DNA of 64,000 nucleotides from Lingula anatina (lineage: Eukaryota > Animalia > Brachiopoda): assembly GCA_051362555.1 (NCBI GenBank), contig CM120645.1, positions 22,816,001 through 22,880,000 on the forward strand, written 5' to 3'. The notes beneath the pieces are model-generated. The model ran no database searches, was not told the DNA's origin, and saw nothing but the letters and a program-made list of their open reading frames with translations. This document shows, piece after piece, positions 1 through 64,000 of this stretch. The position numbers were made by a program, and so were the translations under genes. How positions within the stretch are numbered: the first letter of the stretch is position 1; every line of letters begins with the position of its first letter.

Positions 1-4
1 ATAC

Positions 5-3000
5 CTAGGACAAGACACCTTGACAGAGCAGCATTATCACAGAGAATATCCACATCACCATTACAGTTCTCTCCATCACACTGGTCATGTGACTGGTCAC
101 ATGTCTGGTCATGTGACTGCTCCACCAGCGATCTGGCTGCAATGTGAGGCTTCTCTGTGAAATACGGTGTGTTCACGACCTGAGGTGATAGTGACAGACA
201 TAATGGAATATACATGTAGATGTAGAACATTTCCATGGCATTCTATATACCTTATGAAATATCCTATTGTTAGTTGTATAGGACACCATAAGAATCCTAC
301 AGACGTCCTATAGGATTTTTATGTGGAGATTAACATTTGTTAATCTGATTTAAACGCATCACACAATGCCCGCTGCCTTGTAGGTTGCGTGAGACCCTAC
401 AGCGCCACCTGCGGTAACGCCCCCTGCATGTAGTTGCGCGCGCATGTTAGACCGTTAAATTCAATTTCGCATCTTCAACAGTGCAGCGCCGCACGCTTTC
501 CGCTTATGGCTTTTTAATTCCCACCCTCCCACTCTATATTTAGTGTCTGCTTTGCTTGTGGGTACTTATAGAATCTTTTCATATTTCTTATTTTGTAAGC
601 TTTATTTTACATCTCACGGGGATTTTGTATTTTTGCCTTGAGTACCATAAGACCGCTACGTGGCTCTGAGCTTTAAAGAATTGTTTTTGGTTTTAGTTTA
701 GTGTAGTGTTATTTAGTAATCAACCAATAAACTTTTCTAAGCCTGTGTTGTGTGTTTGTGTTTAACTAGGAAATACATCCTACTATACGACCCTATGGGA
801 TATTTCCATATTGGGTATAAAAAGGGTTGTTGATACAAACATGATCTACAATTTTTTTTATACATAACGATTGGAATAACAGTTGAAAGCTAGAAATGTA
901 CTCCTCACTTTATGAAAGTCATGTTGCTATTTTTAGTTATAAAAAAATCTTCAAATTGTCATTGTCTATGATTTACCTTGGTTATAGTATTACTGAACAC
1001 AATTCCCTCAGAGTCTCCCAGCTCAGTGAACCCATGGTCAGACCAGTGCTTTAGTCTTTTGGCAAAGTCCAGTTCATCCACCACGCCTCCCCACTGGTCA
1101 AGAGAATCCAGCACCAGAGCCTGGAGGAAGAAATAAAAAGTACTCCTTGATTTTCTGGAGAAAGGAAATAACATAAATCACACATCGTATGGTTAAAATC
1201 ACAGCTCCAAATATTACAACAGCCATGTTTGCAATTGTGGTTTTCTAAAATATTTCCTGATCGACTGCTTTTTATATTATGATTTATAATAGTGACTAAA
1301 CAACAGGAGATCCATACAAAAAAATCTTAGCATAACACCACTGATCAATACACGATCCTTTGAGAAATAAAAATTAAAAATTACATTCAGTACTGCACTC
1401 AAATGATTCAGTTTCACTATATTCCCAGTTTTCATGGTTTTCCCCATACTTCCTACTTGTACTCACACATTGATCAAAGTCCACAGTCCAGTCCCCCTGT
1501 CTCCAGCGTACTCTGTGCTGATCCCGCACAATGTCACTGTAGGTCAAGGTCTCTGGTTCGTAGTAAAATTGTGCCTCTTGCACTGGCATGAACTCCGTGG
1601 CCAGCCCTATGGCATCCCCTATTGCAGCCCCATACAGCAACCCTACACAGTATATGATATTAATTATAGTAGTGTACTCATAGGGTGCTTTCCCAGAGAT
1701 TTAGATCGATCTAAAGCTTAAGTTTTAGATCGACCTAACTCCCTGGGGGTTCACGCTAAATTGCAGTCAGCCGAGCGGACACCATAGTTAATTACCCCCT
1801 TACAGCGCTTAGTAGGCGGGACAGACGCTTAAGCCGGCCAAGCTGACAGTAATCTAGTGAGACTCCCCATAGGGATAGATCGATCTAAAAATCTATGGAA
1901 ATGGGGTGTTAGTGTAAAAAAAGTTTTTAAAATCTAGTTGTCTGATGATAATAAGAATGGTCATTTTAGTTCCCATTTCATACAATTATTAAATGCTTTG
2001 TTCTTTGAAAAAAAAATCAACAAAACTTCTTTGCTTTATAAATTTTAATATGTCATTTTATCCAATTATAATATATCTAAATAACTTTATATTTGTTTAA
2101 TTCTGTGAAAAATAAAATCACAAATTAAAAAACCTATCACATAAAGAATTTATGGAAAAAAACAATCTTAAATGTTAGTAGCCAACATTGAAAAATAAAT
2201 AGTAATTTAAGATACCCTAAACTGATGATACAGTGTAGAAGGGGCTAATAGTTTTACAGAAGGGAAAAGGCATTAACAAAGGAAAAAAGATGAGATGTAT
2301 TAGTAAATAACAGCTGTTTACCAGTGATTCTGTCCCTCAAGTCCAGAGGATCCAGAGCACTTGCATCCAGTGGTGGCAGCAATGGTGTTTTGATACGGCT
2401 TGGTGTATTAGTTGTGTGTGTCTGACTCTGTATATACTGAGCTTGTGCTGACTGGGGGTTGGGTACAGAACTGTGCAGCTGATTCCCCCGAACTCTCTTA
2501 AAAACATTCTTATCCAAATTTACTTTGGGTTCTTTTTTAGTGGCATACTTTTTCAAATACTTGACAGTTGCTTCAGAGCCTTCGTCACAGATGCTCTGAG
2601 GAGGGTAAGTCAGTTTGTTATGCCCCGCAAGGACAATTTGCACAGTTTCTGATTGTCCTAAGGATTCAGGCAATGTCCTCAACCTGTTATGACTGACATT
2701 GATTTTAGCCAAAACCTCCATATCACCAATGTCTTCCGGCAGTTCTTTGAGCTTATTATGAGACACGTCAATTTTTTCTAGTTTCACTAATCTTGTGAAG
2801 GATTTCGGAAGGCTGCGGAGGTTGTTGTGGCTAACGAGGACGACACGCAAGTGAAATAACAACCCAAAACTCTCTGGCAGTTCTGAAAGTCTGTTGTGAT
2901 TGAGGTTGATATGCTGAAGATGTGGCAGGCGAAGTGGAAGTTCTGTTGGAAGCTCATATATCTCATTGAAGGAGACGTCCATTCTTTCATACAGGGAGAT

Positions 3001-3784
3001 AGAATCCACGATGGACCAAGGAAGTTCTATTAAACTTGTCTCACATGATTCACCATTCATGTGCTGAAAGAAGAAGATATGGGAATTATGTGATATTTGA
3101 TATATATATATATACAGACAACTAGGAAGGAGGCATCACTTATCAATAATTCCAATAGCATAAAAAAATTGGTGTCCTTTCTTTAAAATTAAAAAATATA
3201 TATATATAAATAATTTTGGCTAAAATATGGATGTAAATACTGTAAAATCCTGCACTTAATTTAGTTTTAAAATGAAACAGATGATATGAATTCATTCCTT
3301 CAAATAAGAACTCCAACAACCAGAAATTATGAGGGCTGATTAAACAATGTGTGAGCAATAAGAAGATTAATTTACTCTAACAAAATAGTCAGCACAATAA
3401 ATTGTAGGTCAGATGAAATCAACGCACACCCCAAAATGAAATATGCATAGAGAAATAAATATTCAATAATCAGAAAATCTGGTGTGACTGATGTCGCTGT
3501 ATATCAAAAGTCCTAATAAGATATTCATACACTGTTCACGAATGATCAATAAATGCATTATGTAAGTATACTTTGAATAATTAAAAGAAACCATACAAGT
3601 AATTAATATAACATTTGCTCCAATAACTGCAAAATAATGGGTTATCAATTTTTCATAGAAATAATGGAATAAAGAGCAAAATTACCCTGCAGTATTGTTT
3701 GTAGTTGACCCTACGGCTGAGGTTCAGCTCCTTTCTTTCGTGCTCCCTCACGGGAGACAGATCGTGCGTTTCCACGTTCCCCAT
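5..3784 (-). CDS. Leucine-rich-repeat + ADP-ribosylglycohydrolase (ARH/DraG)-family fusion protein, 5' part; gene continues beyond the left edge
   Basis: Phase-consistent GT-AG exons: 3784-3686 (MGNVETHDLSP...YCR), 3063-2322 (~6 LRRs LxxLxLxxNxL plus linker), 1642-1467 (GLLYGAAIGDAIGLATEF...GDWTVDFDQC, ARH N-terminal motif), 1120-977 (FAKRLKHWSDHGFTELGD), 179-5 (...CDNAALSRCLVLG). About 445 aa lie in the window. Confidence 0.85.
338..768 (+). mobile_element. Possible solo LTR or other young insertion inside an older CCTATAGG-rich repeat
   Basis: CpG-rich block starting TGTTAA and ending TTAACTA, with AATAAA at ~726 followed by a GT-rich tract. CCTA(T)AGGA-type motifs flank it at 230-320 and 770-815. 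No TSD seen. Confidence 0.3.
1682..1907. mobile_element. Palindromic MITE, family A copy 1
   Basis: Inverted ends TTCCCAGAGATTTAGATCGATCTA / TAGATCGATCTAAAAATCTATGGAA; homologous to 43504-43746. Confidence 0.75.
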
Positions 3785-4072
3785 CCTCCACTTGTTTACC
3801 TCTAGTGTTGGGCTCGTCTTGGAAGTTCGAAGTGCAACGTGTCACAGTTATTGTTAATTAACTTCAAGAAAAGACATGCACATATTCTCCTTTTAATACA
3901 AACAAATGTAAGCTCCCAACCCCGAAGCATGTTCAAATTCTACATGGATTTAAGCTCCAATTACAAAGTAAATGCGAAAAACCACCTTGCATCTGTCAAG
4001 TTTCGTTCTCACGGCGGCCATTGCAGTTTTGTACACTACGTCATCAGAACGTGTGTACACAGACGACACAGC
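3785..4072. promoter_or_regulatory. Bidirectional promoter between the LRR-ARH gene and TRABD
   Basis: Divergent ATGs only ~290 bp apart; locally CpG-rich; YY1-like GCGGCCAT near 4015 and CRE-like TACGTCA near 4037. Confidence 0.7.
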
Positions 4073-7000
4073 ATGGAAGGGTCGAATGGTTCAGGTATTT
4101 CTAACATTTGTTCTAACATATCGTCAAAACTGACTTACGATTCTACCTGTTATGAGACCATAGTGCGTGTTATTTGTGTAAATCGTCCCTTCTATTTTCC
4201 CAACATCAGTTCATGTTTATGCGATCAGTTTTTCATAGAAATGCCAACATATTTAGAAATTATCCAGGGGTGAAATTGACAACGCTCTCTCATGGCTGTA
4301 TCAATTTCACTGTCACTGGTAGCTTCAGCTTATGGTGCCACGTTTTTTTTGTAGATTATCAATTTCAGCATGTCAGCATGTAAGCAGTATTATTAAACTT
4401 TTGTTTTTCCTGTGAATGATATTTAAAACTTAACACAAAGTTTACTTTTAGAATTTGAGCAAGTCAGATGATGTTATATGATGAAATAATTGAGATGTTT
4501 TGTGGATAGTGTTTATTGGTATCAAAAAGTATTTGTTATTGTACATTGGACCTACTCTTCCTGTAGTGCAAATACTTTTGATTTTCTATAAGACAAACTA
4601 ATACCTGTACTTATCATTGGCAAAAAATTGTTCATTAAATTTTCTCATTGTGTCAGTTTGTTCCTGCCTTCTTCTCAGTAATGCTGTTATTGAAGAGAAT
4701 TCTTCGTTTCTCACCAAAATAATATGCTATTCATATGTGTTTATACTCATGTAGATCTAGAAAAAAATGAATATAAGTAGATTTTTTTCAAACTGTTTAC
4801 AGATGCACATCAACAAGAAAAAGGTGAGGAGGATGGTGCTGAAATTGAACAAATAATTGGTAAGCATTCTTTTAATGGAAATACATCATATTATATACAA
4901 AAACGGAAAAAGAAGGACTTAAAAATCTAGCAAAGGATACACTATATGTGAGATGTATAGAACATTTATGCGGTGAAAGCAAGAGACATGACTAGATTTA
5001 GTTGGTAACATTATTATATCAGATTTTGTTTTCAGTTTGTTGTTTATAATTTAACAAAGCAGAAGCAGATTAATATGTTAATTTGACATACTTATATTTT
5101 GAAACTTCTTTTTAGGAAAATAAATTGGCAACTTGAATGGTCCCATTCCGTTAGGTTAGTTTTTTTTTTCTTTCTTGATAATGGTGTTTATCTATTGTAG
5201 ATACTGAGAGAACCCCAGTACAGGAGACAGGATATGATTTCCCTCTCGGTAATAGAGAAGATGGTGCCACTCCCGGGAATACAGGGGATGACGGGGGAGG
5301 GGAGGATTCTTTGGAAGACTCAGGTATTTTACCAAGCAAGGTGCTATGGGTGAAAGGTTGTCAGGCAGGCCATAAAAGGGTCTAATTATTGTAATTTGTA
5401 TTTTATTTTATTCATATTTTTTTCCTGTTGGGAGAAAAAACATTTGTTATAACACACATAGCAATGTGTGTGAGTGTTTACATACATGCATATGTGCGTG
5501 CACATGTGTATATAAGCCAAGTGCTAACTATTGATTTGATTACAGCATTTATCTGGTTTTCATGCCATATGTTTCCATTATATATGGACTGCTCATTGAT
5601 CCAATATTAATGATATGATACAGTCATATATGGATTAATACTGAACCTTCCTAGTCATGTGATTAACTTGGCAAAATTTTTTATTCCAGATGGGTAGTTT
5701 ATGTGTGTGAGTGTTTCAGGCTTTCAGCAGATATACAAATAGTACAAATGATATTTAGAGAGGTTGATACATCAGTACGACTCATATATCTGTATGCAAA
5801 GTTACCAGAAAACTTAAGTTATTCAAACTCTTATTTTTATGGTAAGAATATTTAATTTAGTATATAATATCATTTTGATCAAGCTTTGCTTCATTAAAAC
5901 ATAACTACAAAACTGAGAGAAAAAATTCAACCATGTATGATCTTAAGGATAAAACTGAATCACTTCCCTAAGTTTAATTCTTATCAAAAATGAGCTAAAA
6001 ATTCTTCCAATCCCTTCCTGTTGCCAGGCAGTGAAAATGACAGCTCAGGCGGAGAGGAATCGGACGTAGAAGACAACTTCGATGACATGATGTACCCCAG
6101 TCAGCGTCTCCACAGGCACCCGGTGGACGAGCTGCCGAGAACGGTGGCCAAGCTGGAGACCAAGGACGGCTGTATGGTGTATGTGGTGGGCACGGCGCAC
6201 TTCAGCGAGGAGAGCCAGGAGGACGTGGCCAAGGTAAAGGTCATATGCTAATTAGTTATGGAATGTGAAAGAAATTTGGTTTAAGCTATTTCCCAGAGCA
6301 GTGTTAAGTTATTAGAAAAAAACTGATATGGAAAAAATGAAATTTGGGAGAGGAGTTTAGTTTAGATTGGAAAGTTGTTTAAACTAGAAATCTTGAGAAA
6401 ACGTGATATTGGACTAAGTAATCTGAAATATGTGATTCAGTATATTTACATCAATTACATATGTACATATCTACACTATACATTATATGCTATCTGCTCT
6501 CTGAATGCTGTCAGTGTTTCATTACTGATTCCAAAACTTATAGATCTACATAATTTTATTCACTAAATGCTTAAAATGACTAGAGTATCTATGCAACGTA
6601 TTATTTAGAAAACTTCAACTGAGCTATTTACTCTGTAAATTTGGCATAATTGTCTCCACACTTATATTTAAAAAAAAGCATTCCTCTTTACAGACCATCC
6701 ACGCTGTCCAGCCAGACATAGTGGTTCTAGAGTTATGTCGGAGCAGAGTGAACATATTGGAGCTGGACGAGAGCACACTGCTGCAGGAGGCTCAGAATAT
6801 TAACCTGCAGAAAATTAGGGTAGCAATAAAACAGGTACTTGGGGGTGTCAGGGGCACACGGTGCTTGAAATAAGATATTTGTAAATGTTGTCAACATGGA
6901 AAACTTTTTGTTGTAATATACAACTCAGAAAAACAAGAAAAATTAGAAATACTTAATAGACGTTCAAAAGACCAGTAGGGAACTTTAATTACTTGAGAAG

Positions 7001-7218
7001 AAAGTATTAAATAGTATATACATCTGTGTGAAATTGCAGTTGCCCATCTATAACAAGAGCCCAGTATATAATACATTGAATCAATTATATTTCAGAATGG
7101 CCTCCTCCAGGGAGTGCTCCATCTGTTGCTCCTCAGCATGTCTGCACACCTCACCAAGGAGCTGGGTATGGCGCCCGGTGGGGAGTTCAGGAGGGCTTTC
7201 CAGGAGGTAGGGTCCTCT

Positions 7219-7286
<68 letters not shown>

Positions 7287-8280
7287 ACATGTATGTATGT
7301 ATGTATGTATGTATGTGTGTGTGTGTGCCTGTGTGTGTGAGGGAGTTTCTGTGTGTGTGTGTGTGTGTGTGCATGTGTGTGTGTGAGGGAGTTTGTTTGC
7401 GCATGTGTGTGTATGTGAGAGCAAGAGAGATATACAGAGATAAGAGAAAGAGAGTGGTAAAGATTTATCAAACTTCTTTTCATATATGATATTTTTAAAA
7501 ACTTGAACCCCGCTTTTGAGCTAAGAAATTATTATAACAATCTGCATCACTACTGGAGTTTGAGTAACTTACTGTTTATCACTGATCCTGCTGTTATGTT
7601 CAATTATTATTGAAGAACACCGATTGACTGCATTCACATCTATCACTGTACAAAATGCTCTCCTTACAGGCTCAAACCATTCCAGGTTGCAGGGTACATC
7701 TAGGAGATCGTCCAATAGGAATCACACTAAAGAGGGCGCTAGGTGCCCTGTCATGGTGGCAGAAACTCAGGCTAGGTTTTTATATGCTCACAACTAAAGA
7801 TCCTATAAGGTAACTAGCTAGTTGTGAGATTTTATTAGAATTTTATGACTTAATTTATTCACCCTGCAACTTTTATCTCATAAGGGACAGATGATGTTTA
7901 GGTATGGGGCAGCTGGGTTAGAAGTTGTATTCATTGCCAGCAGTTGATCATCGTATTGATTTGATTATTATAAGTTCATATCATGGTGCAAGTTGAGAGA
8001 AGAGTACCTTCAAATCTAACATGCTTCAAGGGATGATATGTTTGTAACAGGCACTTATTTTTTCCAGCAAAGAAGATGTAGAGAAGTGCAAACAGAAGGA
8101 TCTTCTAGAGGAAATGTTGAAGGAGATGACAGGAGATTACCCTGCTCTTAGTACAGTGTTTGTACAGGAGAGAGACATATTCTTAGCTAATTCCCTAAAG
8201 ATTGCAGCACAGCCACTTCCTCATCCAGAGCTAGATGGAGGTGAGAGAGAATTAGACATGGTGTTGTAGGTCTTTATATG

Positions 8281-8312
<32 letters not shown>

Positions 8313-9184
8313 CTGCGTGTGTGTGTGTTTTTTGAGTGTGTGCATGCGTGCTTGCATGAGTGTGTTCATGCATATGTGAGAGAGTGTGTTAGAGAGATAG
8401 AGCGTGTGCAAATAAGTGTGCAAGGAAGGAGTCATGTTGATGCATGGGTAAAAAAAGTGAGAGTGAATGTTTAAATTAGATAATTTTGACATAATCTATT
8501 TATTATTATCTATTTACCTTGTAGCGATATCCATTAGTTACATTATTCAAGTGACGACAATTGCCTCATGTCATGTTGAATTAAGATATAACTTTCTATC
8601 TAACTGTATCATTTCAGATGTGATTCCATAAGTAGTGATGGGGATAGGGCACTTGTATCATATTAATAAAGATATAACATTGTATCTAACTGTATCATTT
8701 CAGATGTGGTTCCATCAGTAGTGGTAGGGGTGGTAGGGATAGGGCACCTGCCTGGCATCAAAGAACATTGGGAGGAGGAACACAATGTTCAGGATATTAT
8801 GACGTAAGTGGTCACAAGTTGTGATTGTTTTCTAATTACAGGGACCACTGTGACAGTGGAGAATTTACTGAAATCAAATATTCATGTTCCTATGCTATTT
8901 TGTTAAATATGTAACTGTCTGATTTTAGATAACTGTGTTTATAAAAAGGGATGACTTACAGTTCAAGAATAAATATGCTAATACTTTTTGTCTATAAACC
9001 ACTCTAAGATCACTTAAAAATCTTAATATTGTCCTCTGTATTATATGTGATCTCCAGGGTCCCCCCTGCCACTCTGGTGGGGACAGCATTCAGGTGGATC
9101 ATCAGGGCAGGACTGGTAGGACTGTTGTCATGGGGAACATACAGGTTGCTACGGTGGTCTGGGGTCACATGGTCATTGTATTAA
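4073..9184 (+). CDS. TRABD: TraB domain-containing protein, ~399 aa, 10 exons
   Basis: Exons 4073-4094, 4803-4859, 5201-5323, 6028-6233, 6694-6834, 7096-7206, 7670-7809, 8068-8240, 8704-8803, 9058-9184 total 1200 nt. Motifs VYVVGTAHFS, PDIVVLELCRSR, MAPGGEFRRAF, HLGDRPIGITLKRA, QERDIF and VVGVVGIGHLPGI, plus a C-terminal TM segment. The short 5' exons are less certain. Confidence 0.93.
7222..7410. repeat. (GT)n/(GTAT)n microsatellite
   Basis: Direct reading; source of the spurious CV/HT ORFs. Confidence 0.95.
8281..8420. repeat. Degenerate (GT)n microsatellite
   Basis: Direct reading. Confidence 0.85.
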
Positions 9185-10046
9185 CGGGAACATGTGCATG
9201 CTGACAAGGGGCACACGTGCATTTATGCTGGGAAACAGAGTGATGTTCAAACAGAGGTGTTTGTGTTGAAAGATGGGGATTTAAAAACAGGATTGAGGAC
9301 ACACGTGAACATGTGCAAACACGTGTGTGTGTGTATGAATGAATGGTGCACGGTCTACATTGGAGGCTGAAATGAATCAAATCCACATCTTATTCTGATT
9401 CTTTTTCAAGTTTTTGTATACAGTAATCATCATCATCATCGTTATGGTGCTGGGACTTCTCAAAGGACACAGATAACGTGAGCAATGGCGCACATGAGTT
9501 AAGTACAGAATTAATGGCGGAACTTCTGGTTTAGGTGACATTTTATGATGCAAGAGACCTGGAACTTTGTTGCACTTTTTAATATTTGCATATTGTGTTG
9601 AATCTAAGTAAATGTTTATTTTATTCAGAACAAATCATGTAATTCATGACTATTTATACAAAAAATATGAATTCAGATACACCATTTTCACCAACAAATA
9701 TATATTGTTTACGAATTTGTGCATTAGTTTTAATAGAATTATTACGTTATGTAAGTTTTCCATCAGAACAGCTGCTGTGTTTTGTAGTAGAATGTAGTTA
9801 CAAGTGGTCTCCACTGTCTTAAAAGGTGGGTTTTTCTGGTTAAAGTTTGTCCTAAAATAGATAGGATGGGTATAAAAATGATTAGTTTTTAATGGTGCTT
9901 AAAGTAAAGAAAAAAGTTGGATAAATGAATACACATTTGTACACGGCAGTTCTTCTTTCTATTCTTTGTGATAATTTGGCATTTTTAATCTTTCAAGCCA
10001 AGGCAATACCATCATGGCAACTATGGGGATGTGAATAGCCCACCTG

Positions 10047-10329
10047 AGGCCCCATTCAGAACAGGTGATCCGAGTATTTACTGATCCGCTGCCAAAATAT
10101 GGCTGACCACAGTGCAAAAGCGATGACGCCGATTCCTAATGGTCCCCCCCTGACTCCACATGTGCCTTTAAACGGATTAAATATCGGCTCTGGGGTTTAA
10201 TTGCTAGTCCCCTGCAGCGACAGCACGTGTGGAGGCTGGGAGACCAGCGCCATCGCTTTACAACTGAGGTTGGCTATATTTAGTCAGCAGATCAGTAAGT
10301 ACTAGGATCATCTTTTCTGAATGGGACCT
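10047..10329. mobile_element. Palindromic MITE, family B copy 1
   Basis: Ends AGGCCCCATTCAGAACAGGTGATCC / GGATCATCTTTTCTGAATGGGACCT with ~90 bp of imperfect arm complementarity; related to 22777-22951. Confidence 0.8.
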
Positions 10330-12404
10330 TGGAGAACTTTTATCAGTGAACTGGTGATTTGTAGCCCACCAGTCTTCGTAGCTGTAGTTATAAACATTTT
10401 TACTAAATATGAATGGTTATGATTATTTTTATGGTGTTCTCTCAGTAATAATAAGTGATGCATCATGTTATAAAACTGAACTTTCAGTTAATAAAAATAA
10501 TAATGGTAAAAGACTGTATGTGCAAGTTGAATTTTATGTCGTAGTTTTGGCTGCAGTGGAGTGACAACCTTACGTTTTTGAACATGTCAGTTTGTCATTT
10601 AACAATTTATAGGGTAACAAAAATTAACAAGGCTCTTAAACCCATGAGATTTGTCATGGTTCTCAGTTTTTATTTTTAAAATATTTACACCTACCTACAA
10701 AATATAAAACATTTAGTGAATTTAATTCTTGGTAATTCAATAATGCACAACTGTTAAATTCCATCTATTATAAATTGCAGTGAAAGTCTGAACAATGTTT
10801 TCTTCAAATGAACTTTTATTTAGTAGTCAAGGAAGACCAAACAGTAAATTGCATCTGTAAACAATTTTGAAATACAATAATTACACATAATTCAATAATT
10901 ATATATAACATTTGGTAGTTCAATATATTATGCAGAGACTGCTTTGATATTGTGAATTAATAATTATGACATAAAAACATTTAATGACATTGCAACACGC
11001 CGTGATATGATACAATATATATATATATTAATTATCAACAGTTAAAAGGGAAAATATGCAGATAACTAATTATGGTGGACATTTAATTTTAATAACATGG
11101 CTAACGACCATTTCGTGAAAAAAATTGTACTTTGAACTCATCCAACCAACTTTAAAATAGGCCCAAATATATGGGTCTCAAATATAAACTTTTCAAATAT
11201 AATATCAATTTTGTGTCAAAGTTAAGGAATGTTTCATTTGGGCCCAATGATAATTTACATTTCACAACCAACATTTGAAAAAAAAAAAAAATTTTAATTT
11301 TACTGCAATTTGTAGTAAAAGAGAAAATGCAGTGAATCATTTTAGTTGTCAAGTTGAAGTGTACCACTAATGGTTTTATACGGACTCCACTTCTCCCTAC
11401 TTGAAATTAAGTTGAGTCAACTGACTTTAAATCAATCAACATCTTGATAAAAATGTAATAAATTATACATTATACTAAACGTATACCTATACATAAAACA
11501 AATACCTGATTGTCGCAAACTAACTGTAAGGGTAAGGGTCCCTTATTTATGACCTACACTTCACAAAATGAGGAAAATGGCTCTCCCAGATTTTGCGTGC
11601 TAAATTATTTCTACAAAGTTTATATTTTTTACTGATCTAGGTCACTTGGCCCCCATATATTACTTTAATAAGGCACTGGTTTGGTCTCTACATCTGGAAT
11701 GGATTCAATATGATCACGATTCCAATGAATTAAACTGGAGAGGAATGTTGATATATATACTATGATAAATGGTAATACATTCTTCATACTGTTAAGACCT
11801 TTTTCCTTTCTATCAGGCCTTACTTAAGGTCTGTGTCCTTAAATCTTATAATATATTTTTATTTCACAACATTTGGTCTTGTTTGAAAAAATGGGATTTG
11901 TTGGACATTTTTTCATGGACTTGACATACATGTCAATCGGCCCTAACATGCCTACCTCTGATATTCCCAAGGGTATTGTAGCTTACTTAACCATGTCTGT
12001 AACTTATCAGACAAGCTCAAACAGACCTCCTTTGTCTTCTTTTCTTGCCCTGTGCCTGGTTAAATACACTTAAGTTTTCTTTTTCTGCTGGGTTATAACT
12101 AACCGCAGTTCATAATGCTATCAATTTTTCCTGAGACCCATTTGATAAGGCCTGTGTCTATTTGCATTCCTATTCCTGCTCACTAAATACCTCATACAAG
12201 TATTAGCTAATGTTGTCTCACTCTGGTGTTCTAAAACCAAATATCAATATTCAGTTAGGTGATACTGCTCCAGCCCTCTCTTAAAGGCCTGTGTAGCAAC
12301 TCTGTATCTGTCTGCTAATACAGATATATCCATTTAGTCCATATCCACTTCTTAAAGGCCCACTTGACTGTTTAACTGTCTGTTAAAACAGAACTCTAGT
12401 TGGT

Positions 12405-15400
12405 CTATGTCCACTTCTTAAAGGCCTGTGTGCCCTGGCTCTTCCACTCCTGTCTGGTAATACAGGTCTGTTCAAACACCCCCAGGTTGCCCAGGGTGCT
12501 GGCGCCAATGTAGGCAGCATGGTACCTCTGGGGGGAGGTGTGTACCTGGAGAGATAGGAACAGTAAGGGAGGATAATGGCACTGCAGATTTGTTCATATT
12601 TCTGTTACTACAGGTATAAATGATTTACAAACACAGACACACACAAATTAAATAAAAATAAAAAACTTTGGACAGTATAAAGTAGGACATGAGTGACTAC
12701 ACAAGTATCAAAATGATGGATTGTAAAATCTATGCAAGTCTGCAAGACAACAGATCTATGAGCTGTGGTGCATTATTGTGTTAGGTGTTACACCTCAGTC
12801 ATCTTCTTAGGTGTGACATCTTAGTCATTGTGCTAGGTGTGACACCTCAGCCATTGTGTTAGGAGTGACATATTTACCTGCACCACAATGGAAGAAGGCA
12901 CCAGTTTGGACAGTTCAATTTGTAATCTTTCAGCAAAGCCAGGCAGCATTGTGACTCCTCCACTCAAATAGATGTGTCTGGAATAATTCAACAAAAACCT
13001 GTGTCATACATATATTAAAGTAATCACTTAATTACCAGTAAAAAGAAGAAAAAATTTAAATGTCTCTACATAGCTGGTTGATACAAGTAACGGGTATGAC
13101 TAAGATCACTACTGCAAAGAGACAGGATAAGTTTCCAACTCCCTGTTATTTTTTGTCCCACCGTTACCTGTACATCTCTCTCCTGTGGTCCATGGGGCAT
13201 GCCTGCACTGCCTTGTGGACCAGTTTGGGCACCGTGGGGTTGTCCATCCCCCACAGCTCTGTGTTCATTAAACCCTCTGGGCTGATAAACCGGCCTGCCT
13301 CCAGGTCGACCTTCTCACAGGTGCCCTGAGGTACGTCAAAGTTGGTGAGATTCAGCGCCTTTCTGAACTCAGCTGGGTTTTTACTGCACTCCACCAGCTC
13401 CTGGTTGTAATCTGTGGCTACATAGCAGATCTGAAACAGACGAAAGTGAAGCTTTATCAAATTTTAAAAGTCTCTCCAATCACAGCACCATAGAAATTAA
13501 TGACAGTTATTTTCTTAAACATATACAACATATTTTCTAAATCAGACTCTTATTCATTCCCTCAATTTTTCAAAACTGTAATTTAATAAAATTCCATCTT
13601 GCTTATGAGAATGCCTTAGAACTAATGAACAAAGACCCTACTAACAGGAATGGACACACATCACTATACCAAGACATTCCTCATTCCTCAATACTCACCT
13701 GTTCCAGCACGTAACGGACTATCCATTTCTCCACCTCCGTTGAGAAGTGATACCTATTCTCCGTCAGTTTATGGTTGAGGTCGTCTGCCACCCTCTGCCC
13801 GCCATATGCCTGCCGCGTAAGACCAGCATCAACAATGTAACCTGAACAAGTTAATTATTTTGATAATCTAATATCACATAAATATATTTTGACATTCTTT
13901 ATAGTTTGTGTGATTTCTCCAGTAGGGACTTCACTCAGTAAGTGCAGCAATGAGATATTTAAATATCCTAGTATTATATCAATATATTATTTCAATACTT
14001 TTTAATAAGTGCAGCGTTGAGCTCTTTAAACATTTAAGTATTATATCAATATATCATTTATATACTTATATACCTTATGTGTGACACTTCACTCATTACC
14101 TGAGACCAGGTTAACACAAAAGTGTATATTTTAAATTAACTGACCATCAATAATAGGCACAATGTCCATCCTCTCCCCAATGTCCACAATGACCCCTGAG
14201 GAGTTGCTGTAGGAGTAGAGAGCCAGGATGGGCTGGGCCACCATACTGACCCCTATCACACTGTACTGGTCAATGAGGAGGGTCATCAGGTCCTCCTTCA
14301 GCTTGTTACTGTTCTGGGGGATACTCATCATCACCTGATGGAAAATGTGGATATAAAACAATTAACTAAAATTACTTTCCTCCATATCTTTCATCAGTTT
14401 ATCATGACTGTTCTTGTTGAAAATCAAAACAAAATGTTAAGAAATAGATCTTTGTAGAAGAAAAAAAAACAAATCAAAACACCCTTTTTGTGCAAAAAAT
14501 AAATCATGAAAGTGAATAAATGAAAAATATTAACAAGAAAACAGAGGTCTTCAAGAAACAACTGCACATTACTGGTATCTAGGAAATGATCTGAAGTTTC
14601 TTACCCAATGTTCTGCAGGATTTACTTGTAATTCCTGGAACACCTTCTCTAACACTCCAGGCAACAGCTCCAGGTCAAGAGTAAACTGAAAAAAAGAAAG
14701 TTTTAACAACATAAAAGACTAAGTCATGGTTCAATTTAATCTATATATCTGAGAACTTCAGCAAAATTAGTGTCTTCCTAAGGTGCTCCAACAGTAAACA
14801 TGAAAACACGCCCACACTGTAAAAATCTTTGTATGCTTTATAGGATGACTATATGTAAAAAAATAAATAAATAAATGAATAAATAAATAAATAAATAAAT
14901 AAATAAAATGAGGCCTCTTACCTTGTCCACCTTTATGGAAGGCTTTATGGGATGCATCAGGGTAGACCTGTCCCTGACATCAGGTTTGTAGGCATCAAAT
15001 CCATAAAACTTCTGTCCTGTTGTCTTGTTTACAGCCACTACACAGGGGAAAAATACCTGGGGAAGGGAAGCTGGGAGAGAAAATAAATTATCATTATTAA
15101 ATAAAACAACAATGCATATCTTAAAGAAATCAAATATCAGGTGATAAATGGGCAATTATTGCCCCCCAAAAAATGAAAAAATTATAATCTTTATGATAAT
15201 ACAATAAATATTAGATAATTGAAAATAAGAAAACCTATAAAATGCAAGTGCAAAAAACACACAGCTCTTTTTTTTTTTTTTTTGGTGGTTGTTGTGGGGG
15301 GTCTATAGGGCATAAATATAACCCCAAAATATGTGTTGTCTTTTTTTCTTTTTAAGGAAGACCTCATCTTAAATCAATCCCATAGTGACTTACGTTCCTT

Positions 15401-18400
15401 TCCCAGTAGCCCAGCTCTCACTGAACAGCTGCCGAGATCCAGCACTATCACCTTCTACACATGAAAATATTTAGATGAATGTATCAATTAACATCTTTAT
15501 CATGAAGGTTAAGAAAAAAGGTGTACAATAGCTAGCTGCCTGCAGTGTTAACATGTTGAGATAACTGATTAATATCTTTCAACATTAAATTCTATGTAAA
15601 AATCTACCTGTTCTCACTTACTCTCACAAATACATTTCTGCAAAAAATAATTAAGTTCCTTTTAAATGAAAAAAAAAATGAAAAAAAAAAAAAGAAAGAA
15701 AGAAAAAATTATACGTGTTATCAAACAAAATCCCAATATACATGTACATACCCTTGTTTTATGTGGCGTTGGTTTAAGCACTGGGCGCACATATGTAGCC
15801 TCACTATGGTCTGCGGTCTGTGACTCCAGCGCCACCTTCCAGTCATTATATTCTCTGTCAGTGGGACAGCGTACCATGAGATAATGACCTCGCTGTGGAT
15901 GCAAAAATATTTGATCATTAGTTCCATTAGTTATTGACTTATACAAGCCATTAAGGTTATGTTTAAGTAATTTAACAAAACAACATAATAAATAAATAAA
16001 TGAAAATAAATTCACAAATAAAATAAAAAAATAATAATAATAATAATAATAATAATTTATTTTTCTATGGCGCATTCCATTAAAAATCTCAATGCGCCTT
16101 ACAACATTCACTTAAAAGAGCTAAATAACACAATACTAATATAAGAACACATTACAATTTTAAAGGACTAAGAACTAATTTAAAGAACCAATTATTCATA
16201 TTCTAAAATGATAAGAACCTAAAGTGACAACATTTAAAATTAATCATAAAATTACAGTACACCTTATTAAAAACTAAAATTAACTATATGATGAAAATAT
16301 GAAATGAGATCTAACATGCTTTGCAAAATATATTAATTTTTTTTATGGCCAGAACTATACAGGAATGGCAAAGGTTATATCCATCATACTGCTTTGTAGT
16401 TTTATCTTTTCTGAAAGCATAATTAGCTATATATCATCCACTTCTGAAAAAATTAATTTTTATACAGATCCTTACCCCATCATCAATCCCCAATACTTTC
16501 CCTCCAATCTCGTCCACAGTGCCCCCCATTAACTGGACAAACCCACTGGGGCGGTCCTGTCTCTGACTCTGGAAATATCATAGGATACAGGTAGATATAG
16601 GAGAATGTCATTGTGTTACTTAGCTGGGGCAGTTTATTTATCTTTCAACTTACGAATTGAGCACTATTTCTATTCACATCAAAGCTTGTAAAAAAGGCAA
16701 AACAGGGTGGCATCATGGAAGAACTAGTCCCTGGCTAGACAGTATGTGCGTGACTGTGTGCAAATAAAAATATATATAAACTGAAAACAACAGAAGTCAA
16801 ATAGTAGTTTGATGATATTGGCATATTCTCCAAATATTACACATCTAGATATTGCAAGCAAGGTCTAAACAGAGCCAAAAGGTTCACATAAGACAGAGTG
16901 ACCTTACACTGGTGATGGTACTACAATATAACACCCATGAAATATCCAGTGACTTAACCCTGGTGACAGTACTGCAATATAATACACTGAAATTAAGTGG
17001 TAATGAAACTTTGTCTATGTAAAAACCTAGCATTTTCTTCTAATCAAAAGCCATTTTTCCAAACTTCTTAAAAGGTTTTTTATGTGTGCTAAGCTATCAA
17101 ATGTTTCACAAAAAAAAAAAAAAAAAAAAAAATCAAGCTGGCACAGCAAATCTTTTACTATAACAGACATAAGGCATATATAGCTGCTATTATCACACTT
17201 AAATTTCCAAGAATGGCTTTAAATTTACAACTTCACCTTTCCTTTAATAACTTTGTTTGATTGCCTTAAATACATTTTAAGTTCCATAAATACTGCACTG
17301 CTAACTATCACAGTATTCAGTGTTACCCTGGTCCAAAATTAAGCCATAAGAAATAGTATACTGGTACCACCCGTAGAAACAAAACATTTATATACGAAGT
17401 CATGATTCTGACAAGATATATAATATTTTGTACAGGACAACAACAATATTGCATATGAATAAACATACTGTTCCCCACACACTGTGAAATGTTAGTAGGT
17501 ATTGGGCCTATCCCCTTTTTAAAAAAATTGTAACCACACTAACAAAAGGTCACCTCTTGAGTGTTAAGGTTTTTGGGTCTTTACTCACAATACCAAGACA
17601 TGTTACTGGGGAGTGGGTATTGAAAGAATAAGTATTTGAACCCTTAAGTGGTCTGGGACCAACCATTTTAGTAATTACAAAGGAATGGGTGGCTCCAGGC
17701 ACAAGCCTGTTAAGTAAGAAAATGTGAATTAAAAAATAGTATTGGAAATCCGGTCCGCCTTTAAGTGGTAAATAGCGGGTGGAATTTTCTGAAAAAGTGG
17801 ACCATTTTAAAGTGAATTTACATGTTTTCATATAACTTAGATTAAATTTGGATTCAGAGTGGAACTTCTCCAAGGCAAAAAGGACTGTCAGTGTTTAAAA
17901 TTAATAGTAAGGAAACAGACTACCCTTCTCTGTGACTCAATCCAATGGGACGTGCTCTGCAAAAAGGTTTCAAAAGGGTATTACATTTAACCAGGTCAAT
18001 TTTCCATCTTGATATAGACATGTATTTTGGTTAGTAATAAACCTTGATCAGTTCACCAACTGTATACAACAGATACACTGTGAATACGAGACCTAGTACG
18101 CCAAGACAACTTGAAGCTTGGGCAATAAAACACAAGGTACCAAGGAGTGTTAGTGTGTTATACTGAACCAGGGACCCCCAAATAGCTCCAAATTCCTGCA
18201 TGAAATCAATGGCTGCAATGGCTGAACACATAGGCAACACAACATGTAGCCATGGCAACATAACATGTAGCCATGGCAACACAACATGTAGTCATGGCAA
18301 CACATGAAGCCTTGACAACATTACCTACCTCCGTGTCCTAATTTGTAAAGAATGAAGAAAGTGTACTTTGAGTTATTGTTAAGTTTATGCTGTGAAGTTA

Positions 18401-21400
18401 AAAAAAAACTTATTTACTAATAAACAAAAAAATGTTTTACTTCATTGCCTTTTCTAACAAAAAATGGCATAGCATCTTATTCATACTGACGTTTTCTTAT
18501 TTTAAAGTATCTAAAATACATTAAATCTACAGTGCTAGCAGCATTATTGCAATAGAAGGGGTAATCTGTGTAACTGATACAGAGTCTTTTGTGCAGGCTC
18601 TCAATATAGTATTTAAATGATCCTTTACCTTTAAAGAGTAATATAATAAACAATATCTGACCTTGTGTTTTTCTCTAATGTTTGTCAACATCACTTCAGT
18701 TTTAGTTACCAATTTTTAAACTTACGTCATAGTAGAACAAATTTCCTTCTTTGGCTCGGAAGTATCTTTTCTTCCATGTTTTAAGCAATGTAGCTTTTTT
18801 CTTTCCCATGGGTAATTTCTCCATGTAACCTTCCATGGTAATGAACTTCGTGGCAAGGTCTTCATCCTCCTGGACACAAAATAAAAGTAGAAGTCAAATG
18901 GTGGTTAAGAGACTACTTTCTAAATCTTAACAACTTGGTGATATACGTAATCATTTTTGTCTTGGTACTTTACACAAACCAGGAATAATTTACCTTGTAA
19001 TTCCTTATCAATAAGACTGTTCATGTTGCCAAAGAATTTACTTTACTATTACTTTACTACCCAGAGTGAAAATCATTCACAGGTCTACCAACACCCATCG
19101 ATATGTGGTCCCGATTTGTGGGCTGAAACATACTTCCACTAATATTTTAGTAAGTGGTTACTATCACTCAAAGGTCAGTTAATACTTGTAATTCTTGTTT
19201 ATGTTGATAAAAATGTTGACAGGATTGTTTACAAATTATTTTAGTTCATCTTAAATGAGAAAAATAAACAATAAATATCTGTCAGAAAAACACATACCTG
19301 AGGTTCAAGTTTTATTCTATATATCTCCTTCATCAATTTCACCTACAAAAGATATAAGACAAGGAAAAACTTAAACATTGAAGTGACAATAGTATAATTA
19401 TGGAAATGGAGTATGGAGAAACGTCTTCATTCCATCGTTTTTTTTTTTCTTTTTTCTTTTTTTTTCCTGTGACCAACTAAAACGATGTACAGAAAGGTCA
19501 CAATGCAGAGTTCACTACTTAAAATATATTCAGGAAGATCTTAAATATCACCCAAAATCATAATAATGGGGATACAAAGAACAGGCTAAGAAAATAGTCG
19601 ACAACACTTTAATAAATGAAAAATAGAGAAAAAAATATATATATAATAAGAAAATAGACCATAGTAAATAAATGAAAAATCAAAAAGATAAATTGTGTGG
19701 TGAAAACTGCCATGATAGCAAGCAGACATGAGGGGCTGAACACCTGCTACCATGACCAATATATTTACACATATTAACACATATATTTGGCTGACCTATT
19801 GGTACAGTATACTGACATTTAACTCTCCAAGGTGTGGCACCTTGGCAGGCGTCAAGCAGAAATACGCAGACATGCACTTTTGGCAGTGACGTTCAAGGAT
19901 GTTAGAGCTTTTTTTTTTTCTTAAAATGGATATCTACGTTAAAGTTGGAGACCCATATTTGTACATATGGCAGTAATGTTTTATCCCCTTTGCCTTCCAT
20001 AAGTAAAACTACAACAAATTGAAAATTTAATAGAAAGATTAACACAGGACATCCAGACAAAACAAAAATATGGTTTGGCAGTTTAAGGGTAAACAACAGC
20101 TGTGCAGGACAGCAACTTATACACACAAAGGGATCATTATATATATATATATATATATATGCAGTACCCGTGTGATAGAGTAGAAGCATGTGAAAAGATT
20201 AACAAAAGTCAAGAAGAAAGACAGTCAGATTCAAAAGATCAAAATTCAATTAGTGTCAGAATGCCATGAAGAGGAATAGAATTAGAGAATACTAGAACAG
20301 CGAAAGTTTAGTGGTAAATAAAAAACAAACAAACAAACAAACAAAAAACAATCATTATGGTTACAAAAAATTACAAACAATGCTTACAGGATCCCAATTC
20401 TTCAAGGTCACCCTTGGCTGCACTATTTCTTCCTCCTGGTCCACCTCGCCATCTACCTCCCCTCCTGAAGAGACACAAAATTCACTACTATCACATGAAC
20501 ATTCTGTGGTATCTCCTCCATACCTGGAAGAGCCGCTGAGGCTGCTATAACAAGTGGACGCACTCCCCCCAATGTGCCTTTTCTTGAGTGTGACATAGGG
20601 GGTGGCATATTTACTACTGGAATCATCAGAATCTGGGTATTTTTGGGTACTCAGGGTGATTTTGCTCAAATACTGTGGCCCTGAACTCTCCTCTTCTCTG
20701 CCATTTTGTTTTTTTCGCAGGGTGATCAGACGGACCGCTTTTGATTTTCCGCCAGGCCCCAGAGTGCTGTGACTCCTGTGGACCCAATCATTTCGTAAGA
20801 AAATATTGTTCTTATTTAGACCACCAGTTGGGCTGGGAGCGTCCTCCACCTCGCCTTCCTCGCTGTCAGTGTCTGGTGGGATGTGGAGAGCAGCTATGCT
20901 TTTCGCCCTTTTGCCGATGCTTCCAAAACTGCTTTTCCATCTCGTTGGCGGTGATGGCGGGACCAGTTTGAAGGTGCCCAAACCAGTGAAAAATTTCTCC
21001 ACAGCTGGTGGGTTTAGACTAGAAACAGAAATTGGTGATCTGGATCGACGTTTGTCTCTGGGTGAGGAGTTCTTCACATATCTCCCTGATAAAGTTTTAG
21101 TGGACTGCGGCAAAGTGGTGTAGTTTTTGTCGTTCATACTAGCGCTGCCACCTTGTGCCCCATTTTGCCAGTAAACGATCAGCTTACGACAGCTGCTCAT
21201 TTTGAAGGAAATATAACAGGGTTTAATCCAAATGTACCCTTGTTAAAAGCATAGCTACTGTTGGCCTAGTGCATTTATCAACATAAATTCGTTGCAATAC
21301 AATTCTTTTCTGAAATGATAGTTCCCTGATCTGACTTGTTATTTTGCAGATGCTGGTTTAATATTGATGAAACTGGCACAGATTTTTCTTCAATCCACTC

Positions 21401-24400
21401 AATGTAAGTTGGTATAATAGTTCCACAACCTGCATCTTTGTGCCTTGTGTCACATTAGTAATGAATGAAGAAAACTTCAGTCAAAACATTACATATTGCC
21501 CAGAGATTACTGCGTTAAGATAAAACACAAAATGCACGACACCTATGAAGCTGATATTCCTGTTTCGTAGAGGTAAAACTGCCCACTAGACACATCTAGT
21601 TCTTCTCCATTGCTGCTCACAGAGACTGGTTTTTACCCAAAAAGTCATGTAGAAATAAGTCAGTTACTCCTTTTTAAGTAGTTATAACAAAAGTTCTGCA
21701 TTTATGATCTGTCAGCAATAAGTCAACTACTAACTATGGCATCTATGGTATTTTACGCAGTTAATTAATCCTCTTCCTCAAAAAGCTAAAAAAAGGTTGT
21801 GAAGTTGTTATGGATTCTGTACAAAATATTAACAATTTGTTTGTATTCCTCAATTTTTTTTTACTGTACAGTCAATTTCAAATGGTCCTGATGGAAAGAT
21901 TTCCAATGTAACTGCAATCCCCTCCAACATTTAAATCCTTCCGAGTTATGCACTGTTCCCAATCTTCATATCTTCCTACTTGTTGACAGGATCAGACTTC
22001 ATCCTGTAAGATACTGCATCCAACAGTAACTGCACACACACACAGAGATCATCTGTATTCTAATAACTAAAGTAATGGCCTGTCACAGCTGCCGTCCTCA
22101 AGATCCTGACCTGGGAATGCTGGGAAGATCCTCCATCTTGACAGCTGCTACAGCGGACTTGCGTCAAGGAGAGCTAAGAAAAGGCCCCAGCATGTCGTCA
22201 CGGCAAGTGGCATGTCATCGGCCACGCCAAGCTAATTATGGGGCAGATCAGTTAATTGGATGAGAGCATGACCTGTTACTTTAATTTGAACACCAATTAC
22301 ATTTCTTCCACCTTTAAAAGGCATTAATAAGCAAATCATTTTTCCAGTATCAAAAACTGAAGATAACAGTTTACCCAAAAGAGTACTTCACAATATGTCT
22401 TATTATATAACTTTTCAGTGAAGAGAAAGAACAAAACTGCCTACTTAATTCAAGCCAGCTTTTATCAATGACGTTACAATTCTTTAAAGCCATGAAATCA
22501 TCGCCAGGTGTTACACAAGATGTCACCATGATCAATTCAAATTATAACAGTTCACAGGCAGTGACAACATGTTATAAGACATTGAGGTATGGGCCAGTTT
22601 ATAGCTCAGATAGATTTAAAACCAATTCAGTAAAAGAGTATACCACCCATCAAATGATATATTCATTCACCGGTATCATGTCATGAGAGATACTTGTATC
22701 AAAATTCAGATCCAACATTGGGACAAAAATGTTCTAGTATATTTAGATCTTATTCCCAATGAAACTATTGTACTATGGCCTCATTTAGAAGAGTGGACTA
22801 ACTAGTCCGAGTGTCAAATATAGCCAACCCACTTGCATACTTCCCTATAGGATATCTATTCAGTGTCTAATAACAGATTAGACGGCAAGCTTTATAATGG
22901 GTCACCATATTTGACCCTCGGACTAGTTACTTCACTGTTCTGAATGCGGCCTTTGTAAACTGATCCAAATAAGTGCATTCAGCAAGAGTCCCCACAGTTT
23001 TCTTCCTAGTGTTGAGTAGAATACAGAAAAACTGGTACACGAGAAACACCCCTGTAACAATTACAGTCAACTTTTTCCACTACTCTAAAATAATTTTAAT
23101 TACCCAAGAAATTAACCAAACAAACCTTCAAATCATTATCTTAATTTGCTCACCTGTATATGTATTCCATATGGGCAAGACATTAAGGTCAAATAAGACA
23201 CAATTTATGGAGAGAGAAAACGATCATAAAAAATAACTTTCAATTACAAACTCTTAAAAACTGACATTAGGAACTAATAATGTAAAGTTGGAGATGGCTC
23301 CAAGTCTTTTTCATGACGTTTAATAGCAGTAACAGTGTGCAAGATGACAAATACGTCACAAATGGAAAGCAACTTTTTTCCACGTTTTTCCACATGTTAC
23401 GCGATAATTGCTGGATGTGTCAAAGTGCAAGGCTAGATGTCAATTATATACATTAATATGCTAATAGATATCCACAGCTTGTTAATACCAAGTAATATTC
23501 TGTCTTGCATAAAAATGAGATTTCAATTATTTAAGGTTAATGGTGCAGCTAATTGATTTACTGCTAATGACAAATCAGTAGCAAGTGGCAAAAATTTAAA
23601 GACATTTTCTAATAACTTATCAACAAAATCTGCTTAATCAATGTTGTAATGTTGTAATCAATGTAATAAAAAAAAATTGCCCCAAAAAATAAAAATAAAA
23701 CTTACCAGAATTATACCAGGTGCTTGCTGATTTTGAAGCAGAAACAGCAGATTCCTTCTTTTCCACAATCTCCTTCTCAAAGACACTGTTCTTACTCTCT
23801 TCCTGCTTCACCGCAGATTTTTTTGTAGCCCGTTCCTCCTCGGCCTTTTTTTCGCTGATAACTTTGACACCTCCGCTCTTCTTTGGTGGAGGCTGAGAGA
23901 CGGCCTCAACAGTTTCCTTCTCTATATGGTTCACAGACATCTCCTCCACTTCTGGCAGAGATTCCGCAGAGCCATTTACAAGTGCTTCTGATTGGTCATT
24001 TACTTTGGGCTTTTCTTCACCAAGCGTAATTTCTGCAGCAACTTTGTGACGTTCATCAGAGCCTTTGTTTTGTGTGTTCTCAGAACTGTGAGATGGTTTG
24101 GAAGGTTCACTTGGTGGTTTCACATCACCTACTCTGTCCGTCTTTTCAATAATTATCACATTTTTCACTGGAATGTTTTTGGATACTTCAGCATCAGGAG
24201 GACTTTCATCTTCACTTTGACTTTTTCGTTTCTGAGCTTTTATATTGCTAAATGCCACCTGGGCAATGGCGTCTGCTTTAGCTTTACGGTCCACAGATGA
24301 TTCACGTATAAAATCCTTTCCATCCGGAACTGCCTGTACTGTAGGGGCAACGGTTTTCTCAACAAGGTCATCCTCTTTGGTTTGTGAATAGGACTCAGGT

Positions 24401-27400
24401 TTGACAGAGAGTTTTGTATCAGTTTCAATGTCATCTGGGACTGTTATGAAAAATTTCTGTTCCTCCTCATCTTCATCACTTTCTTCATAGTCACTATCAT
24501 TTCCTGCCCCACTTTCCCTTTTCTCATCATTTTTCTTACCATTAGAGGAATCATTCTGATCAATTATAACAACGTCTGCAGAGTGAAAGTTTCTAATCTC
24601 ATCTGGAATGGAATTCTCCTTCTCAATCTTCAAAGGTTTCACAGTAAGTTTAGGAGAAGAGGTCGTAACAGTACTATGGTCATTTTTGACCCCCTGGTCA
24701 ACGTGAACTGAGCCATTGGTCGCCCTTGCTGGCTTGGGTGGTTTTTTCTTGGTCTCAGCTTCAGTATTTGGTACATCTTGGATTTGGACACTTGGATGGA
24801 AAGATTGCTGCAATAAAGAATACCAAACTAGAAATCCAGAATCATCAAGTGTTTATACTTTCAAACTATGATCTGCTACCTTGATCTAAGCAGAAATCAG
24901 AATGTCTTTAATCACAACTATTTATGGTCCAAAAGACCCCACCTCCTTGTAAAGAGAAGTGCATTATGTGCCCCTTTCAGCTAACACAATTACAGCTTCA
25001 GTCTCTGCAACTTAGATATATGATTGCGTTTGTTGTGACATCACCAAGAACACAATCTCTATCTAAACTACCATAAATACCACAGACCGTAACTTTTATA
25101 ACAACTTGGAAATTTACCATTTTTTTTCCAATTTTTTTGAACTGAAGATTTTTTGGAGACAATATATTTATATCAATCTCAACCTCACCTGACTGAAACA
25201 TTTCATATTCCTTCCCATGAGCATTTGTAACCTGTTCTGTGATAGGACGAGCTGCTCAGAGATTTTGTCCTGTTCGGCAGAGTTGTCCGGTGCCTGCGCG
25301 AGCTGGACAGTCAACTGGTTGAAGTGTTCCTGTTCTCGCGCCATCTCCTTCTGTAGCAGTGATAAGGTGGTGATACAACTCTGGAAGATGAATGATAAAA
25401 TATTCATGTCTCATAGGAAAAAATATTAGCCTTGAAACAATATGACTTAGTTTTCCTTGAAATGGTAACTCTGACAGGACTCAACTTAATGGAGAGAGAG
25501 AAAAATGGCCTCGATGAAAAATATTAGCCTCACTATTAAGTGCGCTGGAACAGTTCAATCATAATTATACAGAAATTGCTCACACTTGCTAATATTATAA
25601 TTAACACTACTTGTGTGGACAAATACAGCAGTTTCAACCATTTTTAATATGACATACTGACAACTCAATGTTCAAAATTCCCATATTAGATCAGTAAAGA
25701 TCCAATTCATGCAACCCATGCTATTACATGCAATTTTTATGAGAAAATAAAGAACAACTTGTTCCATTCCAATCACTGTTGTTCTTTTACAAGGCTTCCC
25801 AAAAGTAGTTTTTTTTAAATATCTCATTAACCTATTTTTTTCCAAGCTAATAAATTGTCAAACACAAACTACCTATGAACTTGTTATGTATCCGTATTTT
25901 GCACATAGTATTTTGTACATAGTTTACCTTTTAAGTAAAGTCTATAGCATTTCTTCTCTCTTACAGAAACCTAGTCGACTCAAACCTGATAAACCCTTCT
26001 TCTTACTATTTACAGACACTCCTGCTTAAATGTACATAACCATTCAACTCTAATGAGAATCTCCAGATAGAACTCCAAGAGTTATCAACCTATATTAACA
26101 CTAGAGTACAGTGTCTGTCTATTTTATATATGCATGCTGTAAAACCTCAACCACTGAATGATGTGGCCAAATTTATAAATGTGCTGGCATCTTTGTTGGT
26201 AATGTTCCTTTTTATAGCTGAGTTTACGTAAATAATTAAGATAAATGTGTAGAAAAGATAACACAATGAACAGAAGTGTAGCATTTTTTGTAAAAGACTG
26301 TACAAAAGCTTTTCATGTAAGTCTTGTTTTATATGCACAGATAAAGTATGTTTTACAGTTACAGTAAGGTTAATGTCCGTCTGTGTCATAAAACGCGGAA
26401 AACATGGGGTCACAAGAGAAAAACGTTTCTGTTGATTTTCTAATCTTTGAATGATCCAACTTCAAAGTGAATAGAACAAGCTTTTTATCTTGACTTATGG
26501 AACAGCTAAAATAATTGATAAAATGGGATTATACTGTCAAAAATAATCTACTAACAGGTGCCCAGTTTTGATATGTAAACTTGTGCCACAATAAAGACGC
26601 TGTATCTTACTGATGTATGAGTACAAAATTATTTCTTTGGCTTAGCTCTCTGTTTGTGTGGTCATGTTGGGAAAATTTTCCCATCAAAATTCTCATAAAA
26701 GTTTGTGAGAAAAAATATTTCCAATTTCCATAGCTCATAAAAACATTGGAGTACCCTTTGATTCTGACAACATAAAAATACAGTGTTGGCTGGAGGCAAA
26801 AGCTGTCAACTTCAAAGTTCAGATCCAAGGTTTAACATGTTGATTATTTAGGCAAATCATAAACTACATTATTTGCTCCCTAATTTTATACCAGTGTAAT
26901 ATACACAGCTTACAACTTGCATAACTGTAGACAGACTTATCATGAAAAAGAAATGGGTTAGATATTAGATATTCATTCCAAACCATGTCACTCTTTATAT
27001 TCAATATAGCCTAAAAATATAATTAATATAACTGGAGACATGATAATGAGATCATGAATTATTCACTTTTAATACTTTCATAACAAGACAAAAAAAATCT
27101 TGATCAATAATCATTAAATATATTTATATAACTAATACCATAACAATTTTCATGTGAAAACATCATGCCTTTAGTATGACAGTTACTGGTAAAACATAAC
27201 AAGTAAATAAAAATAATGAAATTAATTTTAAATGCAAAATATTAGGCAAACGTCATCATTTTAAACCCCAAATGTAACTGAAGAAAACAGTCAATTGAAC
27301 ATAACAGAATATAACTGTATTCACACAAGAAAATGCAACCCAGTCTTATAGTTCTGTATTATTAATTAGTGAGAATTGTAGTCATTTTAATCAGAAAGTT

Positions 27401-29390
27401 ACCAGTGGGGGAGACACCTCTTTAACAAAAAATTCTGAAATCTGACAGTTTTAACTTTAAGACAAGGGTTTCCCCAGAAAAAAGGCCCACATGTCATTCG
27501 GACAGCCACTGGCCTCAAAAGGTAGCCTTTATTTATTTTTTAAGACGGCTGGACAGCTTCCGAATTTTTTAGGAAATCACAGGTTGGGGGCTTGACTTGC
27601 TTGGGTTGGACTCCCCATAAATTGGTGACAAAATGACAGATTCACATTTTGGACTCCCTGTGCCCCAAATCCTGGGGAAACCCCTGCATTTAGACCAGAT
27701 TTTAGTCTGATATGACTGGGTGTAAACCAGGGACTTCAAATGATGGAGACCAAAGATTTCAAACTCTTGATATAAACAAACTTTTGGTCTAACCCTCCTT
27801 TGTGAAACTGTCCTAGGAGAGAGGAACGCAACAACACTGGCACAGTGTTTAATTACAATGATCATGTTTACAAAACTAGGGTTGAACTGGCTTGCACTTT
27901 TTAGTGTGAATGAAACTAAGAACTCAATCCCAATTTGAACATAATGACCTGTTCATAACAATATACAGGGCTCAACATCCATGTGGTATTTCTTCTTGTC
28001 TTAAGTTTTTTTTTTTTTTTTTGAAATAAATTAAGATGTATGAGGAAAATCTCTTACTGAGAAGATCAATGATGAGCCCTATATCTTGAATAAAATAAAG
28101 TTATACAAGGCATACACAATCTTCTTTAAATAAAGTTTTGAACAACATTGTCTGTCAATAGTGACAGTCTTTCAACAACAGACAGTGAGTCCAAAAACAA
28201 ATAAAATAAAAAATATTTGCATGTGAATATAAATTATCTTAACTGAATGTCAAATAATCTTTAGAAGTTTTTTTTTTTAGAAAACTTTCATCAAAAATTA
28301 TTAATTCATGCATGTTACATGCCTGTACCTACCATCTGATCCTGAATATAAAGAGAAATAGTTCAACTTATTAAAATTCTTTCTCTGTAACATTTTCAAA
28401 TGATTCCAGTGCTGTTTAGAATATAAATTTATAATGCTTAAACTGTTATCTACCAATTCTTTCATTAGAAAAAAAAACTTAGATGTAAGAATATGTGGAT
28501 GAGAGAAATGCCCCATTTGCCAAAAATAATGGGGGAGGGGGAGAAGAAATTACGAGATAGAAAAAAAGTGCAAAAAATAAAATAAATCTTTCCTCACAAG
28601 GCCTTAACTAGTTTTTAAAAATGAGAGAAAGAAAAAAGATGAAATAGTGAAAAAAAAAAAGAAGAAAAAAACAGACAGAAATTGCCTGACAGGTCCACAT
28701 AGATGACCAGTCATCAATCAGAGCAACAATGACACAGATCAATCATATTATCCTCGCAGCTGACAGAGACACTTAGGGAGGTCATTCGACCCTTCACGCC
28801 TCCCTGACATTAATGGCTACCTGCAGGGTATGGGTGGCATGTCCACCATGAGCAACGTGCTCCCAAATTATCATGATCTGCTTGAGGCACTAAGTGACAT
28901 TTTTCTTTGAGACAACATCAGAAGATTACGTTGTGCATTTAAAGTAAGAGGTACATATAGCTTTCAAAGAAAGTCATCTGGGCTGGTGAATAACTTTATC
29001 TTCTAAAATAAGAGTCAAAATATTTTTTTAAAAATACTGTTACACTGTAATATTGACAAAGCTCTTCACGCATGCAATTTATAACAGTAAAACATCAATT
29101 ATTCTCCCTGGGTTCCAGTTGTCCACAAAGACAAAATTGTCTACTTATCCACTTCTTGCTAACACCACCAGCCTTTACAGCTCAAGTTTACAAGGGTATC
29201 TAGGAAAACAAGATTACCTCCAGCTGAAACAAAACCCAGCGCATTACATTAAATTTTGCTTTCAAATCATATTAATAAGCTAAATAGTTCAGTAAAAAGA
29301 GGTCCAAGATACCTGCATGTCCAGCTGTCTGACCAGGAGGTCAAACTGGTCCTCGCTACAGTTCAGGATGTCTCCGCCACCGCTGTCCAT
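12405..29390 (-). CDS. PH domain + actin-related (actin-fold) fusion protein with N-terminal coiled coil and long acidic disordered linker, ~999 aa, 16 exons
   Basis: Exons 29390-29313, 25380-25189, 24807-23706, 20464-20388, 19342-19298, 18869-18726, 16568-16476, 15892-15752, 15454-15394, 15070-14922, 14685-14605, 14334-14145, 13841-13699, 13430-13168, 12977-12878, 12545-12405 total 3000 nt with all phases matching. An in-frame TGA lies upstream of the ATG. PH: EGYMEKLP...TWKKRYF...EYNDWKVAL. Actin: VIVLDLGSCSVRAG, QPILALYSY..GVIVDIG, ICYVATDY, IYLSGGVTMLPGFAERLQ, AAYIGASTL. Confidence 0.88.
12770..12870. repeat. ~26-bp minisatellite, about 4 copies
   Basis: Repeated CATTGTGTTAGGTGTGACACCTCAG units in the last intron of the PH-actin gene. 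Confidence 0.8.
18228..18320. repeat. 21-bp minisatellite (ACATGTAGCCATGGCAACACA), about 4 copies
   Basis: Direct reading; explains the MLPWLHV repeat ORF. Confidence 0.85.
20388..21200 (-). CDS. Probable alternative first coding exon of the PH-actin gene (short isoform, ~787 aa)
   Basis: 271-codon open frame from ATG 21200 (upstream in-frame stop) reads through the internal acceptor at 20465/6 in the same frame to the donor at 20387. S/P/K/R-rich disordered sequence. Confidence 0.65.
22777..22951. mobile_element. Palindromic MITE, family B copy 2
   Basis: GGCCTCATTTAGAAGAGTGGACTAACTAGTCCGAG / CTCGGACTAGTTACTTCACTGTTCTGAATGCGGCC inverted arms. Confidence 0.75.
27463..27686. mobile_element. 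MITE with hAT-like 15-bp TIRs
   Basis: CAAGGGTTTCCCCAG ... CTGGGGAAACCCCTG (1 mismatch); a related right end occurs at ~33930-33992. Confidence 0.65.
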
Positions 29391-31912
29391 GACGTCTGCC
29401 TGTCACTGGTATACTATAATGGTATTATAGAGCTGGAATCAAAACCAATACACAGTTAATGCAACTGAATTTATGTCTCACAAAGATAAAAAAAATGAAA
29501 GAATTATGTCAAATCAATTCTACTTCTTACAATGATATCAGTGAAAAGGACGTTTTCTGATCACGATGAGCTGCTTATATGCAAATTCACACTATCATTA
29601 ATAATTTAATCAGTATTGCTCCAAATGAGTGAAAATAATCTGGCAAATTGGATCTGTATCCTTGCTATGATATTGTCATAGGACTAGGGATGAAAAAAGA
29701 GACCGTACTAGTAGCTGTACAAACACTGACACATTTCACATGTTAGAACACACAACTACACTGCCCTCTTACAGGATCACATGTGTACAGAGTTATTTTC
29801 ACAAAACATTCACCTTCACTTCTCTGCATGCCAATATGATGTTCAAAATATGACAATGATGCCTCAAGTGCCGGCCATCTCTAAAAGTGACAGCTAGCCT
29901 TTCCCTGCTTGACCAGTTTGACTTGACAACCAGCGACTGGCACATAGATATAATCACCACGTGCAGCCAGCACACAGAGAGGCACCTGTATTGTTATTTA
30001 CCTCGGCAAGGAAAGTTACGTATAGCAAACAAACAAACTCCAAATCTATCCAACACTTACCAAATATAGCAAATATGACAGGAGATACTTGACACTGTCA
30101 AGGGCAAAAGTATTTTAGAACACTGTCATAACTCACCAGTTGTTTATATTATAGGACATATCCTTATCTAACCTCTACCAATAACATACAACACCAATTA
30201 TATGCCATTTATGATTATGTGTGTACTGCCATTATATTACTACATTTCAGTTATGGAAAGGCACAATAAAGTCTTATGTCATGAGTGAAGTGAACTCTTA
30301 GGTGCTAAAGCTCAGTCCAAATACTCATCCAGACTTATGACTTTGAAAGTCAAATACAGAAGTGTAATTCTAACACAAATAGTCGTATACGTAGCGCCAA
30401 ATATATCTTAGTTGAAACTCTCCATTTTTTAAGTATTTCAACGCAACTATACAACAAATGACACTTAAAACTTACATGTGGCCAAACAATTGAGTCTACT
30501 GTACCTGTATTTTCATTTACTTACACTATGGAGTAATCCAACAGTGCTTCTCTAATGAAGAATGTTGGCCATTATACGTCTATATTAGTATTAATGGAAA
30601 AACAACATTTTTTTCTAATATTTGCTATGTGTCTTAAGTCACCAACACATGGATCTTGTGTGACCCTATAGAAAATATACCACAGAATTGGAAGCAATGA
30701 ATCCATGCATCCAACAAGTGCCCCCATATCCATGCAGGTTCCAATGTGTACAGTACATATCTCAGCAGCATGTGGATTATTAGTCATAATATCTACTGTA
30801 TTTGCTCTAAATTTTAGTGTCATTTCACAGGCCTTGGAAGCTGCACATCCACATAGCTAGCACCATTGCTAAATATTGAGCCAATTTAACACAACTTATT
30901 AACTAATCCAGTGTCTCATGCTTGAGAACCACTTTTATAACCACAACACAAAGCAATACATTTAATATTCAAACAGACATTTGATACCAAAATTGCTACA
31001 TGTATAGATGTATAATACCTCTCTGTAGCTTAGCAATTACTTACCACAGTCTCTAAATTCCCACACAGAGACTGCTGTCCACCATGTCATGTAGCAAACT
31101 AGTCCAGATCTAGGACTGCAGTAATCTCCAACCACACTGCCATCAAAGTTAATGATTTCCCAAAGCTGAGAGCCTAAGCACCATTCCTCTATATGTGAGT
31201 GTGTGTATACCCCTCACTGTCTGTATCACACAGCACCCTCATGTACGCACATTAACTCTGCCCATTATACAGTACAAGTACAGGACACACATACCTGGCC
31301 ATGCATTTCTCCTTTCAATGAGCTTAATTCTTTCAACTACATGCTATTTTAAGCTCACACAAGTGAGACGACAGCAAATACCATTGTACAAAGACATGCC
31401 CAGGACCTTGTATCCTTTTTACTGTCTCCCTACACCTCTGTACAGAGAGAAGGGGTACAATGAGGACCTACTCTGCCTAAGACATCTAGATCCTAGATTA
31501 AGGAATCTTGCTGAGAACACAGTTTAGACCAAATTTCAGTCTGAAAAATCCTGGATTGAACTGCCCCTCGGATGCAATAAAACCATCTTCTGCAAATATG
31601 ATTCCCATATTTATATCATTTTATAAGACAACAATTCAGTGCTAATAAAGGTACAATATGACCTTATAGTAAAATGCTTTGATCTGAATTCTCGGTTTAA
31701 AACACCCCTTGTCTTAACTTTACTATCCCTCAAAACCAATAAAAGGCTACTGGACAACTTTACATTACAGGTACAATTCCACATCACCAAAATCAATAAA
31801 AAGGTAATATAACAACATGAAATGTACTGCAGTCATGCCATCGCCAGGAGAATCATGTTCTTTAATATCTGTAATCACGAGATTAGCTTTGATTCTTCAA
31901 CAGAAAGATGTA

Positions 31913-34396
31913 CGGTAAAGTCTTGAAAATTTCGTCGTTCTTGAAAATTTCGTCGACAGACGATTTTCCGCCGAGGTAATTTTTTTCCCTTTGAAAACTT
32001 CGTCGACCTTGAAAATGAGGTACTCAATAATTTTTGAAAAGTTCGTCACCAAATATGGCCGCGTTGTCCAGCTCAAATATGAAGGTAATGCGTCAGTTGA
32101 TTTAAGACAATGATACGATCAGGATCTCATTGCCGATAACACTCTCAATGGGAGATAGGAACAATAGTGCGCCCCTGCGAGCGGTTGCTCACAATATAGG
32201 TGGTTAACATGTGAATTCCCGTTCTTAATTGCGGGAACGTCGGCCTTTTGTCTAAATAGTTTCATTACTATTACCTGGCTCAAGGTGCGTTATCAAGCCG
32301 GCAAATACAGTAGAAGTCACAGGCCGCGGCTTTGTCATTTGTAACGTCGTTATTGTTATCGGCGGCTGTCCTAAATGAGGAAGACACAATGAAAAAATCA
32401 AGATATTATCTCGAAGGGACATGTACCCGTCACTTCTATTCATGTCCATGTTCAATCTAGGACCATTTAACGATTGCCTGCCTCGTACATGGAGATCGTT
32501 CGCAATGCGAATGGGACAAGATGGCAATTTTCATATCAGCGGAGAATCTTGCGCGTAATATCGTCAAGAGATCGTTCGCAATCCAAACGAGACGAGAAGA
32601 TAATTTTCTTATTTGTAACGGACTCTGTTCACGTAAGATCATCAGCGGGAGATCGTTTGCGATTCGAGAGAGACGAAAAGGCAATCTTCATATCTTCACT
32701 GGGAGATCGTCCGCGATGTAAGCGAGAATAAAATGCACTTTTCATATTAGTTCAATCTAAGATCTAATGGTATATTAGATCTTAGGTTCAATGGAACTTC
32801 GTTCGTGGAAGATCGTCAGCAGGAGATCATTATTTTAACCCCCTCCCCCTTTGAATTTTGTAAATAACATATTTTTCATTTTATCTTCAACCCCCCTGCT
32901 CCCGCTCACGGCATATCTTCAGCGGAGAATCGTCCGCGTAAGATCGTCAGAGGGAGATCGTTCGCGATCCGAGCGAGACGAAATGGCAATTTTCATGTCA
33001 TCATCGGGAGATCGTTCGCGATATAAGCAAGAATGAAATGCAATTTTCAAAATAGTTCAAGGAACTTAGTTTGCAAAAGATCGTCAGCGGGAGACCAGTA
33101 TTCTAACCCTCCCCCTTTGAATAAATAATAAATAATATATATTTTTCATTTTATCTTTAACCCCCCCTTCCCCGCTCACGGCATATCTTCGGCGGATAAT
33201 TGTTCGCGTAAGATCATCAGCGCGAGATCCTTTGCGATGTATGCAAGAATGAAATGCAATTTTTATATTAGTTCAATGGATTTAGGGAACTTCGTTCGCG
33301 GAAGATCGTCAGCGGAAAATCATTATTGATCTCCTCCCCCCCCCCCCCCCCACACACACACACACATACACACACACACACACAGTGACACACACTTGGG
33401 ATTTAAAAAATTCATTTTCATTTTATCTTTAATCAGCCCGCCCTCCCTCGCTCACGGTATATCTTGGGCGGAGAATCGTTCGCGTAATATCCTCAGGACT
33501 TTGTTCGCGGATCCTAGCTTGACGTAAAGGCAATTTTCATATCATCGTCGGGAGATTGTTCGTGATGTAAGCAATAATAAAATGCAGTTTTCATATTAGT
33601 TCAAGGAACTTAGTTTGCAAAAGATCGTCAGCGGGAGATCATAATTCTAACCCTCCCCCGTTGAATATTATAAATAATATATTCCCCGCTCACGGCATAC
33701 ATGTATCGGCGAAGAATCGTTTGCGTAATATCGCCAGGACTTTGTTCGCGTAAGATCATCAGAGGGAGATCGTTCGCAATCCGAGCGAGACGAAAAGGCA
33801 ATTTTCTTATCATCATCGGGAGATCGTTCGCGATGTAAGCAATAATAAAATGCAGTTTTCATTATAATTCAAGGAACTTAAATTGCGGAAGATCGTCAGC
33901 GGGAGCAATTATTTTAACTCCCTGTAAATTTTTAGGAAGTTACAGATGGTAATTTTAGAAGGCCTGACACTCAATCCTGGGAAAAGCCCTGCATGCAACA
34001 AACGTTGCCAAGTGCGTATTTTTTTAAAAATATGTCGCGTCCAGGTTATGATGCAAGGAGGCAATTAGGCTTATCTTGATCCTTCTCCTCTATCAGAAGG
34101 TATATTTCTTACCGAGAAGATATTTTCTGGTACAGTAAGTTAAACTTAATCGAGATGCAGTAATAAATAGATTATTATTTACCACCAAAAAACGACTTAG
34201 GAAGTAGTAATAAATATCCCACAATATAGGAGGGTCAAAGATAACAGACGCTAAGGATAAAAGCCAAAAGGCCGGATTTTTGAAAATTTCGTCATACCCA
34301 GGAGTCGGGGAGAGGTAATTTTGAAAAATTAGTCGGATTTACACAATTAAAAATATTAATTAATTTTTAAGCGACGAAATTTTCAAGACTTTACCG
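31913..34396. mobile_element. Non-autonomous DNA transposon, ~2.5 kb, TA-flanked (Tc1/mariner-like by TSD)
   Basis: Perfect 25-bp TIR CGGTAAAGTCTTGAAAATTTCGTCG at both ends; TA at 31911-12 and 34397-98; subterminal TTGAAAATTTCGTC repeats; CpG-rich; no transposase ORF. Confidence 0.9.
32490..33920. repeat. Internal tandem array, ~5 units of 225-320 bp built from GGGAGATCGTTCGCG subrepeats
   Basis: Unit landmark GAAGATCGTCAGCGGGAGATCAT recurs near 32810, 33080, 33300, 33622 and 33890. Confidence 0.9.
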
Positions 34397-34781
34397 TATC
34401 TCAAATGGTGCCTGATTCCCATTTTTGTAAACATTACAAGAGAACATAATGCTGAGATTGTAAGGTAGCTTATTAATAAAACAGAGATTTCCAATAAAAC
34501 TGATAAGCTTAGCAAACAGAAGGCTCGGATCTTTCTTGGCAAATTATACTAGTACACTGCATTCCTCAAGTAAGTTAAAGTATAAAAACATTATATGTAG
34601 CCTCCCTTTCTCCAAAGAGTTTGGCCAAGCTATTGAACATAAGCCACATCAGATTAGGTCCCTTATCTAAGAGAGATTTAGCAGCAAAGTTGTCTAAGCC
34701 TGGGGGTTTTTTTGGCAATAACAGAGAAGGGGTCATTGACAAGGATAGACAGAGAAAGTCGAAATGGCGGTGCACCCTTTG

Positions 34782-34955
34782 CTGGGGTAGCGCTAACACT
34801 CGCCAATTTAGCCAAATGCTAAAACTGACTAAAATTGGCTAAACAAATTAGGGTTGATTTGACTCATTTTAATCAAATTTAAACCATTTGGACAAAAAAA
34901 GCAATGAAAAAGTAGTAATTTGGCTAAACGTAAAAAATTGCAAGCGCCACCCCAG
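34782..34955. mobile_element. Short MITE, hAT-like
   Basis: TIRs CTGGGGTAGCGCT / AGCGCCACCCCAG with internal TTAGCCAA/TTGGCTAA repeats. Confidence 0.6.
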
Positions 34956-36369
34956 CTTTGCTTTCCATAAGTTGTATAACCTGCTATGAAATTCATGCAA
35001 AATCTTGTAACTTTTCCTTCTTCTTTGAAAAAAAGTAAATCCTCTCAAAGGCAGAAGAAAACTCCCTAACCCTGGCCTGCTATGTGAAGATTTGTTGACA
35101 ACTGATATTCATGTTTCAATCATTAATTCAATTCAATTCAATTCAATAAGTACAGCGAAAAAAAATTCCTTCAGGATTCAAATTCCTAACCAGTATATCA
35201 CAATACTCTCAAAAAGGAGATCAAATGTCTGTGTTAACCAAAAGGTCATCCCTTGTGTGTTTATACACATGTAACAATAAAAACACTACTAGTGTTTTCA
35301 TTATCAGATTGAGTTGTATGACACAGCAATCGTTTCCTAATACACTAAACATGAATTCCAATATTCTGGGATTACTTCAAGTCTTTTCATCTAACCTGAG
35401 CTACAGTGATCATATTGACTGAACTGAATATTTTTCAACCAGGCTGATGCATCATTTATAGACAAATAAGTCTATTTCCTCTGGTTGCATTTGATTTTAA
35501 CTGGGTTTATATACGTAGAAAGTTTTGTTTTCCTATCTAACAAAACGTAACTCATCTACACTGAAAAATTAGGAGAATCTTAAAGACGAAACGTGAATAC
35601 TTTTAAATGGATGAAAGTTGTAAAAACTGAAAATCCTGAAAATGTAGCTTGCAATTTTTCACCACATTCAGATCATATCAAAAAGTAACAAAAGTAAAGA
35701 CTGAAAATCCTGAAATCAGGCATAATCCTGAAAAGGTTCACCCATTCGCTAACAGCATGATGTGATCACAGACAAGATGCTTACTTTTATTACACGTTAC
35801 ACTAACACTGAACAAAACATATAAAGATTCGGGAAAATTGATATTTATTATAAATAAACTTGCTCTAACATGGTTTCTGATATACCCAATAAGTTTACCT
35901 TCTTAAGTTAATTCCATGACATAAGGTCAAAAAGACATACACATACACTGCTTTAGTTTCTACAGTCACTATATTTACACCCACTGGCATTTTTTCCCCT
36001 TAAAACCGTCACGATACCATCTTAATAAACACCCAAGGGGTGGACCGTGTCCCTTAATCGCTGTGGTCATACCAAGGGTCAGTAAGATAGTGACCACTGG
36101 CACCTTGTGGTCCCACTCAGACATAGCTTGGAGATGTGAAGTCTGCTGCTGGATGTCTAGGCAACATGCAATAACTGGGTGTTGTCTGGACTTGGATAAT
36201 GAAGTTGATATATACAAGTGTATTAAGCCTTATTAGCATTAGGGTTACTATTTAACTCGCAGTACATAAAACTATTGCATGGTCGTATAATGTCTAAAGC
36301 ACTTTTTGACTCAGTCGAATTTAACAGCCAGCTTGTGAAACTTTTTATTTTACTCTCTATATGTAAATG

Positions 36370-36612
36370 TAGTCTGCATTTTCAATTTTTCAGCTTACTG
36401 GTCACTCAGGCAAACAGGCCTAAAAAACTACCAGTCCAAATGAAAATCAATTAGTCTGGAGATAAATATTTTAGATAATTGAAAAAGAAAACGCCCTGAA
36501 ATTTCCACATGTGCAATCAACCTATTAACTTTTAAACATTCAAATTATTTACCAGTCACACACCAAATCTACGGGTCAATAACAGTGACCCTCTAACTTG
36601 CAACGCAGACTA
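36370..36612. mobile_element. Degenerate MITE
   Basis: TIRs TAGTCTGCATTTTCAA / TTGCAACGCAGACTA with internal TACCAGTC repeats. Confidence 0.5.
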
Positions 36613-38391
36613 TGCATGCACGTATGATAGCGTTTCCTTATTACTATTAATGTGCGTACAGGTTGTGACAGACACTTGTAATATCGCTGTAACATTGTAC
36701 ACTTCAGACTTGCTTGTCAAATGTAAGCTGTTACCCCACCAACAGAAAATCCTAAAATAACAAATGATGACTAATCAGCAAAGTTCATTTGAAATATTGA
36801 TAAACCATCATCAAGCATTTAGTATATATATTGAACTGGGTTAAAGCTGATATAACATCAACCATACGGGTCTCTCCCGGTTAACAGGGCATGAAGGTAT
36901 TTTTTCCTTTTTTTTAAAACTAAATTATACACAGATTATGACAGACGTGCACATTGAAAAATCCTTGGCATGGGTATTGGGTTGTGGTATACAAATGTGA
37001 CACCTGTTGTACCATAGTACTAGAGCCATCTACAGCTTGACAGTGGGGCCTGATCCCGAGCTCAGATAAACATGTATTTCCAAAACAATTGACTTCCTTT
37101 ATGTTGATGAAATATATAACAACCTACCAGCAAAGAGTTGACAGTGTGAATAGTGTCAACTAAATAAAACCTAACTTTTATTCTATACTACAACTATTAC
37201 TACCTATACTACTACAACTACTATCTCTAAAATAATAAATATAAAATTCCTTTGGGAAGTTTACTCCAAAAACATAACAGAAAACCAATAATTAATCTGG
37301 CAATAAACCACTATCTGTCTGCCTCTATCAGACAGAACCAGCATACACACACTGCATCCTACACTATCATCCAACATATCGAGATCATTCCGTTAATCGT
37401 TAACCATCAAGATTACACTTAGCACTGCGTTCATACCAGTAAAAAAGGGTTTAGTAGCATATATCATCAGAACTGCTTATTTATTACTTCTATCTACCCT
37501 TTTCATTGGTTGTAAAACAGAAAACTTTTCACATATTCCTATTTAGGCCTTCTAGACAATCCATCACAATCAACAACTATATCACACATATCTCAATTAT
37601 ATGATAAATACATCCTAAGTTGTGTCAAGCTCTATAATCCACTAAGTATATATATATCAGATAAAGAAGTCTCACTCCCACCATACAATACAAGCACCTG
37701 TACCTTCCACCCATCATTACAGCTTGCCAACCAGTGTCATAATAACCCACCTGTAGAGATGATAATTACAACGTAGACCTCTTCTATCTCTACTTCATCA
37801 CCGGGACACACCAGTCGTTTCCTGTCCTCCGCGCTGAAATGAAGAATATAATAGTAAACCAAGGCTCTGTCTCTGTAATGTGTGGTGTATCACTTTCTCT
37901 GTGCTTTATGCAGGCTTGGGACCATATAATGACAGATGAATGGCCCTCTTGTATTACTGTATGTGCCTACAATACTGTGACATCTGATATCAGTGCACGA
38001 GGTCAGAGGTCGTGGGTCAGAGGTCACAACTTCAGCTTTCACATTGCGGTATCATCCGAGGCATGGTAAATAGTGGAAAGCATCCCATTTTTTATTTTTA
38101 AATCAAGTTCTAAAACTGTTTATGTGGTTAAATAAGATATGAAGTTACAACTTGTTTGCCAATTTATCACCATCTGATGCCAGTTGCATTTTCAATAAGT
38201 TGGTTTAAACACAAGTTGTGCTCTAATTAGCCCAGAATAATGTATCCTGTTGCAATGCATGTTATAAGGTATTCACCTCTTGTCTTTAAGATACACCTAT
38301 TAACTAGAGGAAATTGACCCCAAACAGGCACTGCTGTGTTCTTGCATCTGTTTACAGACATTAAGTGACATGTATACTGAGGCACTTGATT

Positions 38392-38497
<106 letters not shown>

Positions 38498-39949
38498 CAC
38501 AACATTCCCATTTATTTTTCTCCAACTTCACCAATAACTCAACTATTAATTCTGCAGTGGTGTTTACATAACATCATATACAGGAACTTTCCACAGAAAC
38601 CAAATCCATCACTGTGATATTAGTAATTTCATATATCCATAAAAAATAATAATCATAAAATCATTGTAAATAAGTTCAAATAAATGAAAAATAAAATAAG
38701 AAATCAATCTAAATGAAAAGTAAAAGATAATGAATTATAAATATCTGACCAATAGTATAAGCTGAAAATGACTAAAATGTTTGAAGTTTATCTACATACA
38801 TGGTGAAAAATCCTTATTTAGCAGAATATAAATTTTTACAGATTAAAAAAAAATAAATAAAATAATAATAATAAAGACAAAATAACACCTGTGAATACCT
38901 GTCTATTATCCTGTCCAAGCATGTCTCCCTATTCCAGTACTTGCTTGTTGTTAAACATGTAGTGGAAATGTGCCAAATTGTGACTGGGCGTTTCAGTCTA
39001 AATAATCCACCTGAAGGAAGATAAGGATGTACATACATCGATCAACAACACAATAGTATAAATATGCATAGGATTATAATCCAGAGACTTGGTTCTAAGC
39101 TGTGACTAGATTCAGGGACCATATCAAGTTAGGTTATCAATCAATAGATTGCTGATTATCACGATATAAAATATCTCAACATTAAATGTACAATAGAGGC
39201 AAATTAATCATAATGACATGAAACAAACAGAATTATCACTTTTTCTATACTTTTTCCAAATGCTATATTTACAATATTCATTATCTGTTTCTGTGCCTGA
39301 TTTTTTTTTTTTTTTTTATCTCTCAGGTTTTTATCACAATTTGTGTGACTGCCCTGCATATTTCTCTGTGTATTGTGAAGGGTGAGGGGGGGGGGGGGGG
39401 GGGTTTACCTCAATGTTGGACCTTACACTGAGGCAAGGGCCCCGTTTGGAATAGCTTATTTTTGGAGCCATTACTATTTTGTATAACATGGGTGTGGATG
39501 GCCCTTGCTGTCAGTAAAATATTTCCATTATTATTTAAACTTTGGGTAAACCACAAAATGTTTTTGGTCAGGTGCTTTGCAAGGACAACAAAAAAGTTTA
39601 AAATTCACAATTACTGCATCAGGTCCAAGCATGTAGGAAAAATCCCTGTAGAGTTTAGTAATCGTGTTTGGCAAGATTCACTTTTATCTAGCAATATTTT
39701 GAGTGTATAGTGACACGCAAAGTGACAAATGTGCAGAGGATTTAGTCACTGTCACAGTGGCTGTTTATCTTGTGTGTGAACTCTTGTGAGGTCGCTACCA
39801 TATTGCTACTGGTGAGATTTCCACATTCAGTTAAAAAATCTTTTTTACTTTTGCAAGTGCGCCAAAATGACATAAGAATGTGGTTAATATCGGATATCAA
39901 CACAAACCTCCTCTATATGCAAAGCAAACATCCAATTTTTAGGCTACTA

Positions 39950-40305
39950 CACTTTGCTCTCAATATCCCGCCATCTTTAGATTAATCCTCGAGATTTTTC
40001 GAGAGCCTAGTTGAACTCGCCGAATAGGAAAGTAGCTCTTCTGACTAAAATTATAACCGAAAAATTTCACTAAATATTCACTTATACACATAGTGACAGA
40101 ATTTATAGTTAAAACATTATGTTTTTGTTTGAAAAATGCGGAATATTTTGTGCTTCAACGTTTCATTTCATTTGATAAATGAAGCTTACTCCCCTAACAT
40201 TTAGATTCATCTGACCTTACATTCTCATGCGAGGCCGCCATTCAAAATAGAGTGGTTGAGACGAACGTGCCGAATAGCCATAGACTTATAACTTATTGAA
40301 CGACA
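39950..40305. promoter_or_regulatory. CpG-rich PPP4R2 promoter, possibly bidirectional with the PH-actin gene
   Basis: CpG cluster; YY1-like GCCGCCATT near 40235; GT donor-like sites on the minus strand near 40220 and 40189. Confidence 0.5.
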
Positions 40306-41619
40306 ATGGAGAACCAAAAGACAATACTGGAAGCTTTAGATGGTAAGTTAAAGACCGCCATATTTATTTACAATTCCAAAAAATTTGTAAGACACTCTGA
40401 TCTAGAATGAAATTACGTTTCAATTTTGTTGTCGATTTCAGCCCTCGCGAAGAAGCCAGACAACGATTTTGACATACCGGCTGTTCTAGACCAACATCTT
40501 ATTCGGATTGCTAAAACCGGAGAAACCCTGTAAGTACCTCAAATCTTCAATTAGCCACTCAGAGTTTTATTTTCAGTCGACTGGCTTTTGCGTTTTCCTA
40601 CGAGACAGACGCTAGGAAGATAAACAAAGCGGTTCTAATAATAGAATTCGTGTCAAGTTGAAGGTCGCCGAGTGCTCCAGAACTCTGTTATCTAAGAGAC
40701 AGAAATTATGAGAGTAAATCGTTGGTTTTTCTTGGTCAACACGCGTATGTGTTGTTTCATAAAGCTTATGGAACAGCAGCTTATATAGCAGGGTTGATAC
40801 ATAATTGAGGATAAAGTATGACTTGGATAACTGCTGTGGATATCAGAACTTCAAAACATCACATTCATGCATACAGTAGGTCACATACTGTTTTGGTGTA
40901 GGGTGTTTATGTCGCAGTGCTTCAGTACTTACCATGCTACAGTGCTCAGTGTTATCTAAGAAAGAAAAATAATAAGGCCAGGTTGTTGATTTTTCTATGC
41001 CAACATACAGATGTGCTGTTGCATAAAGTTAATATAGCAAGGTTGATATGTAATGAAGGCTAAAGTACGACTTGGATAACTGCTGTGCCTATAAAGACTT
41101 ACGAACATAACACTGGTATTTAGAATACTTCATTTTGTCACAGCACAATTTATCGTAAGCAACCAATAAGTAAGATGTTGGCAAATAAGATTACCACTGT
41201 GTTTTTCTGCCCTGGAATTAACTCATGTTAACCTTCAAGGTTAAGCTGTCGGAATGTGACAACTAGTTCATTTCTGGAAAGATGTACATTATAGTCCACT
41301 TTGAAATAATTAATTCCAACAATTTACCAAAAGAAGCAACAAATAAATATAAAAAGAAACATTCTAATTTCTTTTAAATATATTACCAGAATTTTCATCT
41401 TCATTTTTCTTCTCTAAAATTAAAATGTTTGGATCAATTTAAATTATGTTTATTATTTTCGATTATATATTGTTTCCATTTTGCGTGGGAAGGGGGAGAG
41501 GATGTGATCCCACAAAATGTTTTTATTTGCTAATTGTGTCATTTACATTAGGATGTTATGAAATAAATTCTATTTCACTCACTCAGAACTGGAAACATAA
41601 TATTTATGATTATGATCAC

Positions 41620-41676
<57 letters not shown>

Positions 41677-44531
41677 CTGATCACGTGTTCATTCCCAGGG
41701 TCCCCTGGCCCAAGCTGAAGACCCTGCTGGTGAAGAAGCTAGACAAGAGTATGGATGACTTCTTTGCCTCGTGTCCTACAGACGAACTGACCCCCCTCCC
41801 TAATGTGGAAAATATACAGTACAGTGAAATCAAACAAAGGGTGCTGAATAGGCTGAAAAGATTTGATGGGTGAGTTTTTTTCTCCTCCTTCACTCTGATG
41901 CTGCCTAAATGGCAGTAACTAATATTAAGGTTTTATTTTTTTGTATTTTGTATTTGTTATATATCGAAGTTGAAAATAAAAAATAATGTTTACAGCTTGC
42001 ATGCAGTGTTTGTGACTAAATATTTTTGTGTAAACATGAGAATGAGGGGGAAAGTTGAAAACCTGACAAGTTGTGATAAGGAATGACATTTTTAATTTTT
42101 TCCCTAAGCAATAAAAAATAAGGTGAAACACAATACCATTACATTTTTCAAGTTCAGAAACAAGGTACATGACATGACCTAACATGACGTTTTTTTTTCA
42201 GTGCTCCTTTCACAATACAGCGTCTATGTGAACTGATAACTGAACCCAAGCTACATTACAAGAGGACAGATAAGTTTATCAGGGGTATTGAAAAGGTACA
42301 CTATGGTCGTGCGCAATCTCTCTCTTCATCTGTTGATTAACTGAGACAAATTACTATGTATTCTCCCAATGAACAGATAATGTAGAAAATTACTGGGTAT
42401 TTTTTAACTAATCATATTATAACAGTTTTTTTTTTTTTTTAATTTGAAATGAATAATAAATTACATTTATGGAATAATAAAATACACAATTAAACATTTC
42501 TCTTGAATTTATCATAAATGTCTGAAGTCCAGAGATACTTGTTCTGAGATGATGTTGACTTTTTATGTACAAATGTTTTAACTGGCTTCTCTCTTGGAAT
42601 ATAAATGAGTTGAGTTACTATGGTTTTGGTTTTTCTTTTTAGAATGTAATGGTAGTAAGCACTGTAGACCAGTATGGGAAGTAAGTACTGATACACTCTG
42701 GAAAATACTCTCCCTTTTTTTTCCTGCAGTTAAAATCATATTGGCATACAGAATATAGGAAACTTGTTTTAAACTACCTGTGTAATGCCTGTTCTCTTTT
42801 TGTTTAAGTTCCGAGTCTGGATCTGCCTTTAGATGATGTGAAAAATTTTGAATAGTTTAAAATGGGTGACGAGGTTTGTTTTGCTCTTGTAAATGGTTTT
42901 AAAGCGCCCTATAAATCTGACTACATATGCAATACTTCAGGTTTATATTCTAACCAATTTTCACCCCTTTCTTTTAGCAAAATTATTGTAGAGCCCAAGT
43001 CTATGGTCAATGGACTTGATGCCAACGGCCACTCAGATGAGTCCAGTCTATTTACCTCTCCCCTGCCGCCCATCAGTTCTCCGGGACTCAACGCAGCCAG
43101 CTGGATGTCTGCCTCCTTTGCCACCAACTACCCACTTCACACCAGCACTGAGGAGGGAGCTACAGCAGAGACATCTACAAATCTGCCATCACAAGACAAG
43201 CTAGAGAACCAAGACAAGCCAAAGACTAGTGAAACTGAAGCCTCATCTAGTAGCGAGTTGGAGAAGTGTGTTGCTGGGGAGGAGAAGGAAGACGTAGGTG
43301 CTAAGGAGTCGGGTGATTCTACTGTTGCTGGTGAAAATTTGGAAGAATTGCAAGTTGATGAGAAAGGGGACACCGTCAAACTAAGCCTTGCTCACTGGCC
43401 ACAGAGCTCCCTGGAGAAGAACGAGCAGGCAGAAAATGAGAAAGGGACTGGTGAATGTGTAATGGGAGAAGGTGAGTTAACAAAAACAAGAAAATCATAG
43501 ACTGGGTTCCCATGCCTAGATCGATCCATCTGGATCAGTCTGACTCCCTGGGGAGTCTCACTAAATTGCTGTCACCTTAACCAGCTTAAATGTCTGTCAT
43601 GCCTACCAAATCAGCTAGTGTAAAAATAATTACCCCCTAACAGCTTTACTAGGCGTGACATACATTTAAGCCAGTCAAGTTGATAGCAATTTAGTGAGAC
43701 TCCCCAGGGAGATAGATCGGTCCAAATATCTGTGGGAATGGTCCCTTAGACACCCTCAATTTACTTACCAGTAGAAGTATACCTGGACTATACGATCAAC
43801 TTATAGTTGTAATTTCTAAGGCAAGAAAGACTTTCTTGTCTTTAAATGGTGGAATTCATTTCTCAAGAATATATCAATTAGTTCTATTTTTTATTTCATG
43901 CTTAATGAAATGATAATTATGGCAGTAAATATTGATCATCAGCCATCAGAAGATGTTGCAAACCATACTCACTTTGTACTTAATTTTCATTGAAGGGGTC
44001 CAGAAAGAGCCGACACCTGACAGCAGCAGTCCAATCACAACCTCAGAAAAGTCTAGCTATCACCAAGAACCTAACGAGGCTGATTCCACCAATACAGCTA
44101 CCAATTCATCTGAATTAAAGGACCAATCACAATCCACTAGTGAAGAAAGTATCGGCCAATCAGATACTCATTCAGAATTAGTTAATATTATTCAGTCTAG
44201 TGATGACATTTCCAGCCAATCAAATGATGCCATACAAATGGACATGCCAGAATCCAACCAATCAGGATCAGGCTCTGATGAGAACTCGAGAGAATGTGAA
44301 GAGCCTCCCAGAAAAATGCAAAGGACAGACTCTGACGAGACAGAGGGTTTTTCAATGTCTTTAGATTCCAGTTCAGAAGATGACGGCACAAGTTTAAAAT
44401 CCTCTGAAGATCAGAAAAATATATCAGACAAGAATTCAGAGCAGTTAACAGATGTAACTAGTACTTCTCAGTCTAGAGAGCTAGAAAAAGCAGTGACAGA
44501 AAATACATGTGAAGCTATGGATACTGACTAA
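40306..44531 (+). CDS. PPP4R2: Serine/threonine-protein phosphatase 4 regulatory subunit 2, ~485 aa, 7 exons
   Basis: Exons 40306-40342, 40442-40529, 41699-41869, 42202-42295, 42643-42680, 42978-43471, 43996-44531 total 1458 nt. Motifs [21 protein letters not shown] and [15 protein letters not shown]...[17 protein letters not shown], then a long acidic tail. AATAAA near 45860 and 45875. Confidence 0.95.
41622..41672. repeat. (AT)n microsatellite
   Basis: Direct reading. Confidence 0.95.
43504..43746. mobile_element. Palindromic MITE, family A copy 2
   Basis: CTCCCTGGGGAGTCTCACTAAATTGCTGTCA / TGATAGCAATTTAGTGAGACTCCCCAGGGAG arms; shares TAATTACCCCCT core with 1682-1907. Confidence 0.8.
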
Positions 44532-45994
44532 GATTTTATCAGAATTGAAATTGTATTATAGAGAATTGAGATATTATTTAATAATTGAGAGATACCTCTA
44601 GTTAAAATATTGTGTTTAAATCATTTTTAAAGTAAATTTGTTGTAAGACAATGAGTTGTGAAAAAAAGGTGTCGTGAGTCAGGGACATCATTAGATTATT
44701 TCCAATATAAGAAAGTGCAAAGCTCGAGTGGTTAGGTAAATGGAAAATTGCTGAAGCATATAAGGAAGTCAAGAAAAGCAAGTGGAAGGTACAAGTCCTT
44801 TATGAGATGTCAGCAAAGATAAAGGAGTTGTCAGCTTTATGTTAGCTGTTGTATTTCAGTAGATTTCATACGTAAAAGTTTCAACAGATAATTCCATCCG
44901 TTACATCCGCAAAACCTCTTACATTTTAATACCAGGATAATAATGATTTGAATATTAATTAGTTAGTTGACCTTCTTTGGCTCTGGTACAGCTTTAAGCT
45001 GGTTGTTCTACAGTGTCTTAAATCTGTGTTAATTTTGTTGGTTCATTTGTGGGTTCTCGGTGTTTGTAATTTGTTTTCATGCATACGAATTCAGTATCTT
45101 GTTTGAAATCCTTGGATGGGATTGGGGGTGGGAGGGGGCTCTGTTCAGATTAATTTATGATAACAAATATGAAAAAACAAGTATTAGTGAATTCTCCTTT
45201 TTCTGAAGAAAAATGAGAAATTAGGAATTTTTAACCGTGTATTAAAAACTGCTAATGTTATTGAAGGAAGTTGCTTGACTTCTCTGCCAGTATCATTACT
45301 TAATTTCACACCATGTTTTACTGTTACATCATCATGGCTACTTTTTATATGTCGTAGATCTGGCCAAAAATGTATACTTATGTGACATGATTGATATAAA
45401 TAATGAACATTTTCTCAGGTAAACACATTGAAATGATATTCGGTAATCATTATGAAAAAATTCTTGTTTCTGAATATATTTGCTGCTGTTTGGGGAAGAT
45501 ATCTCTCCTGTTTCATCCAACTTGTCATCGATTCAGAATGTTTATCTGGTAGAGATGTCGAGCTTTTGATTACATGGAAGTTTTATTTGTAAGAAGAATT
45601 ATGATCTCAACGACACTACTTATAATAGCAGCAAATATATATGCAGGTGCCTACATTTCTCATGGGACAGTGACATATTTCTCATGGGATAATTCTCATT
45701 AGATAAGTGGGATACTTTGGTCAGATGGTACAAGAAAAAAGATCGAAGAAACTGAACAATATCCTCAAAATTATTTGTAGGCGAAAACATTGAGGAGTAA
45801 ACTGTTATATCCCTAAAAATGCCACACATGAAAATTATTATGTTCTTGTATTTTGTAGAAATAAATTCATTTTAAATAAAACTTGGTTTCAGATTGTGGA
45901 TTCATTTATATTTTTGTCAAAGGTGTTGTTTAGAATGAGGTTAAAAGACTATGCACCTCCTTTGGTTTCCAACATACTCGTAAAACGACCAGCT

Positions 45995-46539
45995 TTTCCA
46001 GGCCTACCCAACTAGGATCCTGAATTAACCGGTATATCGGGCCACGCTACCCGTTTTCAAGGTGTGTGTCAGATCGCATTTCGGAGTATCAGCCAGAACA
46101 CCGACAGGATGAGCCCTGGCATGCTCGGCTGTCACCTTGATTGGATAGTAAATCATTGTCGTAATTCGCTATATGATTTTAAAACCGGGTGCATAAATTT
46201 GAAAGCCACCTAGATGAACCTTAGACTGCCACATTAATCTAATACAATGCAAAAAAAAACGCCCTATCAAAAGTGGTCAAAACATTCAAACCGAATGTCG
46301 TTAAGTCCCCATATATCCCCATTGAGACAATTAAATAGAGTACTCTAAAGTAAGAGTACAGTTTATGGTTGTTCAGCCGAGCGTGGATGAGCCTGCAGTC
46401 ATGCTACAAAATTTGTTCTGGGGTATGATACTCCGAAATGCGATCTGACACATACCTTGAAAACGGGTAGCGTGGTCCGATATACCGGTTAATTCAGGAT
46501 CCTTAGGTGCCGAGTCTGGTAGTTGGGTAGGCCTGGAAA
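45995..46539. mobile_element. Foldback/MITE with ~110-140 bp near-perfect inverted arms
   Basis: TTTCCAGGCCTACCCAACTA.GGATCCTGAATTAACCGGTATATCGG...CAGATCGCATTTCGGAGTATCA is mirrored at 46416-46539. Confidence 0.88.
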
Positions 46540-47020
46540 CGCATTAAGATATATCTACGCACGATAGGCTCCTCGCGGATAAATGACCATATGATTTTAA
46601 GTGCCTGGTGGGCTTTCAGTGACAAATTTCAGACCTCAACTCTTAGGGCAGGTAAATCATCAATGGGGGGGGGGTCTAATATAAATGAAACGGCATGTAC
46701 CTCTGAATAATTGAAAAATAATCTATATTTAACTTTTTATAGTTTTATATAATTCAGTATTTGGAGAGAAAATATAAAAACTATCAGTGAATTGGCAGAG
46801 ATTTATTAATGACTTATGTAAGGATATAATCTTCATCTCAACTTTTATAATTCATCATTTTTCATTCGATCAGCTGGATACTAGTATTTCAGTGCTTTGG
46901 TCTTTACGCTAAACTTGATATAATCTGGAATACAAATGTAGTCTCTGGCAATTCAGTTATTCTCGAGCGGATCATGCCCACAGTTCAATTTCTTGGTTGC
47001 GCTCAACGACCGTGAAATCT

Positions 47021-47551
47021 CTAACAAGTGATAGACACCGTAAAGGTCCCTTCTCTGGTGTCGTACCCGTACACACCTATTGCATACGTTCCAATGGCTA
47101 GCTCTCCTTCGGGAATCTGAATCAAAGAGGTGTAACCAGAACACCTGTTGTCGTAGTCGTTATAGTACAGACTGTACTCTTGGTAGATGTTGCATGTCTG
47201 ACTCCCACCGGATTCAGTATTAGACAACGCATCACAGGCAAAAAGAGCCAGCTTTGTGTCGTAGTCGGCGGTGTTACATGTGGATATAATGACATCGTTG
47301 CACCCGGTGTAGCTGATGTAGTATCGCAACTGTGCCAAATTGACGGCGACAAATTGATGGCTGTCGGTGAAGGTGTAAGCTGTACCATCACACGTGACTT
47401 GTTGAACATCCGCTGAAAGTGACAAATATACATATTTTAAGTTTCACATTGCCCACCAAAATGAACATTTAAGTACTTATAATAATTTATTCAGCCATTA
47501 TATAATATATATAGGAAAATGGATTATGTAAGAGCTATAATAATAATAATA

Positions 47552-47602
<51 letters not shown>

Positions 47603-49862
47603 ATATACCAAAAATAATAATAATAAAGTTTAAAACGTGGATATAAGACGATTTTTAATAATTTTAATTTTATTATGTTAAAACATAATATACTAAATAG
47701 ACAGTAAGTAAACATTTGGAAAAGCACAACGGTAAGCTACGTAGCTATGAGACCACAAACAACTCGATATATCGTCGTTTTTTCCTATTTATTTTCTTTT
47801 TCTACACACTGGTAAGTGCTTTACAAAATATCATACTTACGACACTGTGTTGTAAGTTCAGCTGAAAATTGATAACAAGAGATATGTAAGAAAAGGCTCA
47901 TTAATATTTTACAAACAAATAATCTATATATTGCAAAACTTCTGCCAGCACATATGAGTAAAGAACTTAAGTCTGTTAACATCAAAACACACACACACTC
48001 ACAAACACACACACACACACCAATTCCCAATCACATTAACTTGTTTTATCTATTCGCTAAACTTTTTGAACGAGTCTCCATGTATTATGTGGACCGTAAG
48101 CTAATATCCACTACCGCAATTTTTTCAATTATGATAAAAACATAATTTAGTTAGCTTGTAATAAATAGTAATAGATAGGAAGCAAACTGCATGTCAAATT
48201 AATCTAGTTTTTACGTTATACTTACGACATGCCAGTGGCTCTAGGAGAAAAAATAAAAGAAAGCAATATTATACATTACGGAATATCAGCCGAATAATAA
48301 ATGTGGGGGTATCATCATTAGCGCTGCAGTAAAACATATATGGGATTCCATGATAACTATTGTTTGGTGATAAAATAAGTGCAATCAAGGGGTAAAAAAC
48401 ATAGCAGAGGAAATATTTTTGTTGAATAATACCAAAAGAAAAAATGGGCATTTATTAGAAAAAGAATAAAAACTGAATAGCAAACTTCTTTGTTACAATA
48501 TTCAGTTTTTAATTTATGTTACAATACGCGTTGATTTTTACACACACACACCTACAATAATAATAAAAAAAGTGTTGCGATTCACCTATAAATGCACATT
48601 GTATTGATATTTGCAAATGCGCTTAATGCAATAGACATTGTTATGAAAGTCCTCACCTTCTGGAACACAAATACAGGACCAGGGCTTGGGGCAAGGTGCA
48701 ATACCTTGGCTATTTGGACTCGGGGTATTCTTGCAGCGAGTCACGTTGTTTTTTTCAATCCTGCAGCACCTTGTATTGTTCCCGCATAAAGGTGGCATAT
48801 CGGTCGTTGCTATAAAATAAAAAGGGAGAATTAATAGACAAATTAAAATTCGGTAATTCATGGATGGCTAAAGCATGAGCAGTTGACGGTTTACCTTCCA
48901 AGAAATGACAGAATATTTTGTCTTTACGAGGATTTAGGAACTCCAAATTTTCATAAATTCTCGTCACATTACTTCAGATGGTTCTAAACGATTCTCTAAT
49001 CCTCCATATATCTCGAAAAGTATGTAGGTTTCAACCCCTCCTCTTTTCCTAATGGTACTTAATATCGAATCCAAAGAGGAAATTCAAATGTTTGTTGGGT
49101 ACAAAATGGAGTTAGCCAACTACAGAGCATGTCTACCGTGACAAGCAAATCTGGATCTCCCCGCTCTTAGAGGCATTTATATGGAAATGGTGGCTTCCAA
49201 AACAGCAAAGATTATTAAAGATACTGCTCACCCTGCGTATGAAATTTTCAATTGTAGACTTTTATCTTTTAGACGTAGACTAACGAAGCAAACTGCTTTG
49301 AAGTTTTTATCCAACCGCTACATCTTTCTTTAATAGTATGACATAATTTTTACCGATTACTCTAAACTTTTTTCTTTTCATTAATTTAATCATGCATAAA
49401 TCCAAGATGGTGAAAAAGTTTCCGTTTTATGTGTATTTTTTTACAATAAATTTAGGCTAACAATGGTTGAATAACTTGATCATTATTATTGTTATTATAA
49501 TTGCAAACTGGTAGGCCGTGAATTTAGTACATGTCGGATCACATGGAAAGAATTATTAATTTAAGGCCGAACTGTAAAATGTTTAAAATCATAATGCCGT
49601 CGAAATAGGGACTAATAAAATGACGTTTGCTTTTCTAAATAACATCGACTAGACCAAGTGACTAAATATAATTTGCTTTGCATTGTGTACATCTTCCAAT
49701 ATTTTCAAAGGTTTGACTTCTCCTTTGCCAGTCATGACAACTTGAAACCATATCATCCATCTTTGAAATAATAATAAAAAAGTTTTTGTACTTACGGGCA
49801 CCATCGACAGCACATAGTGACACCGCCATCAAAACAAGACAAAGGGCCATTGGACTGGTCAT
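47021..49862 (-). CDS. Secreted protein, ~208 aa: signal peptide + Cys-rich module + PPC (bacterial pre-peptidase C-terminal)-like beta domain
   Basis: Exons 49862-49796 (MTSPMALCLVLMAVSLCAVDGA), 48809-48657 (C-x5-CC-x9-C-x13-C-x5-CxC), microexon 48240-48226, and 47412-47021 (ISTCNTADYDTKLALF...NDYDNRC..TSLI...GTYAIGVYGY...GTFTVSITC*). All introns are phase 1; total 627 nt. AATAAA at ~46802 on the minus strand. Confidence 0.8.
47537..47602. repeat. (AAT)n/(ATT)n microsatellite
   Basis: Direct reading; source of the poly-Ile ORF. Confidence 0.9.
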
Positions 49863-49945
49863 CTTCACCTTCAAATGATAGTTCTGAAGCTGCTGAATTG
49901 ATTTCTGGCAAAATGTTGATCTACTGGTTGTCAGAGACGACTGTG

Positions 49946-50090
49946 GATCTGATAATAAGTTCAATATACTCGTAATTTTATAGACAATTCTCAATGTTGG
50001 CTGTCATTTACTGTTTGAGAAGAATTAACCAATCAGTAGCTTGCGAAAGGGAATTTTCCCTCTGCGAATTCCCTTACTGTCCAATAAAAT
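49946..50090 (-). promoter_or_regulatory. Core and proximal promoter of the secreted-protein gene
   Basis: Minus-strand TATAAAA at 49982-49976 and Inr-like TCAGAT ~30 bp downstream; AACCAATCAG at 50027; C/EBP-like TTGCGAAA at 50041; kB-like GGGAATTTTCCC at 50049-50060 and GCGAATTCCC at 50064-50073. Confidence 0.65.
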
Positions 50091-51007
50091 TATCTGCATC
50101 TTAATTTTTAGTGTGTTTAATTATCATAATAATCTAAATTTCGGTTTTTGCACCCTCATTTTTGCAACCCCCACACTTTTTGTACCTAAATGATCGTCTT
50201 GTAAGATATGCTGATAGACCTGCATTTCAATCTTCTGTTACACCCAGAATATGTAATAAAACACTCCAAATAACAGCTCACGGAAAGGAGTTGCTTTAAC
50301 GAATTTAAATTGAGATTAAAATTGACTGTCGTGAATATCTTATACCAAGCATCATCTATAAAAAGGGGACAGATTGCTGGTCAAATTTACCATGTTTATA
50401 TAGTCCATCTTTGTTCTTTACTATAATTTCTCGTGACAAGTTCATTTCACTTGATAGTTATTTCCACTATACCTATATCGTTGGACTTGACAGGCATAGC
50501 GGAATTATGGAATCTTTCTGCGTTCATGTTTTTGTTTATTTTTGTAAGTGGCCGCCAATATGAGTTGATAGTGGACAAATATAAAAAGAGGATTTTACTT
50601 TGATCATACTGAAATCGCAGACGGAATATTCTGATGAAATAGTCTACCATTTTTGCGAAAGTGAAGAAAACGTACTAGCCGACCCAGAAAAAACAAGGAG
50701 AGGAAAGAAAACATGTACATTAGAATACAGATAATATCTCTGGTTAAGAGAACAGAAACTTACAATGAGTAAAATTATTGATGTCACCCCCCCCTCCCAA
50801 CCTAGAAAAACAAAGATTGGGCCACAAAAAAGAGGAAAAAATACACTAGGACATAGAACATATCTAGGGTTAATTCCACGATAATTATTTATTTCAATTT
50901 TACCCGCATTATCTGTTTTCGGGGGAAAAGGATTTTGTTAAAAATGCAGCACAAAAACAGGGTCGAAACTTACAACGAGTTAAATTATTGCTGTCAATCC
51001 CCCCCCC

Positions 51008-51054
<47 letters not shown>

Positions 51055-51134
51055 CAAGTCTTCGGTTGTTGGGTACTCTTTAGAATAAGACTTGCAGATT
51101 TTAAAATGTTTATTGTGACCCACACTTTTTGTAA

Positions 51135-54100
51135 TTCATATTTTCTCAAGAAAATGCAAAGGCTTTCAAAAGAGCTGTACGCAATATTAATGGGCAGGTT
51201 TTTCCTAAAATCAGTACAAAACTTAGATAATAAAGATATCACACAAGAAGATAACTGGCTACCGAACACAAGCTTAAATATATTCTCGGTAGTTTATAAA
51301 GGGCCATTTTCGCAAATGTACAACTCATATGGTGGTGGTGAGGGGGGGGGTGTTAATGTCTTTGGCACGCTTTTGAAATAATGATAAAAAAATCGTGATC
51401 TCCTCAGCTCCCCAAAAGGCTCTTGCATAGGTCACCATTTTTAACTTTTCACTCGGATAGGGTTGGACGAGGGTATTGTGAGCCTTCTCTTTGTAGATCG
51501 AAAAATGACAATAAAACGGGTGACCCTAACACCACCCGCTTCTCTTTCTCTCCTTCATAACTCTAGGAAGCAAGGTTTTCTTATAAATGGAAGCCATTCT
51601 GCACTTAAATTTATTCACAACAGATAATAACTTTAGGCTATCACTGGCAATACCTGCATAATGACATCAATATGAAAAAGTACAGTAAAAATTATTTTAC
51701 TGTAAAAAAATAAATACTAAAAAATATCGGGTAACAAAATTCCCTTTTGCTCTCAAGCTCCGAGCAAGCGTGATAGAAACTAGATCTGAGGAGTGACAAG
51801 ACACGAGCTGGAATCACAAGGTTCCCCCTCTCTCTCGTCTTTCAATAAAGTATCTGCTTTAATTCACGCATTGGTGTAAATGAGTATAACAGAGAGGAAA
51901 ATAAGAATGAGCTCGAGTTCATTCATGGCTATACTACAGATTCTCCCTAATCCATACTGTACCAGGGTCACAGATTGATTTTTATCGCACACGACGATGG
52001 CGATGGTTTTATTGAAACAGATTACAAGTATTTAATCAAATTCTACGCAAATGCCATAATGCGTTTAAGTACTAGTATAATTATATAACCACTGATTTTG
52101 TGTGCCGGTCTATTTGAATTACGCCAGTTTGTGCGTGTTCGGCTTATTATGAATGGACGGACACAAGAAGAACGCAGTTTATCCACCACCCCTGTTGTCT
52201 AGCACAGAATTTCATTCCAGCGCTCTCTTTCTCTCTCTCCATCTGCACGTGCATGGTAGTATTCCCTTTGTCCGTATTTTTGCAACTGCACATTATTTCT
52301 CATATGTTGAAATGATATTCGTATTACTTATGCTCATAGAGGCACGTTTATTATATTTTAAGGCCAAGAAAAAGTATGACTAAAAGCAACTTGCAATATA
52401 TTAATACTCAAATAGCTATAAGCAGACACCTGTTGCTCGAACAGTGAAGCATGCATCCAAGCTTTCTTTGCATAAAAAATGAACCAAATGTCCAGTCACC
52501 TCACCTTTGAAGGAAAAGAGACTATTGGAAATTTGGTTTTAATCGCTTGGACATAGCATTTCCTAAATGTTTACTGATAATAAGATGGAGTTGCTTAAAT
52601 ATCATTGGTTCATATTACTATTTTTCAACTTACAATCATTGGTTAGAAATCTACCATTCTCTGAAGGTGAAATTGTTTTATCTGCCAAAACGTTAACTTT
52701 AACATTTTTTTTGCACTTCGCAACACCTTTATAGCCTACATGGACGAATCCGTTAACTGTAAAAGAAAACCATCAAAATGAAGTTGACACCACAAAAGTA
52801 ATAGAAAGAGCTTACCCATTTTTCCTGATGCTTCTTTGTCAGAGTTAGACTTATAATAATAGTAATAAAAAATAATTATGGTAAACTTTATAAGCCCTGT
52901 TTTTAATTTAATTAAAGATGTGACGAAGTAAGGTATTTTTTCACTAACTGTACATGTACATCCTAACCTACGGCAGTGTGGAGCATTCATATAATGACTT
53001 TTGTTTGGACCTTATACATTTTGAAAAAAATGCCGGAGCCGGATTATATTTGTATCATGCTCAAATATTTAACATTATTTTGCATTTTTCACATATAATA
53101 ACAAAACAATAATTTAAACCAACAAAATTGTTGTTGATCATTCCACAGCAGTTATTACTGGGTTCAGTGAGTTTTTGTAAATGTTCTCTAGAACTTAAAT
53201 CCCCCTTCATTACAAAGTTAACTATGAGGAGGCACACAATTCACAATTTGATTTGTTCTTTCATATATTCTTAAGAAAATGAAGATATATATTTTAATAA
53301 GCTGTACACAATATTAATGAGCAGTTTTTTTCCTAAAATCTGAACCAAACTTAGTTAAATTTGATAACACACGACGAGATAACTGGCTACGGGACATAAG
53401 GTTAAAATATATTCAGGCTAGTTGGTAAGGGGTCATTGTCGCAATTCTACAACGCATATGCTGGGGGGGGAGGTTAAAGTATTCGGCAAGCTTGTGAGAT
53501 AATGATAAAAAAATCATTAACTCTTCAGCTCCACACAGGGGGTCTGGCAAAGGTCACTATTTTTAGCAGATTGGGGTGGGGAGGATATTGAGAGAGGCTT
53601 CTTTGTGTAGACGAGTAAAATGGATGGCCTTTAAGCACCCCATTCTCTTTTTCTCTTTCAACATTCGAAGAAACACAACCTCTAATATCCGTGTAAAATG
53701 GAAAGCATTCTACACTTAAAATTTTTCACAACAGATAATAAGTTTATGCTATTTCTGGCAATATCTGCATAATGACATCAATATGAAAAAGTAAAACAAA
53801 AATTAATGTACTGTAAAAAGTAATAAAAAAGATGCAAAAATTTAGGGTAACAGAATTTCCTTTTGTTCGCAAACTCCGAGCAATCGTGATGGAAACTAGA
53901 TCGGAGAATCACAAGGCAAAAGCTGGATACACAAGCCCCCCCCCCCCCCCATCCCTCTCTCTCTCTCTCTCATCTTATAATAATGTATCTGTTTTACTTT
54001 ACACCATCATTTCAATCTACAGTATTTCTCTATAGTTTACATAATTTTTGGGATATAATCAAACGCAAAAGACAAACTGGTTAATTTCACTTAACATTTT

Positions 54101-55030
54101 CTCTTTCCACCAGGCTTAATGTAAATGAGTATATCACAGAGAGGAAAACAAAAATGAGCTCGACTTCATTCATGGATATACATACTGCAGCCTCTCCCTA
54201 ATTCCCACGCCTATACACCCTTATTAGTTGTCAGCGGGTACTGGTTGATCTTTAGACTGAAGGTAGTACACGGAGATGGTGATGATTTTGTTGAAACAGA
54301 CTTAACCAAAGTTCTACGCAACGTGCTAAAATACTAGCATAAAATTAAAAACGCTGATTATGAGTGCCTGTCTATTTGAACTACCAGTACAACGGTTTGC
54401 GCCTGTTCGGACATACACTAGCTGTAAGACGAAATCAGTTTATCAAGCAACCATGTTCTCTAGCACAGAATCTCACTCCATCTCTCTCTCTCTCTCTTAC
54501 CTGCACGTTCGTCTTAGAATTGCTTTGTCCTTATTTTTGCCACAGTACATTATTTCTTATGTGTTGAAATGATATTCGTATTACTTATGCTGACAGGGGC
54601 ACATTTATTACATTTTAAGGCCAAGAAAAAGTATAAGTAAAAGCAACTTGCAATATATTAATGCTCAAATAGCTATAAGCAGACACCTGTTGCTCGAACA
54701 GTGAAGCATGCAACCAGACTTTCTTTGAATTAAATACTGCACCAAACGACCAGTCACCTAGCTCATCTTTGAAGGACTGTTGGAAATCTTGTTTTAATTC
54801 CTTGGACATTTTATTATTATTATTATTATTATTTTTTTTTTGATAATTAAATGGAGCTGCTTAGATCTCATTGGTTTATATCCTTTTTCCCAACTCTCAA
54901 ATTATTTGACTACTGACAGTGAAATGATTTGATTTGCTTAAATTACATTTTTTTTTTTAGATTTCACGACACCTTTATAGCCTACATGTGGACAACGCTG
55001 TTAACAGTAAAAGAAAATTTGATAGCATAG
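51135..55030. repeat. Diverged tandem duplication of a ~1.7-kb non-coding block (copy 1 ~51135-52790, copy 2 ~53260-55030)
   Basis: Colinear shared anchors, e.g. CTGCATAATGACATCAATATGAAAAAGTA (51654/53765), CAAATAGCTATAAGCAGACACCTGTTGCTCGAACAGTGAAGCATGCA (52409/54665) and CACCTTTATAGCCTACATG (52724/54970). Confidence 0.9.
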
Positions 55031-56802
55031 CAACAGTGAAAAAGCAGTAAAAGGCATGTACCACTGTATCGAGCGCAGACGTCCCTAGGTGGCGTTAGTT
55101 GTTCTATTTCGCGAAGCGCCATTAAAACTGTCCCCAGAGTATCAGATTTCAACCCGCTCTTACAATGCACGGCGTGTCTCATCTACTGCATCGGGAACAA
55201 CCCTACCTTAACACGTGATAAAGAACAGCTGTTACTTCCTTTTGGGTATTGTTTTCACAATCTACGAAAGGTCAGAAGTGAAAATTTTTAAGAGCAAACT
55301 TTTAAACTGATTTATTTTTTGAAGTCGGCAAAGGGCGGCAAGACAAAATATATGCCATGTAGAAGAACAAGGACTAAGGTTTCTAACCAACATTTCAGAT
55401 TTTTGGGCAAATTTGGGCAAATATTTTTTTTGTAATTTATTTCAACGCCCCCCCCCCCCTCGCACACGCTTGTTGTCCCCGCGGCCAGTCGAGGTCAATT
55501 TTTACTGCGTACGCTTAACAAAACTGTTACATCGCTTGCATACATCAGTTAGAAGTGATAATAACAGAGAATATCCTGATTGTGATGGGTTTGTTGGGAA
55601 TCATGGTGAAATGCACTCAAAAGTTAAAGCCTGAGTGGACTTTGGCAAGCTTCTTTGACATAATAATTTAACTCTGAGCAGGTGTTTTCATCCGTTTTGC
55701 GGCATCAATAAATTGAATAATCCTGACTCTTTTTCTTGGTTGTCTGGTTTAGCAAGGAGTTGTAACTTCTTGGGTTTAGCGTCTCTGACTGATTATAAAG
55801 GTCTTAATGGGGCCTTGACAGATTTAGTATTGATTAATTAATTAATTTTTTTTTTTTTTTGGTGTGTGTGTGTGTGATTTACATATGCTGTTAACACATC
55901 TTTGCCAAAGACTTCAAATGACCTTGACAGTGTGAATATTGTTAAGTTCTATGTACATGTAGATATTTGTGTGTAGAACTTTAGATGTAAGTATAATAAT
56001 TATATTTATATCTAGAACTTTAGGAGATGGACGTACATCGAAATAAAATTAAAAACTTTTTGAGGAAGCCAACGAGAGAATAAGTTATCCATTTTTTTGT
56101 GATTTACTAATGTTGTTTTTATATATCTCTGTGCCAAAGACTTAAAATAGCTCAAGTTCCCTTTTAAAACTTACTGTCATTTGTATTGATATATTATATT
56201 TACTTTTTATATATGCAGACTTCTGTAGTATAGTTGGACCAACAGCTTTTTAAAACTACAATTATCAGTTTTGTGGTGCAAGAATTCCCTATAACAGTGG
56301 TCAAATCACATTTGTGTATTCTTTACTTTAATTGGTAGACAAATTGGAAGCACAAATATTGTTACAGATAATTCTTATACTTTTTCAATATAATCTTGGA
56401 TCAGAAAACTCTGTTATGTCACATGAATTAAAAAAATTAAGTCTATCATTCATACGTGGCAAGTTAATTTTCAATGATATTTAAGCTTTGAAACATTTAT
56501 GCATTACTAATAGGTTTAAATAGTAGTATGGCAGGTGCTACATGTATATAGCTTGATTTATTTTCTTTCAAGCTCACCAGATATTGTTTTCTGACATGAA
56601 ATATATAATTAAATTTTGGTTTATACTAATATCAAGACAACTGCTGGAGAGAGAGAATTTTATTACAAACTGCCTTATCAGCATTTATAAACAGGGGTGA
56701 TGGAAATATGCATGGGGGTAACATCCTCAGAAGTGGGGGCATTTTTATTTTTTGCAGGAAGTTTATCATAAAAGAAAATTATGTGCCTTGTACATACTAT
56801 AT

Positions 56803-57272
56803 CCCAGCAGGCACACAACGTTGATTCAACGTTGAATCAACGTTGAATTTATGTTGAGACGTTGATAAACGTTGAATCAATGTTGATTCAATGACCATAA
56901 TTCAACATTGGCATTTCAACGTTGATTCAACGACAACAAATTCAACGTTGATATTACAACATTGATTCAACGTTGATTCAACGACAACAAATTCAACGTT
57001 GGCATATCAACATTGATTCAACTTTGATTCAACGACAACAAATTCAACGTTGACATTTCAACATTGATTCACCTTTGATTCAACGACAACAAATTCAAAG
57101 TTGGCATATCAATCAACATTGATTCAAGTTTGAAGTAAGATTGAGTTGATAAACCAACAATATTTCAACTTTAATTCAACTTGCATTTTTGAATGTTGAT
57201 GTTTGAGTAAGTTTTTCACCTTGATTCAACATTGATTCAATCATATTGAACTGACAGGTGCCGAGTCTGGTA
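56803..57272. mobile_element. Non-autonomous DNA element starting CCCAGCAGGCACA with TTCAACGTTGA-based internal tandem repeats (~51-bp period)
   Basis: Dense palindromic TCAACGTTGA motifs; 51-bp units at ~56941, 56992, 57043 and 57094; right TIR not intact. Confidence 0.7.
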
Positions 57273-59857
57273 AAGTTAAAAATTTCCCTGCTGTCACAAC
57301 TACCACAGTGATTATGCTGTGGCACAACTATCACAATCTACCACCTCGTCTGCCTTCTCCAGACATTTGCTGTCACAACTACTGCAATTACTTAATAATT
57401 TCCCTTTGTGGGTCAAAATTATAAACATATTTACTTGCCATTGCAGATCACTCTTTGTCTCTTAATTTATCCCCAAATTGTGCAAAGGAGATAACTTAAT
57501 GGCTCTGTTGCCAGCTCCTCTAGGCGTAGCACAGTTTGTCAGTATTGGTTGTAAATCGTGTATAAGACAACCGCAGATGGCTGCAGTGTCATTGTTCATA
57601 TTGTACATTACAGAGTAAACCCATTCTACCTTATCATACAGCATGATGGATCCCGCGAGATTGCGCATGCACACTGGAAGCATCATGTGTTTGTGAACTT
57701 GAAAAGCGTCTAGTCGACCTTTTCATAGCTCGATTGTTTACATTAATTATGCCACTACATTTATAAATGACTTTATTGCCAATAGATTTATCCCATTATT
57801 TGCATCATGTGTATTGCCATTTATAATAGAATACACATGATGTGAGCATTATTGGAAAGTCTCCGCAAACAGCAGTTCTGGAGGTTAATACTTCTCTTAG
57901 GTGTCTAATGTTAGATTTTTCTACCAAAAACTCAAAGGAAAATTTCTGGGTAGAAAACAATAATTTATTCCATAAATTGCCCATTTCACAAGTTGATGCT
58001 TTATAGCCCAAGAAATGACAACTGATTTTTACCAAGGATTGTAGATATACTAAATAACATAAATACACAACAAAGATCGTTACTTATATGGTATCACTTA
58101 TCCAATCAGAAGAAAGGTCTGCACTCCGTTTTGTAAAGAAAATATAAGGAAGATTATTCAACATGCATAATGTGTCTTATAATTGAGTTACATGTCTGGA
58201 AGATACCTGAGACCTCATCAAATTATATCTTTTGGTAGGCTTTTAGGTAAAGTTTGTGGACTTGGTAAGAAAAAAGTATGATGTCTGATTCATACTGCGA
58301 TACTTGGCTGTCAACCTAATACCAAAAATCAAATGTGAATTTCTTCTTTCTCAGGACAATAAATGGGCCAATTTGTGCACCAAAAACTATGAAATATACT
58401 GACTAGGTGAGACTGAAGACTAAAATTACAAGTTTTTACATTTATCACACAAATAAAATAAAATATTTGTACAGACAATATTCACAATAAGGAACATAAT
58501 ATTTAATATTCCCATTTTGTCATACCTGTGCAATGAATTCAAGGACCAATTTTACACCTGCGTACCTGACCAGGGCTAAATTCGGGTCACCTTCTGAGAA
58601 AACCACCTGCCAGGCAGCAGAGCGCTTTCAGAAAAAAAAAATTTACAAAGAAAGGGATGGGCTGACAACAAAACAACAGAGACTGCGTATGTCGTAAGTA
58701 TTGTACACAATAAATAAAAGCAACACGAATCAATAATACAAGCTGTACATGACTTACACTACTCATGGATATCTCCTTTGGAAATTGAATGCAGTAGCAT
58801 TAAATAGATATCAATAATTGTAAATTAACTACAAATTTGACCAATAGTACAGTTTCATACATAATGACTCATGTCATTTCCATTATTCGTCCATGTAACA
58901 AAAGCATGTATTGGTCAAAATTTCTAAAATACTCTGAACTGGCATTGCTATACCATAAGCACCATGCAGAACCAAATTCTATCAAACAATTATACCAGAT
59001 CATGTGTAGTAATATGAATAGCTTACCAGCTGGAATTAACCCAAGAAAGATAAACTGTATTCTACTGTATGTCATGTCTGTATTACAATAAAACACACAC
59101 TTAAAACTTTAATAGCAAGTATGTGTACATACTTGCAGCAGATGGAGCATTCACTTGACGCTTGGAAATAGAACCTCTTCATTTTCTTCTCCCTTTCCAA
59201 CCCCTTTCTCCATTATGCAGTAGTCTTTTAAAATAACTGATTGTCTTAACATTTATCAAGCTTTAAATAGTCTGGTTAAATGACCCCCCCCCCCCCCTTG
59301 ATAACCACCACATTTGAGCAGATTAAACATATTACCATGGTTACAAATTTTAACAGTAACCACACCAATTTTTTATCACGCACAGAAACAGTTGACTATA
59401 AGCCCTATCTTAAAAAAATTTTGTCATTACATCATCTTGGAAAAATGTGTAGCATTCAAGATACGTTTAGTTACTGAGGGTGTTGAAATATTATTTAAAT
59501 TGGTTTTACAGCAAATCTTCATTTATATGTTATTGTATTATCAAATGCAGAACTATTCAATAGTAACACAATTTTGTTTGGACTCTTCTTAAAATTGGTG
59601 GATGAAATTACTAATTTCACTTAATTAGCTGTAAAAAATCTCATTTTTTAGCATACCTTTCAAAGTTGTCTCAATTTTGTACAAATTACTGCAGCCAAAA
59701 CCTGGTGTGAACAAACCATTGCCCTGTCATTGACCAGCAGTAGACTTGATGTTAAGGTATAGTTAAAACCAGTTCTCTTAAATAGTTAACACCTCTCCAC
59801 CTGTTATAACACAGGATAATGTAATAAGTAGACTAGAATACAAAGTTACATACAATA

Positions 59858-61889
59858 TTAAACAGTTGTTACAGAAAGCAATGGACTATAAGATTTACCA
59901 TCTGTAACTTTACTTCCATGGACTAAAATCTCTTGCACAGTTGTAAAATCATCCAGCATCCTTCGCCCTTTGTGGCGCATCATTTTTCTGTGGCTCAGTT
60001 CAACTATGTTCATTTGTTTGCATTCTTCGCCTTCTTTCAGAGTCTCCATTCGCTGTTTGATCATGCTTTCTTTCTTATGCTTGTGCTCGCGTGCCCGCGC
60101 AAGATGGCGTCTCCTTTCCTCTTTGTTCCAGTAACGTCCAACTTTCATTTCGCTCATGGCATCATCATCTGTGGTCATACCACATCGCTCCTCTGTAATT
60201 TTCTTTGCACGTTCCTTCAAGCGCATGCTGCGCACAGGTCTGCGCGTGATGTATCGTGAACCATCAGCACGCTTTTTGACTACCCATTCCATCTGATTGT
60301 CACTCGTTACTGGAGTCTCAGCACGCTTACTTCCTGTAGCACTCTGGGAAGAGCTTGGTGCATTCTGGGTATTTTTCTCCCCACTATTTTGGCTGTTTTG
60401 GGAGATTGACTGGTTCGAGGATAACAAACGATTGCGCTCTTCTACTTTCTGCTCAAAAAGGCGCTGTTGCACAGCTATGGTGTGCTCCAGATGGGCATGG
60501 TTTGTGTACATAATATCTGAATATTTGGCATAGATATCAGTCATGGACTCAGAATCATTCATTGAAGGTCCATCTCGATTCTCAATGGCCGTCTGCTGAC
60601 CGTCACTAATACTGCTACTTGTTGCACTCTTGGTTTGAGCAAGGCTTTTGCCTTTATTACTTTTGTCTGAAGCCGGCTTAGGCATGTGTTGAGGCGTGGT
60701 TTGAGTAGTTTTCTCAGAGTCGCTCTGAGGTTGTGATACAGTTTGTGGGGCGTGAGAGAGACTAAGCATGGAACCCCGGAACCCCTCTTCCTTCATGAGC
60801 TCCAGAGTGAGAGGTGTGCTACGGCAACTTTCTCCCGTGTTATAGGCACTTGAATTGGAAGTGTCTTTCTCACAATCTTCAACAATCTTTTTCTCTTTTT
60901 CAACGTTTTTAATGGTGTCTTTATTACAGACTTTGACTGGTGTTGGAGAAGAGGAAATGTCTTGTCTGATCCAAATGGCTGGATCTGACTGTTGTTGTTC
61001 TGAAGTGTTTTGGTTGTATCGCAAAGACTCCATGCGCGTGCCCATGCGAGGTACAAGCCGTGGACTACGACACATTTCTGAGGTTTGCAGCGTTCTTATC
61101 TGGTTCTGAACTTTGTGTTGGTGTTGAAGATGGGCAGCGACTATCTGCTGGCACTCCAGCTGAATTTCCTCCATTTCTTGGTTTAGGATGGCAAGTTCAC
61201 GCTCAATACTGCTCTGTGAGTCTTTGCGCGAATTTGAGGTCAAAGGAGCACCTGAGGACGCCATGTTTGGATGAGAATTTTGTGTGCAACGATTCTCCAA
61301 CACTTCTCTGAATTTTTCACACTCTTCAGCTGGGATTTCATTGGCTGGGAAATCATTGTCGTGAGTGTCATTGGAGGTGAAGCTGTCATTGCTGTACTGG
61401 AGCTCGCCATTGCCCAGCTGTCCACCTCGGAACTTGGTCTTTGTTGCTGGGGACATGCATTCACTGTCAAATATTTCCTGTAAGAAGAGGAAATTGTGCT
61501 TTAATATTTGCAAAACCATGTTCAATGCCAACTGATAATGCACTTCAAGATTCATGGAATATCTATTAAATTGCATACTGTTTCAAATTGATATAAATCA
61601 ATTCTGTCTCCATATTTCGCTTTTAAAACACATATCAATTAAACTAAACTAAAATTAATCATACACAAAACACCCAAAATTTGTAATTTCTAAACAAATG
61701 GACAATGAATACCATTCAAATGAATCAATTCACAATTAATGAGCTGGAAAAACACACCTGTTCTGAGCTCTCATCATTTCTTGTGCTCTCGTCAGTGCGG
61801 CCAACTCCACTGTCTTTTTCGTGTTTCTGTGAATTCTCCGTGGTGGCAGTGTCTGTGGTCCCGCCCTCTTCGTCATTGTCATGGTGACG
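59858..61889 (-). CDS. PDZRN3: PDZ domain-containing RING finger protein 3/4 (LNX3/4) orthologue, last two coding exons; 5' part lies outside the window
   Basis: Exon 61889-61758 encodes GGTTDTATT...[22 protein letters not shown]. Exon 61477-59858 encodes [57 protein letters not shown] and the C-terminal PDZ ligand LLSVTTV. Confidence 0.93.
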
Positions 61890-64000
61890 CTACAGTAAAC
61901 AATAACAAGGTTGGATTAAATGTTTAGTTGAAAAAATTACTATGTTTTGTAAGGTAGGTAGAGTTGTTATGTAAAGAAATAGGTAAGTGTACATATACAA
62001 TACAAAAACAAGCAACAGTTCACTAGGAAGATTTTATTTGCCCCTAGACATGTTTGTTTATTAAGCAGTCTTTCCATTCAAAAAACGCATTTGTCAGGCA
62101 CAATTCAGAAAGTTTCATGTTCTGTAAAGGGGTTCAAACTTTCTGTACGTTAGACATCAAAATATTTACACCTATTCTCAGTCTGAAATTCCAAGAGAAT
62201 TTCCCAGAAAAGGACTTAAACTGTCTGTTAAACATCATCCCAAACAATTTGGAACTGTTTGTACAGGAGCATCTGAAATTGTGCTATTACGTGGAACAAA
62301 ATGCCGACCAGATGAAAAACAGGTACAAGTTGATAAAGGATGAGCTACAGGTAATTCAAATTCACTGTTCCTGGTGTAATTTGGGAAGACACCAACTAAA
62401 CAACTCCTCTTTTTGATCTAGTGTTATTTGGAAAAGCAGGGGCCACATGGGAAAACATACACAGCTCCTACTACCAGTGCACTATTCCACCTGTCTGCTG
62501 TGAATCTGTTTTATCTATGCAGCCAAGACACTCCAGGTCACCACCACCAAGTAGGTGCCCATTTCTGGGCCACTGTTTTGTCTATTCATTAGAAGCTATG
62601 GATAGGCAAAATTAAAGATACATTATTCTGCTGCAGGGCCCTATTTGTTATATATGATCCATGGTAGAGGATTTTGGTTGATGAGAGGCTGACATGTACA
62701 CTGTAAGAGCACACTGCTCCAGTGTGCACAGTATAAACAAGACCAGCTAGGATGGAAATGCCACTAAGTTCACTGGAAAAATTGAGAACTTGTGCTTGGA
62801 TTTTATTACAGTCTAATTGAAAATGCAGCCAACTCTTAGTGGTGAATGGTCTAACTCTTCCTGTTTACCTATTAAAATATTTTGACTATTACATACCTTA
62901 ACAAAAGGCTTATTAATTGCCCATACTTGTCCTTTTCAATCAATTTCAATTATCAAGTCAAAAATGTTCTAATCTTCATTTTTGTGATAAATAACTGAAG
63001 TAAGTCATGTGATAATAAGCATTCGCTTATATTTTTTCTTTCACATTGCCCTTGTATTTTCCTGTAACTATGATACAATTTGATAGAGAGAAGAGAGGAG
63101 AAGAAACAGACACCACTTATGGTTTATCCCTCACTGCCTTCAGTGACAGCATCCCTCTTCAGTAGAGCAATCAGACCAACATTCCAGGAAATTTTGTTTC
63201 AGTTAAGCCATTCAATTAGCCCAGATTGGAAGAAACAATTACTTAATAGATATGTCTTTGATCTCTGCCCCACAAGTACCACCATTCACAGATGGGTAAA
63301 TACAGGGAAACCTTGCACTCAATTATCCCATTAACTAAAACTATGTACATCTCTGGACTCCCCAGATTCCTTGGAAAACAGCAGGATGGTTTTACTATCT
63401 CAGGATTCCTTCCCTGGAATGTAGTTAATGGCTGATGGTTCAACTTTCACAAATTTCTGACCACTGACTGGACAGGACATAGGGCTATCTTTCAAGAAGG
63501 ATTGAGTGATTTATTTTTGTTTGGAAAAGAGGTGGAAATGTGTGTTCTCTGTACTTTATTTTGCCCAGACTGAGAGCACAGCAGATAAAGATGCGCACAA
63601 ACATTTACATATCGGAACCTGGTTTGCAACAAGTTGGAATGCTCGTCTTTATGGAACCCTCATGTTGATGCAACACGCCTGGGAGGTTGCATCTCTGGCG
63701 CTTCATTATTTCTCAAAATATTGAAACTTATGCTTTGGAAATGCCTTTCAAATTGCAATCAGAAGGTGCAAACTGAAATGAGCTGTATGCCCTACGTGAT
63801 GATATCTTAGCATGGAATCTTGAGAAAGCTTCAGTGTTAAGGGATCTCAAGGGAGACAATAGTTGAACATACCTGCTCTTCAAAGTCAGATAACAAAAAC
63901 TGACCTGAGCTTAATTTTTATGAAACTTTGCATGCTTTCTTTTGTCCATTGAGAGGGGGGGGGGGAGAGGTGCAGACAAAGTCACTGACATCAGTTTACA

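Follow-up and report, generated by a model that had tools for sequence, protein, structure and literature searches.

Within the window (the whole 64,000-nucleotide stretch of Lingula anatina DNA that was analysed), the minus strand at 12405..29390 carries LOC106163389, a gene encoding a protein in which a PH domain precedes an actin fold. As in a first-pass annotation made from the letters alone, the gene model has 16 phase-matched exons; its introns are GT-AG, and it reads through 999 codons to a single stop. That annotation had missed a 17th, optional exon of 9 nt (Table 1). The six motifs quoted in that annotation were all located on the minus strand, from 18821 to 12938. The model built here agrees in exon structure with RefSeq XP_013396401-8; RefSeq also contains a second, partial record of 135 residues that is 98.5% identical.

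Table 1. Exons and other parts of LOC106163389 (residues in P0001 numbering).
Feature	Position	Strand	Content
Exon 1	29313..29390	-	Start codon at 29390; first part of N-terminal helical domain; reads at 29312
Optional 9-nt micro-exon	28333..28341	-	3 residues; AG/GT flanks
Exon 2	25189..25380	-	Predicted helical hairpin; pLDDT about 95
Exon 3	23706..24807	-	Disordered, fast-evolving linker; pLDDT <50; read joints
Open frame upstream of exon 4	20465..21242	-	In-frame ATGs at 21200 and 21137
Exon 4	20388..20464	-	Linker end and start of W-[DN]-P helix motif; read joints
Exon 5	19298..19342	-	Remainder of conserved helix; Y488 in 116/120
Exon 6	18726..18869	-	PH strands 1-3; K513..K528-x-R530
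Exon 7	16476..16568	-	PH strands 4-6
Exon 8	15752..15892	-	PH strand 7, C-terminal helix, link to actin fold; joined to 15454
Exon 9	15394..15454	-	Phosphate-1 loop of actin fold
Exon 10	14922..15070	-	Shortened D-loop, rebuilt sensor loop
Exon 11	14605..14685	-	Actin subdomain 1
Exon 12	14145..14334	-	Altered 108-111 loop; Gln137 equivalent Q752; shortened phosphate-2 hairpin
Exon 13	13699..13841	-	Subdomains 3-4; Arg210 and Glu214 equivalents
Exon 14	13168..13430	-	Subdomain 4 with short insert; plug with family-specific W889 and D892
Exon 15	12878..12977	-	Adenosine loop; Gly301-Gly302 equivalents
Exon 16	12405..12545	-	C-terminus and stop codon at 12405

Among the joints listed from raw-read RNA runs labelled as the same species, 14 of the 15 junctions were seen as RNA-read joints. 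The exon 8-exon 9 joint 15752>15454, which ties the PH side to the actin side and on which the first-pass annotation had staked its model, was present in 4/4 runs, and the exon 3-exon 4 joint 23705>20463 in 3/4. Exon 1 was joined to exon 2, among the joints listed, only with the micro-exon in between; 3 X1 reads and 2 X2 reads carry its letters between 29312 and 25381, and the 3-residue insert is found in RefSeq X1 and X3 and is absent in X2. The 14922-14685 junction, which adjoins a masked repeat, was represented only by loose read ends which, compared by eye, look like the terminus of exon 10. The reads are short, 88-99% alike and from other individuals, and alone do not establish a single full-length transcript, a point in favour of a gene-model artefact fusing a PH gene with a neighbouring actin pseudogene. 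That reading is nonetheless scarcely credible and was refuted by the read joints, above all 15752>15454, together with conservation across phyla: 103 of the 113 rows of the family alignment described below align across the PH domain, the other 10 being truncated, split or aligned from the actin domain only. LOC106163389 is a real, spliced gene.

The protein differs from the RefSeq allele at 37 positions, of which 4 lie in the 519-residue core and 30 in the 385-residue linker, and 34 of 38 core read variants were synonymous among the best-supported variants listed. Thus, the core is under purifying selection. The open frame upstream of exon 4 may serve a short form as its alternative first exon; read depth over it was present in X1 and X2 and almost nil in X4 and X7, and no homologue was found among stored proteins.

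Both domains announced by the first-pass annotation were recovered. The PH domain (PF00169, residues 506-598 of P0001) scored 36.9 bits against the Pfam cut-off of 25.1 and carries the basic KXn(K/R)XR motif between beta1 and beta2; its model is a seven-strand sandwich with a C-terminal helix (586-599) in which W592 is shared by 119/120 proteins. The actin fold (PF00022, residues 622-993, E 1.6e-59, 202 bits) covers positions 5-406 of the 410 in the Pfam profile and is complete, matching actin in Foldseek with E 3.7e-32, an rmsd of about 2 A (2.1 A) and 28% identity. A 529-residue orthologue was modelled with a pLDDT of 94 and a pTM of 0.89, a measure of model confidence, and the PH domain and actin fold are predicted to pack as one rigid unit. 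A PH-plug pair, G558-E887, ranked fourth by covariation (221 rows, about 133 effective) and was rejected as shared ancestry, being found in 0/11 independent pairs. Searched alone against the PDB, the PH exon gave weak matches only (best E 0.073), so neighbours gave no guide to lipid specificity; actin-domain matches took up the fold searches.

Ahead of this core, a conserved helix bears a W-[DN]-P motif (W478 in 117/120, P480 in 114/120). Further upstream, a two-helix hairpin was predicted (residues 25-58 and 64-94) in place of the coiled coil first proposed. Exon 2 was matched in 38/119 homologues and the exon 3 linker in 0/119; by profile matches, too, the hairpin was seen in bilaterian members only. 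This linker had been described as long, acidic and disordered; disorder is borne out, but acidity is only mild (D+E 20.5%, K+R 14.6%). A complex prediction of the hairpin with the PH-actin core, run without alignment, scored 0.18 against a mark of 0.34, and the ESM Atlas gave no usable match for residues 1-100.

A single PH-actin family accounts for 117 of the top 150 clusters (50% identity), and its named members include choanoflagellates, sponge, coral, nematodes (Pristionchus and Mesorhabditis proteins fall inside the family), molluscs, arthropods and echinoderms, sea stars included; chordates and holometabolan insects are not represented among them. In the actin-domain tree, which holds 11 actins and divergent actins and no canonical Arps, the family is one branch with support 100/99. 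It grouped with no characterised family in the searches run, in agreement with the first-pass annotation. The term "orphan" is not supported in the sense of rarity, because the family reaches choanoflagellates. N-terminal extra sequence amounts to up to 2,000 or more residues; SAM, PX or EH domains, several of them weak, were detected in 5 of the 7 choanoflagellate-branch proteins scanned, and nematode-branch members gave no match to the hairpin profile. At the top of the ESM Atlas matches (score 0.97) stood an actin-domain cluster of 557 residues, largely from nematodes. Our verdict is that the PH-actin family predates animals and is probably an unnamed Arp class.

We found no dedicated study of the family in a literature search with subscription journals and bioRxiv supplements outside its coverage, and the available part of an actin-evolution review does not mention "pleckstrin" (PMC12050087). 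Database labels of the members read "uncharacterized", "PH domain-containing" or, mistakenly, "actin". As the proteins are already in public databases, the novelty lies in the family as such, together with its age and anatomy, and not in the sequences themselves.

Conventional actin is the best match to the Lingula protein among solved proteins in both sequence and structure, and shares with it the fold and the core nucleotide ligands. Across the 113 members, D/E11 was kept in 108, G13 in 108, Q137 in 112, G156 in 113, D/E157 in 105, E214 in 105 and G301 in 113, so that the Gln137 equivalent and the adenosine motif are retained as first described. The phosphate-1 loop, also reported as kept, is so only in part: in Lingula, Gly15 is replaced by Cys and Lys18 by Arg, and Gly15 was kept in 3/113 members. 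Phosphate-2 is altered, as the first-pass annotation had noted, the Gly158 position being Arg, His or Lys in 107/113 and the hairpin one residue shorter than in actin. Together with the loss of Lys336 (kept in 0/113), these changes suggest that nucleotides may bind weakly or not at all.

In F-actin, hydrolysis is set up by His161 and Ala108, according to the available part of PMC10062479. His161 was absent from 113/113 members, its position being Asp or Glu in 93/113 (HMMER register), and Ala108 was kept in 3/113, with Pro in 100. The D-loop is about 8 residues shorter than in actin, positions 44-47 being gaps in 106-108 of the 113 rows, and the sensor loop is rebuilt; the His73 column holds His in 9/113, within a poorly aligned loop. 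The shortened D-loop and the missing His73 equivalent had both been noted in the first-pass annotation. The loss of His161 and the rebuilding of the D-loop and sensor loop make actin-type filaments unlikely, and to that extent the proposal of a non-polymerising protein is upheld by family-wide loss of actin polymer and hydrolysis-trigger features. The family might instead build short filaments or two-dimensional membrane arrays of its own through rebuilt contacts, like Arp1, MreB or FtsA. Near-invariant, family-specific surface residues (R674 in 106, W889 in 103, D/E892 in 113 and Y760 in 105 of 113) and "filament-like structures" reported for a GFP-tagged nematode protein of the same architecture (see below) favour such assemblies, which we nevertheless regard as very unlikely: the D-loop core is absent, His161 and the 108-111 loop are changed, and a docked PH domain with such long N-terminal additions suits a scaffold better.

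The closest solved fold was actin (Z 42.8, rmsd 1.5 A, 343 aligned residues, 32% identity), ahead of Arp3 (Z 37.3, 2.8 A, 364 aligned, 24% identity); the Arp chains among the matches listed, with Arp1 and Arp2 not separately among them, had Z 26-37 and 17-24% identity, and the 60 best PDB sequence matches were all actins. Identity to actin was 30% for Lingula and 23-36% across the 113 members. For sets of residues assigned to the faces of actin, mean identity was 18% at the pointed face, 24% at cross-strand positions and 46% at the barbed face, compared with 27% overall; the barbed set includes structural residues and is uncorrected for burial.

This asymmetry and the closeness to actin rather than Arp3 would suit a one-chain protein tethered to the membrane that caps pointed ends or seeds nucleation in the manner of Arp11 or Arp2/3; its barbed face would take an actin subunit while its degenerate pointed face blocks growth the other way. 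Several barbed-face residues are kept (Y143 in 92, G168 in 107, Y/F169 in 95, D288 in 107, R290 in 111 and F352 in 96 of 113), and the filament-like localisation and category-1 myofilament defects of the nematode protein also count in its favour. However, the contacts Y166, E167 and D286 are lost (kept in 5, 15 and 7 members), cross-strand identity is low, nuclear Arps likewise retain this groove, to bind helices, and dense bodies anchor barbed, not pointed, ends. We therefore hold a cap or seed to be unlikely. The same modest standing is given to its fuller version. There the family would be a further Arp class of pre-animal age that escaped notice through its loss from vertebrates and flies; its PH domain would read a lipid while its docked actin fold acts as template or holder of a filament, where endocytosis takes place in choanoflagellates and where muscle attaches in animals.

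Recruitment by phosphoinositides had been proposed from the basic signature of the PH domain. The motif is present in Lingula and in 59/90 non-nematode members, but in 0/13 members of the nematode branch; the basic beta1-beta2 region has a mean of 6.7 Lys/Arg over the 90 non-nematode members. Moreover, a study of 67 human PH domains found it common in most, binders or not, with no separation of binders from non-binders (PMC8282632). As a sequence feature, KXn(K/R)XR is thus a weak predictor of lipid binding.

The statement that no characterised protein has this architecture holds as far as dedicated studies go, but screen data with GFP and RNAi exist for C. elegans F42C5.9 (WBGene00018349), which has the same PH and actin architecture, matched by domain annotation and not by sequence. 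It is annotated with PF00022 actin and IPR001849 pleckstrin-like in the available part of PMC2694363, and called "Actin-like PH domain" (PMC3651406). Over-expressed and tagged, F42C5.9::GFP was seen at the muscle cell membrane and in filament-like and dense-body-like structures (PMC3096668); RNAi gave a category-1 (mildest-class) myofilament defect. The gene is also a weak neuroblast-migration modifier (80% versus 92% posterior, wild type unaffected), a match in an antifungal-signalling (immunity) screen (PMC4850687) and more abundant after Cry5B feeding. This information comes from screens only. The nematode-branch members of the family, unlike Lingula, have neither the PH basic motif nor a hairpin match.

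The lack of the lipid motif from that branch and the antifungal-signalling match would fit a signalling or trafficking adaptor without F-actin contact, whose PH domain recognises proteins in place of lipid and whose actin fold serves for nucleotide sensing or as a docking block. It may even be a slow ATPase, Gln137 being kept and the His161 position being mostly acidic, as the equivalent position is in Hsp70, ParM and FtsA. We consider an adaptor improbable, no less so than a cap or seed, given the filament-like and dense-body-like localisation of F42C5.9, its myofilament defect and the basic beta1-beta2 region outside nematodes.

The reading we prefer, at about an even chance, is that members of the family are PH-actin units, predicted to be rigid, that likely serve as non-filament scaffolds on membranes. 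The basic PH pocket would bind acidic lipids and so place the protein at the membrane, and ATP or ADP in the cleft would play a structural part, with no hydrolysis triggered by polymerisation as in actin. The conserved subdomain 1/3 groove may take a partner helix, tying cortical actin or the trafficking machinery to the membrane, while the lineage-variable N-terminal part (in bilaterians a hairpin followed by the disordered linker, in the choanoflagellate branch SAM, PX or EH domains) may choose the site or partner. Against a membrane scaffold, the membrane localisation comes from an over-expressed, GFP-tagged nematode protein, and the nematode branch of the family lacks the PH motif.

Canonical Arps (Arp2/3, dynactin Arp1 and Arp11, and nuclear Arp4-9) are likewise ancient, conserved and divergent forms of the actin fold; nuclear Arps and Arp11 have lost polymer features, and a PH domain is not known from any canonical Arp. 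Dictyostelium filactin and primate POTE-actin carry extra domains before the actin fold, with other partners and narrow ranges. In the available part of PMC8291977, Arps fall into canonical classes of ancient origin and non-canonical offshoots that are young, fast-evolving and germline-enriched, such as Drosophila Arp53D, whose N-terminal extension on the actin fold targets the protein. Compared with the Arp53D type, the PH-actin family is of pre-animal age, its named members running from choanoflagellates to echinoderms rather than showing a young, lineage-restricted origin, and what extends its actin fold is a folded PH domain. The family would fit neither group, having wide conservation, invariant residues of its own and an actin fold coupled to a membrane-type domain. 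A C. elegans gene of the same architecture with existing GFP and RNAi reagents makes it testable at once, and with this family the first animals would have had one more class in their actin toolkit.

The PH-actin gene was followed through all 16 exons proposed by the first-pass annotation; every intron is GT-AG, the open reading spans 999 codons, and the six motifs quoted there were all found on the minus strand. Raw RNA reads from seven of nine listed runs were aligned to the gene, and 14 of its 15 splice junctions were seen as read joints. The link between the PH and actin parts, whose absence had been named as grounds for rejecting the fusion, was spliced in the reads of four out of four runs, making it exceedingly improbable that the gene is an artefact. 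Querying with exon 14 returned a single protein, Lingula anatina LOC106163389, annotated as 'uncharacterized'. Compared with P0001, the RefSeq-type Lingula protein whose residue numbers are used throughout, the window allele shows a 6-residue indel, a 3-residue micro-exon and 37 residue differences: the disordered linker holds 30 of these, the 519-residue core 4 and the N-terminal 95 residues 3. Read variants with the best support were mostly synonymous, at 34 of 38 within the core and 7 of 12 outside it.

Features of the PH-actin gene and of other genes in the window
Position	Strand	Feature	Observation
29390-29313 to 12545-12405	-	PH-actin gene, first to last exon	
28341-28333	-	9-nt micro-exon	exon 1 to exon 2 joint seen through it
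15752>15454	-	PH-to-actin junction	
14922-14685	-	junction	loose read ends only; adjoins masked repeat
20465-21242	-	285-codon open frame continuing into exon 4	Ser/Lys/Arg-rich; read depth in 2/4 runs; could serve as alternative first exon of a form that lacks the hairpin and the acidic linker
12388-12461		stop-codon region	reads of runs X7-X9 jump back 74 bases; imperfect last-codon repeats in window; polymorphic tandem duplication at the 3' end
16100-16270		intron of PH-actin gene	loose-ended reads on both strands in X7-X9; likely a repeat that is transcribed at another site
2257-3135, 1377-1700	-	exons of leucine-rich-repeat protein and ADP-ribosylglycohydrolase domain	possibly one gene
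5994-8266	+	exons resembling a TraB-domain protein	three exons scanned with Pfam, zero matches
41616-44528	+	exon of PPP4R2 (protein phosphatase 4 regulatory subunit 2)	acidic exons downstream
47024-47443	-	140-codon Cys/Tyr-rich frame	no Pfam match
59861-61582	-	574-codon low-complexity frame	no Pfam match

AlphaFold2 gave P0001 a confident helical hairpin (residues 25-58 and 64-94), approximately 350 residues with pLDDT below 50, a short helix (481-487), a PH domain and then an actin fold, in agreement with Pfam (PH 506-598, Actin 622-993). The model of a naturally short, 529-residue orthologue reached pLDDT 94 and pTM 0.89; as independently moving domains should lower pTM, helix, PH domain and actin fold are predicted to pack as one unit. 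The Lingula PH domain bears K513..K528-x-R530, and motifs of this type occur in 59/90 non-nematode but 0/13 nematode-branch members. Such a motif is said in PMC9258823 to predict 3-phosphoinositide binding, but PMC8282632 reports that it fails to tell binders from non-binders among 67 human PH domains. Lipid binding by PH-actin proteins is inferred.

Searching with residues 495-996 yielded 132 matches from 7,869 candidates. Of the best 120 listed, 66 bear a species name, and these include protostomes (molluscs, an annelid, nemerteans, a bryozoan, chelicerates, a myriapod, crustaceans, mayflies and odonates) and deuterostomes (echinoderms and hemichordates), with no chordate or holometabolan insect among them; no unnamed row fell inside the deuterostome branch of a 142-row FastTree. 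Judging from these sequences, the family was likely lost in chordates and holometabolan insects. When a profile was run against 1.84 billion representatives, 117 of the best 150 listed were nearer to the PH-actin family and 33 nearer to actin, so the list extends beyond the family's edge. Names were obtained for six of ten deep or nematode-like members: the choanoflagellates Salpingoeca urceolata and Hartaetosiga balthica, together with Porites lutea, Sycon ciliatum, Pristionchus fissidentatus and Mesorhabditis spiculigera. An actin-domain tree (376 columns, 41 of 142 rows hand-picked, LG+G4) united 30 PH-actin members in a single branch apart from 11 actins and divergent actins (support 100/99), grouping bilaterians (100/98) and protostomes (100/99) within it, with the nematodes only loosely placed. 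Where names exist, the hairpin was detected in bilaterian members only, and SAM, PX or EH domains lie upstream in 5/7 choanoflagellate-branch proteins scanned (clear EH and PX in P0211, weaker in the others).

Six members (P0013, P0020, P0029, P0034, P0079 and P0081) carry wrong database labels ('actin', 'POTE ankyrin domain family member J-like' or 'SETMAR'), and this helps to conceal the family. Outside it, ten unnamed proteins (P0239, P0240, P0241, P0244, P0249, P0251, P0253, P0255, P0256 and P0274) carry 2-3 tandem actin-like domains and are either true fusions or gene-model joins.

Actin has nucleotide, pointed-face, barbed-face and cross-strand residue sets, and 113 members were aligned to it. 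The Q137 equivalent (112/113) and the adenosine motif (G301 113, G302 105) are kept, as first reported, along with D154 (97), G156 (113), D/E157 (105), R210 (106) and E214 (105); K336 is retained in none. Phosphate-1, described as kept, holds at D/E11 and G13 (108 each) but not at G15 (3/113) or K18 (Arg in 104/113). Phosphate-2 is indeed altered: its hairpin is shorter by a residue, and position 773 is Arg, His or Lys in 107/113. His161 is absent from all 113 (a gap by MAFFT; D775 by HMMER, Asp or Glu in 93/113) and Ala108 is Pro in 100/113. According to PMC10062479, an Ala108-driven His161 flip sets off hydrolysis upon polymerisation in actin; the actin-type trigger is therefore gone, though hydrolysis by some other route is conceivable. 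Nucleotide and actin binding are likewise inferred. A role as an actin-independent adaptor or sensor appears unlikely.

The shortened D-loop (positions 44-47 gapped in 106-108/113) and the replaced His73 loop were borne out. Mean identity to actin is 27% overall, 18% on the pointed face, 24% at cross-strand contacts and 46% on the barbed face, a set that includes structural residues and has no control. Near-invariant residues specific to the family include Y760, W889, D/E892, H952 and H959. Self-assembly seems quite improbable; a pointed-end cap or seed is a doubtful reading, though less so.

Foldseek matches listed were actins only (rmsd 1.9-3.0 Å, identity 27-29%). Among 48,161 representatives an actin chain came first (Z 42.8, rmsd 1.5 Å, 343 aligned, 32%), followed by Arp3 (Z 37.3, 2.8 Å, 364, 24%) and an Arp4-complex chain (Z 35.6, 2.3 Å, 357, 20%), and an orthologue model gave the same ranking. 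This ranking speaks against placing the family in one of the listed Arp classes, though with less weight than a tree would carry.

The top Atlas match was a nematode cluster. Shared architecture and the other nematodes in the family suggest that C. elegans F42C5.9 is an orthologue. It is annotated as actin plus pleckstrin-like, with the mildest myofilament-defect class (PMC2694363); a GFP fusion of it, subject to the caveats of tagging and over-expression, localises in muscle to the cell membrane and to structures that resemble filaments and dense bodies (PMC3096668); RNAi weakly modifies neuroblast migration in the mab-5(gof) background only (PMC3651406); and it is a 'foundling' hit in an antifungal screen (PMC4850687) and goes up after Cry5B feeding (PMC9704757). 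The literature searched held no study devoted to the family.

The likeliest reading, to which we give about half of our credence, is a membrane-attached, non-filament Arp scaffold. PH domain and actin fold would act as one rigid unit, a nucleotide in the cleft would play a structural part, the groove between subdomains 1 and 3 would stay open to a partner, and lineage-specific N-termini would serve as adaptors. PH-actin proteins are a real, conserved, unnamed family with a fused PH domain, older than animals and probably an Arp class.

What the first reader, a model, noticed from the sequence alone, without database searches (positions are those of the whole stretch)
47021..47412. Bacterial-style PPC-like domain on a single phase-1 exon of an animal secreted protein
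Seen: the pattern ISTC..ADYDTKLALF..C...ND.D..C...S.I......GTY.I.V.GY....GTFTVSITC is encoded intron-free and fused by phase-1 introns to a signal exon and a Cys-rich exon. Known: this pattern resembles PPC-type (PF04151-like) beta-sandwich modules of secreted bacterial proteins, which bind substrates such as collagen or Ca2+. Inference: a horizontally acquired or patchily retained domain domesticated by exon shuffling. The spliced context argues against contamination. Recognition is by eye only.
Basis: partly seen in the sequence, partly recalled or inferred. Interest (0 to 1): 0.75.

Follow-up and report, generated by a model that had tools for sequence, protein, structure and literature searches.

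The report
Bacterial-type binding domain in brachiopod protein
A spliced, transcribed lamp-shell (Lingula) gene joins a predicted secretion signal and a cysteine-rich exon to a domain whose closest relatives found are repeats in proteins secreted by bacteria, so it is likely a borrowed binding module that the animal multiplied into a small gene family, though neither the donor nor the ligand is established.

Summary
The minus-strand exon 47412-47021 encodes a 129-aa domain at the end of a five-exon, 215-aa gene that matches Lingula anatina XP_013396398 at 210 of 215 residues. RNA reads span two of its four introns exactly. The domain folds confidently (pLDDT 93) and its best structural matches are PPC-type sandwiches (collagenase PPC Z 10.1, PliG 10.0, ColG collagen-binding domain 9.7). 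It scores 40 bits against a profile of microbial repeats, mostly from type IX secretion cargo (shuffles at most 5), but reaches no Pfam family. Six Lingula gene models share it. No other animal was named among the hits I saw; a dinoflagellate protein also carries it. Corrections: it is the terminal exon, so phase 1 on one side only, and two micro-exons precede it. Horizontal transfer is likely but unproven: the Lingula clade is long-branched without a supported sister, a Lingula-plus-dinoflagellate clade is not rejected, and other brachiopods were not visibly sampled. Most likely a secreted, calcium-stabilised binder of extracellular polymer; no family accession is in the shell-proteome supplement I searched.

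The parts
49796..49862 (-). Coding exon 1: start codon and predicted signal peptide (22 codons + 1 nt); reads begin upstream near 49918-49941
   Evidence: (hydropathy peak 2.86 at residue 7; no signal predictor run)
48657..48809 (-). Exon 2: symmetric phase 1-1 Cys-rich module (7 Cys, two N-glycosylation sequons); paralogues have a weakly EGF-like version with a last loop that this copy lacks
   Evidence: joint 48809/49796 in RNA
48226..48240 (-). Micro-exon 3 (15 nt, one Cys)
   Evidence: present in RefSeq P0001 and P0002; a near-identical 14-nt piece lies between read joints (table 5c)
47841..47861 (-). Micro-exon 4 (21 nt, one Cys)
   Evidence: joint 47412/47841 in 3 reads of X1 and 8 reads of X7
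47021..47412 (-). Terminal coding exon 5: 129-aa acidic PPC-like beta-sandwich domain (pI about 4.05, 7 Cys, 14 Tyr) and stop codon
46802..47020 (-). Likely 3' UTR, with an AATAAA starting at 46807
   Evidence: read depth in the bins from about 46814 to 47020

Best explanation
This spliced Lingula gene encodes a small, acidic, cysteine-rich protein, predicted to be secreted, whose last exon is one PPC-like beta-sandwich that was likely acquired horizontally from a microbe and likely works as a calcium-stabilised binder of an extracellular polymer (glycan or collagen-type). Shown: gene structure, splicing, homology to microbial repeats, six Lingula gene models, absence of any catalytic domain. 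Predicted: fold, secretion, disulfides. Inferred: a single repeat from a secreted bacterial protein (Bacteroidota or Planctomycetota type) landed intron-free behind an animal signal exon and an EGF-like exon, lost the conserved N-terminal third of the bacterial repeat, gained a 15-20 residue disulfide-closed insert, and was duplicated; the conserved D51-T52, N84-D85-(D86) and S95 residues would form the metal site, and the varying insert and tyrosines would set the ligand. With no enzyme attached, it would act as a coating, cross-linking or microbe-binding protein outside the cell.
For: Five-exon model equals RefSeq XP_013396398 at 210 of 215 residues. RNA joints at 47412/47841 and 48809/49796 with CT..AC ends, stranded runs reading only the expected strand. 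Exhaustive phmmer over 1.84 billion representatives gave 34 hits: 4 Lingula paralogues, 8 repeat-driven hits with no domain of 12 bits under a Lingula profile, and 22 real relatives, 10 of which carry a T9SS sorting tail. Four GTDB loci hit: 2 Planctomycetota, 2 Bacteroidota. Profile from 503 non-Lingula, non-dinoflagellate repeats scores all seven Lingula rows at 40-62 bits. T44, C45, D51, T52, C59, N84, D85, C90, S95, Y109, V113 and G121 are kept in all six Lingula rows compared and in 71-98% of those repeats. Fold: Z 10.1, rmsd 2.9, 99 aligned to B. anthracis collagenase PPC; Z 9.7 to ColG CBD. PPC domains of collagenases bind collagen (PMC6168687, passages). Lingula rows form one clade, 100/98.
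Against: No supported bacterial sister: the branch separating Lingula from the Bacteroidota-rich group is 92/77, unstarred, on 118 columns with an unsettled bootstrap. A Lingula-plus-dinoflagellate clade is not rejected (p-AU 0.75; the constrained tree was 12.5 log units better than the quick free tree). Best non-Lingula E-value is 4.6e-9, which gives an alien index of only about 12-19 by my arithmetic, under the usual cut-off of 45 (recalled). Only 120 of 480 hits of the long-protein profile search were shown, ranked in favour of many-repeat proteins, so single-domain animal hits could be hidden. The window copy has Tyr at position 86 where 93% of the repeats and 5 of 5 other Lingula rows have Asp, which may weaken the proposed metal site. 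PliG, an enzyme inhibitor, ties as a fold match (Z 10.0). Identity to solved PPC domains is only 11-18%. No ligand data exist.
Confidence: 0.45

Rival explanations
1. The domain came from a microbial eukaryote (for example a dinoflagellate or another alga in the diet) that itself holds the repeat, or Lingula and such algae share one eukaryotic lineage of it.
For: A EukProt dinoflagellate protein (P0018, symbB, recalled as Breviolum) and 5 unnamed near-copies carry tandem copies before a membrane anchor. The AU test does not reject their union with Lingula.
Against: The careful tree keeps the two clades apart, without strong support. A 23-domain dinoflagellate profile scores the Lingula rows at 22-32 bits against 40-62 for the broader microbial profile, though the narrow profile is handicapped. 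Both are long branches and may attract.
Confidence: 0.17
2. The domain is an old eukaryotic inheritance, lost or diverged beyond detection in most animals and under-sampled in brachiopods and phoronids.
For: PPC-like folds occur in eukaryotes: calpain domain III, SID1 and GOLD domains are among the structural hits; Pfam has the IRG7 family PF23623 that hits one bacterial relative; Entamoeba CPBF1 has weak PF04151 similarity (PMC3465781, one passage). GC3 of 0.56 is only modestly above neighbouring ORFs at 0.33-0.48.
Against: No non-Lingula animal name among 34 + 120 + 40 listed hits (most rows are unnamed). PF23623 does not hit the domain at E up to 10. The precise STC/DT/NDD motif is shared with bacteria. 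The domain is intron-free in a gene whose other parts are split into very small exons.
Confidence: 0.2
3. Same origin, different job: a stand-alone secreted inhibitor or decoy that binds an enzyme (as PliG blocks g-type lysozyme) rather than a matrix polymer.
For: PliG ties for best fold match (Z 10.0, rmsd 2.6, 101 aligned; rank 1 in Foldseek) and the Lingula proteins have no catalytic partner domain. Paralogues diverge fast (36-73% between distinct loci).
Against: 17% identity; sequence kin are repeats in multi-domain cargo proteins, not PliG. No inhibitor motif was tested.
Confidence: 0.12
4. A diverged ordinary animal domain such as CUB that only resembles PPC.
For: A CUB spermadhesin appears at Foldseek rank 45 (TM 0.35).
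Against: No Pfam CUB hit; significant sequence homology to microbial repeats.
Confidence: 0.04
5. Contamination or mis-assembly of bacterial DNA.
For: None found.
Against: Four GT-AG introns, spliced RNA reads, six gene models on five RefSeq contig lengths, eukaryotic neighbours such as an actin-family exon.
Confidence: 0.01

Closest known systems
Cys-stabilised PPC-like tandem repeats of T9SS cargo proteins of Bacteroidota and of Planctomycetota secreted proteins (partly covered by Pfam PF23759 GBD_T9SS_assoc)
   Same: Core motif STC..A.YDT, C, NDD..C....S, Y...V.G....G.F; 30-38% identity; profile score 40-62 bits.
   Different: Single copy, not tandem; no T9SS tail or peptidase; N-terminal third (conserved T, A, C and W of the repeat) not kept; 15-20 residue insert with an extra Cys; animal signal exon and Cys-rich exon in front; PF23759 itself gives no hit.
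PF04151 PPC domains: Bacillus anthracis collagenase PPC (5sv5), ColG and ColH collagen-binding domains (1nqd, 5iku, 3jqw), Tk-SP jelly roll (3afg)
   Same: Predicted fold, Z 9.1-10.1, rmsd 2.6-2.9 over 93-101 residues; C-terminal position in a secreted protein.
   Different: 11-18% identity; below the Pfam cut-off; no peptidase attached; disulfide-rich.
PliG periplasmic lysozyme inhibitor (4dzg)
   Same: Stand-alone exported domain of the same fold, Z 10.0.
   Different: 17% identity; no sequence link found.
msp130 (PMC11878542, abstract read) and centipede venom families (PMC7864903, search listing only)
   Same: Precedent for bacteria-derived extracellular proteins kept and duplicated in invertebrates.
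   Different: Those are whole genes with phylogenetic support; here one non-catalytic domain is fused to animal exons and is seen in one genus only.

Membership tests
Pfam PF04151 PPC | Score above the gathering cut-off (25.9 bits) | tested here: not met
   No family for the window domain at E up to 10; paralogue P0001 reaches 12.7 bits, E 0.24.
Pfam PF04151 PPC | PPC-type jelly-roll beta-sandwich fold | tested here: met
   Predicted model pLDDT 93.4; Z 10.1, rmsd 2.9, 99 aligned to 5sv5.
Pfam PF04151 PPC | Accessory to a secreted peptidase | tested here: not met
   No catalytic domain in the 215-aa protein or in 5 paralogues.
Pfam PF04151 PPC (collagen-binding subtype) | Binds triple-helical collagen, often calcium-dependent | not testable with these tools
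   Needs a binding assay; property described in PMC6168687 (passages).
Pfam PF23759 GBD_T9SS_assoc | Score above the gathering cut-off (27 bits) | tested here: not met
   0 families for the window domain; 7 of 25 alignment members, all non-Lingula, match at E up to 1.
T9SS-cargo PPC-like repeat (sequence family gathered here) | Significant profile homology and conserved STC/DT/NDD/S/Y/G core | tested here: met
   40.5 bits, E 2.8e-5 at library scale; core kept except D86Y. The profile's members were found with an alignment that held Lingula rows, so it is not fully independent.
T9SS-cargo PPC-like repeat (sequence family gathered here) | Tandem repeats with a T9SS sorting tail | tested here: not met
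   One copy, ends at the stop codon.
CUB domain | Pfam CUB hit | tested here: not met
   No hit.
CUB domain | CUB as nearest fold | tested here: inconclusive
   Spermadhesin at Foldseek rank 45, TM 0.35, well below PPC rows.
Horizontally transferred gene | Integrated and expressed in the host genome | tested here: met
   Introns, splice joints, paralogues.
Horizontally transferred gene | Best non-self hits outside animals | tested here: met
   Named real hits are bacterial or one dinoflagellate; most rows are unnamed.
Horizontally transferred gene | Alien index above about 45 (threshold recalled) | tested here: not met
   About 12-19 from E 4.6e-9 against no other animal hit at E 0.001 (my arithmetic); the domain is short and diverged.
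Horizontally transferred gene | Nested with support inside a donor clade | tested here: inconclusive
Horizontally transferred gene | Absent from sister lineages (phoronids, other brachiopods) | not testable with these tools
   No searchable named proteomes of these groups; no genome held for the window.
EGF-like domain (exon 2) | Pfam EGF hit above cut-off or EGF fold | tested here: inconclusive
   Window exon: no Pfam hit, model pLDDT 68 with no fold match above Z 2.2. Paralogues: sub-threshold cEGF and JAG-type EGF hits.
Lingula shell matrix proteins | Detected in the shell proteome | tested here: not met
   0 of 6 family accessions in the supplement of PMC13425148, positive control found 10 times. 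In the 2015 list no novel protein matches length and pI (PMC4595640 supplement part 9 of 24; different gene ids, so indirect).

The most novel reading that the evidence does not exclude
A single surface-binding repeat from a marine Bacteroidota secreted protein was captured by a lingulid ancestor, wired into the animal phase-1 exon system, and expanded into an undescribed family of secreted lectin-like proteins that bind microbes or matrix, with an independent capture of the same repeat in dinoflagellates: a bacterial adhesion module repeatedly domesticated by marine eukaryotes.
Probability: 0.35. Interest if true: 0.68.

Novelty: new variant of a known kind. Interest (0 to 1): 0.48.

Why it matters
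Documented bacteria-to-animal transfers are mostly whole enzymes or toxins. Here a lone, non-catalytic domain appears fused to native animal exons, which would be a compact case of new extracellular architecture built from a foreign part. The 129-aa stand-alone domain is also an easy handle on a very common but uncharacterised bacterial repeat whose ligand is unknown. It is limited by being seen in one genus, with no function and no resolved donor.

Tried and rejected
Pfam and NCBIfam scans of the domain gave no family. PDB sequence search gave nothing for the single domain and only weak profile hits, LasA E 0.039 and the vEP PPC domain E 0.37. No CUB row stood among the 50 VIA rows shown, which excludes nothing. 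No indexed RNA holder was listed; raw-read runs were laid instead, and run X4 gave 0 reads and X5 1 read. Eight of the 34 phmmer hits (P0007, P0011-P0014, P0019, P0023, P0036) were dropped as repeat-summed noise. Folding exon 2 alone was inconclusive. A shell-matrix role found no support in two proteome supplements; the first accession search used a form without a control and was repeated. Literature searches for the six LOC ids gave 0 papers; searches on Lingula with horizontal transfer, PPC in eukaryotes and exon shuffling with transfer listed no paper on this family, judged from titles and abstract starts. Earlier scan findings: none by sequence, words or nearby place; eight unrelated notes on the genome. 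Exon structure of the paralogues could not be read because no genome is held.

Full report
Observation. The flagged interval is a minus-strand open frame. Reading splice signals gave a five-exon gene: 49862-49796 (67 nt), 48809-48657 (153 nt), 48240-48226 (15 nt), 47861-47841 (21 nt) and 47412-47021 (392 nt with stop). All four introns are GT-AG and phase 1, and the product is 215 aa. It differs from Lingula anatina XP_013396398 (LOC106163385, P0002) at 5 of 215 residues, so the window is Lingula and RefSeq independently models both micro-exons. The domain exon is terminal, so only its 5' intron is phase 1.

Expression. Eight of nine listed raw-read RNA runs were laid. Seven had reads (X4 none, X5 one). 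Depth lies mainly on the exons and UTRs, plus a short stretch in intron 1 that looks like a repeat. Exact joints: 47412/47841 (3 reads in X1, 8 in X7) and 48809/49796 (4 reads in X7). In the stranded runs X1-X3 first mates lie only on the plus strand, which fits a minus-strand RNA. Most reads are 90-95% alike and so come from a close paralogue or another population; reads at 99% or more number 8 (X1), 8 (X3), 13 (X7), 4 (X8) and 36 (X9). Tissue is unknown.

Family. The word-indexed search found only P0001 (Lingula, 94%; possibly an allele). The exhaustive phmmer search gave 34 hits at E up to 0.001. The top four are Lingula LOC112042606, LOC106172231, LOC106172232 and LOC106167485, with 43-70% identity to the window domain. 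Architectures vary in the Cys-rich module: two copies in P0003, one in P0001, P0002, P0004 and P0006, none in P0005. That is the pattern expected of a symmetric 1-1 exon being duplicated or dropped, though I could not read the paralogues' DNA. In P0003, P0004 and P0006 the module ends in a loop with sub-threshold EGF hits; the window copy lacks that loop.

What the domain is. No Pfam or NCBIfam family hits it. The ESM Atlas feature search ranked a bacterial cluster with PF04151 on 39% of members first (score 0.96), and 10 of the 10 best hits with a family shared that family or clan. After dropping 8 noise hits, 22 real relatives remained; 10 of the 22 have a T9SS sorting tail and the named ones are Bacteroidota. 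A 25-row alignment found 480 longer proteins, of which the best 120 were shown, and 40 short ones. The only animal name in these lists was Lingula. One EukProt dinoflagellate entry (P0018) and five near-copies carry tandem repeats before a membrane anchor. A profile from 503 repeats, leaving out Lingula, the dinoflagellate set and the 20 seed proteins, scored the window domain at 40.5 bits and the other six Lingula rows at 41-62 bits; shuffles reached at most 5.3. Unnamed members are assumed bacterial. The conserved core is kept, while the N-terminal third of the repeat is not, and the window copy has Tyr86 for a nearly invariant Asp. The model is confident (pLDDT 93.4, pTM 0.87). Among 48,161 chains the best matches are collagenase PPC 5sv5 (Z 10.1, rmsd 2.9, 99 aligned), PliG (10.0, 2.6, 101) and ColG CBD (9.7, 2.8, 101), which are tied. 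Foldseek agrees and puts a CUB protein at rank 45.

Origin. A FastTree of all 590 extracted domains made Lingula one long-branched clade (0.98) and the dinoflagellate copies another. An IQ-TREE on 51 chosen rows (5 Lingula, 4 dinoflagellate, the 12 best-scoring and 26 random others, 4 named GTDB loci) and 118 columns gave Lingula 100/98, placed between a Planctomycetota-rich set and a Bacteroidota-rich set that holds the dinoflagellate rows; the separating branch is 92/77 and the bootstrap had not settled. The AU test, on the quick tree, did not reject Lingula plus dinoflagellate (p 0.75). The root is unknown, so no donor can be named. The alien index is about 12-19, below the usual threshold (recalled). 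Transfer rests on distribution, the shared motif and the intron-free exon, not on the tree. I put horizontal origin of any kind at about 0.7, bacterial donor at about 0.55.

Function. There is no catalytic domain. The protein has a hydrophobic N-terminus, 18 Cys and two sequons, and the domain is acidic and Tyr-rich. PPC domains of bacterial collagenases bind collagen, with or without calcium (PMC6168687, passages). The conserved Asp, Asn, Thr and Ser cluster suggests a metal site, but I had no access to coordinates and did not test it. None of six family accessions is in the supplement of the 2026 shell proteome paper (PMC13425148; abstract, section 8 and supplement search), and no novel protein in the 2015 list fits by length and pI (PMC4595640; passages and supplement part 9 of 24). 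A soft-tissue or mucus binding role is therefore at least as likely as a shell role; this is inference.

Novelty. No paper in the library names the six loci, and the other searches listed nothing on this family (titles and abstract starts only). Transfer of bacterial extracellular proteins into invertebrates has precedent (PMC11878542, abstract), and weak PPC likeness is reported in Entamoeba (PMC3465781, one passage). Subscription papers on Lingula immunity are outside the library. Verdict: a real, undescribed, lineage-restricted gene family with a microbial-type PPC-like domain; a new variant of a known kind, with origin probable and function open.

Noticed in passing
window 46014-46503: MITE-like element just downstream of the gene: 78-nt inverted arms, 97% complementary, 334 nt apart.
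   Followed up: partly
window 47861-49795: Seven reads in run X7 join exon 1 to the micro-exons and skip the Cys-rich exon: alternative splicing, or a close paralogue built like P0005.
   Followed up: no
window 47153-47155 (domain residue 86): Tyr replaces an Asp conserved in 93% of microbial repeats and in the five other Lingula rows compared; this copy may have an altered metal site.
   Followed up: partly
protein P0018 and near-copies P0051, P0053, P0060, P0078, P0094: Dinoflagellate-labelled protein with a helical N-terminal part, several tandem copies of the same repeat and a C-terminal membrane anchor; possibly a separate eukaryotic capture.
   Followed up: partly
window 49301-49338: Short stretch in intron 1 covered by reads with loose ends on both sides; probably a repeat transcribed elsewhere.
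   Followed up: no
window 1374-3135, minus strand: An LRR exon lies upstream of an exon with an ADP-ribosylglycohydrolase hit; they may be one LRR-ARH gene.
   Followed up: no
window 13164-16111, minus strand: Actin-family exon downstream of exons that look by eye like a PH-domain region; possibly one unusual actin-related gene.
   Followed up: no
window 59858-61582, minus strand: 574-aa exon with no Pfam hit that resembles, from memory, the C-terminus of PDZRN3/PDZD4.
   Followed up: no
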